In this document: positions 1-64,000 of the stretch, in pieces
Layout of the letters: each line of letters begins with the position of its first letter
How positions within the stretch are numbered: the stretch's first letter is position 1
Assembly: GCA_963707955.1 (NCBI GenBank)
Contig: OY970176.1
Location: forward strand, 2,080,001 to 2,144,000
Reading direction: 5' to 3'
DNA length: 64,000 bases
Origin: Candidatus Bathyarchaeota archaeon
GTDB lineage: Archaea > Thermoproteota > Bathyarchaeia > Bathyarchaeales > Bathycorpusculaceae
Notes under the pieces: generated by a model
What the model saw: only the letters and a program-made list of their open reading frames with translations
Database searches by the model: none
What the model was told of the DNA's origin: nothing
Program-made: the position numbers and the translations under genes

Positions 1-1
1 C

Positions 2-331
2 TATAATCCTGAATGGGCGAAGCTGATGCAGGAAGCTGTGTGGAAACAATTGAAAGGAAAAGAACAACTAGACGTGAGTTTACAAATAAGGTTAGAATTC
101 TTCTTAACGAAAAGTCGTTATGAAGGTAAAATGGACGTAGACAACATGATAAAAACCGTTATTGACAGCCTTAATGCTAATGAACACGATGATAGAACAG
201 AATATCCGATTTATGACGATTGTTGGATAGAGAACATTGAGGCAACGAAAATCCCCACAGAAGAACCCGATTTTCGAAAAGAGAAAACCCATATCGAAAT
301 ATGGGAATGGAGTGAAGCAAAGATAAACTAG
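2..331 (+). CDS. rusA: RusA-family Holliday junction resolvase (5' partial)
   Basis: DVDNMIKTVIDSL...DDCWI matches the RusA D-x-DN-x2-K...D...DD catalytic pattern; the frame is open to the window edge. Confidence 0.7.
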   Translation, partial: YNPEWAKLMQEAVWKQLKGKEQLDVSLQIRLEFFLTKSRYEGKMDVDNMIKTVIDSLNANEHDDRTEYPIYDDCWIENIEATKIPTEEPDFRKEKTHIEIWEWSEAKIN

Positions 332-417
332 GGATTAAAGCCGCGCGCATAAGAGAGTAAACAGATGTCCTTTTCATTATCACACTTTCTATTGCACCTC
401 TCGCGCGTTTTCGCAGG

Positions 418-1398
418 TCATTTTGACAGGTCATAGGATTGTTTTATCAGTTCCATGGCATAGTCTAATTGGTCTTTGATGGTCATCTTGAACTCTCTTT
501 CTCCTGCTTTGAAGAACCAGTGATATTCTTTGTCTCCGGTCCATTTCTTGGGATCTCTGAATGCTGCTGGGTCAGTTCTTATTCTGACTTTCAGGGCAGG
601 TTTTGTGAGAAACAGGCCTGTGAAGGCTAATTTTCTGCCAGATATTTCCTTGTAGAAAAGGTAATCGGGCCCGCTTGGCCTGTGGGATACATTCCCAAGC
701 TGCGTTATTCTATTTGTCAAAGCCTTGGCGATTTCTCTCACGTTTTCGTCGACCGAAGCGAGCTTTTCCTCCCAGTTTGGATGCTCAGGTGGCGGTAGAG
801 GAGGCTTGGAAAGTGGATCAAACAAGTATGCGTGAACGGTTTCGGCATTTTCTCTCACGTAGGTTTTGAATTCAATTATATGGGTTGGATATTTTAGGAC
901 TCGACATGCCTCTTGTACTTCTGGAGTTCTCTGGTCTATTATGATCACTATTCTCGGGGGAGTGGAAAGTAGCTTTGATAAAAAGTAGTGGATATCATCT
1001 AAGTCGGTTAGTTTTTTCACGGTGGCTTTCATCACGCCGTCCTTGTCTATTTTTTCGTATAACATTTCGAGAATCTGACTTCTGGCGTTTTGATTTTCGA
1101 TGCCGTTGATGAATTTCGTGAGTTGTTTCACGACATGATCGTATACTGGATGAGAGGCAAGTTCATTCTCTACGACGTACCATTCAGGAGGCTTTGACAG
1201 GTTGATGACGTACGCGTCCGGAATGGAACCGATTCCCGAAGCTGTTTTAAGGACGTGTTTGACGTCAAAGTACAGGGAGTTTTCGCCGAATATTTCTTTT
1301 GAGTGCTCCCTCACGATGGGATGAAACTCTTTCTCTTCGTCCTTGGGCGTCCACATGTTAAACTTGACCCCATCCATTATGATCATACGAATCAGCAA
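418..1398 (-). CDS. Putative PD-(D/E)xK-like nuclease with C-terminal DUF5655-like domain
   Basis: N-terminal IPDAYVI...VVENEL motif; C-terminal domain ending DQLDYAMELIKQSY resembles DUF5655. Confidence 0.55.
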   Translation of the reverse strand: MLIRMIIMDGVKFNMWTPKDEEKEFHPIVREHSKEIFGENSLYFDVKHVLKTASGIGSIPDAYVINLSKPPEWYVVENELASHPVYDHVVKQLTKFINGIENQNARSQILEMLYEKIDKDGVMKATVKKLTDLDDIHYFLSKLLSTPPRIVIIIDQRTPEVQEACRVLKYPTHIIEFKTYVRENAETVHAYLFDPLSKPPLPPPEHPNWEEKLASVDENVREIAKALTNRITQLGNVSHRPSGPDYLFYKEISGRKLAFTGLFLTKPALKVRIRTDPAAFRDPKKWTGDKEYHWFFKAGEREFKMTIKDQLDYAMELIKQSYDLSK

Positions 1399-1637
1399 GA
1401 ATGTTATAACTGTGAAAAGTATTTAACACTTGAACTTTCGATTATTTCTAAGAGGCAGGGCTTCTATGACTGAGGCTGATACTTGTCTTAAGTATGCGGT
1501 TCTTAAACTACATAGTGCTGGTTGCTCTGCTGATCAGATGATAGCACGCGCGCCAATTAGGAATAATAGTCTGCCTAATTCTTATATTCGAAGCGACAGA
1601 TATCCTCTTTAGCTGATTTGTCAAGAGAGAAGAATAG

Positions 1638-4232
1638 ATGCGAGAGGAGACTGCTATCGTCGGCGATTCAGATTTCTCAATGGATAAGAAGGGATACAAA
1701 GAACCTGAAAAAGCAGCGGCAACATTACTGAACGGTTTGTCCAAACTGATTGCAGTTCCAGAAGAAGGCACAACTTACAGCACACATGGAATACATCCTT
1801 ATGCTGCCAAGTTCATACCCCAAGTGCCTGCCAAGATAATTGAAGAGTGCGTCAATGAAAGACATACTGTTCTTGACCCCTTTTGTGGTTCAGGGACGAC
1901 ATTGTTGGAAGCATACATCAGAGGTATTCGTTCCATCGGTTTCGATGTCAACCCAATTGCAGTCATGGTAAGCAGAGTTAAGACGACAAAACTTTCGAAA
2001 GAAGATTGGGATAGCATTGAGTCGGCGGTTCTGAGCATACAGGCAAAACTCAAAGCTAAGGATTACTCAGAGAACTGGATCCCGAGAATTCCAAAGATTG
2101 ATCATTGGTTCCACAACAACATCTCTATGGATTTGGGATTAATTGCTGGCGAGCTGAAAAAAATTGACAACGTTAAGGCACGGAATTTTCTTGAAGTTGT
2201 GTTCTCATCTATAATAGTTTCTGTATCGAACCAAGAGAGCGAAACGAGATTTGCAGCCATAGACAAAAATCTCGGATCCGACATAGTGCAGACTTTGTTC
2301 TTGCGCAAAGTCAAGAGTATGTCAAAGAAACTTAAAGAACTCTCCTCTCAGTTGGAGAACAAACGGGTTGAGAGCAAAGTTTTTCTTGCAGATACAAGAA
2401 CGATGACGAAATACATCCCTCTGCGCTCAATAGACCTGGTAGTGACTTCTCCACCCTACCTCAACAGCTACGATTACTACCTGTATCACAAGTTCAGGAT
2501 ATATTGGCTGGGTTTTGACAAGGAAGTGACTAATGTCGAAAATGTGAAACACCTAGAACTTGGTTCACGTTTTCACTATTCAGGCACGAATGGCAGGTCC
2601 GTTGACGAGTTTCGACACGAGATGAAGGAGTGCTTCTCTGAGATAGCAAAAGTAACTAAACTGGGGAAGCTAATCTTCGTCCTAGTAGGTGATTCGATAG
2701 TCCGTAAGAAATTCATTGAGATGGACAAGTTTTACGAGGAAATCTGCAAAGAAATTGGCTTGCCTCTTGTAGCTAAGACATCTTATCTCCTTCGAGACAT
2801 AACTCGATCATTCAAGTCACAAAATGCAGCTCTGAAGAACTCCTTTATCAAGCGTCAGCACATCTTGGTATTTCAGAATTTGCATCATCTTCCCAAGCCG
2901 GAGATCAAAACACAAGGTGTGGCGGTTTCTGAGAAGCAGGTGTCCTTTCCAACAGCAAACCTGGTTGTAAAGGAAATACCTAAAGTAGTTATGAATGGAA
3001 CGACCCTTAGGATTGACAATAATAATGTGGCGAGTTACACCCATGGCATGATTAAGTATCCGTCGAAGTTCATACCCGACATTCCACGCTGGGCCATCAT
3101 AAACTACTCAAGTGATGGAGATCGCATTCTAGACCCTTTTGTTGGTTGCGGTACAACGATGGTTGAGTCTCGCTTGCTCGGACGAAACAGCATAGGACTC
3201 GACATAAATCCTTTGGCCGTCCTAGCATCTAACGTTAAAGCGAATCCGCTGTCTGGAGACTCACTGGAGAGAGAATTGGAGAGAATTCTCGTAAGAATTA
3301 GAGAAATTCAGTTTACCGACCTTCCCGAGTTTCCGTTACGTGATTTTTGGTTTGACCGCAGAATATTGGAAAAATTATGTAAAATCCGCGCTGCGATTTT
3401 TGAACAAAACGACCTTGATCTCCAGGGTTTTTTCCTTCTAGTACTAGGCAGCATAGTGAAACCATGCTCTTTTTGGGATGAGTCGCAGATCAAAATAGAA
3501 CGTGATCAGAAAAAACTGCTTCAAGGCGTACCAGATCCAGAGGATTTGTTCACAAGAAAATCAATTTCTGCAATTAGGGGAATGAAGAGATTCGCCGCTG
3601 TCGCTTCTCCAAAGACTTACGCGCAGTCGTTTGTTTGCGATTCCACAAAGATTCCGAAAAGTGCCGTCAGATATGACCAGACATATCTACTTAATGAATT
3701 TGATTTGGTTGTAACGTCTCCCCCCTACATTAACGCAATAAACTACTCTATGTTCACGAGGTTTGAGTTATTCCTTTTGAACTTGGTTAACCCTAATTCG
3801 TACATCACCCATCAAAGAGACTACATTGGCACCGAAAGAGTCTATTCCTGCGAATACGAGCGGATAGAGGATTTTGCTTTAGGACGAAGGTCATTTGATG
3901 ATCTCAACCAAAGGATCAGCAAGATTTGCAAATTAGAACCGAAGCGTGCATACATAACGAGAAGATATCTTGATCTTATGGCAAAATCAATGGAAGAGAT
4001 TCATCGCGTGCTTAGACCCGATGGAAAGTTCGTGTTTGTCGTAGGATCAAACACTATAAAAGGTGTTGAAATTCCGACTTTTGATATACTTAGACAATGT
4101 GCCGAGGAAATTGGATTCCACACTGTCAACGTTTTCTCCTACCAAATTCAAAGGCACAGATTCAAGATTACACGGCACGTGACAGGGAGGAAAATTAACA
4201 TTGACAATATAATAGTCATGGAGAGAGAATGA
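1638..4232 (+). CDS. DNA methyltransferase with two tandem amino-MTase (N4-cytosine-type) domains
   Basis: Two SAM motifs (LDPFCGSGTT, LDPFVGCGTT), two TSPPY catalytic motifs, two THG..xYxxKFIP N-terminal motifs. Confidence 0.9.
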   Translation: MREETAIVGDSDFSMDKKGYKEPEKAAATLLNGLSKLIAVPEEGTTYSTHGIHPYAAKFIPQVPAKIIEECVNERHTVLDPFCGSGTTLLEAYIRGIRSIGFDVNPIAVMVSRVKTTKLSKEDWDSIESAVLSIQAKLKAKDYSENWIPRIPKIDHWFHNNISMDLGLIAGELKKIDNVKARNFLEVVFSSIIVSVSNQESETRFAAIDKNLGSDIVQTLFLRKVKSMSKKLKELSSQLENKRVESKVFLADTRTMTKYIPLRSIDLVVTSPPYLNSYDYYLYHKFRIYWLGFDKEVTNVENVKHLELGSRFHYSGTNGRSVDEFRHEMKECFSEIAKVTKLGKLIFVLVGDSIVRKKFIEMDKFYEEICKEIGLPLVAKTSYLLRDITRSFKSQNAALKNSFIKRQHILVFQNLHHLPKPEIKTQGVAVSEKQVSFPTANLVVKEIPKVVMNGTTLRIDNNNVASYTHGMIKYPSKFIPDIPRWAIINYSSDGDRILDPFVGCGTTMVESRLLGRNSIGLDINPLAVLASNVKANPLSGDSLERELERILVRIREIQFTDLPEFPLRDFWFDRRILEKLCKIRAAIFEQNDLDLQGFFLLVLGSIVKPCSFWDESQIKIERDQKKLLQGVPDPEDLFTRKSISAIRGMKRFAAVASPKTYAQSFVCDSTKIPKSAVRYDQTYLLNEFDLVVTSPPYINAINYSMFTRFELFLLNLVNPNSYITHQRDYIGTERVYSCEYERIEDFALGRRSFDDLNQRISKICKLEPKRAYITRRYLDLMAKSMEEIHRVLRPDGKFVFVVGSNTIKGVEIPTFDILRQCAEEIGFHTVNVFSYQIQRHRFKITRHVTGRKINIDNIIVMERE

Positions 4233-5446
4233 TGGCTCACCCTTTGAGATGGACACTCTTCTACCACAGAGAAACGAGCAGACCACTTGCGGAATTCCTG
4301 AGGGATAATACAAAACTGAAGCAGTACGGCGACGACGTCGTCATTCATGCATTGCCCAATACTAATTCCAATCCTCAATTTGGATTGCTGCCCTATGGTG
4401 TCCGAAGACTACTCTTTTTCGGACATCCTGATGTTATACTGAGCTATTACGATGGAATTCAGCCAGAGAGAGCGGTCTTTGCTTGGGAAATCACCGACGC
4501 AAAACCTGCGACAGATCATTGGATGCAGAGGTTTACGAGTTTAGTAGGTGCATGCGAAACTGGAGTTCCGAGCGTGTTCATTCTAAGATTTGAAACGATC
4601 ACTGATGCTTGGTCATCCAAAATCAAATCCGAGTTCTTCTACGCCTACAACAGAGTCATGGATATTCACCGGATCCCTATCTATATTGCGAATTGGCAGT
4701 CGGATTCAGCAGGCAGACTCCAAGAAGATCCCCAGTATCCAGGAATTCCAGATAGAAGAAGTACTCCAATGGTAGATTCGATTGCTTTTTTTGAGATGGT
4801 TATGGAATATACTGTTCATGGAAGAGACTTTAGGAATTTGCCTCAAGAACGGCTTATCGTAGAACTAAGGGATAAGCTAGTAGTCCAGATTTCTCAAATA
4901 CCAAAGCCTTCAGATTATGAAAGGTTGTGTGTGGCAGATAGGAATGGAATCGTGGACACATCGTCAGCATTGGATTACATCAAGGGAAAAGTGAAACGAG
5001 AATTACCAGAAATTCCGGAGAGAATCAAGAATCGCAGAAAGAGTCTTGTGTTTGTTCCGCGCCCTCAGATTCTCTCGAGAAGGCGCAGGAATCCCAAAGA
5101 AAGTCTGCTTGGCAGAATCCAAAAAAGAAATGGTAATCCCTACAATGGAATGCCACTTGCTTTTGATTTCATGTTTTGTCGGCTGGGAATCACGCCCCGC
5201 GAAAGAGACGTAAACCTTATCATAGATCTAAGCGAATTGTCGTTTGCGGACTTTGCAAGCTTTCACAAGAGCATACATGATGCAAGTCCTTTGGGCAGTA
5301 TTTCGCAACCTTCCCGGCGCATTCTTCCCAAGTATTCTTTGCATCTGACACAAGGTTATTCGCACGAGTTGAAAGACTTTATACGTCAGTATTGCTACGC
5401 CGCTGACATCTTAGTCTTTAAGGATTTTGTGGTGCCATTTTATTGA
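4229..5446 (+). CDS. Putative restriction endonuclease (large subunit)
   Basis: Overlaps the MTase stop codon; GHPDVIL...WEITDAK resembles a PD-(D/E)xK active site. Confidence 0.6.
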   Translation: MMAHPLRWTLFYHRETSRPLAEFLRDNTKLKQYGDDVVIHALPNTNSNPQFGLLPYGVRRLLFFGHPDVILSYYDGIQPERAVFAWEITDAKPATDHWMQRFTSLVGACETGVPSVFILRFETITDAWSSKIKSEFFYAYNRVMDIHRIPIYIANWQSDSAGRLQEDPQYPGIPDRRSTPMVDSIAFFEMVMEYTVHGRDFRNLPQERLIVELRDKLVVQISQIPKPSDYERLCVADRNGIVDTSSALDYIKGKVKRELPEIPERIKNRRKSLVFVPRPQILSRRRRNPKESLLGRIQKRNGNPYNGMPLAFDFMFCRLGITPRERDVNLIIDLSELSFADFASFHKSIHDASPLGSISQPSRRILPKYSLHLTQGYSHELKDFIRQYCYAADILVFKDFVVPFY

Positions 5447-5958
5447 ATGTGAGGAGAATAACCGAAGGCGAAGTGCAATGCCTTATTCGCCGTTTTCTCT
5501 TGGAGAATGGCTTTGGGCTCTATACAAAGACTATCAAAGGAGAACCTCTTCACTACAGAATTGCTTTTACGAATCCGCCGAGATTCAAAAGACCTGATCA
5601 CGTCGCAATCAGAAGGAATGCTGTTTTGATTTTTGAAGACAAAGTCAAATATGCCGATTTGTTCAGAGGCAAATGCTCTGATTTGGAAAAGATATCGTCT
5701 TTCTTGAATAACGTGCAGGCCATGAGTGAGTTCAGGAAGCTTCTTGGAAATGTTGAGCCGCCTCCTAGGGATCCGTTGATTGTAGGAGCACTTGCCTCTT
5801 TCCTACCCAACAAATCTAGTCGCACGATTCCCGAAAGTTACGTATACTTGGGCATCAAAGAAGGCGTAGACGGCTTTCTCGTAGAACTATGTCAAGATGC
5901 CAGTCTCAAAAGGCTTTTCGAGCGTAGCTTATGCAAAATTAGCTTTTCTGAAGTTTAA
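5443..5958 (+). CDS. Small PD-(D/E)xK nuclease (putative second REase subunit)
   Basis: E...RPDHVAI...IFEDK motif; translationally coupled to the upstream gene. Confidence 0.6.
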   Translation: MNVRRITEGEVQCLIRRFLLENGFGLYTKTIKGEPLHYRIAFTNPPRFKRPDHVAIRRNAVLIFEDKVKYADLFRGKCSDLEKISSFLNNVQAMSEFRKLLGNVEPPPRDPLIVGALASFLPNKSSRTIPESYVYLGIKEGVDGFLVELCQDASLKRLFERSLCKISFSEV

Positions 5959-6366
5959 TACGCATTGTCAAGACAATTCTTGCCTCAAAAAATCGACATG
6001 GCAGCTCAATTTTGCATGAGCACCATCAGAGAATATAAGCGTCTTCAAGGCAAATCCCGCGCGCGCTGACACTCACGCCAATAACTCTCAGCCTTTTAGC
6101 CCTGACCGTGGCATTCGCAGCCGCAGGAATCTTTCGCCAACAACGAGCCACAATCAGATCCCAGTTGGAGAACGAATCCGATAACTAACAATTCGCAACA
6201 TCAGAGAAACCCAGCGTGTGTTGGAGACCATACTGCCCTATGGAAAAGACGGGCGGTCTTCAATACCTCACGCGTCAATATGGATGATTGAGCTTACGTA
6301 GACCCAAGAGCGCGCGCAGTCGCTCACACCATGACCACCTCAACGTGACGCACCGCCAAGACCGGT

Positions 6367-6954
6367 TCACGTTTTAGCCTTTTCATTGCTCTTGAGTTCT
6401 TCTCGGATTTGACGTATCTTCTTCAAAAATTCTTGCGATTGTTCTTCTGTATAGTCATGGTCCGCAAACTGTTTCTTGATCTCTCCGATTCTTTCTGACA
6501 TAGTAGCCGCTGCAGGCTTGAGAGGCGGCTCTTCCTTGGCCACTGGCTTCTCTTTCACCCTTGATTTACTCTCGCCTCTCTTGCGAGCCTGTTCAAGCCG
6601 CCTAATCATAAGAGCCTCTTGGATCTCTTTGCGCAGCTGCGGGTCTGCAACCTCTTTCAAAGCCTGCAACAACATCGATTCTACAGAAGCATCATTCTCA
6701 TCCGTAACACGGATCCAATGCTTCTCGTTCGTGTACCAGTTGAGCAGCACGCGGGCATGGGCTTCAACACCTTCGGACCTTGCCTTTGCCATGCCTTGTA
6801 TCATGTTCAAAACGGTCAATGCTGAACCGTTCCGCAGGATAACCCTAAGATACTCTTCTATTGGCTCAGATGGCCGCAGCTTTTCATGGCTGCAAAGATC
6901 TCGGTAAGCTTCCCATACCTGAGCATCGATCCACATGCCTGTCTGCTTCTTCAA
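6367..6954 (-). CDS. Hypothetical protein with an N-terminal ribbon-helix-helix-like segment
   Basis: MKKQTGMWIDAQVWEAYRDLC...PSEPIEEYLR fits the RHH pattern; charged C-terminus. Confidence 0.5.
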   Translation of the reverse strand: MKKQTGMWIDAQVWEAYRDLCSHEKLRPSEPIEEYLRVILRNGSALTVLNMIQGMAKARSEGVEAHARVLLNWYTNEKHWIRVTDENDASVESMLLQALKEVADPQLRKEIQEALMIRRLEQARKRGESKSRVKEKPVAKEEPPLKPAAATMSERIGEIKKQFADHDYTEEQSQEFLKKIRQIREELKSNEKAKT

Positions 6955-7005
6955 GGCTTGTTACCACACAACATTACCATAGACGTTACTTAAAAAGAGG
7001 GGGGG
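6914..7005 (-). repeat. ~90-bp repeat; inverted copies at 21,111-21,202 and 27,095-27,186
   Basis: gtaacgtct(a/g)tggtaatgttgtgtggtaacaagccttgaagaag(c/t)agacagg..tgtggatcgatgct is shared in opposite orientation. Confidence 0.9.
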
Positions 7006-7239
7006 GGGCGGGCGCGCGGTAGCACAGACTCGCACTCAGGCGCTAACGTTTTGGGATCACAAGCCGTATGAGTATCTGCTCAAGAGAGCAAGTAGATGTA
7101 TCTCCTAGTGGACGTTCCGAAAACCTTGAACGCCTCTTCGCAGGCTCCGGAATTTGCGTGCCTGTTCTCTGATGAAGTTTCTGCAAAGAGCATGCCTAAA
7201 TACTTCAGGCCTTAGATGAGAGTCGGGGGTGAGCGATGC

Positions 7240-7389
7240 ATGGCTAAGGATCCTGTTTGCGGGATGATGGTGGACGAGAAAACTGCGAAGTTTAAGTCGC
7301 AGCACAGGGGCAAGACCTACTACTTCTGTGCTCAGGCTTGCAAGACAGCGTTCGACGAGAACCCATCAAGATACGTCATTGGACAATAG
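7240..7389 (+). CDS. YHS-domain protein (49 aa, not in the ORF track)
   Basis: MAKDPVCGMMVDEKTAKFKSQHRGKTYYFCAQACKTAFDENPSRY is a canonical YHS sequence; GGGGTGA SD-like motif upstream. Confidence 0.9.
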   Translation: MAKDPVCGMMVDEKTAKFKSQHRGKTYYFCAQACKTAFDENPSRYVIGQ

Positions 7390-7542
7390 AGTCAAGAGCT
7401 GTGGCTTGCTCGGCTGCGAAGTTCACCCCAGCCTCTATCACGCGCGCGTTGCGCAAGCGTGCGGTGGGTTCCCAAGATCTGGAGAACTGCGTCCCTTTCT
7501 TTCATCCGCTCGGCCTCTTCCTGAGCCTTCACCATACAATGT

Positions 7543-8187
7543 CTAACGGGCAGCGAGCATGACGTGGTCTAAGAAGATGTTCTCGGGCACGGCTCCGACG
7601 AATTCTATCTGCTCGTTTATAACTATCTTTGGGACTCCCATGACTCCGTATTTGGAGGCCAACTGTGGAAACTCGCCTGCGTCGATGACGTCTGCTTTTA
7701 TAAGCTCGTTCTCGACGGCGAACTTGTGAGCCATGCTTGCCGCGGCTGGACAGTGTGGACACGTGAGTGTCACGAAGACTTGAATGTGAACGGGCGTTCT
7801 GACCGTTTGAAGCTTCAACTTCGTCTCTTCTGACAGGTCTGTTCTGCCGCGCGAAACGACCGTTAAAGCTGACATCAATGTTTGAAACTCGTATCCGTAC
7901 GGAAGTCCGTAGAGCCTCACGCCGTAATCTCTCTGTCCCACAAGAACGACAGCTGGGATCTTGTCCACCCCGAACTGCTTGGCCAGCTCAGCGTCCGCGA
8001 CGAAATCATGAACCTCAGCTTGGATCTTATCGTTTAACGCGGCGATTTCTGTCACCAACTGTTTGGTCTGCACGCACATTTGGCATTCCAACTGCTGAGT
8101 AAACATGATCAGTCTCACAGGGTTCACGAGGTTTTCGGCAAGCTCATTTTTTATGTGTTCCCTGTGCTCATCAGGTATCAGACTCAT
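7543..8187 (-). CDS. Protein disulfide oxidoreductase (archaeal glutaredoxin-like, two thioredoxin folds)
   Basis: CQMC and CPHC motifs; GVMGVPKIVIN. Confidence 0.9.
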   Translation of the reverse strand: MSLIPDEHREHIKNELAENLVNPVRLIMFTQQLECQMCVQTKQLVTEIAALNDKIQAEVHDFVADAELAKQFGVDKIPAVVLVGQRDYGVRLYGLPYGYEFQTLMSALTVVSRGRTDLSEETKLKLQTVRTPVHIQVFVTLTCPHCPAAASMAHKFAVENELIKADVIDAGEFPQLASKYGVMGVPKIVINEQIEFVGAVPENIFLDHVMLAAR

Positions 8188-8385
8188 TCAGCCACACCAT
8201 CCGAACTATGGTTGAACATTTCGTTCCTTCAGAATCGACAAGGCGTAGATGATTCTTCACCTTCTACTGTTCCGGCTCTCCAGAATATTAACCTATAGCC
8301 GTTGACTAAAAAGGCATTATTCTCCTGCAAGAAGCTTTAACTTCCACATTTCCAGTTACACCCTCCTTGTTGAAGGCGATGTGCC

Positions 8386-8802
8386 GTGACAAAGCTTCAT
8401 GCAAGAGCAAAGCTGGTTGAAAACTATAGAATCGATGTTGACGACCAGAGGACACATGCAGTGTGTTTGGACCAGCCTTCCCCAGATGGAACTGACATGG
8501 GCCCCTCAGCATTGGACCTCTGTCTTATGAGTTTTGCAGGCTGCTACGCGACGATCTTCGTCTTGACGGCGAAGAAGATGAGGTTCTCACTCAAGAATCT
8601 GGAAGTCAACGTTGAAGCCGTGAAGTCCGAAGCCGTGGGAACGATAAGCGAAGCCAACGTTAACGTTCTTGTGGAAACCGATATGCCGAAGGACAGACTC
8701 CAAAGAGCACACGAACTGACCGTGCGGACCTGCCCCGTTGGAAAACTCTTTGAAAAAGCCGGAGTCAAAATGAGGTACAATCTGAGAAACACAACGGAAT
8801 AG
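8386..8802 (+). CDS. OsmC/Ohr-family protein
   Basis: GTDMGPSALDLCLMSFAGC...CPVG motif. Confidence 0.85.
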   Translation: MTKLHARAKLVENYRIDVDDQRTHAVCLDQPSPDGTDMGPSALDLCLMSFAGCYATIFVLTAKKMRFSLKNLEVNVEAVKSEAVGTISEANVNVLVETDMPKDRLQRAHELTVRTCPVGKLFEKAGVKMRYNLRNTTE

Positions 8803-8852
8803 TGCTGCTTTCATCCTCGCGTGTGCGCCAAGATTAGCGCGCGCTACTAATG

Positions 8853-9212
8853 CTATGATAATCTACATGGCAGAAGTTGAATTCTTCTGCAAGGCTCATG
8901 TTCATCATCTTCAGTTTCCAGCAACTCCATGATTTCACGGCAGTGGTACAAGAACTTCATGCCCCTTTCCGTTGGCTTGAACACCACTTTGTTCTTCAAA
9001 TGCACTTTGTCCAGCAACCTAGCATTCATCATGAGCCCGAGATAACCGTTCAGCATATCGTAACTCAGTCCTGCTCTCCACATAATATTGCTCTTCAAGA
9101 CTCCGCCACGGGCCATTTCCAGAATCTCCGCAACGATGGCTATTCTGTCCCTTTCGCGTTTCCTGAGCCGAATCTCCACAGTCTCCCTTCCCTTCCAGAA
9201 CTGAGAGAACAA
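8853..9212 (-). CDS. Archaeal winged-helix regulator (HTH_45 type)
   Basis: RDRIAIVAEILE...KSNIMWRAGLSY...YL...TERGMKFL. Confidence 0.8.
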   Translation of the reverse strand: MFSQFWKGRETVEIRLRKRERDRIAIVAEILEMARGGVLKSNIMWRAGLSYDMLNGYLGLMMNARLLDKVHLKNKVVFKPTERGMKFLYHCREIMELLETEDDEHEPCRRIQLLPCRLS

Positions 9213-9386
9213 ATGGTCAACGAGAAACTTAATTCTACGCTTTTGTACGCCCGTACAAATAATTTGAACCAGGCTGATTCATAGCCTAGACTGCTGTACA
9301 AATAATTTGAACTCTACCTTGCCATAGCTTGAACTGCAATCTCTCGGCACCGGTTAAACGCGCCCTGCGCGATGGGCGTCGCCGCG

Positions 9387-11477
9387 CTAGGGGAATGGAC
9401 AGTTCTTGGTGGGGCAGCCGCCGGCGTATTCTGGTTCTAGAGAGACGAACTTTCCCTTCTCAGTTTTTATTTCGCCGATGTACAGCACCTGCTCGGGTTT
9501 GCTTCCGTACCTGAACACGGTTACTCCTTTGCACTTCAGCTTCCAGGCTAAGTCGTATATTTTCCTGACGTCTTCAACCGTTGCGTCAGTCGGCAGGTTA
9601 ACGGTTTTTGACACGGCGTTGTCCGTGTACTTTTGGAATGCGGCCTGCATTCTCACGTGCCATTCTGGTTTGATGTCTAGAGCCGTTACAAAAAGCTTCT
9701 TGATGTCTTCCGGGACTCCTTCAATCTTCTGAACAGAACCCGTTTTGGCTATTTCTTCCAGAAGCTTTGCGGTGTAGAAGCCTCTTTCCTTTGAAATCAT
9801 CTCGAACAGCGGGTTAGTTTCGAAGAGTCTAGTCCCGCTCAGCACGTTCCGTATGAAGGAGATCGCGAAAATCGGCTCGATGCCTGATGAGCAGCCGGCG
9901 ATTATGCTTATGGTTCCTGTTGGCGCCACGGTTGTCACTGTCGAGTTCCTCATGGCCGAGTACTTGTCCTTCCAGATGCTTCCCTCAAAATTCGGAAATG
10001 ACCCTCTTTCCTCACCCAGCTCTATGGACTTCTTATGTCCCTCCTCTTGGATGAACTTCATTATCTTCTCCCCGACGCTCAGAGCCTGCTCAGAATCGTA
10101 GGGAACTCCGAGTTTTATCAGCATGTCTGCAAAACCCATCACGCCCAGGCCTATCTTCCTGTTGGCCCTCGTTATCTTCTCAGTCTCCTTCAAAGGATAC
10201 CTGTTCCCGTCCACCACGTTGTCGAGAAAATGAACCCCGTTCCGCACGGTTTCCCTCAGTTTCTCAAAGCTTACTTTTCCATCCTCAACAACGTGTGAAA
10301 GATTAATTGAGCCCAAATTGCAGGACTCATAAGGAAGCAGCGGTTGCTCCCCGCAGGGGTTGGTGGACTCCATCATTCCAGCTTGAGGCGTGGGGTTGTG
10401 CCTGTTGATCTCGTCTATGAAGACTACGCCGGGGTCTCCGCTGGCCCAAGCGGACCTTGCCATCTGAGCCCAAACGTCTCTGGCGTTGAGTTTCTTCGTT
10501 TTTTCTTTGTTTCTAGGGTTGACTAACCAGTATTCCTCATTTTCCTCCACGGCTTTCATGAAGGCGTCCGTAGCAGCGACTGAGATGTTGAAGTTAGACA
10601 GAAAACCAGGCTGCTGCTTTGACGTTATGAATTCAAGGATGTCCGGATGGTCAACCCTCAGGATCGCCATCATTGCCCCTCTTCGTTTTCCACCAGCCTT
10701 TATCACTTCTGTACCAGTGTCAAAAACCCTCATGAAACTGACAGGGCCAGATGCTACGCCCTTGGTCGACATGACCAGGTCTCCCTTAGGTCTGAGCCTC
10801 GAAAAATCGAAGCCGACTCCACCGCCGCTCTTCTCGATGATCGCCATGTCCTTTGCAGCGTTGAAAATACCTTCCAGCGAATCTTCAACGGGCAGGACGA
10901 AGCACGCAGACAGTTGACCAAGCTCTGTTCCAGCGTTGAACAGAGTCGGAGTGTTCGGAACAAACTCGAGCTTCGCCATCATTTCGAAAAATGTCTTTTC
11001 ACTTTGAATGACGTTTCCACCGTGTTCTCCGTCAGGTCTTGCCACCGCTCCTGCGACTCTCTTGAACAGCTCTGCAGGGGTCTCAGTGATCTTTTCAGTC
11101 TCGTCTCTCAGAAGGTACCTCTGCCTCAAGACTTCAAGAGCGTTGACCGTGAGCTTGGGCTCTTCAATGCCGAACTTTTCTCTGAGCTCCCTTATTTCGA
11201 GCTTCTTCTGCCTGTAAACTTGATATTCCCTTGCAACTCTTTCAAAACCCTCTTTCTTCAGAACCTCTATCACGAGGTCTTGCGCATCCTCAACGGAAGG
11301 AGTTCTTCCATCGAATTTCTCCTCCAGAAGCCTAACTACCTCTCGGGATATGCCCTCAGCTTTCTTACCATCCTCCAACTCAACAGCAATAAAAGCCTTG
11401 TAAATAGCGTCTCTAATTCTGTTAGAATCAAAATCAACTACTCTGCCGTCTCGCTTAACGATGTTCTGGATAGTCAT
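9387..11477 (-). CDS. nrdJ: Adenosylcobalamin-dependent (class II) ribonucleotide reductase with ATP-cone
   Basis: VKRDG ATP-cone; PNTPTLFNAG, SACF, TNPCGEQ, CNLGSINL and APTGTIS motifs; C-terminal Cys pair. Confidence 0.95.
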   Translation of the reverse strand: MTIQNIVKRDGRVVDFDSNRIRDAIYKAFIAVELEDGKKAEGISREVVRLLEEKFDGRTPSVEDAQDLVIEVLKKEGFERVAREYQVYRQKKLEIRELREKFGIEEPKLTVNALEVLRQRYLLRDETEKITETPAELFKRVAGAVARPDGEHGGNVIQSEKTFFEMMAKLEFVPNTPTLFNAGTELGQLSACFVLPVEDSLEGIFNAAKDMAIIEKSGGGVGFDFSRLRPKGDLVMSTKGVASGPVSFMRVFDTGTEVIKAGGKRRGAMMAILRVDHPDILEFITSKQQPGFLSNFNISVAATDAFMKAVEENEEYWLVNPRNKEKTKKLNARDVWAQMARSAWASGDPGVVFIDEINRHNPTPQAGMMESTNPCGEQPLLPYESCNLGSINLSHVVEDGKVSFEKLRETVRNGVHFLDNVVDGNRYPLKETEKITRANRKIGLGVMGFADMLIKLGVPYDSEQALSVGEKIMKFIQEEGHKKSIELGEERGSFPNFEGSIWKDKYSAMRNSTVTTVAPTGTISIIAGCSSGIEPIFAISFIRNVLSGTRLFETNPLFEMISKERGFYTAKLLEEIAKTGSVQKIEGVPEDIKKLFVTALDIKPEWHVRMQAAFQKYTDNAVSKTVNLPTDATVEDVRKIYDLAWKLKCKGVTVFRYGSKPEQVLYIGEIKTEKGKFVSLEPEYAGGCPTKNCPFP

Positions 11478-11655
11478 GTCCCATCAACTCAAATTTGCCC
11501 CTACTTTGCATATAAAGTTTCTAAAAAACCAAAAAAACCATGAACAAGAAGCCGATCAGCACGTTGAGCAAACGACTGTCCTCGTCTAGGTTGGCTGGCA
11601 TTTCATGAAAAGTTATTTCAGAGACCAGTTGATACTGTTGTAGTGGTCTATTGGC

Positions 11656-14600
11656 ATGTCAGATGCGTCAGGTGCCGAGGCAGTTCTGATTCAAGCAGAG
11701 GAAAAGGAAAAAGAGTACGATTGGCTGGGAGCGGTTGAATCTTATAATAAGGCGTTGGGCTTGTTTTCTGAGCAAGACGCCTTTGGCATGGGCGACACTT
11801 ACGAGCGAATGGGTTGCGCTTTCTACAAAGCTGCTATGCAGGTTGAGAGCGTCAATGAGTTTAATGAAAGAATTCGAGGGGCGATCGCGAACTACGACAA
11901 GGCCAAGAAATTCTATGGCAGTTTAGGTGATGTGGAAAAAGCGCCAAGGATGCTTCGATGTGAAGCCATGGTAGTCTTCATGGGCTACTGGATGGCAACC
12001 GAAGCGTCTGAGAAGAAAAAACTACTCAATGATTGTTGGAGGCTGACAAAAGCTGCTCTAGAAGCTTTTGAAGCTGCTGAGGCCTCTTGGGATTATGGAA
12101 AGACGTACAATCAGCTGTCCGTGGGCCCCGTTTTTGAATTCACACTTGAGTCGGATTTTCAAGCACGCGTAAGGATCATGAAGGAAACCGTGGATTGCGG
12201 AGAAAAGGCAATAAAGTTCCTTACCGCTTCCGAGGACGTTTCCGAACTCGCGAGAGCCTGCGCAAAAACGGTTGTCTGTCTAGGAGTGTTCGGCTACTAC
12301 TGCCAGGACGGACGTGAGCGAGAACGGTCCTATCAAAAAGGTCTGGACTACTGGGTCAAGGCCAAAGAGCTTTCCGAAGAGATAGCCATCCTTGAATCGC
12401 TATGCCCACTGTTTGGAGGTCAACCCATATTTGGCTTGGAGGGTTCGGATGAAGCTCTATCGAATTACAAGAAAGGATTGGAGTTTGCTAAGAAAACCAA
12501 AGACAGATTCTTCATCGGATGCGCATTGGACTGGCTGACTTATCACACTGTCTGGAAGACAAACGGCATCGAAGACAAGGACGAGATAGCTCGGCTCGCC
12601 AAAGCAGTCATGCAGTACCTTCAAGGCGCCAGAGAACAGTTCATTCAAATCTCGTTCATAAGTCCACGCGCAGACCTTGCTTGGATCGAAGCGTCTCCTG
12701 CCGATTCCGACATGTGGCTAGCTGGTATGGAAACAGACGCTGGGAAAAAGCGTGATCTGTTAGAAAAAGCCGTGAAAGCCGCACCGGAAATGCTGAAGAA
12801 GGCTGAGAATTCTGGGTATCCGGAGGCAATTATGTATGCGCATAGCGTGTTCGGCGGGATTATTTCAGCTTTAGCCAAAACAGAAACCAACTGCGACGAG
12901 AAAAAGAAGCTACTTGAACAGGCTCTGCAACACAAGAAAGAATCTGTTGCAAGAACTGAGCAGCTTACGCCCCTTCTCTACTGGAACCGTGGCATAACGC
13001 AGGACAGTTTGGCTAAGGAAAAATCTGATCTTGCCGAGCTAGCAGATGACCCTGAGACCAAGAAGAACCTGCTCGAGGAAGTTGCATTATCCAGAGAGAA
13101 CTCCTTAAAACTTCTTATCAAAGAATTGACATTCGTTGAAAGCAAACGTTCAGGTTTAACATCGCTATTTGCTGTTCTCGGGCATTCGCAATCTGAATAC
13201 GGAAATGTGTTGAATCGTCTATACGGCCTTACTCGAAACCAAGAGTTTTTGAAAAAGGCCATAGAAGCCTTTAGAGAAGCGACTGAATCACTTCAAAAGC
13301 TCAATCTTAAAAGTCGCGTGGCTGAGTGCCACTGGAAGATCGCCCAAGCTTATGACGCACTGGGCGAGCATTCAAATGCGGCTCAACACTTCGGCTCAGC
13401 CTCAGACAACTACGTGAGCGCCGCAGAAAGCATTCCTCAGCTCAAGGGCTTTTATCAGGATCACGCGTGTTACATGCAGGCCTGGAGCGAAATCGAGAAG
13501 GCACGGTATCATCACGAAAGACAAGAGTGTGGTTTAGCAGAAGAGCACTTCGAGAAAGCCGCCAACATGCACAAATCCTTGAAACAGTGGAGTTACCTAG
13601 CTCCAAACTACTTTGCTTGGGCCCAAGTTGAGCATGCGGAAGAATTGAGCAGAAAAGACCAGAGCGAAGAAGCCCTCCAAGCCTTTGAACAAGCAGCCAG
13701 ACTTTTTGAAGAAACCAAGAAATCAATCCAGGATGGGCTTGCCAAGATTGAAGACCCAGACGAGAAACAGATGGCTACTCATATGGTCAATGCAACCGAC
13801 TCAAGGCGCGAATACTGCTTGGCGAGAATCGCCATCGAAGAGGCAAAAATCCTTGATAAGAAAGGCGACCACTACGCCAGCTCAGAAAAATACTGTTCGG
13901 CAGCGGAGACTCTTCAGAAAATAGCCCAGGCGGCAGAGTCGGAACAAGACAGGAAGGAATTCAGACTCATCACGATTCTTTCTCAGGCTTGGGCAAAAAT
14001 GACGGGGGCAGAAGCTGAGGGATCCCCAGACCTGTACTTGGAAGCGTCCCAGCTCTTCGAGGAGGCCAAAGAGTTCAGTCCCAACGAGAAAGCGAAAATG
14101 CTGGCGCTGGGGCACAGTCGCTTCTGCAGAGCGCTTGAAGCCGGAACAAAATTTGCTGACACTGGAAACGCAGAATTGTACAAGATCGCCATTCAGCAAC
14201 TAGAAAGCGCCGCGAAACACTATGTAAGAGCTGGCTTCCAGAACGCATCAGAGTATGCCAAGGCAACCGAACTGCTCCTTGATGCTTACATGCGTATGGA
14301 CAATGCTAAGGAGGAAAGCGATCCTGAGAAAAAAGCAAGGCTCTACATGATGGCCGAAAAGGTGCTGCAGACCTCAGCAGGCTCGTTTATGAAGGCGGAG
14401 CATCCGGAGAAAAGGGAACAGGTGCTTAGGCTGCTGGAGAGGGTGAAGGAGGAACGAGAACTAGCCCTGTCTCTCAGCGAGGTGCTGCACGCGCCGTCGA
14501 TCGTTTCAACAACCTCCGCTTTCACAACGCCCACACCAAACCAAGAAAATGCTGTGGGCTTGGAGAAATTTGAAAACGCGAATGTACAGGCAAACCTCAT

Positions 14601-14970
14601 TACACGCCAGAAGCAACTGAAAGTCGGCGAAAACCTGGATCTTGAGATAGAGCTTGTCAACGCGGGAAAAAGCTCTGCCCAGCTCATTAAGATCACGGAG
14701 GTCATTCCCGCAGGTTTTGAGCTGGCAGAGAAACCTGAAATCTACCGCGTAGAAGACAGTTACCTCAACATGAAGGGAAAACGGCTTGACCCGTTGAAGA
14801 CAGAAGAGGTGAGGCTCACTATTAAGTCAAAGGCGCAGGGAGAATTCTTTTTGAAACCTACGATACTGTATCTGGATGAAAACGGCACATACAAATCGCA
14901 CCAGCCGGAACCGGTTAGCATAACAGTCAGAGAATTGGGGATCAAAGGCTGGATCAAAGGGGAAAGATGA
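11656..14970 (+). CDS. Large alpha-helical (TPR-like) repeat protein with C-terminal Ig-like domain
   Basis: About 950 aa of A/E/K-rich helical repeats, then a beta-rich domain (VGENLDLEIELVNAG...PTILYLDENG). Confidence 0.65.
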   Translation: MSDASGAEAVLIQAEEKEKEYDWLGAVESYNKALGLFSEQDAFGMGDTYERMGCAFYKAAMQVESVNEFNERIRGAIANYDKAKKFYGSLGDVEKAPRMLRCEAMVVFMGYWMATEASEKKKLLNDCWRLTKAALEAFEAAEASWDYGKTYNQLSVGPVFEFTLESDFQARVRIMKETVDCGEKAIKFLTASEDVSELARACAKTVVCLGVFGYYCQDGRERERSYQKGLDYWVKAKELSEEIAILESLCPLFGGQPIFGLEGSDEALSNYKKGLEFAKKTKDRFFIGCALDWLTYHTVWKTNGIEDKDEIARLAKAVMQYLQGAREQFIQISFISPRADLAWIEASPADSDMWLAGMETDAGKKRDLLEKAVKAAPEMLKKAENSGYPEAIMYAHSVFGGIISALAKTETNCDEKKKLLEQALQHKKESVARTEQLTPLLYWNRGITQDSLAKEKSDLAELADDPETKKNLLEEVALSRENSLKLLIKELTFVESKRSGLTSLFAVLGHSQSEYGNVLNRLYGLTRNQEFLKKAIEAFREATESLQKLNLKSRVAECHWKIAQAYDALGEHSNAAQHFGSASDNYVSAAESIPQLKGFYQDHACYMQAWSEIEKARYHHERQECGLAEEHFEKAANMHKSLKQWSYLAPNYFAWAQVEHAEELSRKDQSEEALQAFEQAARLFEETKKSIQDGLAKIEDPDEKQMATHMVNATDSRREYCLARIAIEEAKILDKKGDHYASSEKYCSAAETLQKIAQAAESEQDRKEFRLITILSQAWAKMTGAEAEGSPDLYLEASQLFEEAKEFSPNEKAKMLALGHSRFCRALEAGTKFADTGNAELYKIAIQQLESAAKHYVRAGFQNASEYAKATELLLDAYMRMDNAKEESDPEKKARLYMMAEKVLQTSAGSFMKAEHPEKREQVLRLLERVKEERELALSLSEVLHAPSIVSTTSAFTTPTPNQENAVGLEKFENANVQANLITRQKQLKVGENLDLEIELVNAGKSSAQLIKITEVIPAGFELAEKPEIYRVEDSYLNMKGKRLDPLKTEEVRLTIKSKAQGEFFLKPTILYLDENGTYKSHQPEPVSITVRELGIKGWIKGER

Positions 14971-15069
14971 CCTTCGAAACAGGTCCGTGAGAACGCTCGA
15001 AGGGAATACTGGAAACTTTTTTATAACGTGTCTGACTTGCCCTACACTGTCATTGAAGAGGAATGTACG

Positions 15070-15474
15070 TTGATCGAAGCTATCGATCACATCGGGATAG
15101 CCGTGAAAGACCTGAATGAAGCAATCCGCGTTTACCGTGACATTCTAGGTCTTCGGCTTGAAGGAGTCCACAAGCTGGAAGAGCGGAAGGTAAGAGTTGC
15201 CTATTTCTCAGCAGGAAAGGAAAGCCGCATAGAACTGTCAGAGCCTCTTGGCAGCGACAGCCCAGTTGCAAAGTTCCTTGAAACACGAGGCGAGGGCATA
15301 CAACATCTCGCTTTGAGGGTCAAAAACATCGAGGCTGTGCTTGAAGATTTCAAGAAGAAGGGGTTAACACTGATTGATGAGAAGCCGAGGTCTGGCGCAG
15401 AAGGAGCAAAGATCGCTTTCGTCCATCCGAAAAGCACCCGCGGCGTTCTTCTTGAACTCGTTGAGAAACCGTAA
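15070..15474 (+). CDS. mce: Methylmalonyl-CoA epimerase
   Basis: IDHIGIAV...GEGIQHLAL...FVHPKSTRGVLLELVE; start taken at TTG 15,070. Confidence 0.93.
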   Translation: MIEAIDHIGIAVKDLNEAIRVYRDILGLRLEGVHKLEERKVRVAYFSAGKESRIELSEPLGSDSPVAKFLETRGEGIQHLALRVKNIEAVLEDFKKKGLTLIDEKPRSGAEGAKIAFVHPKSTRGVLLELVEKP

Positions 15475-15557
15475 TTCTTTCCACATGAATGTTTGATGAA
15501 ACCCCCGTTTGTCCTAAATACATGCACAACAGTATACTCGAGAATATGGGGGATTAT

Positions 15558-17126
15558 ATGAGCCCGACAAAGGAGCCCACAGTCGAGGAGAAGATCAAAC
15601 ACCTGAAAGAACTCGAGAAGCAAGCCGAGCTTGGCGGTGGACAAAAACGGATCGAAGAACAGCATGCTAAGGGCAAATTGGCGGCCAGAGAACGCATTGA
15701 CCTACTGTTAGATCCAGGAAGCTTCAACGAACTCGACAGGTTTGTTGTTCACCAATGCACAGAATTCGGCTTGGGAGAAAAGAAGTTCCTCGGAGACGGT
15801 GTTGTAACGGGCTACGGCACGATTGATGGTCGATTGGTCTACGTTTTCTCTCAGGACTTCACAGTCTTCGGAGGCTCATTGGGCGAGATGTTCGCAAAGA
15901 AGGTCTGCAAGCTGATGGATCTTGCCATGAAAACAGGTGCACCCGTCATAGGTTTGAACGACAGTGGCGGCGCTCGCATACAGGAGGGCGTAGCAAGCCT
16001 CGCCGGATACGGGGACATCTTCTTCCGAAACGTCACAAGTTCAGGTGTGATACCGCAGATTTCCGCTATAATGGGGCCATGCGCAGGAGGAGCCGTGTAT
16101 TCCCCAGCGCTTACGGACTTCATAATAATGGTTGACAAGACAAGTCACATGTTCATCACGGGCCCAGACGTTGTCAAAACCGTTCTAGGACAGGAAGTGA
16201 CATTCGAAGAATTGGGCGGAGCCATGGTTCACAGCCAGACCAGTGGAGTGACACACTTCATCGCAAGAGACGAGCAGCATTGCGTACAGATCGTCAAGAA
16301 ACTCTTGAGCTACTTGCCCAGCAACTACTTGGAAGACCCGCCTATTCTTGAAACAGGCGACGACCCTAACCGCGCTGATGAAACCTTGGTCAGAATTTTA
16401 CCTGACGACCCGGACAAGCCGTACGACGTAAAAGAAGTCATCGACCGTGTGGTGGACAGCGGTGAATTTTTCGAAATTCAATCCCTCTGGGCGCAGAACA
16501 TAGTTATAGGCTTCGCACGTCTAAACGGCAGAACAGTGGGAATCGTCGCCAACCAGCCTGCCCACTACTCAGGTGCACTGGACATAAACAGTTCAATGAA
16601 AGCGGGAAGATTCGTACGCTTCTGCGACGCCTTCAACATCCCAATAGTAACCTTCGTAGATGTCCCCGGATTTCTGCCGGGAATTGAACAAGAACACGGC
16701 GGAATAATCAAACACGGCTCAAAACTGCTCTACTCCTACTGCGAAGCAACCGTGCCAAAAGTCACAGTCATCCTAAGAAAAGACTACGGCGGAGCCTACG
16801 ACGTTATGGGTTCAAAACACAGCGGCGCAGACATAAACTACGCTTGGCCAACAGCAGAAATAGCCGTCATGGGTCCACAAGGCGCCATAAACATCATCTT
16901 CAGAAAAGAAATATCCGAAGCAAAGGACCCGAAGCAGAAACACAGTGAACTCGTTAGCGAATACCGCCAAAAATTCGCAAGCCCATACATAGCCGCACAA
17001 AAAGGCTACATAGACGAAGTGATCAAACCGGCAGAAACCCGACCCAAACTCATCAGTGCCCTCGAAAGTCTGGCCACCAAACGCGAAGCCAGACCATCAC
17101 GAAAGCATTCAAACTTACCATTATAG
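15558..17126 (+). CDS. pccB: Acyl-CoA carboxyltransferase (PccB/MmdA/transcarboxylase 12S type)
   Basis: [49 protein letters not shown]; start may be at 15,489. Confidence 0.92.
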
Positions 17127-17192
17127 ATTAATACATCTTCAACTCATTTTTTCACGTTCCTAGTTCCTAGCAGACTGAAGAGGTAGCCTACG

Positions 17193-18737
17193 TTGGTTCC
17201 GAAACCAGTGAAAATCACTGATACGACCTTCCGGGATGCGCATCAGAGCCTGATCGCAACGAGAATGCGAACGGAAACGATGCTGCCTATAGCTGAGAAA
17301 ATGGACCAGGTTGGCTTTTTCTCGCTTGAAGCGTGGGGCGGAGCCACTTTTGACGTCAGTATCCGGTACCTTTCTGAGGACCCGTGGGAGCGGATCCGTC
17401 AGCTGAAACGTCATGTCAAAAGGACACCCCTTCAAATGCTTCTTCGGGGACAAAACATTGTTGGCTACCGGAACTATCCCGATGATGTTGTCATAAAATT
17501 CGTAGAGAAAGCAGCGGAGAACGGCATAGACATTTTCCGTGTGTTCGACGCGTTAAACGACATAAGAAACATGGAAGTCGCCATCAAGACAGTCAAGAAG
17601 GTGGGTGGACACGCTCAAGGCACCATCAGCTACACCATCAGCCCGTTCCACACGATTGAATACTTCGTGGAGGTTGCCAAGAAACTTGCCGAATTAAACT
17701 GCGATTCGATATGCATCAAGGACATGGCCGGAATGCTCGCTCCCAAACCGGCCTACGACCTCATTTCTGCCCTGAAAAAAGAAGTGGGCCTACCAATCCA
17801 CCTGCACAGTCACAGCACAAGCGGCATGGTCATGATGACCTACTTTCACGCTTGCGAAGCAGGCGTGGACATCTTGGACACGGCGTTCTCCCCGTTGGCG
17901 TGGGGCACATCACAACCGCCTGTGGAATCAGTCGTCGCTGCCCTGAAAGGGACCCCTTATGACACGGGCCTAGACAGCGAGTTGCTTAACGATATCGCAC
18001 AGTACTTCCGTGAACTGCGCGAGAAGTACTACGACCCTTTGAAACTGATAGACCCAAAGGCTGAAAGAGTTGACGCCTCAATCATTGTGCACCAAATTCC
18101 GGGTGGAATGTTCTCAAACCTGCTTGAACAGCTGCGAGAACAGAAAGCATCGGACAGGTTGAATGAAGTGCTCGCAGAAGTGCCGAAAGTGAGAAAGGAG
18201 CTGGGCTATCCGCCTCTCGTCACGCCGACCAGTCAACTCGTTGGGATACAAGCGGTCTTGAACGTTATCTCGGGTAAGAGATACAGCATCGTTCCTAAAG
18301 AGATAAAAGATTACGTGAAAGGCTTGTACGGCAAGCCTCCAGCGCCTATCGACGAGAAGGTAAAGAAGAGAATTATCGGTGATGAAAGAACCATCACATG
18401 CCGTCCTGCCGACCTCCTTGAGCCAGCCCTTGGCAAGATCCCGGAAGATGTAATGCCTTTCATTGAATCTGAAGAAGACAAGATAACCTACGTGTTGTTC
18501 CCACAGCCCGCTCTAGAATTCTTCAAGAAAAGAAAAGCAAGACGCGAAGAAGCCAAGCCTGGAATACGACCAGAAAGGCTAGCGGAGCTTGAGGAAGTGG
18601 CTGCTCTTTCAGTGGCGGCTGTAAACCATCTGCAAAGATCGTCAGGAACGAAAGCACTCACGGTGCAGAGAGCCAAAAACACGCACTCATACTGGGTGTT
18701 AGTTGCTCGCCAAAACCAAGCAGAGCACGGTGCATAA
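17193..18737 (+). CDS. Pyruvate/oxaloacetate carboxyltransferase (PycB/OadA/transcarboxylase 5S type), copy 1
   Basis: RDAHQS, WGGATFD, RVFDALND, IKDMAG, HLHSH, HQIPGGM and PPLVTPTSQ motifs; no biotinyl domain. Confidence 0.92.
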   Translation: MVPKPVKITDTTFRDAHQSLIATRMRTETMLPIAEKMDQVGFFSLEAWGGATFDVSIRYLSEDPWERIRQLKRHVKRTPLQMLLRGQNIVGYRNYPDDVVIKFVEKAAENGIDIFRVFDALNDIRNMEVAIKTVKKVGGHAQGTISYTISPFHTIEYFVEVAKKLAELNCDSICIKDMAGMLAPKPAYDLISALKKEVGLPIHLHSHSTSGMVMMTYFHACEAGVDILDTAFSPLAWGTSQPPVESVVAALKGTPYDTGLDSELLNDIAQYFRELREKYYDPLKLIDPKAERVDASIIVHQIPGGMFSNLLEQLREQKASDRLNEVLAEVPKVRKELGYPPLVTPTSQLVGIQAVLNVISGKRYSIVPKEIKDYVKGLYGKPPAPIDEKVKKRIIGDERTITCRPADLLEPALGKIPEDVMPFIESEEDKITYVLFPQPALEFFKKRKARREEAKPGIRPERLAELEEVAALSVAAVNHLQRSSGTKALTVQRAKNTHSYWVLVARQNQAEHGA

Positions 18738-18739
18738 CG

Positions 18740-19294
18740 ATGTCAGAGTACGAAGTTTTCATCGACGACAAGCCCAAAAAGGTAGAGGTGACAAAAACTG
18801 GCCAAAGCTCTTTTAGCATCAGAGTAGATGGCAAGGCTCGCAGCGTGGAGTTCGTGACCAGCGCACCGGACCTCGAAAAACCGTTCACTCTGAAGGTGGA
18901 TAACAAAAACTACCGCGTCGAATTGCCTAAAATAGATCGAGGGAAAGAATTCTCAGTGAAAGTTGAGGAAGCAACGTTCAAAGCCGAGGTTAAAGTACCT
19001 GCGAGAAAAGCATCTCTAACCGCATTTGAGCCGACTGCAGCAACGCCGACAAAGAGAACAGCCGCAAACAGACAGGCTGTTGAAGGTGGCATAACGGCGC
19101 CGATGACGGGTAAGATAGTCAAGGTTAAGGTCAAGAAGGGCGACGAAGTCAAGGCGGGCCAAGTGCTCTGCGTCATCGAAGCCATGAAAATGGAAAACGA
19201 AATAACCGCGCCCAAGGCCGGCGCCGTCAAAGAAGTCTACGTTTCTGATGGCTCCTCAGTGAGCGAGGGAGAGCCGCTTCTCATGATTGGCTAA
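18740..19294 (+). CDS. Biotin carboxyl carrier protein, copy 1
   Basis: APMTG...[10 protein letters not shown] biotinylation motif. Confidence 0.93.
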
Positions 19295-20982
19295 AAGATG
19301 GAAGGCGGTTTATACTCACCGAAAACTTCGCGCAGCGTGCCGCATATTTCGCCCAAAGTTGCATATTCCTTGACAGCCTCAAGCATGAAGGGCATCAGAC
19401 TCTCGTTTTCGCGTTCAGCTGCAATGCGCAACCTGTCTAGGGCCTCGCTAACCTTCAGCTGGTTTCTCTTATTTTTTATCTTCTTTAACCGTTCGACAAG
19501 AGTTTTTTCTACTGTCTGATCTACCTGTAAGGTCTTGATCGAAATCTCTTCTTCACCGATGAAGTCATTCACGCCGACAACAATTCTCTTCTTGGCCTCG
19601 ACTTCCTTCTGGAAGCGATAAGCACTCTCAGTGATCTCACGCTGCATGAAACCTTTCTCAATCGCAGCGACCGCGCCGCCCATTCTGTCAATTCTGTCAA
19701 TGTATTTTCGTGCCCTCTCTTCAATTTCATTCGTCATATACTCAATGTAGTACGAACCAGCCAATGGGTCAACAGTATCTACGACTCCGCTTTCGTAGGC
19801 GATTATTTGCTGGGTCCTCAAGGCAACCGTCACAGCATGCTCGCTAGGCAAAGCATAAGCTTCATCGAACGAGTTGGTGTGCAGAGACTGGGTTCCTCCC
19901 AGAACTGCTGACAAAGCCTGCAACGCCACGCGTACAACGTTGTTGTACGGTTGCTGAGCCGTGAGTGAAACTCCAGATGTCTGAGTGTGGAAACGAAGCA
20001 TCCATGAGTTGAGATTCTTGGCTTTGAATCGTTCTCGCATGATGTTCGCCCACAGCCGGCGTGCTGCCCTGAACTTGGCAACTTCTTCGAAGAAGTTGCT
20101 GTGGGCCGCGAAGAAGAAGGACAGCCTTCCAGCAAACTTGTCCACGTCCAAGCCTCGGTCGATGGCTGCTTGCACATAGGCAATCGCGTTTGCCAACGTG
20201 AAAGCAACTTCCTGAACAGCAGTAGAGCCGGCCTCGCGTATGTGATAGCCACTCACGCTTATCGTGTTCCACTGCGGCATGTTCTGGCTACAGTAAACGA
20301 AGATGTCTGTAATCATGCGCATGGATGGCTTCGGTGGAAATATGTACATGCCTCGGGCCACGTATTCCTTCAGAACATCGTTCTGAACCGTACCGCCAAG
20401 CAGCGATTGTTTAACACCCTGTTTATCGCCTACGGCGGCATACATTGCAAGCAGCACATTTGCAGGGGCGTTGATCGTCATTGAAGTTGTTACCTTGTCA
20501 AGCGGGATTCCGTTAAACAGGATTTCCATGTCTCTCAGTGTGCTCGCGCTGACTCCGACCTTTCCAACCTCGCCGAGCGCCATAGAATGGTCACAGTCGT
20601 ACCCAACCTGCGTTGGAAAGTCGAAAGCAACGCTCAAGCCAGTTTGTCCGTGTTCCAGCAAGTACCTGAAACGCTTGTTTGTCTGTTCAGCTGTACCAAA
20701 ACCCGCGTACTGCCGCATGGTCCAGAAGCGGGCACGGTACATCGTTGGGTAGACGCCACGCGTAAGCGGATACTCTCCTGGAAAACCTTGTTGGTTCATG
20801 TAATCCAATTCTGCCACGTCAATCGGAGTGTAGAGTCTCTTGACAGGGATGCCTGAGCTTGTTGACAACTCGCCTCTTTCTGGAAGCCTGTCGAAACTCT
20901 TCACGACGGTTTCCTTCTCCCAGTTCATCATTTGTTTTTGGATGTCATCCAGTTTCTTTTTGTTGAACATCATCGATGGCAC
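19291..20982 (-). CDS. mcmA1: Methylmalonyl-CoA mutase, substrate-binding (large) subunit, copy 1
   Basis: [43 protein letters not shown]; no B12-binding domain (split type). Confidence 0.93.
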
Positions 20983-21110
20983 CTAGAAGCTAGACTACTC
21001 GGCGAACATAAAAGAATTGTTTAAATGAACGTTCTTGATTGATGAAGGAAGATCCTCGGCTAACGGTAAGTATCTTGAGATGTACCCTGCATCAGTTTTC
21101 AAAGTTCGGC

Positions 21111-21202
21111 CCCCCTCCCTTTTTTGGTAACGTCTGTGGTAATGTTGTGTGGTAACAAGCCTTGAAGAAGTAGACAGGTGTGTGGATCGATGCTAAGGTC
21201 TG
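21111..21202 (+). pseudogene. Promoter and 5' remnant of the 6367-6954 RHH-like gene
   Basis: TTG AAG AAG TAG ACA GGT GTG TGG ATC GAT GCT versus MKKQTGMWIDA; CAG has become TAG. Confidence 0.75.
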
Positions 21203-21301
21203 CGTTCGCGCGCGCTCTGCGTTCAACGTAGGTTTTGAGAAGCCGTCCTTGTGTCTTGAATGTAGTCTTTTGCGTGTTGCTCCGTGCGAGGCGCAGACTG
21301 A

Positions 21302-21838
21302 AACGAATATAGGCGTCTAGTTCGGAAAGCTGGTATAAACACGGGTGGGAAGCAGGTACGTTTCCACTGCATGCGTAAGTTCCTCTGCGACCACCTCAGT
21401 AGTTTCATGTCCGAAAGTAAGTGGAAGCAGGTCGTTGGCAAGCAGATTTCCGAGGGCGCGTACGTCAGCCCGGACACTTTACGCGAAGACTACGCAAGAG
21501 CCATGGGAGAGACGACGTTTACGAAGAGGGCTAGCGATGACATCCAAAAAATCGCCAAGCTAGAGGCATTAAAGCTCTTCGCTAAGTCATCAGGTGGCTT
21601 TACTGAGGCGGACATAGCGCGGATAAAGATGAGAAAGCCAACAGCCACTGCTCAAGAAGAGATTGACGAGCTTGAGAAAATGCTCGCGAAGTCTAAAGAA
21701 GAAGATTGCCCAGACGGCGAGCACTGCGCAGAGTTCTCCCAGATACCTGAGGCACAGCTCTTAACGCACCTCAAAGATGGCTGGGAAATAGTCAAAGAAC
21801 TCAGCGACGGGCAAATCATCGTCAAGCGCGTCTCGTGA
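21302..21838 (+). pseudogene. Tyrosine integrase C-terminal fragment, copy 1
   Basis: In-frame RRLVRKAGINTGGKQVRFHCMRKFL (HxxR) ...GKQISEGAY (Tyr); preceded by TGA; N-terminal part missing. Confidence 0.7.
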
Positions 21839-22098
21839 CCTCCCCCCTAGTATTTTCTCCGAGCTTCAAGAAGTCTCCCTGCCGAAGTTTAAACGTCCGC
21901 AGACAGAGCGCTAATACTATAACATTAGCCGTCGGATTCTCCGTATGAACAACTGCCTGGGACATAAGACCCGCGCGCGAGGAGTATGGCAACAGTGCAG
22001 GGAATCTTTCAGGTTCCTGCGTTAGCTCGAACAGAGCTTTCCTCTATAACATTGTGTAGCAAAACTTAAAGCGCGCGCGGGTGGCTCTTTGAGCATAC

Positions 22099-23115
22099 GT
22101 GTACAGTTACAAGAGGGAGAGCAAATTGGTCAAGTACGTGGCTGTGTTATTGATTGTTTTGATCACCGTGTCTTTTCTTCCTTCAATCGGATTTGTTCAA
22201 CCAGCTCATGCATTCTCATCTGTAGTGACTGTTACTGCAAATCCTCTTTGGACAGACACTGAACTTAGTGTGGAGATTGGTCAAAAAGTAGCGATCAACG
22301 CCTCAGGATCTTGGGATTGGGGGGCAGGAGTAGTTGGTCCTGACGGCACAATCGGTACGGCTGGAGGTTCAGATTATTTCCTATATGATGCAAACCATGG
22401 AGAGCTAATAGCATTCGTTGGATCAGATCCATACCAAGGGCATTGGGGGGACGGCAGCTTTTTCCCACAGCACACTGGATACTGGAATGTAGGCAGCAGT
22501 GGCCAATTCATAAGCAATAAGACCGGCGAACTCTGGCTTGGCTGCAATGACGCCGCTGTGACTAAGATCTCAGGTGACAACAGCGGCACAGTCACCGCAT
22601 CGATAACTATTACATCGGGGCCCGTTGAAGTTTCAATCACGCCATCCAACGCAACAACGAGCATCGGGGGAGTGGCAACCTATGAGATCGGGATACAAAA
22701 CTATGAGAATATCTCAGATACGTTTGCCATAAACATCCAAGGGGTTGACCCGTTATGGTGCTCATTGAGCCAACAAAATATGTCCCTTGCTGCCTACGGC
22801 GTTGCGAATGTAACACTTGACTTGGTGCCTGCTGAAGATCCTGCCTATGCTGGAACTTACTGGTTCAACGTCACCGTTTCTGGTACTTGGGGTCAAGGAA
22901 TGGCTACTGCAAACCTTGTTGTGACCAAAGCCCCATTAATGTACGGTTTGGCACCAGATGATAATTCTACTGTCGGATCGACAAACATTCTACATAGACG
23001 AAGTGATCAAACCGGCAGAAACCCGACCCAAACTCATCAGTGCCCTCGAAAGTCTGGCCACCAAACGCGAAGCCAGACCATCACGAAAGCATTCAAACTT
23101 ACCATTATAGATTAA
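22099..23115 (+). pseudogene. Truncated 5' copy of the 28,083-32,645 surface protein gene
   Basis: Identical up to ...VGSTNIL, then runs into out-of-frame pccB 3' sequence at the duplication junction. Confidence 0.9.
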
Positions 23116-23176
23116 TACATCTTCAACTCATTTTTTCACGTTCCTAGTTCCTAGCAGACTGAAGAGGTAGCCTACG

Positions 23177-24721
23177 TTGGTTCCGAAACCAGTGAAAATC
23201 ACTGATACGACCTTCCGGGATGCGCATCAGAGCCTGATCGCAACGAGAATGCGAACGGAAACGATGCTGCCTATAGCTGAGAAAATGGACCAGGTTGGCT
23301 TTTTCTCGCTTGAAGCGTGGGGCGGAGCCACTTTTGACGTCAGTATCCGGTACCTTTCTGAGGACCCGTGGGAGCGGATCCGTCAGCTGAAACGTCATGT
23401 CAAAAGGACACCCCTTCAAATGCTTCTTCGGGGACAAAACATTGTTGGCTACCGGAACTATCCCGATGATGTTGTCATAAAATTCGTAGAGAAAGCAGCG
23501 GAGAACGGCATAGACATTTTCCGTGTGTTCGACGCGTTAAACGACATAAGAAACATGGAAGTCGCCATCAAGACAGTCAAGAAGGTGGGTGGACACGCTC
23601 AAGGCACCATCAGCTACACCATCAGCCCGTTCCACACGATTGAATACTTCGTGGAGGTTGCCAAGAAACTTGCCGAATTAAACTGCGATTCGATATGCAT
23701 CAAGGACATGGCCGGAATGCTCGCTCCCAAACCGGCCTACGACCTCATTTCTGCCCTGAAAAAAGAAGTGGGCCTACCAATCCACCTGCACAGTCACAGC
23801 ACAAGCGGCATGGTCATGATGACCTACTTTCACGCTTGCGAAGCAGGCGTGGACATCTTGGACACGGCGTTCTCCCCGTTGGCGTGGGGCACATCACAAC
23901 CGCCTGTGGAATCAGTCGTCGCTGCCCTGAAAGGGACCCCTTATGACACGGGCCTAGACAGCGAGTTGCTTAACGATATCGCACAGTACTTCCGTGAACT
24001 GCGCGAGAAGTACTACGACCCTTTGAAACTGATAGACCCAAAGGCTGAAAGAGTTGACGCCTCAATCATTGTGCACCAAATTCCGGGTGGAATGTTCTCA
24101 AACCTGCTTGAACAGCTGCGAGAACAGAAAGCATCGGACAGGTTGAATGAAGTGCTCGCAGAAGTGCCGAAAGTGAGAAAGGAGCTGGGCTATCCGCCTC
24201 TCGTCACGCCGACCAGTCAACTCGTTGGGATACAAGCGGTCTTGAACGTTATCTCGGGTAAGAGATACAGCATCGTTCCTAAAGAGATAAAAGATTACGT
24301 GAAAGGCTTGTACGGCAAGCCTCCAGCGCCTATCGACGAGAAGGTAAAGAAGAGAATTATCGGTGATGAAAGAACCATCACATGCCGTCCTGCCGACCTC
24401 CTTGAGCCAGCCCTTGGCAAGATCCCGGAAGATGTAATGCCTTTCATTGAATCTGAAGAAGACAAGATAACCTACGTGTTGTTCCCACAGCCCGCTCTAG
24501 AATTCTTCAAGAAAAGAAAAGCAAGACGCGAAGAAGCCAAGCCTGGAATACGACCAGAAAGGCTAGCGGAGCTTGAGGAAGTGGCTGCTCTTTCAGTGGC
24601 GGCTGTAAACCATCTGCAAAGATCGTCAGGAACGAAAGCACTCACGGTGCAGAGAGCCAAAAACACGCACTCATACTGGGTGTTAGTTGCTCGCCAAAAC
24701 CAAGCAGAGCACGGTGCATAA
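23177..24721 (+). CDS. Pyruvate/oxaloacetate carboxyltransferase, copy 2
   Basis: Translation identical to 17,193-18,737. Confidence 0.9.
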   Translation: MVPKPVKITDTTFRDAHQSLIATRMRTETMLPIAEKMDQVGFFSLEAWGGATFDVSIRYLSEDPWERIRQLKRHVKRTPLQMLLRGQNIVGYRNYPDDVVIKFVEKAAENGIDIFRVFDALNDIRNMEVAIKTVKKVGGHAQGTISYTISPFHTIEYFVEVAKKLAELNCDSICIKDMAGMLAPKPAYDLISALKKEVGLPIHLHSHSTSGMVMMTYFHACEAGVDILDTAFSPLAWGTSQPPVESVVAALKGTPYDTGLDSELLNDIAQYFRELREKYYDPLKLIDPKAERVDASIIVHQIPGGMFSNLLEQLREQKASDRLNEVLAEVPKVRKELGYPPLVTPTSQLVGIQAVLNVISGKRYSIVPKEIKDYVKGLYGKPPAPIDEKVKKRIIGDERTITCRPADLLEPALGKIPEDVMPFIESEEDKITYVLFPQPALEFFKKRKARREEAKPGIRPERLAELEEVAALSVAAVNHLQRSSGTKALTVQRAKNTHSYWVLVARQNQAEHGA

Positions 24722-24723
24722 CG

Positions 24724-25278
24724 ATGTCAGAGTACGAAGTTTTCATCGACGACAAGCCCAAAAAGGTAGAGGTGACAAAAACTGGCCAAAGCTCTTTTAG
24801 CATCAGAGTAGATGGCAAGGCTCGCAGCGTGGAGTTCGTGACCAGCGCACCGGACCTCGAAAAACCGTTCACTCTGAAGGTGGATAACAAAAACTACCGC
24901 GTCGAATTGCCTAAAATAGATCGAGGGAAAGAATTCTCAGTGAAAGTTGAGGAAGCAACGTTCAAAGCCGAGGTTAAAGTACCTGCGAGAAAAGCATCTC
25001 TAACCGCATTTGAGCCGACTGCAGCAACGCCGACAAAGAGAACAGCCGCAAACAGACAGGCTGTTGAAGGTGGCATAACGGCGCCGATGACGGGTAAGAT
25101 AGTCAAGGTTAAGGTCAAGAAGGGCGACGAAGTCAAGGCGGGCCAAGTGCTCTGCGTCATCGAAGCCATGAAAATGGAAAACGAAATAACCGCGCCCAAG
25201 GCCGGCGCCGTCAAAGAAGTCTACGTTTCTGATGGCTCCTCAGTGAGCGAGGGAGAGCCGCTTCTCATGATTGGCTAA
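24724..25278 (+). CDS. Biotin carboxyl carrier protein, copy 2
   Basis: Translation identical to 18,740-19,294. Confidence 0.9.
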
Positions 25279-26966
25279 AAGATGGAAGGCGGTTTATACT
25301 CACCGAAAACTTCGCGCAGCGTGCCGCATATTTCGCCCAAAGTTGCATATTCCTTGACAGCCTCAAGCATGAAGGGCATCAGACTCTCGTTTTCGCGTTC
25401 AGCTGCAATGCGCAACCTGTCTAGGGCCTCGCTAACCTTCAGCTGGTTTCTCTTATTTTTTATCTTCTTTAACCGTTCGACAAGAGTTTTTTCTACTGTC
25501 TGATCTACCTGTAAGGTCTTGATCGAAATCTCTTCTTCACCGATGAAGTCATTCACGCCGACAACAATTCTCTTCTTGGCCTCGACTTCCTTCTGGAAGC
25601 GATAAGCACTCTCAGTGATCTCACGCTGCATGAAACCTTTCTCAATCGCAGCGACCGCGCCGCCCATTCTGTCAATTCTGTCAATGTATTTTCGTGCCCT
25701 CTCTTCAATTTCATTCGTCATATACTCAATGTAGTACGAACCAGCCAATGGGTCAACAGTATCTACGACTCCGCTTTCGTAGGCGATTATTTGCTGGGTC
25801 CTCAAGGCAACCGTCACAGCATGCTCGCTAGGCAAAGCATAAGCTTCATCGAACGAGTTGGTGTGCAGAGACTGGGTTCCTCCCAGAACTGCTGACAAAG
25901 CCTGCAACGCCACGCGTACAACGTTGTTGTACGGTTGCTGAGCCGTGAGTGAAACTCCAGATGTCTGAGTGTGGAAACGAAGCATCCATGAGTTGAGATT
26001 CTTGGCTTTGAATCGTTCTCGCATGATGTTCGCCCACAGCCGGCGTGCTGCCCTGAACTTGGCAACTTCTTCGAAGAAGTTGCTGTGGGCCGCGAAGAAG
26101 AAGGACAGCCTTCCAGCAAACTTGTCCACGTCCAAGCCTCGGTCGATGGCTGCTTGCACATAGGCAATCGCGTTTGCCAACGTGAAAGCAACTTCCTGAA
26201 CAGCAGTAGAGCCGGCCTCGCGTATGTGATAGCCACTCACGCTTATCGTGTTCCACTGCGGCATGTTCTGGCTACAGTAAACGAAGATGTCTGTAATCAT
26301 GCGCATGGATGGCTTCGGTGGAAATATGTACATGCCTCGGGCCACGTATTCCTTCAGAACATCGTTCTGAACCGTACCGCCAAGCAGCGATTGTTTAACA
26401 CCCTGTTTATCGCCTACGGCGGCATACATTGCAAGCAGCACATTTGCAGGGGCGTTGATCGTCATTGAAGTTGTTACCTTGTCAAGCGGGATTCCGTTAA
26501 ACAGGATTTCCATGTCTCTCAGTGTGCTCGCGCTGACTCCGACCTTTCCAACCTCGCCGAGCGCCATAGAATGGTCACAGTCGTACCCAACCTGCGTTGG
26601 AAAGTCGAAAGCAACGCTCAAGCCAGTTTGTCCGTGTTCCAGCAAGTACCTGAAACGCTTGTTTGTCTGTTCAGCTGTACCAAAACCCGCGTACTGCCGC
26701 ATGGTCCAGAAGCGGGCACGGTACATCGTTGGGTAGACGCCACGCGTAAGCGGATACTCTCCTGGAAAACCTTGTTGGTTCATGTAATCCAATTCTGCCA
26801 CGTCAATCGGAGTGTAGAGTCTCTTGACAGGGATGCCTGAGCTTGTTGACAACTCGCCTCTTTCTGGAAGCCTGTCGAAACTCTTCACGACGGTTTCCTT
26901 CTCCCAGTTCATCATTTGTTTTTGGATGTCATCCAGTTTCTTTTTGTTGAACATCATCGATGGCAC
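25275..26966 (-). CDS. mcmA1: Methylmalonyl-CoA mutase large subunit, copy 2
   Basis: Translation identical to 19,291-20,982. Confidence 0.9.
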
Positions 26967-27285
26967 CTAGAAGCTAGACTACTCGGCGAACATAAAAGAA
27001 TTGTTTAAATGAACGTTCTTGATTGATGAAGGAAGATCCTCGGCTAACGGTAAGTATCTTGAGATGTACCCTGCATCAGTTTTCAAAGTTCGGCCCCCCT
27101 CCCTTTTTTGGTAACGTCTGTGGTAATGTTGTGTGGTAACAAGCCTTGAAGAAGTAGACAGGTGTGTGGATCGATGCTAAGGTCTGCGTTCGCGCGCGCT
27201 CTGCGTTCAACGTAGGTTTTGAGAAGCCGTCCTTGTGTCTTGAATGTAGTCTTTTGCGTGTTGCTCCGTGCGAGGCGCAGACTGA

Positions 27286-27822
27286 AACGAATATAGGCGT
27301 CTAGTTCGGAAAGCTGGTATAAACACGGGTGGGAAGCAGGTACGTTTCCACTGCATGCGTAAGTTCCTCTGCGACCACCTCAGTAGTTTCATGTCCGAAA
27401 GTAAGTGGAAGCAGGTCGTTGGCAAGCAGATTTCCGAGGGCGCGTACGTCAGCCCGGACACTTTACGCGAAGACTACGCAAGAGCCATGGGAGAGACGAC
27501 GTTTACGAAGAGGGCTAGCGATGACATCCAAAAAATCGCCAAGCTAGAGGCATTAAAGCTCTTCGCTAAGTCATCAGGTGGCTTTACTGAGGCGGACATA
27601 GCGCGGATAAAGATGAGAAAGCCAACAGCCACTGCTCAAGAAGAGATTGACGAGCTTGAGAAAATGCTCGCGAAGTCTAAAGAAGAAGATTGCCCAGACG
27701 GCGAGCACTGCGCAGAGTTCTCCCAGATACCTGAGGCACAGCTCTTAACGCACCTCAAAGATGGCTGGGAAATAGTCAAAGAACTCAGCGACGGGCAAAT
27801 CATCGTCAAGCGCGTCTCGTGA
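27286..27822 (+). pseudogene. Tyrosine integrase C-terminal fragment, copy 2
   Basis: Identical to 21,302-21,838. Confidence 0.7.
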
Positions 27823-28082
27823 CCTCCCCCCTAGTATTTTCTCCGAGCTTCAAGAAGTCTCCCTGCCGAAGTTTAAACGTCCGCAGACAGAGCGCTAATA
27901 CTATAACATTAGCCGTCGGATTCTCCGTATGAACAACTGCCTGGGACATAAGACCCGCGCGCGAGGAGTATGGCAACAGTGCAGGGAATCTTTCAGGTTC
28001 CTGCGTTAGCTCGAACAGAGCTTTCCTCTATAACATTGTGTAGCAAAACTTAAAGCGCGCGCGGGTGGCTCTTTGAGCATAC

Positions 28083-31000
28083 GTGTACAGTTACAAGAGG
28101 GAGAGCAAATTGGTCAAGTACGTGGCTGTGTTATTGATTGTTTTGATCACCGTGTCTTTTCTTCCTTCAATCGGATTTGTTCAACCAGCTCATGCATTCT
28201 CATCTGTAGTGACTGTTACTGCAAATCCTCTTTGGACAGACACTGAACTTAGTGTGGAGATTGGTCAAAAAGTAGCGATCAACGCCTCAGGATCTTGGGA
28301 TTGGGGGGCAGGAGTAGTTGGTCCTGACGGCACAATCGGTACGGCTGGAGGTTCAGATTATTTCCTATATGATGCAAACCATGGAGAGCTAATAGCATTC
28401 GTTGGATCAGATCCATACCAAGGGCATTGGGGGGACGGCAGCTTTTTCCCACAGCACACTGGATACTGGAATGTAGGCAGCAGTGGCCAATTCATAAGCA
28501 ATAAGACCGGCGAACTCTGGCTTGGCTGCAATGACGCCGCTGTGACTAAGATCTCAGGTGACAACAGCGGCACAGTCACCGCATCGATAACTATTACATC
28601 GGGGCCCGTTGAAGTTTCAATCACGCCATCCAACGCAACAACGAGCATCGGGGGAGTGGCAACCTATGAGATCGGGATACAAAACTATGAGAATATCTCA
28701 GATACGTTTGCCATAAACATCCAAGGGGTTGACCCGTTATGGTGCTCATTGAGCCAACAAAATATGTCCCTTGCTGCCTACGGCGTTGCGAATGTAACAC
28801 TTGACTTGGTGCCTGCTGAAGATCCTGCCTATGCTGGAACTTACTGGTTCAACGTCACCGTTTCTGGTACTTGGGGTCAAGGAATGGCTACTGCAAACCT
28901 TGTTGTGACCAAAGCCCCATTAATGTACGGTTTGGCACCAGATGATAATTCTACTGTCGGATCGACAAACATTCTATTCTCTTGGGAGACATCTTCAAAC
29001 GCCAGCTCTGAAGTCTACATCAAACAGACAGGCGATTTGACTTTTAACCACATTCTTGACACTGCAGGAGAGAACCATTATGTATATGCGACCAACCTAA
29101 CCAGGAACGCAGACTACGTGTGGTATGCTTATAGCGAGACGGCTTATGGAAATGTCAGCAGTAACATGAGGGCTCTGCATGTTAGCAACGGCGTAAGCTT
29201 CACTCAGAGAAACTATACGTTTAATGTCCAACGAGACTATGCACAGAACGAGTCGATTTCTGTCGTGAACACAGATGTGGTGCCACATGACTTGCTTCTT
29301 GAAGCGACCAATCCGTACGACGACCTTATCGTGGGCTTCGTAGGTCCAGGCTCCGTCGATGAGAATGTCACTCTTCAGCCTGGAGAGACAAAACCATTAG
29401 ACTTTGAAGTTTTTGCGCAAGATGCAATGCAGCAGAGCTACACGTTTACAGTGAACCTGACAAACCTTGGACCTGAGCAAATAACTGACTACGCATTGGT
29501 CAATGTCAACGTGAGACAACCCAACCTAAATTTGACACTGACCGAAGATTCAACAGATCCCGTAACGTTGACGAAGACTATAACTGCAACCAATTATGGA
29601 GATCCAATAACCGACTTGTCCGTTAGCAGCAGCGACGGTCTAGTTGGTGAAGTCTCTTTTGAGCCAACAGTTTATCATGACGATCTTCCAACAGGAGGAT
29701 CTTTGACGTTCCAAGTTGTGCCCGTCCTCACAACCGATTTCACGGGCATTGAAGGTAACATAACAGCAACTGGTGCAGGACAAGTCATTGCGACTTTGCA
29801 GGTCAATTTCACCTTGCCCCCAGGCAAAAGCGTATACTCGGCCACCATACCTCAGGTAAGCATAGAATTCGACAACTACTACGACACAGACGATTCGCCG
29901 AATACTAATCCTCTGCTAGGTCAGCCGGTTGAATCGTACCTCGCAAATGGAACATTAATTTTTGCAAGCCAGATAATAGTAGACGTATTCCAAAATAATA
30001 CCCCGGCATCTGGCGCGAACGTTTCGCTCACTGTGTGGGATTCGACAGGCGCCGTCGCATCTCTTGAATACACTGTGACTGATTTTACTGGGAAAGCCTT
30101 GTTCAACGTCGTTGGTCCAGCAGGCAACTATTCCTATCAGGCTGAACTCGTTGACTATGGCTTAAAAACCGAGACGAGAAGCTTCTCAGTTAGCACGAGC
30201 CCCCTTTATGAGATTCGCTCCAACGGCATTACGTGGCTTGACGTGTCCGACGAGAGTTCAACGTACAATTTGACAGAAAATATGGGCACAGTCACACTCA
30301 CTGAAGCACCATTCACGTTCAGGGCGACGACGGCTACTACAGGAGAGAATGCTACTTTCGCCCTCGTGCTAAGATGGGACCTTGATGTGTTCAAGGATGT
30401 GTATATTCTGGGATCGATTCAAAACGACACACTCACTTTTCAAACAGACGGCATCCCTGCTGGAAACTTCACAGCCATAGTGTTCTACTATTCTCCAGCC
30501 ACGGGACTATCAGTTTCCCCAGCCATCAACGTAACAAACGCAGATTCAACGAGCATGTACATTCAGGGAAACTACACGTACTACACGCCATTTCCATTCA
30601 ACTCTACATATTTCATAAGGCTGGTTACCGAACGTTCGGTTTCATCCAGAGATCCTGCTGTAGCCTTTGACCTCGTCAACATAGAACCTGCTGATGCCAC
30701 GGGCTCACTTTACCAACTCGAGTACGTAATAGTGTCAAACGAGACGGTTCAGAAAGATTTTCAATTCTGCGTGAACACGACAGAAGGAGAATTGTACAAC
30801 ACGACTTTCCATTTGAATCTTGAACCTGCAACGCCTGTTGAAGTCAATTTCACGGTTCCTGTGGAGCTATCGAACGGGACGCTACAGGGAGAATTTGATG
30901 CGACCCTTTCAACAGACTCAGCTTCAGTCACGACCATGACCACGCCTCAATTGAGCTACATTTATGACTCAAGAATTTGGGTTGGTTCGGACAAGGGTAT

Positions 31001-32645
31001 CATGGACTATGTCTATATGGCACTTTTTCCCCCTTATGGTGCTTGGGAAGCCTACCAAAGTGCAAGCCCTGAGATGAAAGAAGTGTATACCTGTGGAGCA
31101 TTTGCAATAACAGGCTCAATGGGAAGAATTGTAGGAACAGCGAGTAGTTTCGTGGGCGCGGTAAGCGATGGATGGGCTTTTTTTACGAAAGCTGACGACA
31201 TAGAAAAGGGAATAATGGTTACCGAATACGGCGGAGCTGCGTTTGTGCTTGCATTAGGTGGCGGGGAGGCGGTTGGCGCTGCAGGATCTATACTTCTGGT
31301 CGGTGGCCTTGGGCAATGCGTATATGACGCATACAGAGTGGTTGCAAAAGGGGCAGAAGGGAGCATTGGATATTGTGTGTGCGTGCTGTCGAAAATAGGT
31401 ATGTGGTATTGTACTAACCGTCCTGTGGTGAGTGCTCAAGTCTGCATTGACCCTGCCTCTGTTGATGTGGTGCAGGCTGCTGCTGTTGTCAAATTCTCTC
31501 TTCCTTGGCCAATGGACACTTATAGACATCACAATGTCCGCTTGTACATAAATGGTGTTGAAATAGGCAACCTTACAAACACGATACCTCAGGGGTACTA
31601 TATTTTTCCGTTCAACAGCTCACTATTAAACTATGCGGCCAACGGTCCTTCAGAGAATACGATCACCATGAAAATGGATAATCTGAATGGCGGGCACTAT
31701 GTTGTCACATCAGATTGGGAGATAATTCTGCAATTAAAGCAAATTGCGCTCACGGTTGTAGCGTCAAATCAGACCGAGGCAGATAGCTTGGTGGAGCAGC
31801 TGAGCGGTGCAGTTGCTTGTTTGCCCGACTTTAACGTAGCTCCAGGCCTAGCTTTCTCGACATCCCAGCCAAGAGAAGGCCAAAGCATTACAATCACGGC
31901 AAACGTGTTGAACTTAGGAACTGTTGGAATGAGTTACGTTCCTGTCGACTTGTACGTTGACTCAGTGAAAGTCGAATCTGCAATTGTCAGCTTCCTTCCA
32001 ACATTTGCAAATCAAACTGTAGACTTTGACTGGATAGCGACCAGAGGCACACACAACGTTACGATAGTTGTCAACGGTGCTCAATTAATCCCAGAATCTG
32101 ATTACAGCAACAACCAGGCTCAAACAAGCATAACCGTACTTGCCGACGACGTGGCCATCGCAAACGTTACAAATGCTAAGAATGTTGTGGGCCAAGGATT
32201 CTCATTCAACGTGAGTGTTACGGCGGCAAACGATGGAGATTTCACAGAAACCTTCAATGTCACGGCATACGTCAACGCAACCATCATAGCATCAGAAAAC
32301 GTCAACTTACTAGCTGGCAACTCCACGACAGTCACCTTCGCATGGAACACTACTAGCTTTGTCTACGGCAACTACACCATAAGCGCTTACGCTTGGCCCG
32401 TCCCAGGCGAAATAAACATGGCAAACAATAACATGACTGGTGGCACGGTCTACGTGGGCATCCCAGGAGACATAGCCGGCGACGGCAGAGTTGACATGGG
32501 CGACATAGTCAGCCTATGCTTGGCTTTTGGTTCAACAGTGGGACAATCAAGGTGCGTTCCAAACTGTGACATAGACGGCAATGGCAGAGTCGACATGAGC
32601 GACATAATCATCGCCCTACGCAACTTCGGACAACACTACCCATAA
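28083..32645 (+). CDS. Large secreted protein with Ig-like/CARDB domains and a C-terminal dockerin
   Basis: Signal peptide ending PAHA; CARDB (IPESDYSNNQA); dockerin GDIAGDGRVDMGD...CDIDGNGRVDMSD...NFGQHYP; many NxS/T sequons. Confidence 0.85.
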   Translation: MYSYKRESKLVKYVAVLLIVLITVSFLPSIGFVQPAHAFSSVVTVTANPLWTDTELSVEIGQKVAINASGSWDWGAGVVGPDGTIGTAGGSDYFLYDANHGELIAFVGSDPYQGHWGDGSFFPQHTGYWNVGSSGQFISNKTGELWLGCNDAAVTKISGDNSGTVTASITITSGPVEVSITPSNATTSIGGVATYEIGIQNYENISDTFAINIQGVDPLWCSLSQQNMSLAAYGVANVTLDLVPAEDPAYAGTYWFNVTVSGTWGQGMATANLVVTKAPLMYGLAPDDNSTVGSTNILFSWETSSNASSEVYIKQTGDLTFNHILDTAGENHYVYATNLTRNADYVWYAYSETAYGNVSSNMRALHVSNGVSFTQRNYTFNVQRDYAQNESISVVNTDVVPHDLLLEATNPYDDLIVGFVGPGSVDENVTLQPGETKPLDFEVFAQDAMQQSYTFTVNLTNLGPEQITDYALVNVNVRQPNLNLTLTEDSTDPVTLTKTITATNYGDPITDLSVSSSDGLVGEVSFEPTVYHDDLPTGGSLTFQVVPVLTTDFTGIEGNITATGAGQVIATLQVNFTLPPGKSVYSATIPQVSIEFDNYYDTDDSPNTNPLLGQPVESYLANGTLIFASQIIVDVFQNNTPASGANVSLTVWDSTGAVASLEYTVTDFTGKALFNVVGPAGNYSYQAELVDYGLKTETRSFSVSTSPLYEIRSNGITWLDVSDESSTYNLTENMGTVTLTEAPFTFRATTATTGENATFALVLRWDLDVFKDVYILGSIQNDTLTFQTDGIPAGNFTAIVFYYSPATGLSVSPAINVTNADSTSMYIQGNYTYYTPFPFNSTYFIRLVTERSVSSRDPAVAFDLVNIEPADATGSLYQLEYVIVSNETVQKDFQFCVNTTEGELYNTTFHLNLEPATPVEVNFTVPVELSNGTLQGEFDATLSTDSASVTTMTTPQLSYIYDSRIWVGSDKGIMDYVYMALFPPYGAWEAYQSASPEMKEVYTCGAFAITGSMGRIVGTASSFVGAVSDGWAFFTKADDIEKGIMVTEYGGAAFVLALGGGEAVGAAGSILLVGGLGQCVYDAYRVVAKGAEGSIGYCVCVLSKIGMWYCTNRPVVSAQVCIDPASVDVVQAAAVVKFSLPWPMDTYRHHNVRLYINGVEIGNLTNTIPQGYYIFPFNSSLLNYAANGPSENTITMKMDNLNGGHYVVTSDWEIILQLKQIALTVVASNQTEADSLVEQLSGAVACLPDFNVAPGLAFSTSQPREGQSITITANVLNLGTVGMSYVPVDLYVDSVKVESAIVSFLPTFANQTVDFDWIATRGTHNVTIVVNGAQLIPESDYSNNQAQTSITVLADDVAIANVTNAKNVVGQGFSFNVSVTAANDGDFTETFNVTAYVNATIIASENVNLLAGNSTTVTFAWNTTSFVYGNYTISAYAWPVPGEINMANNNMTGGTVYVGIPGDIAGDGRVDMGDIVSLCLAFGSTVGQSRCVPNCDIDGNGRVDMSDIIIALRNFGQHYP

Positions 32646-33075
32646 CCCCGTTTTAGCACGGGACGGAGGAGGATATTCGAGTGTTTAGCCGATGAGAACA
32701 CAACTAGCCCCCTGCACCGAAGAAGCAACCGCTCTTCGCAGCTGCCTTTGCATTGAGCAGTCCTATGGAAAGTTGAGAAAACCGAGTATATAATATAGAA
32801 TCGGTTGCCTTGGTTTCCATAGGACAGTCTATGCAGGCCGAGAGACGGTTAACCTGCCCTAACAGCATCAACAAATCCAACAGTATCTTTTCTACTGTTA
32901 TGAATGCCTCTAGTAGAAGTTCCCTGAGTTGTGGCAGTTACGGACAAGTTGTTGGAGTTGTTGGAAGTGTTGGATGTTAGCCCTTCTGCAGCCCCAAAGA
33001 AGCCATTTTTGGAAGGCTTTCGCCCAGAACCCAGCGCGCGCTAATAGAGAAATGTTATAAGCCAATCGGTGAAGA

Positions 33076-33681
33076 TTGTCGCGTGGGATGTGTCATTTGA
33101 GGCCCAACTATTTAGGTATAATCGGAGGCATATTGGCTTTCATCAGCCTGGTGTTACCTTGGTGGGCTGTGAGCATTTCGAGTTCAGCCATGGGAAATAT
33201 TTTTTCTGATGAGGCGACTTTGTATCTATACCAAGCGAAGGTATCAATACTTGGAACATCAACGGCTGCTTCTAATCCTTGGTATGCTTCGACTGCTCTG
33301 GCATTTCTTGTCCTAAGCGGCTTGCTGGGTTTGACAGGCAGTGTTATTGCCAACGGTAGAAGGATAGTACTTGCACTTGGTGGGATACTTGCCTTGTTTT
33401 CTATTATTGTATTCGCTGCAGGATTGCAAAGCGATATTTCAAACGGGGCGGTGGGGGGTTACCCAACAGGAGCAAGTTTGTTCTCCAGCGGTTCCTACAG
33501 CCTCTTTGGAACAATCATTAATTATTCGGCATACTTGTCTTTCGGCTTCTGGCTGGCCTTGGTTGCCGCAATCTTAATGTTTGCCGCGCTAACGAGAAAA
33601 CCCGCTGAGGCAATACCACCTCCCCAACCTTCCCCTCCGCCACCAAGCGCGCGCTGTGGAAGTGTTTCTGTGATACTCTAA
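33076..33681 (+). CDS. Four-TM membrane protein with Pro-rich tail
   Basis: Four hydrophobic segments, LPWW motif, GFWLALVA. Confidence 0.75.
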   Translation: MSRGMCHLRPNYLGIIGGILAFISLVLPWWAVSISSSAMGNIFSDEATLYLYQAKVSILGTSTAASNPWYASTALAFLVLSGLLGLTGSVIANGRRIVLALGGILALFSIIVFAAGLQSDISNGAVGGYPTGASLFSSGSYSLFGTIINYSAYLSFGFWLALVAAILMFAALTRKPAEAIPPPQPSPPPPSARCGSVSVIL

Positions 33682-33743
33682 GGGGCATGGCAAAAAGCTG
33701 GTGCCTCTTCCGAAATGACAGACTTCGCGCGTGATCCTTTAGA

Positions 33744-34037
33744 TTAAGTAGGCGCTGTTGTGACGTCGTAGTCTTCGTCCACGATTGGCAGAGCTTGTTT
33801 GAGTTCTCTGAAATATTCGAGCACCGTTATGCCTCTTTGAGTTATTGAGTAGGCCGCTCTTTGTCTCCCTACGTTCCGCTTTTCAACTAGGTTCTGCTTC
33901 ATTAGAAAGTCTAAATACCCCTTCAACACGCAGCAGTTAACGTTGGTCTCATACACTATGTGCGTCAGCTTCAGCTGACCACTGCAGGACAGAACCTTAA
34001 GAATGTCCAAATACATCTCAAGCTTTGATCTTCTCAA
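33744..34037 (-). CDS. Archaeal winged-helix regulator (HTH_45 type)
   Basis: MRRSKLEMYLDILKVL...THIVYETNVN...YSITQRG. Confidence 0.85.
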   Translation of the reverse strand: MRRSKLEMYLDILKVLSCSGQLKLTHIVYETNVNCCVLKGYLDFLMKQNLVEKRNVGRQRAAYSITQRGITVLEYFRELKQALPIVDEDYDVTTAPT

Positions 34038-34758
34038 ACACTTGCCCTCTTTCCCTCATACCTTGCCATCCGGACTATAAGCATCTTACGTATCAAAAAT
34101 ACATCTCTACATTCAAGCTTGACAATCCCAAAGCAAAAAGCAACGTTAAGAAGAATCCCATGGCGCGCGCTTCCCAGTGTCATAATTGCCATAAACCCGA
34201 CTAGAGGATTCTTCTAGAACTATCTTCCATAAGCAATATGTGGCCATTAAACAAAGTCTTCAGTGAAAGGAGAAGGGAGAAAACAAAAGTAAGGAGAGGG
34301 AAGAAGCCAAGGGGAGAAAGGAGGAAGAATTTCATGCCCCTTCCCTCAACCTTATACATTGCCGTATACAGCTTTTTGCTTAAGTCTTTGTCGCTCAATT
34401 CTTCTTGTTCCTGTCGTTTCTCCTATCCAGAACTTTCTTTCAAAACTGACAAGTACGAGTTGCGCTGGCGGCGCGAGCCATAACATTGCTCCTTCGCCGA
34501 GCCATGTTAATGAGTCGGCCTTCCCGAGCTTTCCAGTCTAGGCTGCCGAGCTTGCCTTTCTAAGTTGTCAGCATGGGAGCCGCTGGAGAACCGATGGGGG
34601 GGTAGGCTAGTGGTGGTCCCAGAGCTGGGCATTTCTGGGCAGGATTCGGCCAAAGGGCGCGCGCCTTGTAACAAAGGAAATGGGCATCCTTTTTCGCTGG
34701 ATAACGAATATATAACGATGTTGACTCTAGGATTGCTTGAAGAGATCGGTGCTCAGCG

Positions 34759-35049
34759 TTGAAAGTCAAGGTTGAATACCTCGGACACATCAAAAACATG
34801 ACCGGCGACAAGAGACAGGAAGAGATTGAGATGAGAAACGACTCGTCAATCGCCGACCTGCTTGCGTTGCTGTCGAGAAAATATGGTGAGCCCTTCAAGA
34901 AAGCTGTCTACGAATCTGGCGGTGCAGACGTGAAATCAAACTTCATGGCCACTGTGAACGGGTACCTGCTCAACCAGCTGAAGGGTGTTGAAACGAAACT
35001 CAAAAACGGGGATCACGTTATCTTGATGCCTGTGGTCAGCGGCGGCTGA
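34759..35049 (+). CDS. MoaD/ThiS-family ubiquitin-like protein (SAMP-like)
   Basis: Beta-grasp pattern with C-terminal PVVSGG. Confidence 0.9.
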   Translation: MKVKVEYLGHIKNMTGDKRQEEIEMRNDSSIADLLALLSRKYGEPFKKAVYESGGADVKSNFMATVNGYLLNQLKGVETKLKNGDHVILMPVVSGG

Positions 35050-35112
35050 GAAGAGCAAAGCATTTTAGCCAAGAACCCGTAGTAAGAGATTCTTTCATAG
35101 TGGTGAACACCG

Positions 35113-36186
35113 TTGAAGAGAATCGATGCTCTTAAGGAACTAGCCTTTGAAAAGAAAGATTTTGACGCATTTCTTGTCGCAAGCGAGTCTAACCTGTTTT
35201 ATTTAACAGGAACCCCAGGTGCAGCATGCCTTCTGATTCCGAAGAAAGGGGAAAACACGATCTACGTGTACGGCGTCAACTTCGAGCAGACAAAAGCAGA
35301 AGCAAAAGGGTTCAAGGTTGAACTTCTCAAACGAGGAGAAAAACTCGGTGAGAAAATCGGCCCAGGTCTCAAGGCGCTGAATGTCAAGAAACTCGCGTCA
35401 GACCCGCTCAACTACGAACTCCACCGTCTCCTAGCAAGAGCCATTCGTGGACACGCAAAACTGAAAATGCAAGGAGACCTCATAAGCGGACTGCGTAAAG
35501 TAAAGGGCAAAGAGGAACTCGACCGCATGCGAAAGGCTGGAGAAATAACAGTGGCAGGCATGAAAGCCGCTTACGAAACAATAAGGCCTGACGTGACTGA
35601 GATCGAAGTCGCAGCCGAAATCGAGTACGCAATGCGGAAGAAAGGAGGCTACGGAACAGCGTTTGGCACGATCGTGGCTTCAGGCATTCGCTCTGCATAC
35701 CCTCACGGTGGCTGCGCTGAGAGAAAAATCCGCAAGGGCGACCTAGTAGTCGTTGACATCGGAGCGGTTTACGAGTATTACTGTTCCGACATGACAAGAA
35801 CTTTCGCCGCTGGCGAACCATCAGACAAGCAGAAGAAACTCTACGAGGTCGTGAAGACAGCCGAAAGAGAGGCTTATCAGGCAATAAGGGCCAAAGCACG
35901 AGGGAAAGACGTGGATCAAGCAGCCCGCAAGATAATAGAGGATGCAGGTTACGGCGAGTATTTCAATCACGGTTTAGGTCATGGAGTAGGGTTAGAAGTT
36001 CACGAAGGACCGGGTTTGTCTCCGATTAGCAAGGATAGACTAGCTGTTGGAAACGTAGTAACGGATGAACCAGGCATTTACATTCCGGGTTTCGGAGGCG
36101 TCCGAATCGAAGACAGCGTACTCGTGAAACAACGCGTGTCCGAAAAGTTCACTGATGGCTTCTACAGTCTGGAGACTGCAAGATAA
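35113..36186 (+). CDS. pepQ: Xaa-Pro aminopeptidase/prolidase (M24)
   Basis: VDIGA, SDMTRT, HGLGHGVGLEVHE, EPGIY and GVRIED motifs. Confidence 0.9.
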   Translation: MKRIDALKELAFEKKDFDAFLVASESNLFYLTGTPGAACLLIPKKGENTIYVYGVNFEQTKAEAKGFKVELLKRGEKLGEKIGPGLKALNVKKLASDPLNYELHRLLARAIRGHAKLKMQGDLISGLRKVKGKEELDRMRKAGEITVAGMKAAYETIRPDVTEIEVAAEIEYAMRKKGGYGTAFGTIVASGIRSAYPHGGCAERKIRKGDLVVVDIGAVYEYYCSDMTRTFAAGEPSDKQKKLYEVVKTAEREAYQAIRAKARGKDVDQAARKIIEDAGYGEYFNHGLGHGVGLEVHEGPGLSPISKDRLAVGNVVTDEPGIYIPGFGGVRIEDSVLVKQRVSEKFTDGFYSLETAR

Positions 36187-36194
36187 GTCTACCA

Positions 36195-37633
36195 GGTTCC
36201 GTTAACTCTTAGGGGGCCTAAAGAAGTTTGTTAACCAGGGAGGCTTTTTTTGCATTGTTCTCGTTACTTTCGCATTGAACAGAATTACGAATAGAAGATA
36301 TTCCTTTCTTCACCAGAACGACGGACATCCAACTTGAAAGTTGTCCCCGAACCCAGTCTCAAGATTTCAAGCCTACGCAGGCTTCCTGCCCCAAGCACTG
36401 AACATAGTAGCTCCAAGATAATCGAATGCCCGATCCTTGAGTAACCGCTGAACAGTGTCATGCTGCTCCTACGTAAGCAATCCTGCCGCAATCATCGGTT
36501 TTGCTCCCATTAAGAGCGTTGCTGCGTCAAACTGCGCCAATGAGTCGCCTCCTCGACAAGCAAAGGTCAATCCTTCTTGAGTCACATCGACAAGTCCAAG
36601 CTGTTCTATAAGACTGCGCACTCGACGTCCCAAATATGCATCAACCACTTTCCTCTTCCGCAGAAAATCGACACTATCTCTCCAAGTTTTAGTGAAAATG
36701 GCGACAGAAGGGTTCGTGATGTCTGTGGACAACATAGAGCCATAATCCCATTCCTCAGCCATCAGCCAACCACCTGGGCGCACTGCGTCAGCCATTCTTT
36801 TCAACGCTTTTTCAGGTTCAGGAAGTTGCATGAGTAAGGTGCGGCAGTAAACCAAGTCGAATTGTCCTGTCTCTAGATCCTCTTTTGTGATGTCGTGTTG
36901 ACGTATTTCGATGTTGGGAGCGCTTAGCAGTCGAAGGAATCTCGTGTTAATCTCGGTGGCCACGATTCTTCCTCCTGGGCCTATACGTCTTGAGAGCCAT
37001 TGTGCCACTGAACCTGTACCTGCACCGACTTCGAGGCATTTCCAGCCTTCGGAAACACCTATCATTTCAAGATGACGTTTTGTCGAAGGGTCAAAGATTC
37101 TCTCTAATATTCTGAGGCGATTAAGCTCTACTTCATCTTTCTCGTCGGTTGCGATGTACCGATGTTCACTCATCTTAACTCCTTCTTACGTTTATTTTGA
37201 CGTATTTATGAATTTAGTGTCTTTGAGCTATCACTTCAAAGGTACAGAGAATCGATCGGTTCCAAAAACTCTGCGAGCAAAATGAACACCAATCGGTCAA
37301 TGATGATTCTCCATCGAGGCTTTCTTGATTGGAGACAACCAATTCTCAGGCGTTGAGTTACCACCGATTTTGGCTTGTTACGCAGGATCTTTCCATTCAA
37401 TGCAATGTGAGGTCCACAGAGATGATCGAAAACGTACCTGGCACTAGAACAGCTTCCACTGCATACCAGAAAAAGAGACGAGGCGATGTGGCACTACCTA
37501 AGACGGAACAGACACAACTTGTTATCCGCTTTGACCCAACTCAAAAGTCATAACTGACTCTACTTGGTAAAAACCTATTTGGTTAACATGGACAAACATT
37601 TATCCATGCAAGACCCGAAGAGTTAACAGAACC
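36195..37633. mobile_element. Non-autonomous IS6-like element (1,439 bp) carrying a methyltransferase
   Basis: TIRs ggttccgttaactctt (36,195-36,210) and aagagttaacagaacc (37,618-37,633), 15/16 match; flanking 8-bp direct repeat gtctacca (36,187-36,194 and 37,634-37,641); no transposase. Confidence 0.85.
36373..37173 (-). pseudogene. Class I SAM-dependent methyltransferase with an in-frame TAG at 36,469-36,471
   Basis: LEVGAGTG, FDLVYCR, VRPGGWL; after the TAG the frame continues EQHDTVQRLL...MFSAWGRKPA*, a typical C-terminus for such enzymes. Confidence 0.75.
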
Positions 37634-37691
37634 GTCTACCATAAACTATTTTTCGTCCCTTTCCTTCAGATAGTTTCAGGAGCACGATTCT

Positions 37692-38249
37692 ATGGATAGA
37701 AAAGCCGTAATAGTTCTTGACATGCTCAACGACTTCGTCACTGGAGACTTAAAGTGCGAGAGAGCGTTGCACATAATCCCAAACTTGAAAAAACTTATCG
37801 TGGCTGCCCGCAACCACGGAGTGCCAATCATCTACAGCAACGATGCGCATCTTCCTCTGGACGAGGAGGTCGTTGCAAGGTGGGGAAAACACGCCATAAA
37901 GGGCACTGCGGGAGCAGAAGTGATTCCCGCGCTGAGACCGACTAGGAAGGATTATGTCGTCGAAAAGAGAACGTACAGCGGTTTCCATGAGACAGGCTTA
38001 GACATGCTGTTGAGAGGCTTGTACCATGGAGAAGGCGTCAGGACCGTGATCCTCACAGGCTTGCACACGAACATATGTGTCAGACACACGGCCGCGGACG
38101 CTTTCTTCAGAGGATACAAGATCACAGTGGCAGAAGACGGAGTCGAAGCCTTCACCCAAGAAGACTATGAACAAGGACTCAAATATTTGAAAGACATCTA
38201 CAACGCGAAGATAATGACAGTTGAGCAGATAATAAGAGAGTTCGGTTAG
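37692..38249 (+). CDS. Isochorismatase/nicotinamidase-family cysteine hydrolase
   Basis: VLDMLNDF, KRTYSGF, TGLHTNICVRHTA. Confidence 0.9.
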   Translation: MDRKAVIVLDMLNDFVTGDLKCERALHIIPNLKKLIVAARNHGVPIIYSNDAHLPLDEEVVARWGKHAIKGTAGAEVIPALRPTRKDYVVEKRTYSGFHETGLDMLLRGLYHGEGVRTVILTGLHTNICVRHTAADAFFRGYKITVAEDGVEAFTQEDYEQGLKYLKDIYNAKIMTVEQIIREFG

Positions 38250-38681
38250 GATTACGCGGCTGTTTTCCCAGCGTGGCCCACACGCGTTTTTTCGTGGAAA
38301 AGAAGAAATTCAAACAAGAAATCGGGCAAGCCATGAGCGAAAGGCACTTTTTTTTGTCTTTTTTGGTAATAGAATTCAAAAAACAGGAAAAAATTTAAAA
38401 GCAACATATGCATGAAATACGGGAAGTGAATGAGGGAAATGGAAGAATTAATTTCTGCTCCCTTCTCTCCTTTCTCCCTATCGAAGTGACAGACCATTTC
38501 CCTCATTTACACTTCTTTAGTACCATTCTGACCACTTATAGCTTATGGAACAATCTTCTAGTCGCACCAGAAATAATGAGACCCTGTTGACTCAAATGTT
38601 TCAGCTTGGGAATATGCCTTTTTAACTTAGCGCCCAAGATAATTCAGTGGCTCGCTCCGACAGTTTGGGTTGATGACATAC

Positions 38682-38801
38682 ATGGTCAGAAAGATCTTTT
38701 GCGATAGGTGTGGATGCGAATTAAAGCCCTGCGAACTCATTCAATTACTGGACCGGGATTTGTGCTCTATCTGCAGCAGAGAAGTTGTTAGAGCCAAGTG
38801 A
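38682..38801 (+). CDS. Small Zn-finger protein (39 aa, not in the ORF track)
   Basis: MVRKIFCDRCG...DLCSIC: paired CxxC motifs. Confidence 0.5.
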   Translation: MVRKIFCDRCGCELKPCELIQLLDRDLCSICSREVVRAK

Positions 38802-39050
38802 GGAATTTCTCCAGCGGCGCAAACACGTAGGAACAGTTTTGTTACACATCATGCAACCTGCTGGCGAGCCAAAACCAGTAATTCAACATTTTTCAAATTG
38901 CGATGTTACAGGAACAATCTGTTCGTGACAAACTCGCAGTAAGACATGTGCGTGCGCCCAATCATATGCGGCGGGATATGATGTATGTTTTATTTTTTGA
39001 CGCAAAATGTTATATGTTGAGTCAAATATAAAACACCGCGGGGAAACGCT

Positions 39051-42000
39051 GTGGCTTCTGTTAGGCATCAGCGTGGTAAGGTTTTTGGAATCGCGCTGTG
39101 CGTCGTGTTGGCTTTGTCGGTTTATCCTGGAATTGTGGGCGTGGTGAGTGAACTGTTTGGGACAGGCTTTATCGAATCGATGAGGCTGTCAAGCCAATCT
39201 GGCTCAAAGAGTGATGGTCGGTTTGCGATGGGCGACACCATCAACGTTTCAGCCGCGGTTACGCGTGGCAACTTCTACCAGTTGAACGTGTACGACAACA
39301 ACGACCGCTTGGTGTTCGAGGAGGACGGGACGGTGAAAGACTCCGACGTCAACGCCGTCGTGCCTATCCTCCCGCCGTCTTTCAACGCCAGCCGAACGTA
39401 TAGCTTGGTACTCGACGAGGGCGTCGTCAACACCCCTCTTCTCGGCGTGGGCGCCTACGACTCTTCCTCCACGGCCTTCACAGTCGTCCAGGGCCTGACG
39501 AACCTGAACCTAACGTCAGACTACAACGCGGTCACCCACGAGCTTCGAGCTGTGGCCCTCCTCACCACCAACGATTCCGTGCCCGTCGTAAACGAAACGG
39601 TAAGCCTCTACATGCAACCCGACTTGGACGTAGCCCTAACCAGCAGGGGATGGATCTGCTTAGGCCAGGTCTTGACGGACGCGAACGGTACAGCGCTGTT
39701 TGACGTTGCCGTGAACGCGAAAGGCGGCGATTACGGGCTACAAGCAAGGTTTGCCGGAGACAACAACTTCGAATCGTCCACTTCCCAGAACGCCACTCGG
39801 TTCGTCGAAGTCTCGCCAGTGCCGTTCCTACACATAGTGGGCGTCACGAAGGTCGAAAACGCAGTCACCACGCTCCTGCAAGTCACCGACAGCTACGGTT
39901 TTCCGCTCGGAGGAAGACTCATCTCGTACGAAGACTTGACGTCGGGCGGGCAACCCGTCTACGCCATCAGCAACGGTGCCGGCTACGCCACCGTAACCTT
40001 CAACGTCAACGCTTCCCTAAGCCTCGTCAACTCGAGACTCACAGTGCTGACAGACCCGTACACTTCGGAGCTTCGGGCCCTTGCAACGCTGAACCTGACG
40101 GGGTCAAACCCGTCTTTTGAAGCTGCATCTGGCACGAGCGCATCTGAAGGGCTGTTAATAGGCGCAGCAGCCGAAGCGCCCGCTGGCAACGCTTCCGGCG
40201 TGGACAATCCCACCTCTTCCGCGAGTGCGGACTTGAGCCAGACGGCCGTGAAATCTGCCGCCGCCCCCGCCGACACCGGTCTCCCCGACATTATCGTAAG
40301 CTTGAACGAGAACCCAGCAACGGCTGACCTGCCCGAAACATTCACCGTTAAGTTCTCCTCATACACATACCTCGGCACTGGCGTTTGGTTTAACTTTTAC
40401 GAGAATGATTCCAGTCACCTCGGGTCAGCCGGAGCCACCGAACACACCTACCGTTTTCACAACGATAATGGGGGATGGACTTTCATATACCAGTACACGG
40501 GGAGTCTCGTGTGGGAACCGGACTATTACGGAGGATGCTGGCTCTTCGTGAACGCCACGGACTCTAGTGGGCAGGATTTATTTGCTCAAGGTTCCAGCGA
40601 CTCGTTCAACATAAATCCTGCGCCCGTCAACCTGGTCGTTTATTATCCTGAAACGTTTTGCGGCGACACGTTGGACCTGTCTGTTGCCCTTTCCAGGTCG
40701 AGTGTTTACGAGCAGGATGATTCTGGCTTCTTCGTGTGCACCACGCTGGCGCCGAATGTCCAGTGGGCGGGCAACACGTACATGCTGGACTGCGGAGACA
40801 ACTCAACGCTGATTGACGTTTACGTGAACGGCTCCGAAACCAGCTTCGTTCCTAACCCTCAGGGTTTCTGCACGGTTCAGACTGATCTGGGTCCGTTGGG
40901 AAACGGCGGGTGTCTGAACGTGACCGCATTCGTCAACGGCAACAGCCGCTTCGAAGCGGTCACCGTGAACGACATTTTCAACTTCACAGAGACCAACGTT
41001 TCCGACGTGCCCTCCGCTGGCAGCGGCAACTTCGACCTGAACTATTCCCTCAGCGTCTCCAACGGTGCCGAGACAACCTACTATGACACGCAAAACTCTA
41101 TTAACGCCACCGCCTCCCTGTTTGACTCCCCAGTCTACAACGCTTCAGCCACGGTCACCACCGCCACACTCCTAAGCCGCTCAGCCACCAACAGCACCGG
41201 ATGGGTACAGATCCCCGCTGGCTGCAACTACCTCCGCGTACAGTCCGCCTGCCTCCTTCAACCCTACATGGCATCGCCACTAGCAGACGTTGATCATGAC
41301 GGATGGGTTAGCCCTCCTGGTGATAGACACGATGTAATGGAGCATGAGAACTCGACTATTGGCGATTTACTGTATGATTGGCGTTATGACCTCAACGGCG
41401 ACGGTGTGATAAACGATACTGACGTTGCCATAGTAAATGCAAGCGTTGGCCATTGTCTGGCGTATTTGGTTTCTGGGAATTCCACGGGTAACTATACTGC
41501 TAATTATGATTTTAGTGGTGTGGAAGTTGATTTTAACACGGGCCAGAACGCGTTTTTGGACAGTCTTGGCTTCGCAAGTGTTCCTGCTGGCGCCGAGTGG
41601 CTTAACATGTCGATTGGAGGCGTTGTAGAATTCTTTGCTGCTAATCCGGCTCAGAACGTTTCCACCGACAACGTCGGCGTTGCCAGCGTAGGTTGGTGCC
41701 CAGACACTGTGGGATTGGACGTTGTTCAGGCCAAACTGCCCTCAACGTTCAACGTGACTGTATCGAACTCGGCCTCTCTGCCTAATTACGCGGAGATGAA
41801 CGCTTCCTTGAACGTTGCCAACTACTTCTACGTGCTGAAGAGACCTGTGGACGTCACTGTCGACCTGCAGCCCAACGTCACCTATCCTATGAGCGAGTCT
41901 GGGAACTTCACTGCGAACGAATTAGACCAAGTTACGGGGCAACCAGTTCCAAATTTGCCCTTTAACCTGACAGTGACAAGCGTGAACGGTTGCGTTAATG

Positions 42001-43941
42001 AGTCGGGTTATCTGCATTTTGACGAGTCTGGAAACTATGACTCCCTCTGGGATTTCTGGGCAGGGGGAGGCGGTGTTTACAACGTTGTTTACAACGTGAC
42101 TGTTTCGTGGACAGAAGGGGAGTATAACGCGGGAGGTGTGTGTAGCAGTCTTTTCGATTTCAGGTGGCCCACGAACATCACGTCGCAAGATGGCAACGTG
42201 ACAAGCGCCGAAGCAAACGTTAACGAGACTCTCAGTTTTGATCTCATCAACAGCAACAGTTCTTCCGGGCTGTCGGGGGAGCTTGTCTTCTTCGATGTTA
42301 ACGGCAGTTCATACAACGACGGCACGTGCACGCCCTTCAACAGTGTCTATAACGGCACAACCTTGCAGAACGGAACCGTTTCGTTCACGTGGCCAGTGCC
42401 CAGCGGCAACGGGACGTACGCTGTGACTGCCGTGTTCAACGGTAACACCGACTATTGCCCCTGCCAAGCCTGCATGGCCGTCACCGTCAAAGCGGTGCCC
42501 CTGGCAGTCTTGTTCAGCGTCACGCCAGACGAGTTTGAGTCAGGAACCACCGTGCTGCTGAATGCCACCATCATAGACCCCTCCGCAGATGCGCTCTTCA
42601 CAAATCAAAACGTGAACGTCAACTTCACCAGCGTGTACTCTAACGGCACCATCTCGCTTCTCGGCACGAACTGCACCAACTTGACGGGCATGGCCTTTTG
42701 GAGCCTGAACTATACCTACAACAATGGGACCGCTTGTGCCTACAAGGCTGACATAGTCCCAGACTACGCGAACGGCAGCCTCCATCAAGGCATCGCCAGC
42801 AGCCCCGTCCAGCTGACTGTGGCCAACCCCACCGTGCTCCTATTGAACGTTTCCCGCAACAGCTGTTCCACAAACCACATCATAGAAGGCTGGCTGATGT
42901 GCAACGGCACTGGCGTCAAGGACGAAACCGTGACCACCACCGTTAACGGCCAATCTTTCCAGAACACGACAGACAAGAACGGCTACTTCAACTTGACCCT
43001 CAACCTCCAACCAGAATGCCCCAACGGGCAAACCGCCTCCCAGAACGTCACCTACACGATAACAGCCAGCTTCGCAGGCGACCAGCCCACCAACGCCACT
43101 GCCTACGACAACACGCTGGACGGAGAACAGTACCCAGCGTGCACAACCGTACAGTACGGCTACGAACCCAGCAGCAACACCACTATGCTAACCGTCACCC
43201 CACAGTCCACGCAGGCTATGACAGCGACAGAGACGCCTAAGCAGATGGAGCAACAAGCTGAAAGTAACGGGTCGTTGAAGGTGTGGGTGGGACCTGGCAG
43301 TGGATGGTTAACCTGGTTTAAGACACACGTCATGGTTCACGTTGACTGGCTTAACCTGACAATAAGCGCGTGGGTGGGCTTTCCACTGGGAGCCGGAGTA
43401 GACGAGTGCAACGGACTCGAGAACGCTTTCATCGACGCTTACGAGGGCGTTCCGGACAGTGCGATAAGTGTCACCCAGAGCGCAGTGATAAACGGTATAG
43501 CTACGGCAGCAGCGGCTCTCTGTGACAGGATGGGTGGCAACCATAGCCACCATGGGACCAGAAGATCCATTGTACTGGGTTGCTCTAGGAATCTATGTTG
43601 GTGCCATGTCGGCCTCCTTTGGATTGATTTATGCATTGGCGGACAGGTCTCTTTCGAGGTCGATTCTTCTGGGAGTGGGAGGCGCGTTAATAGGCTTCGT
43701 GATAGGCATATATAGCGGGAATTTCATAGCTAACTGGTGGATATCTGCCTCCTTGTCATTGTCCACTGGATCCACGCTTCAGATCGCGGCTGCCAAAGCA
43801 ACCGTTAACTATTTCGGTTCCTTTGGCATCAAGCAGGTGGCCTATGTGCTAGGAGTCGCGTCTTGGTTCGACGTTGCATTCACCATCGCCACCGGAGCGC
43901 TCGGCGCAGTGGCATTTGGTATGGGTGAGTCAGAGGGCTAG
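39051..43941 (+). CDS. Giant secreted Ig-like repeat protein with an internal dockerin and a hydrophobic C-terminal tip; frameshift at ~43,520
   Basis: Signal/anchor helix; beta-rich repeats; dockerin ADVDHDGWV...YDLNGDGVINDTD; the 43,522-43,941 frame continues the protein after a CT repeat. Confidence 0.8.
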
Positions 43942-43948
43942 CCGGATT

Positions 43949-44428
43949 ATGGACAGGAATCGTGGTGGAGGGCCTCCGCAAATCTACGGAATCATCTTCA
44001 TAATATTCGTTACAGTCATCAGTCTCTTGGGATCATGGCTTTCGCTGGTTGTGGTGAGGGATCTTGGGTTGAAAGAAGAGAAGGCCTTCCTTGCGTTTGC
44101 GTGGCGCGTGGTTTTCTTTAGTTTTCTATTCATCTTTTTCCCGATGTCGGTTGCCATAGAAATCATGTTTAGTCGATGGAAAAAGAGAAAGTTGCGTGTG
44201 CATAGCGTTCTCGCAGTCGCTCTATTGCTGTTCGTATACATGCTTGTCCTGTCTCTAATTGGGTTCATTTTTGAAGAAGTGTTTCCTAGTCTTTATTTCA
44301 CCAATGAACCTTTTCTCGGCCTGACTGGACTGGTGCTGGGCTTTATGGTGATGCTCCCCCTGTTGATCGTTGTGTTTACAGCTAGAGCCCGAAAAATCCA
44401 TGCTTACATTAGAAAAGCCTTCGAGTAA
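43949..44428 (+). CDS. Four-TM membrane protein (candidate immunity protein 1)
   Basis: ATG 7 nt after the tip stop codon; four hydrophobic helices with basic loops. Confidence 0.7.
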   Translation: MDRNRGGGPPQIYGIIFIIFVTVISLLGSWLSLVVVRDLGLKEEKAFLAFAWRVVFFSFLFIFFPMSVAIEIMFSRWKKRKLRVHSVLAVALLLFVYMLVLSLIGFIFEEVFPSLYFTNEPFLGLTGLVLGFMVMLPLLIVVFTARARKIHAYIRKAFE

Positions 44429-44560
44429 GAGGCATTATATAGCCGACGTAATTAGCTCGCACGGTTTCCTCATATCAGATCCACACGCCCTCTATTTACT
44501 ACGTGTGCGGGAAGAGAAGCGCGCGCTACAGAGAAAAGGGGATAGTACAAATTCACCCCA

Positions 44561-44589
44561 GTGGGTTTCAAGTCCCTGCGGGCCCGCCA
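44561..44589 (+). other. Isolated tRNA 3'-end fragment (att-like)
   Basis: gtgggtttcaagtccctgcgggcccgcca resembles T-arm + acceptor + G-CCA; no 5' half upstream. Confidence 0.6.
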
Positions 44590-44816
44590 CCCACGGAGCG
44601 CATTAGCGCCTCCGCGCTCGGTAATGCCCCTTTCTTTCTCCATTTTAAAGCTTGCTAGGCGTCTTAGAGCAAACCTTTAATTGGACTTTCGGAATCAAAA
44701 CGTGTCAAGTCCAACTAGCGCTTCATCTTACTCACAGGTTGCTCCATGGTTGTTGCTTTTATGATTAGCGCGCGCTCAACGGAATCAACTCTTCCTATGC
44801 GAATGAAGAGCCTATC

Positions 44817-46337
44817 TGCTTCGACGTCAACGGTAGCTACTTCGATGGCAGCACAGTCAACGTCTTTAACGCGGTCTACAACGGCACCACTGTACCACCA
44901 TTGCGCAAGGCCCAGTTGACTTGGTACGTGCCCTACGGCGAAGGAACGTACGATGTGACTGCTATGTTCAGCGGTGACAACTACGATTGCCCCTGCCAAA
45001 CCAGCATCGTCGCCAACGCCAGCGCGGTGCCCCTCAGAATCCTGTTCAGCGTCACCCCGGACAATTTTGAAAACGGAACCACCGTGCTGCTGAACGCCAC
45101 CATCATCGACCCCTCCACGGGAGCGCCCTTCACAAGCCAGAGTGTGAACGTCAACTTCTACAACGTGGACTCTAACGGCGTTCAGCAGAAACTAGGCACG
45201 AACTCCACCGCCGGCGGCATGGCCTTCTGGAGCACGACCTACACGAGCAACGGAACCGCATACGCCTACAAGGCCGACATAAACGCGGACTCCGTGAGCG
45301 GTGTCCTCCGTCAAGGCATCGCCAGCAGCCCCGTCCAGCTCACCGTAGGCAACCCAACCGTGCTCCTGCTGAACGTTTCCCGAGCCAACTCTTCCACAAA
45401 CCACACGATTGAGAGCCAACTGCTGAGCGATGGCACGGGCGTCTCGAACGAGACCGTGACCATCACCGTTAACGGCCAATCTTTTCAGAACAAGACAGAC
45501 CAGAACGGCTACTTCAACTTAACCATCGACCTCGAGCCCGAATGCCACAACGGCACTACCGCGTACCAGAACGTTACCTACACGATAACAGCCAGCTTCG
45601 CAGGCGACGTGCCCACCAACGCCACCGCCTACGACAACGCGCTCGACGGCACCAACTACACAGCATGCACAACCGTTCAGTACGTTTACGAGCCCAGCAC
45701 CAACAGCACAATACTGACCGTAACCCCACAATCAACATTGACGGCACTGCTGACCGAGACGCCTCAAGAGATGCAGAAACAAGCAGAGCAGAATGGGACG
45801 CTCAAGGTCAAAAACCAGTGGAGCTGGTGGTATCCATGGTACAGAGTCCATTATCAGTTTATCCCAAATGGTACTGTTGAATACGATTATGGCGTCAGTC
45901 CGCTACCTTTTGGAAATACGCTAGCGTACACCAAATATATGAATAATACCGTGGTCAACTTCGTGCTGAACGCCAACTTGGCCATACTTAGCGCGATTAC
46001 TCTCTCTGAATATCAAGGATACATCATCAGTATGCTTGGGCCCGCGGGATTTCTAGGTGCACTCATAATCTCTCTTACTACAAAGCTGGGCGCATTGGCC
46101 GCAAACTGGAACTCAGTCGGGGGACTTGAGAGCATTTTGGCTGGCAGCGCAGTTTCTATGGGAGTGGGCCTACTGAAAAATTTAGGATCAATCATCGAGA
46201 TAGTGAGCGAAACGATGGGCATGGCTGAAGTTGGTTTCGGAACCCTGTACTGCCTGCTCAGCGTGCCTATAAATATAGCATTTTGGATAGTTATCTTTGA
46301 CAGGCTCAGTCAATTGGGTGCTGGAGTGAGGTTCTGA
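44817..46337 (+). pseudogene. Orphan cassette 2: 5'-truncated paralog of the giant protein's last ~450 aa with a different C-terminal tip
   Basis: Aligns from FDVNGSY... (frameshift at ~44,895) through TITASFAGD...CTTVQY...ETPQEM, then diverges; no signal peptide. Confidence 0.8.
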
Positions 46338-46340
46338 GCG

Positions 46341-47111
46341 TTGGACAATTTGCATGCGAAAGGCTGGCATTGGACTAAACAAGTAGTCGGGTTGTTGCTT
46401 ATTGCAGCCGGAATACTTGTGTTCTATTTTGCCGCCGCGGTCATTGCTTCAACCAGCCTGACTGGTGCCCTTCTCTCTGCTTGGGTGGCTTCGGGGTTGA
46501 TTTGCGCAGGAAGTTTCCTTGTTATTCAGTTTGACATGCGTCGTTATTTACGATCGGTGCTTCTTGTCTTCGTCGTTCTGCTTGGGTGGACCATGGTTTT
46601 GCTGTTGCAGCTTCCGGGCAACTTTCAGATATTCATGTTCGCGTTTACAAGTTTCATTTTCGGCTTGTTCTTGTACTACTGGAAAAAGAAACCTGTAATT
46701 TCATGGAGATCGCCAAGCGTTCACAGACGCCTATTAGCCATTGCTGGAGCTGTTCTCCTTGTGCCCAGCTTCACACTATTCATTATGTTTGTAAGCATCG
46801 TGGATGACTTGGGCTTGTTTGTTGGTTGGCTTTCCATGTTGCCTGCAAGTTTAGGCCTCTTGGTAGGTTTTCAACTAGTTAGAGGAAAGAGGCTCAAAGA
46901 TGCGGTATTAGCTTGGCTTGTCTTGGATGCCATTATGCTGTACCCGTTCCTCGTTGTTTTGCCTACGGCATTCAGCATGCCGATAGCGTACCAGATCGTC
47001 GTGGAGGCTTTGATTATCGTCCTGACAGTGGTAGCGTTTGTGGTCGGGGTGCATAGCTATCGCAAAAGGTATAGCAGGCGTATGTTGAAGCAGGTAGCGC
47101 GCGCGTGGTAG
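46341..47111 (+). CDS. Polytopic (~8 TM) membrane protein (candidate immunity protein 2)
   Basis: Starts 3 nt after the cassette 2 stop codon; multiple TM helices. Confidence 0.7.
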   Translation: MDNLHAKGWHWTKQVVGLLLIAAGILVFYFAAAVIASTSLTGALLSAWVASGLICAGSFLVIQFDMRRYLRSVLLVFVVLLGWTMVLLLQLPGNFQIFMFAFTSFIFGLFLYYWKKKPVISWRSPSVHRRLLAIAGAVLLVPSFTLFIMFVSIVDDLGLFVGWLSMLPASLGLLVGFQLVRGKRLKDAVLAWLVLDAIMLYPFLVVLPTAFSMPIAYQIVVEALIIVLTVVAFVVGVHSYRKRYSRRMLKQVARAW

Positions 47112-47263
47112 TGCGTCGTGTGTCGTGTGTGTTCGCCTTGGACTTGCCCGCTCTCTCTTAGGGTTAACGGCATTAAGGTAAGGTGGCTGAGACGAGCGTG
47201 GGCGGCTTGTGGGAAGGCGGCTTCAGTTTCATTCGACTTCCCAGCTATAGAAGACAACGCGAT

Positions 47264-47856
47264 AACGTAACAGTAACAGCCAGCTTCGCAGGCGATCACC
47301 CCACAAACGCCACCGCCTACGACAACACGCTAGACGGAGAACAGTACCCAGCGTGCACAACCGTCCAGTAGGGCTACGAACCCAGCAGCAACAGCACAAC
47401 GTTAACCGTGACTCCACAGTCTACTCAGGCGGCGATGCTCGCAGAGACGCCTCAACAGATTCAGCAGAACGCAACAAACAGCGGGTGGCTTAGTGTCTAC
47501 AGCCAGTGGAGCTGGTGGTACCCATGGTTCAGATTTCACTTTAAGTTTACTCCAGACGGCGCCTCGCATTTGACATAGGAATTTCCGCTTTGCCCTTAGG
47601 CAACGCAGTGAAAGTTGGGTCAGCCATGACAGGTGTAACTGGTTTGTTGTCGAAAGTGATGGTTTCCATTACCAGTGCAATAGCTTTGTTTGACAGGCTT
47701 GGGAATATTGTTGCTGTCGCTGGTCCTGAAGCATTTGCTGGTGCGCTTATGGTTTCATTTACGGCCAAGTTATCGGCATTAATCGCAAACTATAATTCGG
47801 CTGACGGGCTAATCAGTGCATTTTTTGGCACTGCTGCTCGGATTCTACGTTTATAG
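47264..47856 (+). pseudogene. Orphan cassette 3 (degraded) with a third tip variant
   Basis: VTASFAGDHPTNATAYDNTLDGEQYPACTTVQ*GYEPSSN...WSWWYPWFRFH, then frameshifted into LPLGN...GPEAFAGALMVSFTAKL. Confidence 0.8.
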
Positions 47857-48025
47857 CAAGCACAGACGAGCTAAACTACGCAACGCGACATCAAGCTGAT
47901 AGAGGAACACAGCAATCTATGAGCGCGCGCACGCCCAAAATAGGACAGAAACCTAGAGCCAATTGCTGACTGAGACGCAACCTGTAAAGGTCTCGGCTTT
48001 TAAGGGCACGCGCATTTGGGAAAGG

Positions 48026-48120
48026 TGGGCCCGGGGCGATTTGAACACCCGACCAACAGGTCTCTCAACGCATTGAGCATTTATGAGCCTGGCGCTCTAA
48101 CCTAGCTGAACTACGGGCCC
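48026..48120 (-). tRNA. tRNA with CAT anticodon, Ile2-type, with a ~20-nt intron at 37/38 (48,062-48,081)
   Basis: Reverse complement GGGCCCGTAGTTCAGCTAGGTTAGAGCGCCAGGCT-CAT-A[intron]ACCTGTTGGTCGGGTGTTCAAATCGCCCCGGGCCCA; acceptor stem typical of archaeal Ile2. Confidence 0.88.
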
Positions 48121-48230
48121 AGACCTTAGTTTGATCTCTTTAGTATGCTGTTTCAGAGTCAATTTAAACGTTTTCCGCATTTGGGCCGCTGTCATGAAAG
48201 CGCGTGTGCCCATTCAGAAACAGCTTGTAA

Positions 48231-49124
48231 TCATGAATGACTGCGGCCTTGAGTGCGTTCATAATGATACAGGTATTCTTGTGCGTAACCCGCGTACTTG
48301 CCAAAGTAGTGTCTTCCAAACAAATTCAGCTGCTTGTATCCTGACTCGCTGAGGGATTTTTGACGAGAGATGGTGTCCACAAACTCGCTCGGAAAACTAC
48401 TGGCATAATGCCTCAAAACCGCTCTTCTGATCCATACATCCACTGGAAAAGCATCGAGTTTCTCAAGAGAAAAAAGCAGGACACAGTCCGCCACCTTGGG
48501 GCCTACTCCAGGAAATCTGAGCAATTCCTCTTTTGCTTGGTCATAGGTTGCTTTTCTTAAGTGTTCTAGTTCATAGTCGTTTTTGAAGATTTCCTTGGAG
48601 GTTTCTGAAACGTACTTCGCTCTGTAGCCGAGTTCGCATTCTCTTAGATTCCTTGAAGTTGCCTTGGCCAGTTTCATCGGGGTCGGAAACGTGAAGAAAC
48701 TGTAACCATCAAGAACGACTTCTTTCCCGAATTTTCTGGAAAGACACAACAGCATCCTTTCTATCGCTGCAATATTTTTGTAGGTTGCGCAGATGTATGA
48801 GATGAGACATTCCCATGGGTCTTGCCGAAGAATGCGGAGACCCTTGAACTCTTCAATCGCTTTCCCTATGTGCTTGTCCTTGTTGATTTGAGAGAAAATC
48901 TCTGGCAGATTATCGTTCAACCCGAAATATCTTCTGACAAAGTCTTCACTTGCATTTTCAAACTCCAGCTTGTCTCCGCTCTGTCGAACTTTGAAAACAT
49001 TTTCTCCAACTGTACCGTACCACCAATCGTCCTTTTTTTTCCACCTAAACGTCTGTCCACAACACAAGGTGAAGTCCAAATCAAAAGGAACTGAAAGATC
49101 CAATTGAACCATATTCGATCTCAC
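48231..49124 (-). CDS. 8-oxoguanine DNA glycosylase (OGG1-like, HhH-GPD)
   Basis: CGQTFRW, LRQDPWECLISYI, LGYRAKY, GVGPKVADC, FPVDVW, AGYAQEYLY. Confidence 0.92.
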   Translation of the reverse strand: MRSNMVQLDLSVPFDLDFTLCCGQTFRWKKKDDWWYGTVGENVFKVRQSGDKLEFENASEDFVRRYFGLNDNLPEIFSQINKDKHIGKAIEEFKGLRILRQDPWECLISYICATYKNIAAIERMLLCLSRKFGKEVVLDGYSFFTFPTPMKLAKATSRNLRECELGYRAKYVSETSKEIFKNDYELEHLRKATYDQAKEELLRFPGVGPKVADCVLLFSLEKLDAFPVDVWIRRAVLRHYASSFPSEFVDTISRQKSLSESGYKQLNLFGRHYFGKYAGYAQEYLYHYERTQGRSHS

Positions 49125-49193
49125 GTTAACCTTTCTTCAAAGTAGTTTTAAACCCTTATTATTCAAGACCGCAGGAAGCTGGCAACTTCCAGG

Positions 49194-51377
49194 TCAGCTG
49201 AGGATCTCGTCTACAAAAGCCTTCGGTTGAGGAACTTCCGCAGGCAAACCTCTTCCAACGCGGAGCTGTGTGACAACTTCAGCCTCAAGCTTTTGAGCCA
49301 TTTTCTCCCAATGGTCAAAAGTCAGCTGCCAAAAAACATGGCCGGAAGTTGCAGCACGCATTTCTGCAGGAAGGCCCAAAGTCTGTGCGACTGGCACGTA
49401 GCCCGTGATGATTGCTGACTGTCCTTTCTGCTGAGTGGCCTCTATTTTTCCGTGTCTGCGAGTTATTATCTTGGAGCACGTGCCAAGCCATTGCAGTGGA
49501 ACGGACACTTCGACTTTGTAAATCGGCTCCAAAAGTGCGGGGTTAGCCGTCAACAACGAACCCAGAATTGCGCGGCTTATTGCCCGCGTCACCTGACTTG
49601 GTTCTCGATTTTCAGGGTTTCCGTCAAGCTTCACGTCCATAAGCTTTACTTTCACGCCTCTCAAAGGATGTTCGCTAAGGGGCCCAGTTCTACATGCCCA
49701 ATAGAACCCTGACACAACATCGTTCTTCACCTCTTGAAGATGCTCAGCATGCTTAGTTGAATCTACCAGAACGTTGATGCGCTCGTCCACGGCCCAAATC
49801 TCTCCCTCTCCACTTTTTCCAAACTTGCTTTTACTGTATGTGAGGCTTTTTTCTAGGACTGTTATCGCTTTGCTTTCAAGCGGCTCTATCTTTATCCAGA
49901 ACTTGTTACGCTTGTTGGGGCTGTTCGTCATCACCAGTGCTCCACTCTTGAGAACAGTTTCTCTATACGCTGCAATCGGACTAGTTGCTTCAAGCTTGAC
50001 ATCACCAATGTACTTCTTCAAGAAGTTCATCGCGACCTCCAGGTGAAGTTCGCCCATCCCGCTAAGCAAGTGTTGACCCGTTTCAGTATCCAGCGTTGTA
50101 ATGAGGTTTGGGTCTTCAATCGAAAGTTTTTTCAGTCCCTCAAGAAGGCTTTCTAAGTCTTTAGGGTTCTTCGGTTCTATCGCTATCGTCATGACAGGCT
50201 CTGAAACATACTGGGCATTCCCAAACGGAATGCTCATGCTCTTGTGTTCAACATCGACAACCGTTTCCCCGGCCCTTGCCGATTCAAGCCCTGTCAAGGC
50301 AGCAATGTTGCCAGCCGAAATAAGGCTCACAGTTTCCCTGAAAGCGCTCATGTAGAGGGAAACTTGTTGCACGCAATGGACTTTGCCTGCGCCAACTAAG
50401 TAAACATCGTCGCCCTTTTTCACAGATCCTGAGAAGATCCGTCCAGTGGCAACCAAACCCTCGTTCTGAACCACCTGAGCCGCAGTTATGCCTATCACCG
50501 TTGGTCCTTGATCGTCGCAGTTTGCCATTGCCTGACCGATTTCTGACGTCAAACTGCCTTTCCAGATCTTCGGTACGCGGTATCGTTGGCTTTCCAGAGG
50601 GCTAGGCAGGTTCTTCACGACCATGTCAAGTATGGCTGTGTAGAGGGGAACAACTTTCGAGAGTTCCCGCCATGTTTCATGCTCATAAGCGTCCGCGATG
50701 TCGCGGTCACTGAATCTTATGCCCTTCTTCTCAGCTATTTCCAGAGTGAATCCCCACCTGTGAAGTGCTGAACCGAAGACAACACTCTGTTTTGAAGGGT
50801 CAACTTTCCATTTGGCGCTGAACCTTGGCTCGCCATAGATCTCGATGATGTTGTTGAAGTCGGTGATAATGCGGACAAATTTTTTCTGAATCGCATCGGG
50901 GGAAAGCTTGAGCTCCCTTATCAGACGGTCAACCTTGTTTATGAAGAGAACAGGTCTCACCCTCTCCTCGAGAGCTTGACGCGTGACAGTTTCTGTCTGA
51001 GCCATAACCTCTTCCACAGCGTCCACGACGACGATTGCCCCATCAACCGCGCGTAAAGCCCTGGTCACTTTACCAGTGAAGTCTACGTGCCCAGGAGTGT
51101 CGACCAGGTTTATCAGGTAAGGGGACCCGTCGACTTCGTGCAGGAATGATATGTTTGCTGTTTTAATCGTGATTCCGCGTTTTTGTTCTTCTTCTAAATA
51201 GTCGAGAACTCTTGCTGAACCCGTTACGCGTGATGGCAGAAGTCCCGCTTCGATCAGCAGCGAATCTGTCATCGTTGTCTTTCCATGGTCGATGTGGGCC
51301 ACTACGCAGACGTTGCGAATACGCTCTTTCTTGCCCATTAGCTTCAGCAATTCTGCCGTCTGTCGAAACTTTGGCAT
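49194..51377 (-). CDS. fusA: Elongation factor 2 paralog (aEF-2p type; diphthamide His absent)
   Basis: AHIDHGKTT, RGITI, DTPGH, NKVD, GMGELHLE; the domain IV loop reads DGNPENREPSQ rather than HED..HRGPAQ. Confidence 0.88.
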   Translation of the reverse strand: MPKFRQTAELLKLMGKKERIRNVCVVAHIDHGKTTMTDSLLIEAGLLPSRVTGSARVLDYLEEEQKRGITIKTANISFLHEVDGSPYLINLVDTPGHVDFTGKVTRALRAVDGAIVVVDAVEEVMAQTETVTRQALEERVRPVLFINKVDRLIRELKLSPDAIQKKFVRIITDFNNIIEIYGEPRFSAKWKVDPSKQSVVFGSALHRWGFTLEIAEKKGIRFSDRDIADAYEHETWRELSKVVPLYTAILDMVVKNLPSPLESQRYRVPKIWKGSLTSEIGQAMANCDDQGPTVIGITAAQVVQNEGLVATGRIFSGSVKKGDDVYLVGAGKVHCVQQVSLYMSAFRETVSLISAGNIAALTGLESARAGETVVDVEHKSMSIPFGNAQYVSEPVMTIAIEPKNPKDLESLLEGLKKLSIEDPNLITTLDTETGQHLLSGMGELHLEVAMNFLKKYIGDVKLEATSPIAAYRETVLKSGALVMTNSPNKRNKFWIKIEPLESKAITVLEKSLTYSKSKFGKSGEGEIWAVDERINVLVDSTKHAEHLQEVKNDVVSGFYWACRTGPLSEHPLRGVKVKLMDVKLDGNPENREPSQVTRAISRAILGSLLTANPALLEPIYKVEVSVPLQWLGTCSKIITRRHGKIEATQQKGQSAIITGYVPVAQTLGLPAEMRAATSGHVFWQLTFDHWEKMAQKLEAEVVTQLRVGRGLPAEVPQPKAFVDEILS

Positions 51378-51552
51378 GCCTCAGACCTTCTTCAAGGACC
51401 GTGTAATCTTCTGATGTCACAATTGTCATAACTTCGAGATTTGCTTTGTTATCTGGACACTTCTGGCATTACTAACCAGAGAAGATTTAGAAAGAGAAAG
51501 GGTTTAAGGCTGTTAGGAGTTTTCGATTTGGTTTGAACTGGCGTGATATGTC

Positions 51553-51942
51553 TTGAAAAGAACAATAGCCTTGGTGGCTCACGATAACAAGAAGACTGAT
51601 CTGGTTGAGTGGGTTGAATTCAACAAGGGCACACTATCGCTTCACAACCTCTACGCGACTGGGGGAACCGGAAAAAAGATTATGGAGAAAACGGGTCTAA
51701 ACGTTGCCCTGCTCAAGGATGGCTCTCAAGGAGGAGATATGGAGCTCGGCGCTTTGATAGCTAACAGGAAATTGGATTATTTGATCTTCTTCTGGGACCC
51801 TTTGGAATCTCTCCCCCACGACGTTGACGTCAAGGCCCTTCTCAGAATAGCCGTACTGTACAACATCCCCACTGCGTGCAACCGGGCGACAGCGGACCTG
51901 ATTATCTCGAGCCCCCTGTTTTCAAGAGAATACAAACCCTAG
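51553..51942 (+). CDS. mgsA: Methylglyoxal synthase
   Basis: IALVAHDNKK, ATGGTG, FFWDPL...PHDVDVKALLR, ACNRATAD. Confidence 0.95.
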   Translation: MKRTIALVAHDNKKTDLVEWVEFNKGTLSLHNLYATGGTGKKIMEKTGLNVALLKDGSQGGDMELGALIANRKLDYLIFFWDPLESLPHDVDVKALLRIAVLYNIPTACNRATADLIISSPLFSREYKP

Positions 51943-52123
51943 CCGCAACACTGCAAATTGCAAATTCTAGATAATACGCGCTCTGTTGAAGGTTAAATGA
52001 AAATCTCAAGCACGGCGAAATTGCAGATGAAAGAACTTTTATACCTCGTGTGTGCTTAAGTCCTACGGGCACAACCATGTGTCCAAGGGGCAGTTAGCGC
52101 GTGCGCGCTACCCCGAAGTATAA

Positions 52124-54682
52124 TTGAGAAAGGAGAAAGGAAAATTGAAAAAGGAAACTGCATCAGCAATAGTGATAACGCTGCTCATCGCAAGCATGCT
52201 CTTTTCGGCGACTAACTTCGTGAAAGGTCAGACGGACACGCCTGACCTAGAGGTCTCTCTGAGCTCTTTCAGCCCGTCCATAATTAACGGCACGTATAAC
52301 CATCTCACGAATGGAAGTTCGACGGTTCTAAACGCCACCGTAACCAACGTGGGCAATGCCAGCGCGTCTAGCGTAACCTTGCAGCTTCTGGTCAACGGCA
52401 CCGTGACTCTAACCGCTGTAACACCGACGTTGGATATCAACTGCACCTTCTGGGCTGCCTACTTCTGGAACCCGACGGATTATGTGCCACCTGTAACTGA
52501 CTACAACCTGACTGTTTATGCCCTGCCTGTGACTAACGAGACAAACAACAACATCACGAGGTGGATCCGAGTTTGTCCGAACCAACCTCCTACAGCGATC
52601 TTCAACATGACCTGGTCACCACCAAATCCGCCCTTGGGACCAGTCGAAAATCAGACCGTCACTTTCGACGCCTCCAACAGCTACAACCCGCCTTCGACAC
52701 CTTCTGACTGGAGTACCATCGTCAATTACACGTGGAATTTTGGAGACGGCCCCAGCGTGAACTACTCTTACCCCACTACGACTCACAAGTACACGAATTG
52801 GAGGAACTACACCGTAACCCTCACATTGGTTAACAATGAGAACCTAACCAGCTTGCCCGCATCGCAAAACATATCGGTCTACGCTCGTCCAATAGCCAAT
52901 TTCACAGTACTAGGCAAGCTCTATGTCAATAAAAACCTGACCTTTAATGCCTCAACGAGCATCGACCCCGACAACAACGCGACTTCCACAAAGGGCATTG
53001 CCAGCTACAACTGGGACTTCGGAGACGGCAACACAACAACAGGCTGGCCTAACGCGACCATACTTCACCCGTACAATGCAGAGGGTAACTACACCGTTAC
53101 TCTCAATGTCACCGACTTCGACGGCCTAGTCAGCGACGTAGTAAACGAGTCGGTGTATATCGGTTCAGGTCAACCCATCGCCTTCTTTACACCGCCTCAC
53201 TCACCGTGTTACGTTGGTGATAACTTGACCTTCGACGCCACAAACAGCCTTGATCTCGACAATCCCACTGGTCCCACACGCGGTATCGCCAACTACACCT
53301 GGAACTTCAACGATAGCACGCCTATAATCACCGTATACGTCCCCACCATCTTACACGCCTTTCAAAGCCCCGGAAACTACAATGTGAATCTGACCGTGAC
53401 CGACTCTGATCAGGGACTAACCAGCTGGACAAACGCTAATGTGAGTGTTTCCTACCAGGTCTTTTTAAACGCGACGGACAGTGTAACCGGAAGCCCGAAC
53501 ATCGCGCACAACCCTGGCGACTATTTTAATATCAGCATAACAGTCACAAACGTGACAGACCTATTTCAATATGAACTCAATTTGACATGGCCAGGCACCA
53601 AGTCATATCCTATATTTGACAGTGACCCAGTTGCTGTGAGTGGCGGTTTCTTGGCACAGAATGCCACTGAAGACTTCGTGCCCACACCTTCAAAATATCA
53701 AGGTTACGTTTACATAACAAGTACACGTCTTGGTACCTTGAATGGAGTGAACGGCAGCGGAACTCTGGCCATAATAACCCTTCACGTCAACGGTACCATG
53801 ACGGGAAACTGTACCTTCCAAATAGTTTCCTGCTTGCTACAGAATTCTACGTTTGCCAGCATTAATTGCACACTGGGAGACGGTCACTTCTTCACTACTA
53901 AACCAGTTGCAAACTTCACTTATTTGCCTCTTACACCCACGGTAAACACGGAAGTATACTTTAACGCGTCAAACAGTTACTGCCCAGACGGTGGAAATAT
54001 CACTTCCTACCAATGGGACTTTGGTGATGGCACGAGTGACACTGGACCCATTGTAAGCCACAATTACACTAGCTCAGAGCCATTCAACGTGAACCTAACC
54101 GTTACGGACAGCCAGTCACTTCTTACGTGGTCGATGAACAAAACGGTGGAGGTTAATCCAGGCCAAGTTTTCATCACCGACATTGAACCCGACGAGCTTT
54201 GGTTTAACAAAGCTTTGAATATGTTCCAGACTGCGGGGGCACTGCCCATGAACGTGACAGTGACGAACCCGGAAAATACTACTGTGACCTTCAACGTCAC
54301 CGTGTTCTTTGGCGGCCTTAACGTTACGGAGCAGCTTGTTACCGATCTTCCGCCTGGCGTATGGACCCTAAATCTAACCTGTTCCATAACGGGTATTAAC
54401 CCGGGCAACTACTCTATCCGCGCTCAACCGTCATGCACAAACGGAACCAATTCGTGGACCGGACCTATGTGCACTAATGGTACAGTCAGGGTTTGCTTGG
54501 CAAGCGACGTTAACGGCGATTATAAAGTTAACATGGGCGACGTAATGCTCATACTCGCGGCGTTCGGGTCGAAAGCTGGGATGCAAAAATATAATGCCAT
54601 CTGCGACCTGAACGGTGATGGTAAAGTTGACATGGGCGACATAGTCATCGCCTTAAGCAACTTCGGACACCACTACCCATAA
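52124..54682 (+). CDS. Secreted protein with four PKD domains, a cohesin-like domain and a C-terminal dockerin
   Basis: W(N/D)FGDG repeats; FNISITVTNVTDLFQYE...GSGTLAIITLHV; SDVNGDYKVNMGD...CDLNGDGKVDMGD...NFGHHYP. Confidence 0.85.
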   Translation: MRKEKGKLKKETASAIVITLLIASMLFSATNFVKGQTDTPDLEVSLSSFSPSIINGTYNHLTNGSSTVLNATVTNVGNASASSVTLQLLVNGTVTLTAVTPTLDINCTFWAAYFWNPTDYVPPVTDYNLTVYALPVTNETNNNITRWIRVCPNQPPTAIFNMTWSPPNPPLGPVENQTVTFDASNSYNPPSTPSDWSTIVNYTWNFGDGPSVNYSYPTTTHKYTNWRNYTVTLTLVNNENLTSLPASQNISVYARPIANFTVLGKLYVNKNLTFNASTSIDPDNNATSTKGIASYNWDFGDGNTTTGWPNATILHPYNAEGNYTVTLNVTDFDGLVSDVVNESVYIGSGQPIAFFTPPHSPCYVGDNLTFDATNSLDLDNPTGPTRGIANYTWNFNDSTPIITVYVPTILHAFQSPGNYNVNLTVTDSDQGLTSWTNANVSVSYQVFLNATDSVTGSPNIAHNPGDYFNISITVTNVTDLFQYELNLTWPGTKSYPIFDSDPVAVSGGFLAQNATEDFVPTPSKYQGYVYITSTRLGTLNGVNGSGTLAIITLHVNGTMTGNCTFQIVSCLLQNSTFASINCTLGDGHFFTTKPVANFTYLPLTPTVNTEVYFNASNSYCPDGGNITSYQWDFGDGTSDTGPIVSHNYTSSEPFNVNLTVTDSQSLLTWSMNKTVEVNPGQVFITDIEPDELWFNKALNMFQTAGALPMNVTVTNPENTTVTFNVTVFFGGLNVTEQLVTDLPPGVWTLNLTCSITGINPGNYSIRAQPSCTNGTNSWTGPMCTNGTVRVCLASDVNGDYKVNMGDVMLILAAFGSKAGMQKYNAICDLNGDGKVDMGDIVIALSNFGHHYP

Positions 54683-54793
54683 CCCCACCTTTTTTTGTCC
54701 TTAGAGTCTCGAAGCAGTGAAACCTCGCAAGGCTCCTGACAACACCGCTTCTTTGATTCGTTCTCGCATGATGGTCCATAATAGTCGCGGTCG

Positions 54794-55136
54794 CTATTGA
54801 AGTGCATCATAGGCGGCGGTGCCCTTGGCCGTACTCGTACCGTCACCCGTGTTTTTTTCCAGCTTTTTCATGAATGTCTCGTCCAAGTTGACTGAAGGGC
54901 ACGCCAATCGGCTAGCATCTAAAACATAGAATATCACGTAAATCAGTTCTTCGCCTATCTTCTCCTCGCTTTCTTCCAAGCGGCATTTGCTTCATGAAGT
55001 TCGATGAGGCCAAAAGCAACTTCTTCAGGATACCCTCAGGCTTATTGCAGAATCCCTTCTCCAGAACAAGCTTCGCTATTTTCTTCGTTTCCACTGCTCG
55101 CATGCCCGTTTCGAAGTCTGTGTAAGGCTTCCGCAC
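54794..55136 (-). pseudogene. Frameshifted MazG-like NTP pyrophosphohydrolase
   Basis: Two overlapping frames: KKIAKLVLEKGF...KKLL and EEKIGEELIYVIFYVLD...LDETFMKKLEKN. Confidence 0.5.
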
Positions 55137-55230
55137 TTCACCTTCAACATCGACTCAAACCCTTATGAGATCTAGTCAGTCGAACCCGATTCGAAAATTA
55201 TAAAGTGAGAAAGTTCCATTACTTTGGCTT

Positions 55231-55977
55231 ATGCGCAAACTCAGAACCGTGGAGCCTGAGCGTGATGCTTTCGGCCAAGAACTCTGGGCCTGCTTCAAGG
55301 GTCAAGACATCTGCGAAATAATCGAGAGGGACGACGGCTACTTCTCCGCCCATCAAAGTCCCAAAGTCTACTTTTCAGAATATCCAGACTGGTCAATCAT
55401 CGAGCAGAAAGCGATGGCCGTCGTCAAGGGCAGAGTCTTAGACATAGGTTGCGGTGCTGGCAGACACGCCTTGTACCTGCAGCAAAAGGGTTTCAGCGTG
55501 GTTGGAGTCGACAGTTCTCGCCTCGCCGTCAAAGTGTGCAAACTGAGGGGGCTAAAGAAAGCCAGAGTAATGTCTCTTGAAAACCTGAGCTTCAAGCCCA
55601 ACACTTTTAGTACGATACTCATGCTCGGCGGCAACTTCGGCCTTATGGGCAACCCTAAGAAAACGCGAAGACTGCTAAAGAAGCTTCGAAGAATAACCAC
55701 CAAGAACGCCATTATCATAGCCGAAACCAGAGACCCCTACAACACGGATAACCCGCTACACCTGAAGTACCACAGGCTGAACAAGAGCAGGGGAAAACTG
55801 AGCGGACAGACAAGGATCAGAGTGAGGTTCGAAAAGACAGTCACCAAATGGATTGAATGGTTAATCGTTTCCAAAGAAGAAATGGAACAGCTCATCAACG
55901 GAACAGGATGGAAAATCAGTCGATTCATAGACTCCGAGAACTCGGGCTACGTAGCCATCTTAGAAAAAGCTACTTAA
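55231..55977 (+). CDS. Class I SAM-dependent methyltransferase
   Basis: VLDIGCGAGRHALYLQ, FSTILMLGGNFG. Confidence 0.88.
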   Translation: MRKLRTVEPERDAFGQELWACFKGQDICEIIERDDGYFSAHQSPKVYFSEYPDWSIIEQKAMAVVKGRVLDIGCGAGRHALYLQQKGFSVVGVDSSRLAVKVCKLRGLKKARVMSLENLSFKPNTFSTILMLGGNFGLMGNPKKTRRLLKKLRRITTKNAIIIAETRDPYNTDNPLHLKYHRLNKSRGKLSGQTRIRVRFEKTVTKWIEWLIVSKEEMEQLINGTGWKISRFIDSENSGYVAILEKAT

Positions 55978-56001
55978 ACAGCAAAAGCTAGCTCGGATTT
56001 T

Positions 56002-56115
56002 TGGCGCCGGGAGTGGGACTTGAACCCGCGCGGCCCAAAAGGGCCACTGGCTCACTTGCTGGGAACAGGTTCCTTTGCCTCAAGGCCAGCGCATTAACCA
56101 CTCTGCCATCCCGGC
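56002..56115 (-). tRNA. tRNA-Ser(TGA) with a 26-nt intron (56,053-56,078) and encoded CCA
   Basis: Reverse complement GCCGGGATGGCAGAGTGGTTAATGCGCTGGCCT-TGA-G[intron]AGCCAG, long variable arm, GGTTCAAGTCCCACTCCCGGCGCCA. Confidence 0.9.
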
Positions 56116-56354
56116 ACTTCTAGTTAGTTACGATTGGTGTTTCTTAAAGCCTTTTGATGGGTGTCTCAATTTGTCAATCTCAATTGTTCTTGTCTTGGAA
56201 AGAAGTGTCTTCTCTGTTCCGAGGCGAGGGCATTTATCCATTTTCCCGTCCAGGTTTAACTAGTTGCATTGGTGTTTCTTAAAATCTCTTCATCGCCTTT
56301 ATGGAAAGTGGGCTTGGCTGTTCTTTGTGGATACAGCAGTTAGAACTACGATGA

Positions 56355-56382
56355 AAAACTTCTAGGGACTCCTTGAAATCTT
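56355..56382. repeat. 28-bp imperfect palindrome; direct repeat at 58,124-58,151
   Basis: aaaacttctagggactccttgaaatctt versus aaaacttctatggagtccctgaaatctt (25/28). Confidence 0.8.
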
Positions 56383-56398
56383 GGTAAATTAGCACTGT

Positions 56399-56890
56399 CT
56401 AAGGGCTTTGCTCAAGTGAATGATAGAAGACGTATTCCTTTGACCCTTTCAAGTATCCTCCTTCTTTGAATCCATGTTTTCGAAATGCGGTCAGTGCTGC
56501 TGGATGATCAGCATAGAACACGAGGTCAGCATAGCCTTTGCTTCTCATGAAGGTTTCAAAGAAATCTAAGAAATCGTTCCCGTAACCCCTTCCCCTAAAC
56601 TTCTCAATCAACCACCATTCATGAAGCTCAACAAAGTCTTTCTTCCTACCAAGAAGTCTCTCCAATGCCTCTCTATCTTCCTTGTCTCTGAAAACACCTT
56701 TCCTGTGTTCTTCAGTGTTGCTTTCATGCCAGACTGCATGACCTACAATCTTGTCATTCTCTCTCCAAACAATGATCTGAGATTTGTCCTTAACTACTGC
56801 ATCCATCAGATGATCGAGGTTTCCATCATAGCCATTCCTACTCCAGTATTCCCTGAACTCCTCTTCATTGCAACCAACATCAAATCTCAA
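56399..56890 (-). CDS. GNAT-family N-acetyltransferase
   Basis: FRGRGYG acetyl-CoA motif; AFRKHGFK. Confidence 0.85.
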   Translation of the reverse strand: MRFDVGCNEEEFREYWSRNGYDGNLDHLMDAVVKDKSQIIVWRENDKIVGHAVWHESNTEEHRKGVFRDKEDREALERLLGRKKDFVELHEWWLIEKFRGRGYGNDFLDFFETFMRSKGYADLVFYADHPAALTAFRKHGFKEGGYLKGSKEYVFYHSLEQSP

Positions 56891-57381
56891 GGACTAGCCA
56901 TCTGCCTATGCCTTTGATTGTTGAGTTTCTGTTCTCTCTTCTTCATTTCATTGTAGAGATATTCAAACCCGTAACCAGTTCTTGGTTCATTGAATCTCTT
57001 CCTGCTACCTTCAAGTATTGGTTTTATTTTTTCCCATGTGGCTTCGACTTGTCCACGTGCAAAAGGTAGTAGGTCAATGTCTATGAGTCTCTTCTTTACA
57101 AGTCTTCCAGCCAACTCAAAGAACACAAATACTTCATTAATCTCAACAAATCCATATTTTTCTTTGTAATCATCATAGTCCAAGGTCTCTCTATCTCGGA
57201 CTTTCATCCATGCCTCCAGCCAATCCTTGCTACCTGCAGTCGAAAACAGTCTAACCAAAAGGTCTGACTGTCTCTCCTTGACCAGATGTCTAAGCTCTAA
57301 AACAGTCAGAACGACACCTACTAACACACCTATAGCTGCTACAATTGCTGAAATAGAGGGTATATCCAACATCTGAGTCAC
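56887..57381 (-). CDS. Single-TM protein (DUF4760-like)
   Basis: N-terminal TM, then FFELAGRLVKKRLID...GFEYLYNEM. Confidence 0.6.
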   Translation of the reverse strand: MTQMLDIPSISAIVAAIGVLVGVVLTVLELRHLVKERQSDLLVRLFSTAGSKDWLEAWMKVRDRETLDYDDYKEKYGFVEINEVFVFFELAGRLVKKRLIDIDLLPFARGQVEATWEKIKPILEGSRKRFNEPRTGYGFEYLYNEMKKREQKLNNQRHRQMASP

Positions 57382-57500
57382 TCAAGAAATCAAATCTAGT
57401 GGAATTAGTATTAAAGACTACATCCTAAGCTATGAATAGAATATCAGACAGAAAAGGAGTTCAATCATAGCTTAGTATGTTAATAACAGACAGAATCTTT

Positions 57501-58034
57501 CTACTTCTTTTCAATTCTTGTCAGTATTTTTGGTTCTTTCCACTCTTCTCTGAGAATGCTATATAGGCAGGAATCTCTTAATTCTCCATAGTAGAAGGCA
57601 TTTTTCCGAACTACTCCTTCCTTTTTGAAACCTGCTTTTCCCAAGACCTTTTGTGAAACTTCATTTCTCACATCAGTATGGGCTTGGATACGTGCTATGT
57701 TCTTTGAAAGAAACAGGTAGTCAACCATTATCATTACAGTTTCAGAACAGTAGCCTTTCTTCCTTTCACTTGACAGTATAGCATAGCCTATCTCCTGTGC
57801 CTTTCCCACTGGTCTATGACTTATACTGCCGACTTTGCTGCCATCCTTCTTCTCTATGAAGAACCATCTCTCCTCAGGAGACAGGTTTTCATACATCTTC
57901 TGCAATTCTGCCTTCGAAATTTGCATAAGAGGATTGTACTCACCGAAATAGTCAAGTTTGTTTAGCCATTCAGCAGCTAATGAAAGGTCCTCCTTTTCAG
58001 CAATCCTCAGATTTACAGTCTTACCCTCAAGCAA
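57501..58034 (-). CDS. RimJ/RimL-type GNAT acetyltransferase
   Basis: EIGYAI, RKKGY, NEVSQKVLGKAGFKKEG, YSILREEW. Confidence 0.9.
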   Translation of the reverse strand: MLEGKTVNLRIAEKEDLSLAAEWLNKLDYFGEYNPLMQISKAELQKMYENLSPEERWFFIEKKDGSKVGSISHRPVGKAQEIGYAILSSERKKGYCSETVMIMVDYLFLSKNIARIQAHTDVRNEVSQKVLGKAGFKKEGVVRKNAFYYGELRDSCLYSILREEWKEPKILTRIEKK

Positions 58035-58297
58035 TCTGAATCATCACACGTTTCATTGAATGTTTCAGTTCTTATGGTTTGTGATTAACCACTCTAGGCT
58101 TAAATCAACTAAATCTTCAGTGGAAAACTTCTATGGAGTCCCTGAAATCTTCAGTCATTGGATGAAAAAAAGCCTAAGCATAGTTAATAATCTAACAGCT
58201 TTCTCATATCCCTCTTTCAGCCTGACTAGAGCCTTCTATATGACAAGGTATAAACACTTAAACATCCAATGATATTTATCGACTGCAGACGATAGTA

Positions 58298-58897
58298 ATG
58301 AAGTCATGGTTAGTTCGCCATGCATGGCAAATGGCGGCAGTTGTTATTTTAATCATCTATGTATTTTTCGTCATTAACTTTCTACCTATTCCTGGAGCAA
58401 TAACTGAGACCCCTGCCCTTCCGAATTATATGCCTTACTCTGGGCAATACATGACTTTGGAAGAGAATGTTAGTGATTCTCAGAATCTGACATATTTTGT
58501 TGCTGGAGACTTGGCGATTTTTTCATTCAACATAACTAACACAGCCAACCAACCCGCTACGTTTAATTACAATAGCTCAGCCACATATGTTAATTATTAT
58601 GGGCAACCTAGAAATTTCACCTTGAATCCTTATCAAAGTGAGAACTTCACAGAAGAATTTCCTCTTTCTGAAGGAAGCAATGGTTTTAGTTTTCAAATCA
58701 TTCAAACGATGGGAGATATAACGGGTCAGTATGATATTGGCCCCCAAATTCTTCAGGCTGTCAGCCCTTCATATGAACTTTCTTTTTTTGTAAGTCAAAC
58801 AACCCTCGTATTGACAATAATCCTTGGAATACCAGCAATAATTTATGGCGTTAAGGAATTCAGAGAATTAGGGAGAAAGAAACCGAGTAGTGAATGA
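58298..58897 (+). CDS. Hypothetical membrane-anchored extracellular protein
   Basis: N- and C-terminal TM helices around a beta-rich, NxT-containing domain. Confidence 0.7.
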   Translation: MKSWLVRHAWQMAAVVILIIYVFFVINFLPIPGAITETPALPNYMPYSGQYMTLEENVSDSQNLTYFVAGDLAIFSFNITNTANQPATFNYNSSATYVNYYGQPRNFTLNPYQSENFTEEFPLSEGSNGFSFQIIQTMGDITGQYDIGPQILQAVSPSYELSFFVSQTTLVLTIILGIPAIIYGVKEFRELGRKKPSSE

Positions 58898-58942
58898 AAA
58901 CTCTGTTTGTTTTCCCCCACACTCATTTTTGAACCCCTAGTT

Positions 58943-58975
58943 TGTCTTCTCTTGCTGTGCAGATTTAAGATTTCT
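58943..58975. repeat. Recurrent intergenic motif ctgtgcagatttaagatttct (also at 59,759-59,779; variant at 61,220-61,250)
   Basis: 21 bp identical in two spacers; ttgtcttct(c/g)ttgctgtgcagattt shared by copies 1 and 3. Confidence 0.85.
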
Positions 58976-59102
58976 GTACGGTATGGCTTAGGTTGGAGAA
59001 TCTCCATCATTGTATTTGCTTCTAGAACAGTTTTTCACAAAGTCTATAATCAATAGAGACTACAACAAATAGCGTGTTCTAGAGGGGAAAGGAGGTGATA
59101 TT

Positions 59103-59696
59103 ATGATCAGAAAGGATGTTGTTATTGCAATCCTGGTTACTTTCTGTTTGACAGCAACGCTGTTCTTGGTGAAACCCATAGAAAGTCAGACTGCAGGGCA
59201 ATATGACCCTAACCTTGATGTCCTTCATCAAGGTGTAATTAACATGGGAGATATCGTGGCAGTATTAAGAGCTTTTGGCAGTTCAGGAGACCCAACAATG
59301 AATGTGAGTGTGACAAACTGGCCAACGACAATCCAGACAATACCTGCTACCAACAGCACAAGATATGTCTTTATTAACCCTACTTTCAATATTTCCACTC
59401 CTTATGAGGCCTTACCAGCAATAGACACAAAAGGATATAGGAAAATCTATTTCTACCTCACAGGCGGTCCTTCTAACTATATATGCAATCTCACAATTGG
59501 ATGGCGTACTCAAGGAGCATTCAATTCCAGCAGTCAAGATTGGTGGGGCCAGATTGAGCATTATGAGGATAGAGAAACTGGGATTTATGGAAGTGCTTGG
59601 AGAGAGTTTGACATCAAAGGAGAGACTATGATAATCATACTAGGAGACACTATGGGAACCCAATCGTATGAAGTAAGTTACTACATGACAGGGTAG
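59103..59696 (+). CDS. Secreted protein with a single dockerin-like half-repeat
   Basis: GGAGGTGA SD; signal peptide; YDPNLDVLHQGVINMGDIVAVLRAFGSSG. Confidence 0.7.
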   Translation: MIRKDVVIAILVTFCLTATLFLVKPIESQTAGQYDPNLDVLHQGVINMGDIVAVLRAFGSSGDPTMNVSVTNWPTTIQTIPATNSTRYVFINPTFNISTPYEALPAIDTKGYRKIYFYLTGGPSNYICNLTIGWRTQGAFNSSSQDWWGQIEHYEDRETGIYGSAWREFDIKGETMIIILGDTMGTQSYEVSYYMTG

Positions 59697-59804
59697 TAAC
59701 TTCATCCATTCTTCTTTTATCAACAAAGCAGAAGTCAAACTGCCAGAGAACATGAAAACTGTGCAGATTTAAGATTTCTATCTTGATTCTGTCAGAGCCT
59801 ATTC

Positions 59805-61175
59805 TCAATTCCAAATGGAAAAGCTTGTGAGAAAGTCATTTGATTCTGTAGTTAGATAAAGAGTATAGACTCCTTTGTCAAATTGAGCAAAGGCAGGGGA
59901 AAGGTCAAAATCTATCTGAAAGTTTTGTCCTGTTTGGCTCCACGTTCTGGCAGTTATGGTAATGCCTTCTGGTGATTTCCATCCTGAAGGGACAGCCATG
60001 GCAACGAAGGTTCCAGAGTCATAACTGCCGCTATAAGGAGCATTTGTCAATTGTTGGGTTGTCAGATTTCCGATTCTGTCGTAGTAGATTGCGACATTTG
60101 AAATTGATAACCCTGATTGCATGATGGTTCCCGCCATAATCATTTCGTTATCAGAACAGCTCAAATTTGACCATACAATGTAGTCGTCCTCGAAATCCTC
60201 AACCAAGTACAAGTTGTTGCTGTCATAGGCTATTCCAATGTTTACCTTATTGTGAAACGCATCAATGATGTTGTCTCTGTGTCCCCAATTCCACTGTGAG
60301 TCTTCCTCCATCATTTGCCATTCTAGGCTTTCTATGCCTTCTTTCACGTCAAACGAACCACTAGTGGACAGCCATGCGATGTTTTCGTCAACTGAACCGT
60401 TTCCTCCAGACAGCGTGTATCTCATATATGGTTTGTAGCCCTGAGTGTCATAATGGCTGAAATAATTGTTCTTAAGCATGTCGTCAGCATGTTGTTGAGC
60501 TGAATATACAGAGCTGAGACTCACATTCTGTGGATAATTCTCTCCAATTGGCAGAACCCACTCGTCTATCGTTCCGTTTGGATTAGTTACAAACCCATTT
60601 CTGTCAGAGTTAATTAGAAACAACGTATAGTTTACCAGTTCTTCATGACTGTAATTGCTTGGCGAATAATTGCTTGGAGAAAAAGGGTTATTTCGCAAGA
60701 AGTTCGGAAACGAAAACCACAAGAAAGCACCTATTATTACAACTGCTAGAATAAGACCGACCACTTTCCCAACTGGAAAACGTCTTCGTGTTTTTGGCTT
60801 TCCAGAAGATTCTATTTTGTCTCTAGGTTCTGTATCGCCATTCGGATATGCTTTAGCAGTTTCAGGTTCTATGTAGCCATAGGGAAATGCTTTGGATTGA
60901 ACATACTTATCTCCACATTCTTTGCACTGAAAAGTCATTGTGATAGCGTCATAACCTGTCATTTTGCTTGATTGAGAACCACAGTTTGGGCAGACCCCAA
61001 ATTGAAGAGTATTAGCATTTACAAGTTTTTTGTGTCGATACCAAAACTTCGAATCTTCTGGTAACTTATTGCATTCGTGGCTTTCTGGTAGCCTATGCTC
61101 ATCGCAGAAAACCTTGCCACAATAAGTGCAAGTGAAAGGAAGAACAACTTCCTTCCCACATTGTTCACATTTCAT
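59805..61175 (-). CDS. AN1-type Zn-finger / TM / CAP (SCP)-domain protein
   Basis: CEQC...PFTCTYCGKVFCDEHRLPESHEC; AQQHADDML..YFSH, ENIA, GHRDNII, IGIA. Confidence 0.85.
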   Translation of the reverse strand: MKCEQCGKEVVLPFTCTYCGKVFCDEHRLPESHECNKLPEDSKFWYRHKKLVNANTLQFGVCPNCGSQSSKMTGYDAITMTFQCKECGDKYVQSKAFPYGYIEPETAKAYPNGDTEPRDKIESSGKPKTRRRFPVGKVVGLILAVVIIGAFLWFSFPNFLRNNPFSPSNYSPSNYSHEELVNYTLFLINSDRNGFVTNPNGTIDEWVLPIGENYPQNVSLSSVYSAQQHADDMLKNNYFSHYDTQGYKPYMRYTLSGGNGSVDENIAWLSTSGSFDVKEGIESLEWQMMEEDSQWNWGHRDNIIDAFHNKVNIGIAYDSNNLYLVEDFEDDYIVWSNLSCSDNEMIMAGTIMQSGLSISNVAIYYDRIGNLTTQQLTNAPYSGSYDSGTFVAMAVPSGWKSPEGITITARTWSQTGQNFQIDFDLSPAFAQFDKGVYTLYLTTESNDFLTSFSIWN

Positions 61176-61256
61176 CGCTATCTAGTAAAACCTTAGATTC
61201 TCCTTAAATAATAGCCTTATTGTCTTCTGTTGCTGTGCAGATTTGAGGCTCTCTTA

Positions 61257-61781
61257 TTAGCTTCTTTGACAGTTCTTTCTGTAATATGCCTTCTCAATAT
61301 CTCGTGTGAACACACCGCATTTCTTGGCTTCTTTCCTAAGAACCGTTAGAAGTTTTACATATTCATCAGTAGTGTAATCTGGTCTTTCCCCAAAAAGTTC
61401 TTGATAAATATGAAAATCAAACACACAATAATTTTCTGGGTCATAGAAAGCAAGTATCACGCTAGCAACTGCAACACCTATTCCTTTTTTGAAGCTACGC
61501 AAAAGTTCAATGCGTTCATAGTCGTGGTCTACATCTAAGTTGAAGACACGAGTAGACTTTTCTTTGAGGGCTTGTTCATTGATGCCCTTAATGAGTCTCA
61601 ATTCGTTTGCCCTTATTCTGCCGTCACAATCAAACTTCCACGGTATTATTTCTTCGAGTTGAGATTTCGTCAGAGTCTTTGTCGCTCTTAGTTGGTCACC
61701 TATCTCTTTTTCTTTCTCTATTTCACTTTTCCATTCTTTATTATGTTCATCACGCAACTTGATGATTTCCGAGCAATTCAT
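61257..61781 (-). CDS. Hypothetical HhH-glycosylase-like protein
   Basis: IIPWK...KGIGVAVASVILAFYDPENYCVFD...RDIEKA resembles HhH plus a conserved Asp. Confidence 0.5.
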   Translation of the reverse strand: MNCSEIIKLRDEHNKEWKSEIEKEKEIGDQLRATKTLTKSQLEEIIPWKFDCDGRIRANELRLIKGINEQALKEKSTRVFNLDVDHDYERIELLRSFKKGIGVAVASVILAFYDPENYCVFDFHIYQELFGERPDYTTDEYVKLLTVLRKEAKKCGVFTRDIEKAYYRKNCQRS

Positions 61782-61887
61782 CAGTTCATCTCACACTTAG
61801 TCTTATTAGAAAAATGTTTCTCACAGGCTTTTGTTGGTTGTTTTCCGTGTTTCTCTGTTCTGCACTTTCAACCTAACTCGAAACATA

Positions 61888-62328
61888 TCAAGGCTTCTGT
61901 CTTTCCATTTCAAGTTCTTTTTTGATTTCTTCTTTGAGTTTTTCTCTCTCTAGGGTTCTTTGATATCGTTTTCCTGCATAGTGTACGACGAGACCAAAAA
62001 GAAGAAGTAGCGCTGAAAAGAAGCCAGCAAAGAAAACCCCTATAATCATATAATTGAAACTTCCCCAATACCAAAGGAGATTGTTCATAACATGATTGTG
62101 AAAATCCAAATAATTAGTCCAAGCGAAATAGGCAGATAGAAGGACCACTAATGCAAGAATAATGGAAAGAAGTACCATTTGAGGAATGAATTTTCTATCG
62201 TTCGAGCGAGGAGCGGGAGGAGGAGGGATAGCCAAACTTTTAACCTCAATAAATCCTTTATCATTTTCTATAGTTTGTTTACCGCTTATAGCATTTCTGC
62301 AATTAAATGCATTGCATTCCTTCTTCAT
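61888..62328 (-). CDS. Hypothetical two-TM membrane protein
   Basis: Two hydrophobic helices and a charged C-terminus. Confidence 0.6.
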   Translation of the reverse strand: MKKECNAFNCRNAISGKQTIENDKGFIEVKSLAIPPPPAPRSNDRKFIPQMVLLSIILALVVLLSAYFAWTNYLDFHNHVMNNLLWYWGSFNYMIIGVFFAGFFSALLLLFGLVVHYAGKRYQRTLEREKLKEEIKKELEMERQKP

Positions 62329-62596
62329 AGCTTCATGTTCTACACTTTCGACATATTCTTTATCATGTCTGATTGATCGATCTTCGATTTGTTATGTTAA
62401 GAATAAGCCTGATTTGAAGAATTGAGTGTCCAGGACACCTTTTTAGACTTAGGGAGATCTTGAAATGAAGCCTTTGATGCTGAAATTAGAAAAAGTGTCC
62501 AGGATTCCAATTGCACTGTGAAAGCCATTGACCCAATTGACCTAAAGAACATTGACCTAAAACTCTTAAATAACAGCTCCTCAAGTGAAAATACGA

Positions 62597-62674
62597 GGGC
62601 CGGTAGTCTAGCTCGGTTAGGACATCTGCTTGACGTGCAGAAGGTCGCCGGTTCGAGTCCGGTCCGGCCCACCA
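62597..62674 (+). tRNA. tRNA-Val(GAC), encoded CCA
   Basis: GGGCCGGTAGTCTAGCTCGGTTAGGACATCTGCTT-GAC-GTGCAGAAGGTCGCCGGTTCGAGTCCGGTCCGGCCCACCA; TATA-like cttaaata upstream. Confidence 0.96.
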
Positions 62675-62894
62675 AAACATGACCCAAGACGTTTCATCTG
62701 ATTTTGAACACGATTTGGCAACTGAAGAAACATGGATACGCTGAATCCACGTTGAAGGCTTATGATTCCCAAATTATCCGTCAACGCTAATTCTGGCTCG
62801 TTTAATAGGTATCCAAGCCTTTCTGCCAAGAACGATCTGGAGGTTGCAAGCTTAATTAACGACGTTTGCATGTCAGAATCTTGGGGCTAAGACT

Positions 62895-63815
62895 ATGCCT
62901 AGACTTGTGTTGGATGGGATTTTTGTGCCTCACGTGACACCTTTCAGGCTTGGAGGTCAACTCGACATCAACGCACTGCGGGAATGTGTGAGGTTTTGGC
63001 TGCAAAGCGGCGTCTCAGGATTAGTTCCTTGTGGAAGCAACGGCGAAGCTCCTTACCTTTCTCGGCAAGAAAGAAAAAAGGTCGTTGAAACCGTTCTCGA
63101 CGAGGCCAACGGAAAGGTTCCGGTAGTCGCGGGCACGGGTAGCATGAGCACGCAGGAAACTATCGCCTTAACCAAGGATGCGGCTGACTTAGGCGTGGAT
63201 GCTGCCCTAATAGTGACACCGTTCTATTTCAGACTCACAAACAGAGAAATTCATGAACACTACAGAACAGTCTGTCAAGCCGTGGACCTTCCGATTGTTG
63301 TTTACAACGTTCCAAAGTTCACAGGCTTTTCTCTGGAACCGGCTTCTATTCAGAAACTCTCGTCTGAAAATCAGAGCATAATGGGAGTGAAGGAAAGCAG
63401 CGGAAGCCTTGGCACGATAAGCGAGGTCATAAGATTGCTGGGTAACAGGCTTTCAGTCCTAGCTGGCACAGCCGACGTTGCGCTTCCGACACTTCTAGCT
63501 GGAGGCAGAGGCGCGGTTATAGCAGTTGCAAACGTGTTCCCAACATTGTGCAGTCGAATGTACGCGGCTTTCAAGAATGGCCAATACGAAGAGGCAAGCA
63601 GACTGCAAAACCGCATAACCTTTGCAAACGAGGTGCTTGTTAGAAGAGTTAACCAACTCTCAGCTATCAAAGAAGCGATGAGACTGAACGGAATGCCCGG
63701 CGGCTACCCTCGCAGACCAGCGTTACCGTTAAATGGAGAGGAAAAGAAAACTGTTGAAGCTTTGCTGAAGGAAATAGACGACCCTTCAAATGCACGCGGT
63801 CACCAAAACAGATAA
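62895..63815 (+). CDS. dapA: Dihydrodipicolinate synthase-family aldolase
   Basis: GSNGE, AGTGS, VVYNVP, GVKESSG (Schiff-base Lys). Confidence 0.85.
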   Translation: MPRLVLDGIFVPHVTPFRLGGQLDINALRECVRFWLQSGVSGLVPCGSNGEAPYLSRQERKKVVETVLDEANGKVPVVAGTGSMSTQETIALTKDAADLGVDAALIVTPFYFRLTNREIHEHYRTVCQAVDLPIVVYNVPKFTGFSLEPASIQKLSSENQSIMGVKESSGSLGTISEVIRLLGNRLSVLAGTADVALPTLLAGGRGAVIAVANVFPTLCSRMYAAFKNGQYEEASRLQNRITFANEVLVRRVNQLSAIKEAMRLNGMPGGYPRRPALPLNGEEKKTVEALLKEIDDPSNARGHQNR

Positions 63816-63861
63816 GAACTCGTGTATGAACCAACACTGCGTTAAACGGGTGTGAAAAGCT

Positions 63862-64000
63862 GTGCCTGCTGAAATCGTTGATGCCGAACGATTCGTCGCG
63901 ATAAGCGAGCGTGCACACTATTGTGCCGTCAAGAGACTGAAAGAGGTTGTGAAGCTGAAGCTTCGCACGCCGGGCAGGCTTTACACTTTGAAAGTTGAGC
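63862..64000 (+). CDS. rpl38e: Ribosomal protein eL38 (3' partial, not in the ORF track)
   Basis: MPAEIVDAERFVAISERAHYCAVKRLKEVVKLKLRTPGRLYTLKVE matches eL38 MP..I....F...VK.K.R....LYTL. Confidence 0.85.
   Translation, partial: MPAEIVDAERFVAISERAHYCAVKRLKEVVKLKLRTPGRLYTLKVE

What the first reader, a model, noticed from the sequence alone, without database searches (positions are those of the whole stretch)
39051..47856. Candidate new archaeal polymorphic toxin system: giant dockerin-bearing carrier with swappable hydrophobic tips and orphan cassettes
Seen: (1) a ~1,630-aa secreted Ig-repeat protein ending in a conserved block (TASFAGDxPTNATAYDNxLDGxxYxACTTVQYxYEPSxN...TVTPQST...ETPxxM) and then a ~220-aa hydrophobic helical tip; (2) a small TM gene directly after it; (3) a 5'-truncated copy of the pre-tip region with a different tip, directly followed by a different TM gene; (4) a third, decayed copy with another tip. 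The pre-tip DNA is highly similar across copies, giving a recombination substrate. Known: this is the architecture of Rhs/CDI/MafB loci, and pore-forming colicins have TM immunity proteins. Inference: contact-dependent, membrane-attacking antagonism or kin recognition on a carrier in which I see no RHS/YD, Hint or haemagglutinin motifs.
Basis: partly seen in the sequence, partly recalled or inferred. Interest (0 to 1): 0.9.

Follow-up and report, generated by a model that had tools for sequence, protein, structure and literature searches.

The report
Swappable membrane-tip cassettes in Bathyarchaeia
A giant surface protein of an uncultured sediment archaeon ends in an exchangeable hydrophobic piece that always travels with its own small membrane protein, the layout of bacterial contact-dependent toxin-immunity systems, but built from parts with no known relatives.

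Summary
The window carries a 1,629-aa Ig-repeat protein. Its apparent frameshift at 43520 is an assembly error (contigs of three runs lack that base). After it come a 4-TM gene, a 5'-truncated copy with a different tip and a different TM gene, and a decayed third copy. A second such locus lies 1.9 Mb away.

The family is found only in Bathyarchaeia (12 of 12 genome loci) and is patchy (8 of 400 class genomes). Across 76 loci, 80 of 92 distinct complete tips are followed directly by a complete 3-or-more-TM ORF. The tips are one homologous family. At thresholds I chose, they fall into four main classes that map one-to-one onto partner classes. Within classes, tip and partner similarity correlate (Mantel r 0.53-0.78), while the adjacent pre-tip block is decoupled. 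Near-identical contigs switch tip class 27-38 nt after the block.

No Pfam, NCBIfam or PDB relative exists for tip or partner. AlphaFold gives a small beta sheet plus a six-helix bundle with no colicin-like or other clear fold match.

Best reading (about 0.5): a membrane-acting polymorphic effector with a cognate immunity protein. Toxicity, binding and topology are untested. It is a new variant of a known kind.

The parts
39051..43941 (+). Carrier A1: giant Ig-repeat surface protein, 1,629 aa once the surplus base at 43520 is left out
   Evidence: ORFs. Contigs of 3 runs leave out one base at 43520. Length and absence of internal stops. Weak Big_3_5, MG4 and Dockerin_1 matches. 80-92% identical to carrier B1 over residues 1-950, collapsing after about residue 1400.
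39051..39149 (+). N-terminal basic stretch plus about 22 hydrophobic residues (signal peptide or signal anchor)
   Evidence: Sequence. The same pattern is seen in long homologs. Whether it is cleaved was not determined.
41283..41513 (+). Central dockerin-like Ca-binding module (DVDHDG... / DLNGDGVINDTD)
   Evidence: Pfam Dockerin_1 at 19.4 bits, below the 22.9 cut-off. Above the cut-off at the same position in 5 of 15 long homologs. Two cohesin ORFs above the cut-off lie elsewhere in the genome.
43068..43247 (+). Pre-tip block of A1 (end of the last Ig-like domain and linker: SFAGD...ACTTVQY...TVTPQST...ETPKQM)
   Evidence: Found in 141 of 150 listed homologs. DNA is 88-95% identical among copies.
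43248..43941 (+). Tip A1, class 3, about 230 aa; its frame is broken in the window only by the assembly error at 43520
   Evidence: Best matches are all class-3 tips, up to 48% identity. Assembly error shown.
43949..44428 (+). Partner of A1: 159-aa, roughly 4-TM protein of the class-3 partner family
   Evidence: Its best hit is the partner of the same cassette that best matches tip A1 (43% identity). No Pfam, NCBIfam, PADLOC or PHROG family.
44769..45593 (+). Orphan A2, 5'-truncated Ig part (in-frame stop at 44766; longest ORF starts at TTG 44901); no signal peptide
   Evidence: Its DNA is 91-98% identical to carrier B1 of the other locus but only 66-91% identical to A1.
45594..45773 (+). Pre-tip block of A2
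45774..46337 (+). Tip A2, class 0, 187 aa: linker helix, 4-stranded sheet with the WSWWYPWYRVH motif, six-helix bundle
   Evidence: AlphaFold2 model with mean pLDDT 79.1 and pTM 0.65. Class assignment.
46341..47111 (+). Partner of A2: 256 aa, two fused class-0 partner repeats (residues 13-130 and 123-256)
47228..47856 (+). Orphan A3, decayed: block 47282-47461 with TAG at 47369, frameshift near 47560-47580, class-0 tip remnant, no partner gene

Best explanation
This is a lineage-specific polymorphic effector-immunity module of Bathyarchaeia.

Shown:
- A Sec-type N-terminus, an Ig-domain stalk rich in N-X-S/T sequons, and a central dockerin-like module (plus CBM96 in most homologs) end in a conserved last-Ig block.
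- That block is followed by a 185-257-aa hydrophobic tip, and a small 3-5-TM gene follows directly.
- Tip and partner are inherited and diverge as one cassette.
- Cassettes are exchanged, added and lost by recombination at the conserved block, leaving 5'-truncated orphans downstream.

Inferred:
- The tip is a membrane-inserting domain that damages or marks the membrane of a neighbouring cell reached by the stalk.
- The partner binds the tip within the bilayer and neutralises it in the producer and in kin that carry the same cassette.
- Cells are thereby sorted into compatible and incompatible groups.

Neither toxicity nor binding has been tested.
For: Architecture.
- 80 of 92 distinct complete tips are followed by a complete 3-or-more-TM ORF starting within 60 nt after the tip stop or overlapping it. 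The distance from tip stop to partner start is -4 nt in 15 pairs, 0 in 13 and +1 in 9.
- Loci hold 1-5 blocks each: 28, 24, 14, 6 and 4 loci of 76.
- 16 tips sit on carriers with 1,000 aa or more upstream. 55 are orphans with under 300 aa to an upstream stop.

Co-variation.
- Tip classes (30, 28, 12, 9, 1) map one-to-one onto partner classes (30; 21+2+2+2+1; 12; 9; 1).
- In no pair of cassettes, of 3,160, were the partners alike (normalised score 0.15 or more) without the tips also being alike.
- Within-class Mantel r for tip vs partner is 0.61, 0.78, 0.53 and 0.64. Of 2,000 permutations, 0, 0, 0 and 1 reach these values. For pre-tip vs partner, r is -0.05, 0.18, -0.05 and 0.03.
- In this genome, A1, A2 and B1 each pair a tip with a partner of the matching class.

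Exchange.
- L091 and L094 are 99.7% identical over 4,857 nt up to 27 nt after a block. Then L091 has a class-3 cassette and L094 a class-2 cassette.
- L096 and L098 are 99.9% identical over 6,227 nt up to 38 nt after a block, and L098 has one extra cassette.
- In L056 vs L059, identity starts 37 nt before a block end.
- The two loci of this genome are mosaic with respect to each other.

Accessory character.
- 8 of 400 other class genomes have a match, and the same-genus genome has none.
- Extra tandem partner genes occur without a tip of their own. 48 of 152 partner-like ORFs are unpaired, some because of contig ends or broken tips.

Partner properties.
- The partner has no invariant residue (mean column identity 17%), so it is more likely a binder than an enzyme.
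- It diverges faster than the tip (median normalised score 0.07-0.19 vs 0.20-0.42). CDI ionophore-immunity pairs show the same pattern (PMC11630599, abstract and section 8 read).
- Its loops are short, so any contact with the tip must lie in the membrane (inference).
Against: - All tips are one domain family of nearly constant size. They are not an assortment of toxin domains.
- There is no sequence or fold match to colicin pore domains or to any solved structure. Foldseek gives 0 hits at E<=1e-3 for two models. The best VIA Z is 7.1, to designed helix bundles.
- The tip has 3-4 TM-length hydrophobic helices. These may simply stop transfer in the producer's own membrane, which would make the tip an anchor.
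- No protease, release motif of a known kind, secretion or delivery gene recurs in the flanks or in the carriers.
- 43 of 56 orphans have an in-frame ATG upstream of the block, so they may be expressed on their own and not be silent cassettes.
- The partner-only loci seen carry stop codons.
- No RNA run holds the locus, and the contigs laid show no swapped form in the population.
- My class thresholds and my TM predictor are crude choices of my own.
- Many metagenome contigs come from related samples.
Confidence: 0.5

Rival explanations
1. Non-lethal kin recognition or adhesion by lock and key. The tip of one cell inserts beside the partner protein in a neighbour's membrane. Only matching tip-partner pairs hold cells together or permit exchange. 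Mismatch causes no killing.
For: The evidence is the same as for the best explanation: cassette architecture, one-to-one class matching and within-class co-variation, and recombinational turnover. No recognisable toxin fold was found. The stalk carries a dockerin-like module, and most homologs also carry CBM96, as adhesins do.
Against: Recognition systems do not need extra partner genes without tips. A strongly hydrophobic helical bundle is an unusual recognition surface. Nothing here separates this reading from toxicity.
Confidence: 0.2
2. Variable C-terminal membrane anchor with a dedicated membrane partner, with no role in conflict. The tip holds the stalk in the producer's own membrane and the small protein stabilises or assembles it. 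The orphans are relics of duplication and decay of a fast-evolving surface-protein gene.
For: Tips are homologous and of constant size with 3-4 TM-length helices. There are about no N-X-S/T sequons in the last 140 aa, against 2.2-4.0 per 100 aa in the body (8 long homologs). No release or delivery parts were found. Terminal cassettes are often decayed: 11 of 26 arrays end in a truncated block.
Against: - An anchor gives no reason for a recombination hotspot exactly at the block-tip junction.
- It gives no reason for arrays that mix up to four classes or for tandem extra partners.
- It does not explain the very fast divergence of the partner.
- It does not explain presence in only 8 of 400 related genomes.
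Confidence: 0.2
3. Variation to escape viruses or other agents that use the protein as a receptor, by cassette-based antigenic variation.
For: Silent-cassette arrays next to an expressed surface gene resemble antigenic-variation loci (recalled: pilE/pilS, vlsE). Turnover between close relatives is seen.
Against: The variable part is the hydrophobic, probably membrane-embedded end. The long exposed stalk is 80-92% conserved between the two paralogs. A co-varying membrane partner is not explained. There is no relative in viral contigs and no PADLOC or PHROG match.
Confidence: 0.05

Closest known systems
CDI ionophore toxins and their CdiI immunity proteins (CdiA-CT of E. coli; PMC11630599, abstract and section 8 read)
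   Same: - A long surface stalk ends in a polymorphic C-terminal region made of a variable N-terminal part plus a helical bundle able to span a membrane.
- The toxins are homologous within groups.
- Immunity clustering mirrors toxin clustering.
- Immunity diverges faster than the toxin.
   Different: - There is no TPS domain, haemagglutinin repeats, CdiB or VENN motif.
- The stalk is made of Ig-like domains with a dockerin-like module.
- The host is an archaeon with one membrane.
- The bundle has six predicted helices after a small beta sheet.
- Toxicity is not shown here.
Rhs / CDI orphan toxin-immunity modules (PMC3150448, search listing and abstract start only) and polymorphic toxin systems as defined by Zhang et al. 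2012 (PMC3482391, abstract and passages)
   Same: - C-terminal variation arises by recombination with stand-alone cassettes.
- 5'-truncated orphans keep a stretch of the conserved upstream sequence.
- The partner gene lies directly downstream.
- Distribution is patchy.
   Different: - There are no RHS/YD repeats, no Hint or other known pre-toxin or release domain, no known toxin domain and no known immunity family.
- All tips are one domain family.
Pore-forming colicins with 3- or 4-TM immunity proteins (recalled, not read here)
   Same: A C-terminal helical domain of about 200 aa acts in the membrane. Homologous toxins fall into classes, each with its own small polytopic immunity protein.
   Different: No sequence or fold match was found. 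The tip starts with a beta sheet and an aromatic WSWWYPWYRLH motif. The partner is co-directional and translationally coupled.
VARTIG module of Thermococcales (PMC8416519; abstract, sections 11 and 13 and passages read)
   Same: - It is archaeal.
- A large Ig-domain protein is followed by shorter genes that align with its C-terminal region.
- Particular membrane proteins follow particular subfamilies.
- It resembles polymorphic toxin systems, but no recognisable toxin was found.
   Different: In VARTIG the C-terminal Ig domain itself is hypervariable. Here the last Ig domain is the conserved recombination block, and a hydrophobic helical domain varies. The authors found no counterpart outside Thermococcales by their searches. 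I found no sequence relation in what I read. Their supplements were not looked at.
TspA-TsaI of Staphylococcus aureus (PMC7456083, search listing only) and IdsD-IdsE of Proteus (recalled)
   Same: A membrane-acting or membrane-embedded polymorphic C-terminal domain is matched by polytopic membrane partner genes that can occur in several copies.
   Different: Delivery differs (T7SS, T6SS). There is no homology. They are bacterial.

Membership tests
Polymorphic toxin system (sense of Zhang et al. 2012) | Multidomain secreted protein with a variable C-terminal domain behind a conserved region | tested here: met
   A1 vs B1 are 80-92% identical, falling to near-random identity after the block. Tips fall into 4 or more classes.
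Polymorphic toxin system (sense of Zhang et al. 2012) | C-terminal domain replaced by recombination with stand-alone cassettes | tested here: met
   55 orphans among 92 distinct complete tips. Near-identical contigs switch or gain cassettes 27-38 nt after the block.
Polymorphic toxin system (sense of Zhang et al. 2012) | Cognate gene directly downstream that co-varies with the C-terminal domain | tested here: met
   80 of 92 tips have a partner ORF. Class mapping is one-to-one. Mantel r is 0.53-0.78.
Polymorphic toxin system (sense of Zhang et al. 2012) | The C-terminal domain is toxic and the downstream protein protects | not testable with these tools
Polymorphic toxin system (sense of Zhang et al. 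2012) | Known toxin, pre-toxin/release or immunity domain | tested here: not met
   No Pfam or NCBIfam family for tip or partner. No protease, Hint or DUF4157 in 16 carriers.
CDI (CdiA/CdiB two-partner secretion) | TPS domain, haemagglutinin/FHA repeats, CdiB transporter | tested here: not met
   None at E<=0.1 in A1. None in 16 carriers at E<=0.01. No recurrent flank gene.
Rhs | RHS/YD repeats and the PxxxxDPxGL boundary | tested here: not met
   No RHS family. The boundary here is ...ETPxxM...WSWWYPWYRLH.
Pore-forming colicin domain | Ten-helix globular bundle with a buried hydrophobic hairpin, detectable by fold | tested here: inconclusive
   Foldseek gives 0 hits at E<=1e-3 for two models. 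The VIA wide best Z is 7.1, to generic bundles. A missing match does not show that the folds differ.
VARTIG | Hypervariable C-terminal Ig domain; Thermococcales | tested here: not met
   The last Ig block is the most conserved part. All 12 genome loci are Bathyarchaeia.
Dockerin type I | Pfam PF00404 above its cut-off; paired Ca-binding loops | tested here: inconclusive
   A1 scores 19.4 bits and B1 18.1 bits against a 22.9 cut-off. 5 of 15 homologs are above the cut-off at the same position. Both loops are visible in the sequence.
Sortase-type C-terminal sorting signals (PGF-CTERM and the like) | Short tripartite C-terminal signal and a cognate sortase | tested here: not met
   The tip is 185-257 aa with six predicted helices. 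There is no NCBIfam match. The partner has no invariant residue.

The most novel reading that the evidence does not exclude
Bathyarchaeia, among the most abundant sediment archaea, wage or police cell-to-cell contacts with a home-grown weapon. It is a roughly 50-nm glycosylated Ig stalk, docked by a dockerin, whose exchangeable six-helix tip inserts into a neighbour's membrane. Only cells holding the matching 4-TM partner are spared. This would be an archaeal contact-dependent antagonism or kin-discrimination system that evolved independently of the bacterial ones, with a new membrane-active fold.
Probability: 0.4. Interest if true: 0.88.

Novelty: new variant of a known kind. Interest (0 to 1): 0.77.

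Why it matters
Classical polymorphic toxin systems are reported as rare in archaea and as borrowed from bacteria (PMC3482391, passages read). Predicted archaeal ones centre on nucleases (PMC8416519 and PMC6393860, passages read).

Here a whole system (carrier, boundary motif, tip and partner) has no known family and was found only in Bathyarchaeia. It nevertheless shows the full population signature of a toxin-immunity or self-recognition module, including natural cassette swaps.

It gives a concrete, testable handle on how uncultured sediment archaea interact. It also offers about 240 sequence clusters of a possibly new membrane-active domain, each with a matched neutraliser.

Tried and rejected
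- Complex prediction (tip plus partner) was not available, so binding is untested.
- No RNA holder was listed for the locus.
- The joints seen when contigs were laid are cross-mapping of the paralogous locus B. They are not tip swaps, and contigs cannot show rare variants.
- A profile search of PDB sequences gave only two hits at E about 0.1, to designed proteins.
- PADLOC and PHROGs gave nothing.
- Viral contigs gave no relative.
- The apparent tip-partner fusion in L050 is a tip whose C-terminus is disrupted after 'VPIN' and reads on into the partner. It is most likely a frameshift, not a natural fusion.
- I considered that the partner might be a sortase-like enzyme. I rejected this because no residue is invariant.
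- I considered that the frameshift in A1 marks a pseudogene or programmed shift. I rejected this because of the contigs.
- Arrays do not regularly end in a truncated block (11 of 26), so I make no claim about a fixed 3' repeat.
- Makarova et al. 2019 (mBio) is not held. I know it only through citations in PMC8416519. It, and the supplements of PMC8416519 that I did not open, could list related loci.
- Literature searches for Bathyarchaeota/Bathyarchaeia together with polymorphic toxin, contact-dependent, or cohesin/dockerin found no description of this family.

Full report
WHAT IS IN THE WINDOW

The region 39051-47856 holds, on the + strand, these elements in order:
- a giant ORF
- a small membrane-protein gene
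- a 5'-truncated copy of the giant gene's 3' part, carrying a different end
- a second, different membrane-protein gene
- a decayed third copy

In the window the giant ORF stops at 43715, and its hydrophobic end continues in the +1 frame to 43941. I laid the Logan contigs of four freshwater-sediment runs of one study on 42800-47900. The contigs of X1, X2 and X3 that cover the place all leave out one base at 43520 (35.1 of 35.1, 4.31 of 4.31 and 7.43 of 7.43 depth). X4 does not cover it, and X1 may be the source sample. Without that base the gene is 4,890 nt and 1,629 aa with no internal stop.

The conserved block (SFAGD...ACTTVQY...TVTPQST...ETPxxM) lies at 43068-43247, 45594-45773 and 47282-47461. 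The third copy has a TAG at 47369 and a frameshift near 47560-47580.

The window is part of a 2.35-Mb single-contig genome. A second locus at 222-229 kb has an intact 1,594-aa carrier (B1), a TM gene and a decayed orphan.

THE CARRIER

A1 and B1 are 80-92% identical over residues 1-950, 50-75% over 950-1390, and near-random after about 1400.

Pfam gives only weak Ig-like matches and a dockerin match below the cut-off (19.4 vs 22.9 bits). No RHS, Hint or haemagglutinin family appears at E<=0.1.

Of 15 long homologs, 9 have a dockerin match at E<=0.01 at the same central position, and 5 of these are above the cut-off. 11 have a CBM96 module about 150-200 residues further on, which A1 and B1 do not show. 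None has a protease or another known release domain.

The genome encodes two cohesin-bearing ORFs above the cut-off. Both end in dockerin-like repeats.

The N-termini carry basic residues followed by about 20-25 hydrophobic residues. I cannot tell whether this is a signal peptide or an anchor.

In 8 long homologs, N-X-S/T sequons run at 2.2-4.0 per 100 aa in the body and at about zero in the last 140 aa.

THE FAMILY

A phmmer search with the A2 block plus tip, against 1.84 billion representative proteins, gave 241 proteins at E<=1e-3, 149 at <=1e-10 and 29 at <=1e-30.
- Of the 150 listed, 141 have the block by an HMM built from this genome's five copies.
- Where the protein is complete, the tail after the block is almost always 185-257 aa.
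- Proteins are either about 1,450-1,900 aa long or a few hundred aa long.

The 12 loci found in species-representative genomes of Bacteria and Archaea are all titled Bathyarchaeia or Bathyarchaeota. None was found in viral contigs.

In 400 other genomes of the class, 8 have a match. These are 6 of 103 in the window's family, 2 of 11 in a second family of the same order, and none elsewhere. The one same-genus genome (89% complete) has none. Variable repeated loci assemble poorly in MAGs, so this figure may understate presence.

Sources name the relatives 'hypothetical protein', with no Pfam domain.

TIP AND PARTNER TRAVEL TOGETHER

I searched 76 loci for the block: the window, locus B, 12 MAG loci and 62 metagenome loci. 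Together with duplicate loci, 181 blocks were found.

I collapsed identical tails. I left out A1 because of the assembly error, open-ended tails and tails under 150 aa. This left 92 distinct complete tips.
- 80 are followed by a complete ORF with 3 or more hydrophobic segments (by my crude Kyte-Doolittle rule), starting within 60 nt after the tip stop or overlapping it.
- Of the other 12, 6 have no such ORF (several at contig ends; one is the L050 read-through).
- 2 are cut by a contig end.
- 4 have ORFs with fewer predicted segments. One of these is B1's partner, which by homology belongs to the class-1 partners.

The distance from tip stop to partner start is -4 nt in 15 pairs, 0 in 13 and +1 in 9.

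16 tips sit on carriers with 1,000 aa or more upstream. 55 are orphans with under 300 aa to an in-frame stop. 21 are undecided.

Over all 3,160 pairs of cassettes, tip similarity tracks partner similarity (Spearman 0.50). Block similarity tracks neither partner similarity (0.016) nor tip similarity (0.04). In no pair were the partners alike (normalised score 0.15 or more) without the tips also being alike.

With thresholds I chose (E 1e-20 on the distal tail, E 1e-3 on partners), tips fall into classes of 30, 28, 12, 9 and 1. Partners fall into 30; 21+2+2+2+1; 12; 9; 1. The mapping is strictly one-to-one. Other thresholds give other numbers of clusters.

Within classes, after dropping near-duplicates, Mantel r for tip vs partner is 0.61, 0.78, 0.53 and 0.64. 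Of 2,000 permutations, 0, 0, 0 and 1 reach these values. For block vs partner, r is -0.05, 0.18, -0.05 and 0.03.

Adjacent genes share history in any case. The telling point is that the block, which is even closer to the tip, does not share it.

In this genome:
- A1 is class 3 with a class-3 partner. The best-matching cassette is the same for tip and partner (48% and 43% identity).
- A2 is class 0 with a doubled class-0 partner.
- A3 is a decayed class 0.
- B1 is class 1 with a class-1 partner.

EXCHANGE IS SEEN IN NATURE

- L091 and L094 are 99.7% identical over 4,857 nt. Identity ends 27 nt after a block end. After that, L091 has a class-3 tip and partner and L094 a class-2 pair. At the other end, the same cassette is fused to a long carrier in L091 and is an orphan behind another cassette in L094.
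- L096 and L098 are 99.9% identical over 6,227 nt up to 38 nt after a block. L098 holds one extra class-0 cassette between two blocks.
- In L056 vs L059, identity starts 37 nt before a block end.
- L066 has an extra cassette of about 1.3 kb relative to L067.

Within this genome, A2's Ig part is 91-98% identical to B1 at the other locus but only 66-91% identical to the neighbouring A1. The block of A1 is 93-95% identical to those of A3 and B2.

Loci hold 1 to 5 blocks and mix classes, for example L091 with classes 2, 1, 0, 3 and L100 with classes 0, 3, 1, 4.

WHAT THE PARTS LOOK LIKE

Tips:
- All tips are one family. 98 tails form one single-linkage cluster.
- Class profiles match each other at 98-99.9% probability over the first 80-170 residues, and the last 40-100 residues differ.
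- After the block come a linker (KTPEQMQxEAExxGWL), an aromatic motif (EFSWWYPWYRLH, with an invariant Pro and a near-invariant His), a D.G..PLP.G stretch, and then 3-4 hydrophobic segments.
- AlphaFold2 on 44 class-0 sequences gives mean pLDDT 79.1 and pTM 0.65. The model has a linker helix, a four-stranded sheet and six main helices of 13-27 residues.
- Class 1 (B1, 34 sequences) gives the same plan at mean pLDDT 71.4.
- Foldseek against the PDB finds nothing at E<=1e-3 for either model.
- A search of 48,161 representative chains gives at best Z 7.1, to designed helix bundles. No chain reaches Z 8. For helical bundles this means only a common arrangement.
- No colicin-type domain appeared. 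This does not exclude one.

Partners:
- Class-0 partners are 113-160 aa (two are doubled to about 255 aa).
- They have four TM helices, short loops and a basic C-terminal tail.
- They have no invariant residue, and mean column identity is 17%.
- Partner classes 1 and 3 may be related (92.7% probability). The others show no likeness to each other or to the tips.

Neither tip nor partner matches Pfam, NCBIfam, PADLOC, PHROGs or PDB sequences. Apart from carriers, orphans and partners, no gene family recurs in the flanks.

OTHER POINTS THAT BEAR ON FUNCTION

- Of 152 partner-like ORFs, 103 follow a complete tip. 48 do not and do not overlap a tip frame. These include contig-edge and broken-tip cases and many tandem extra copies.
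- The genome has a third locus with two tandem class-0 partner repeats, one with a TGA inside, and no block or tip within 3 kb. One other genome shows a partner-like gene with a TAG and no tip nearby.
- 43 of 56 orphans with complete tips have an in-frame ATG upstream of the block, some only 3-12 codons before it. Orphans are therefore not clearly silent.

READING

Shown: there is a cassette system in which a hydrophobic C-terminal domain and a cognate small membrane protein are inherited together and diversify together. They are shuffled by recombination at a conserved block, on a giant surface protein. The system is confined to part of the Bathyarchaeia as far as searched.

Inferred: the tip acts in a membrane and the partner neutralises or recognises it there.

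The pattern matches what is described for CDI ionophore toxins. There, toxin clustering is mirrored by immunity clustering, only cognate immunity protects, and immunity diverges faster than toxin (PMC11630599, abstract and section 8). It also matches the general definition of polymorphic toxin systems (PMC3482391).

I put about 0.5 on a membrane-acting effector with an immunity protein. I put 0.2 on non-lethal kin recognition, 0.2 on a variable anchor with an assembly partner, and the rest on other readings.

NOVELTY

Archaeal polymorphic toxin systems have been predicted before. They are described as few, bacterial in origin and centred on nucleases (PMC3482391; PMC6393860; PMC8416519 citing Makarova et al. 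2019, which I could not read).

VARTIG of Thermococcales is the nearest archaeal analogue. In VARTIG the last Ig domain varies, whereas here it is the conserved block (PMC8416519, sections 11 and 13).

My searches found no description of this family.

I class it as a new variant of a known kind. The logic is known, and every part is new.

Noticed in passing
window 17006-28976: Two exact tandem copies of a 5,984-nt unit (17006-22992 = 22990-28976). The duplication doubles the oxaloacetate-decarboxylase-like, biotin-carrier and methylmalonyl-CoA mutase genes. It also leaves a 338-aa N-terminal stump (22099-23115) of the 1,520-aa CARDB/dockerin protein at 28083-32645. It is either a recent duplication or an assembly artefact.
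   Followed up: partly
window 43520 and 44560: Single bases that public contigs leave out. At 43520 all covering contigs of three runs lack the base. At 44560 (intergenic) only part of the contigs lack it. The assembly probably has other single-base errors that mimic frameshifts.
   Followed up: yes
window 28083-32645 and 52124-54682; G000:C1:2212769-2214406 and 473795-476782: Further large surface proteins end in dockerin modules: CARDB plus dockerin, and four PKD domains plus dockerin. Two cohesin-bearing ORFs elsewhere in the genome themselves end in dockerin-like repeats. This organism seems to have a cohesin-dockerin surface network.
   Followed up: partly
G000:C1:2298650-2299453 (- strand), about 172 kb after the window's finding: Two tandem class-0 partner-like repeats, one with an internal TGA, with no pre-tip block or tip within 3 kb. 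This is a partner-only locus.
   Followed up: partly
window 46341-47111; L049:2367-3122: The partner of A2 is a head-to-tail fusion of two class-0 partner units (256 aa). One metagenome cassette has the same doubled form (252 aa).
   Followed up: partly
long homologs P0009, P0022, P0025, P0029, P0038, P0042, P0065, P0070, P0091, P0097 and others: 11 of 15 long carriers have a CBM96 carbohydrate-binding module (E 1e-11 to 1e-25) shortly after the dockerin. It was not detected in the window's carrier or in B1.
   Followed up: no
L050:6079 onward: A class-0 tip whose last helix is disrupted reads on into a doubled partner, giving a 447-aa tail with 8 hydrophobic segments. This is probably a frameshift, not a true fusion.
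   Followed up: partly
window 1638-5958: An 864-aa DNA methylase (N6_N4_Mtase) is followed by two overlapping ORFs of 405 and 171 aa with no Pfam family. The region has lower G+C (0.42). It may be a restriction-modification or other defence island.
   Followed up: no
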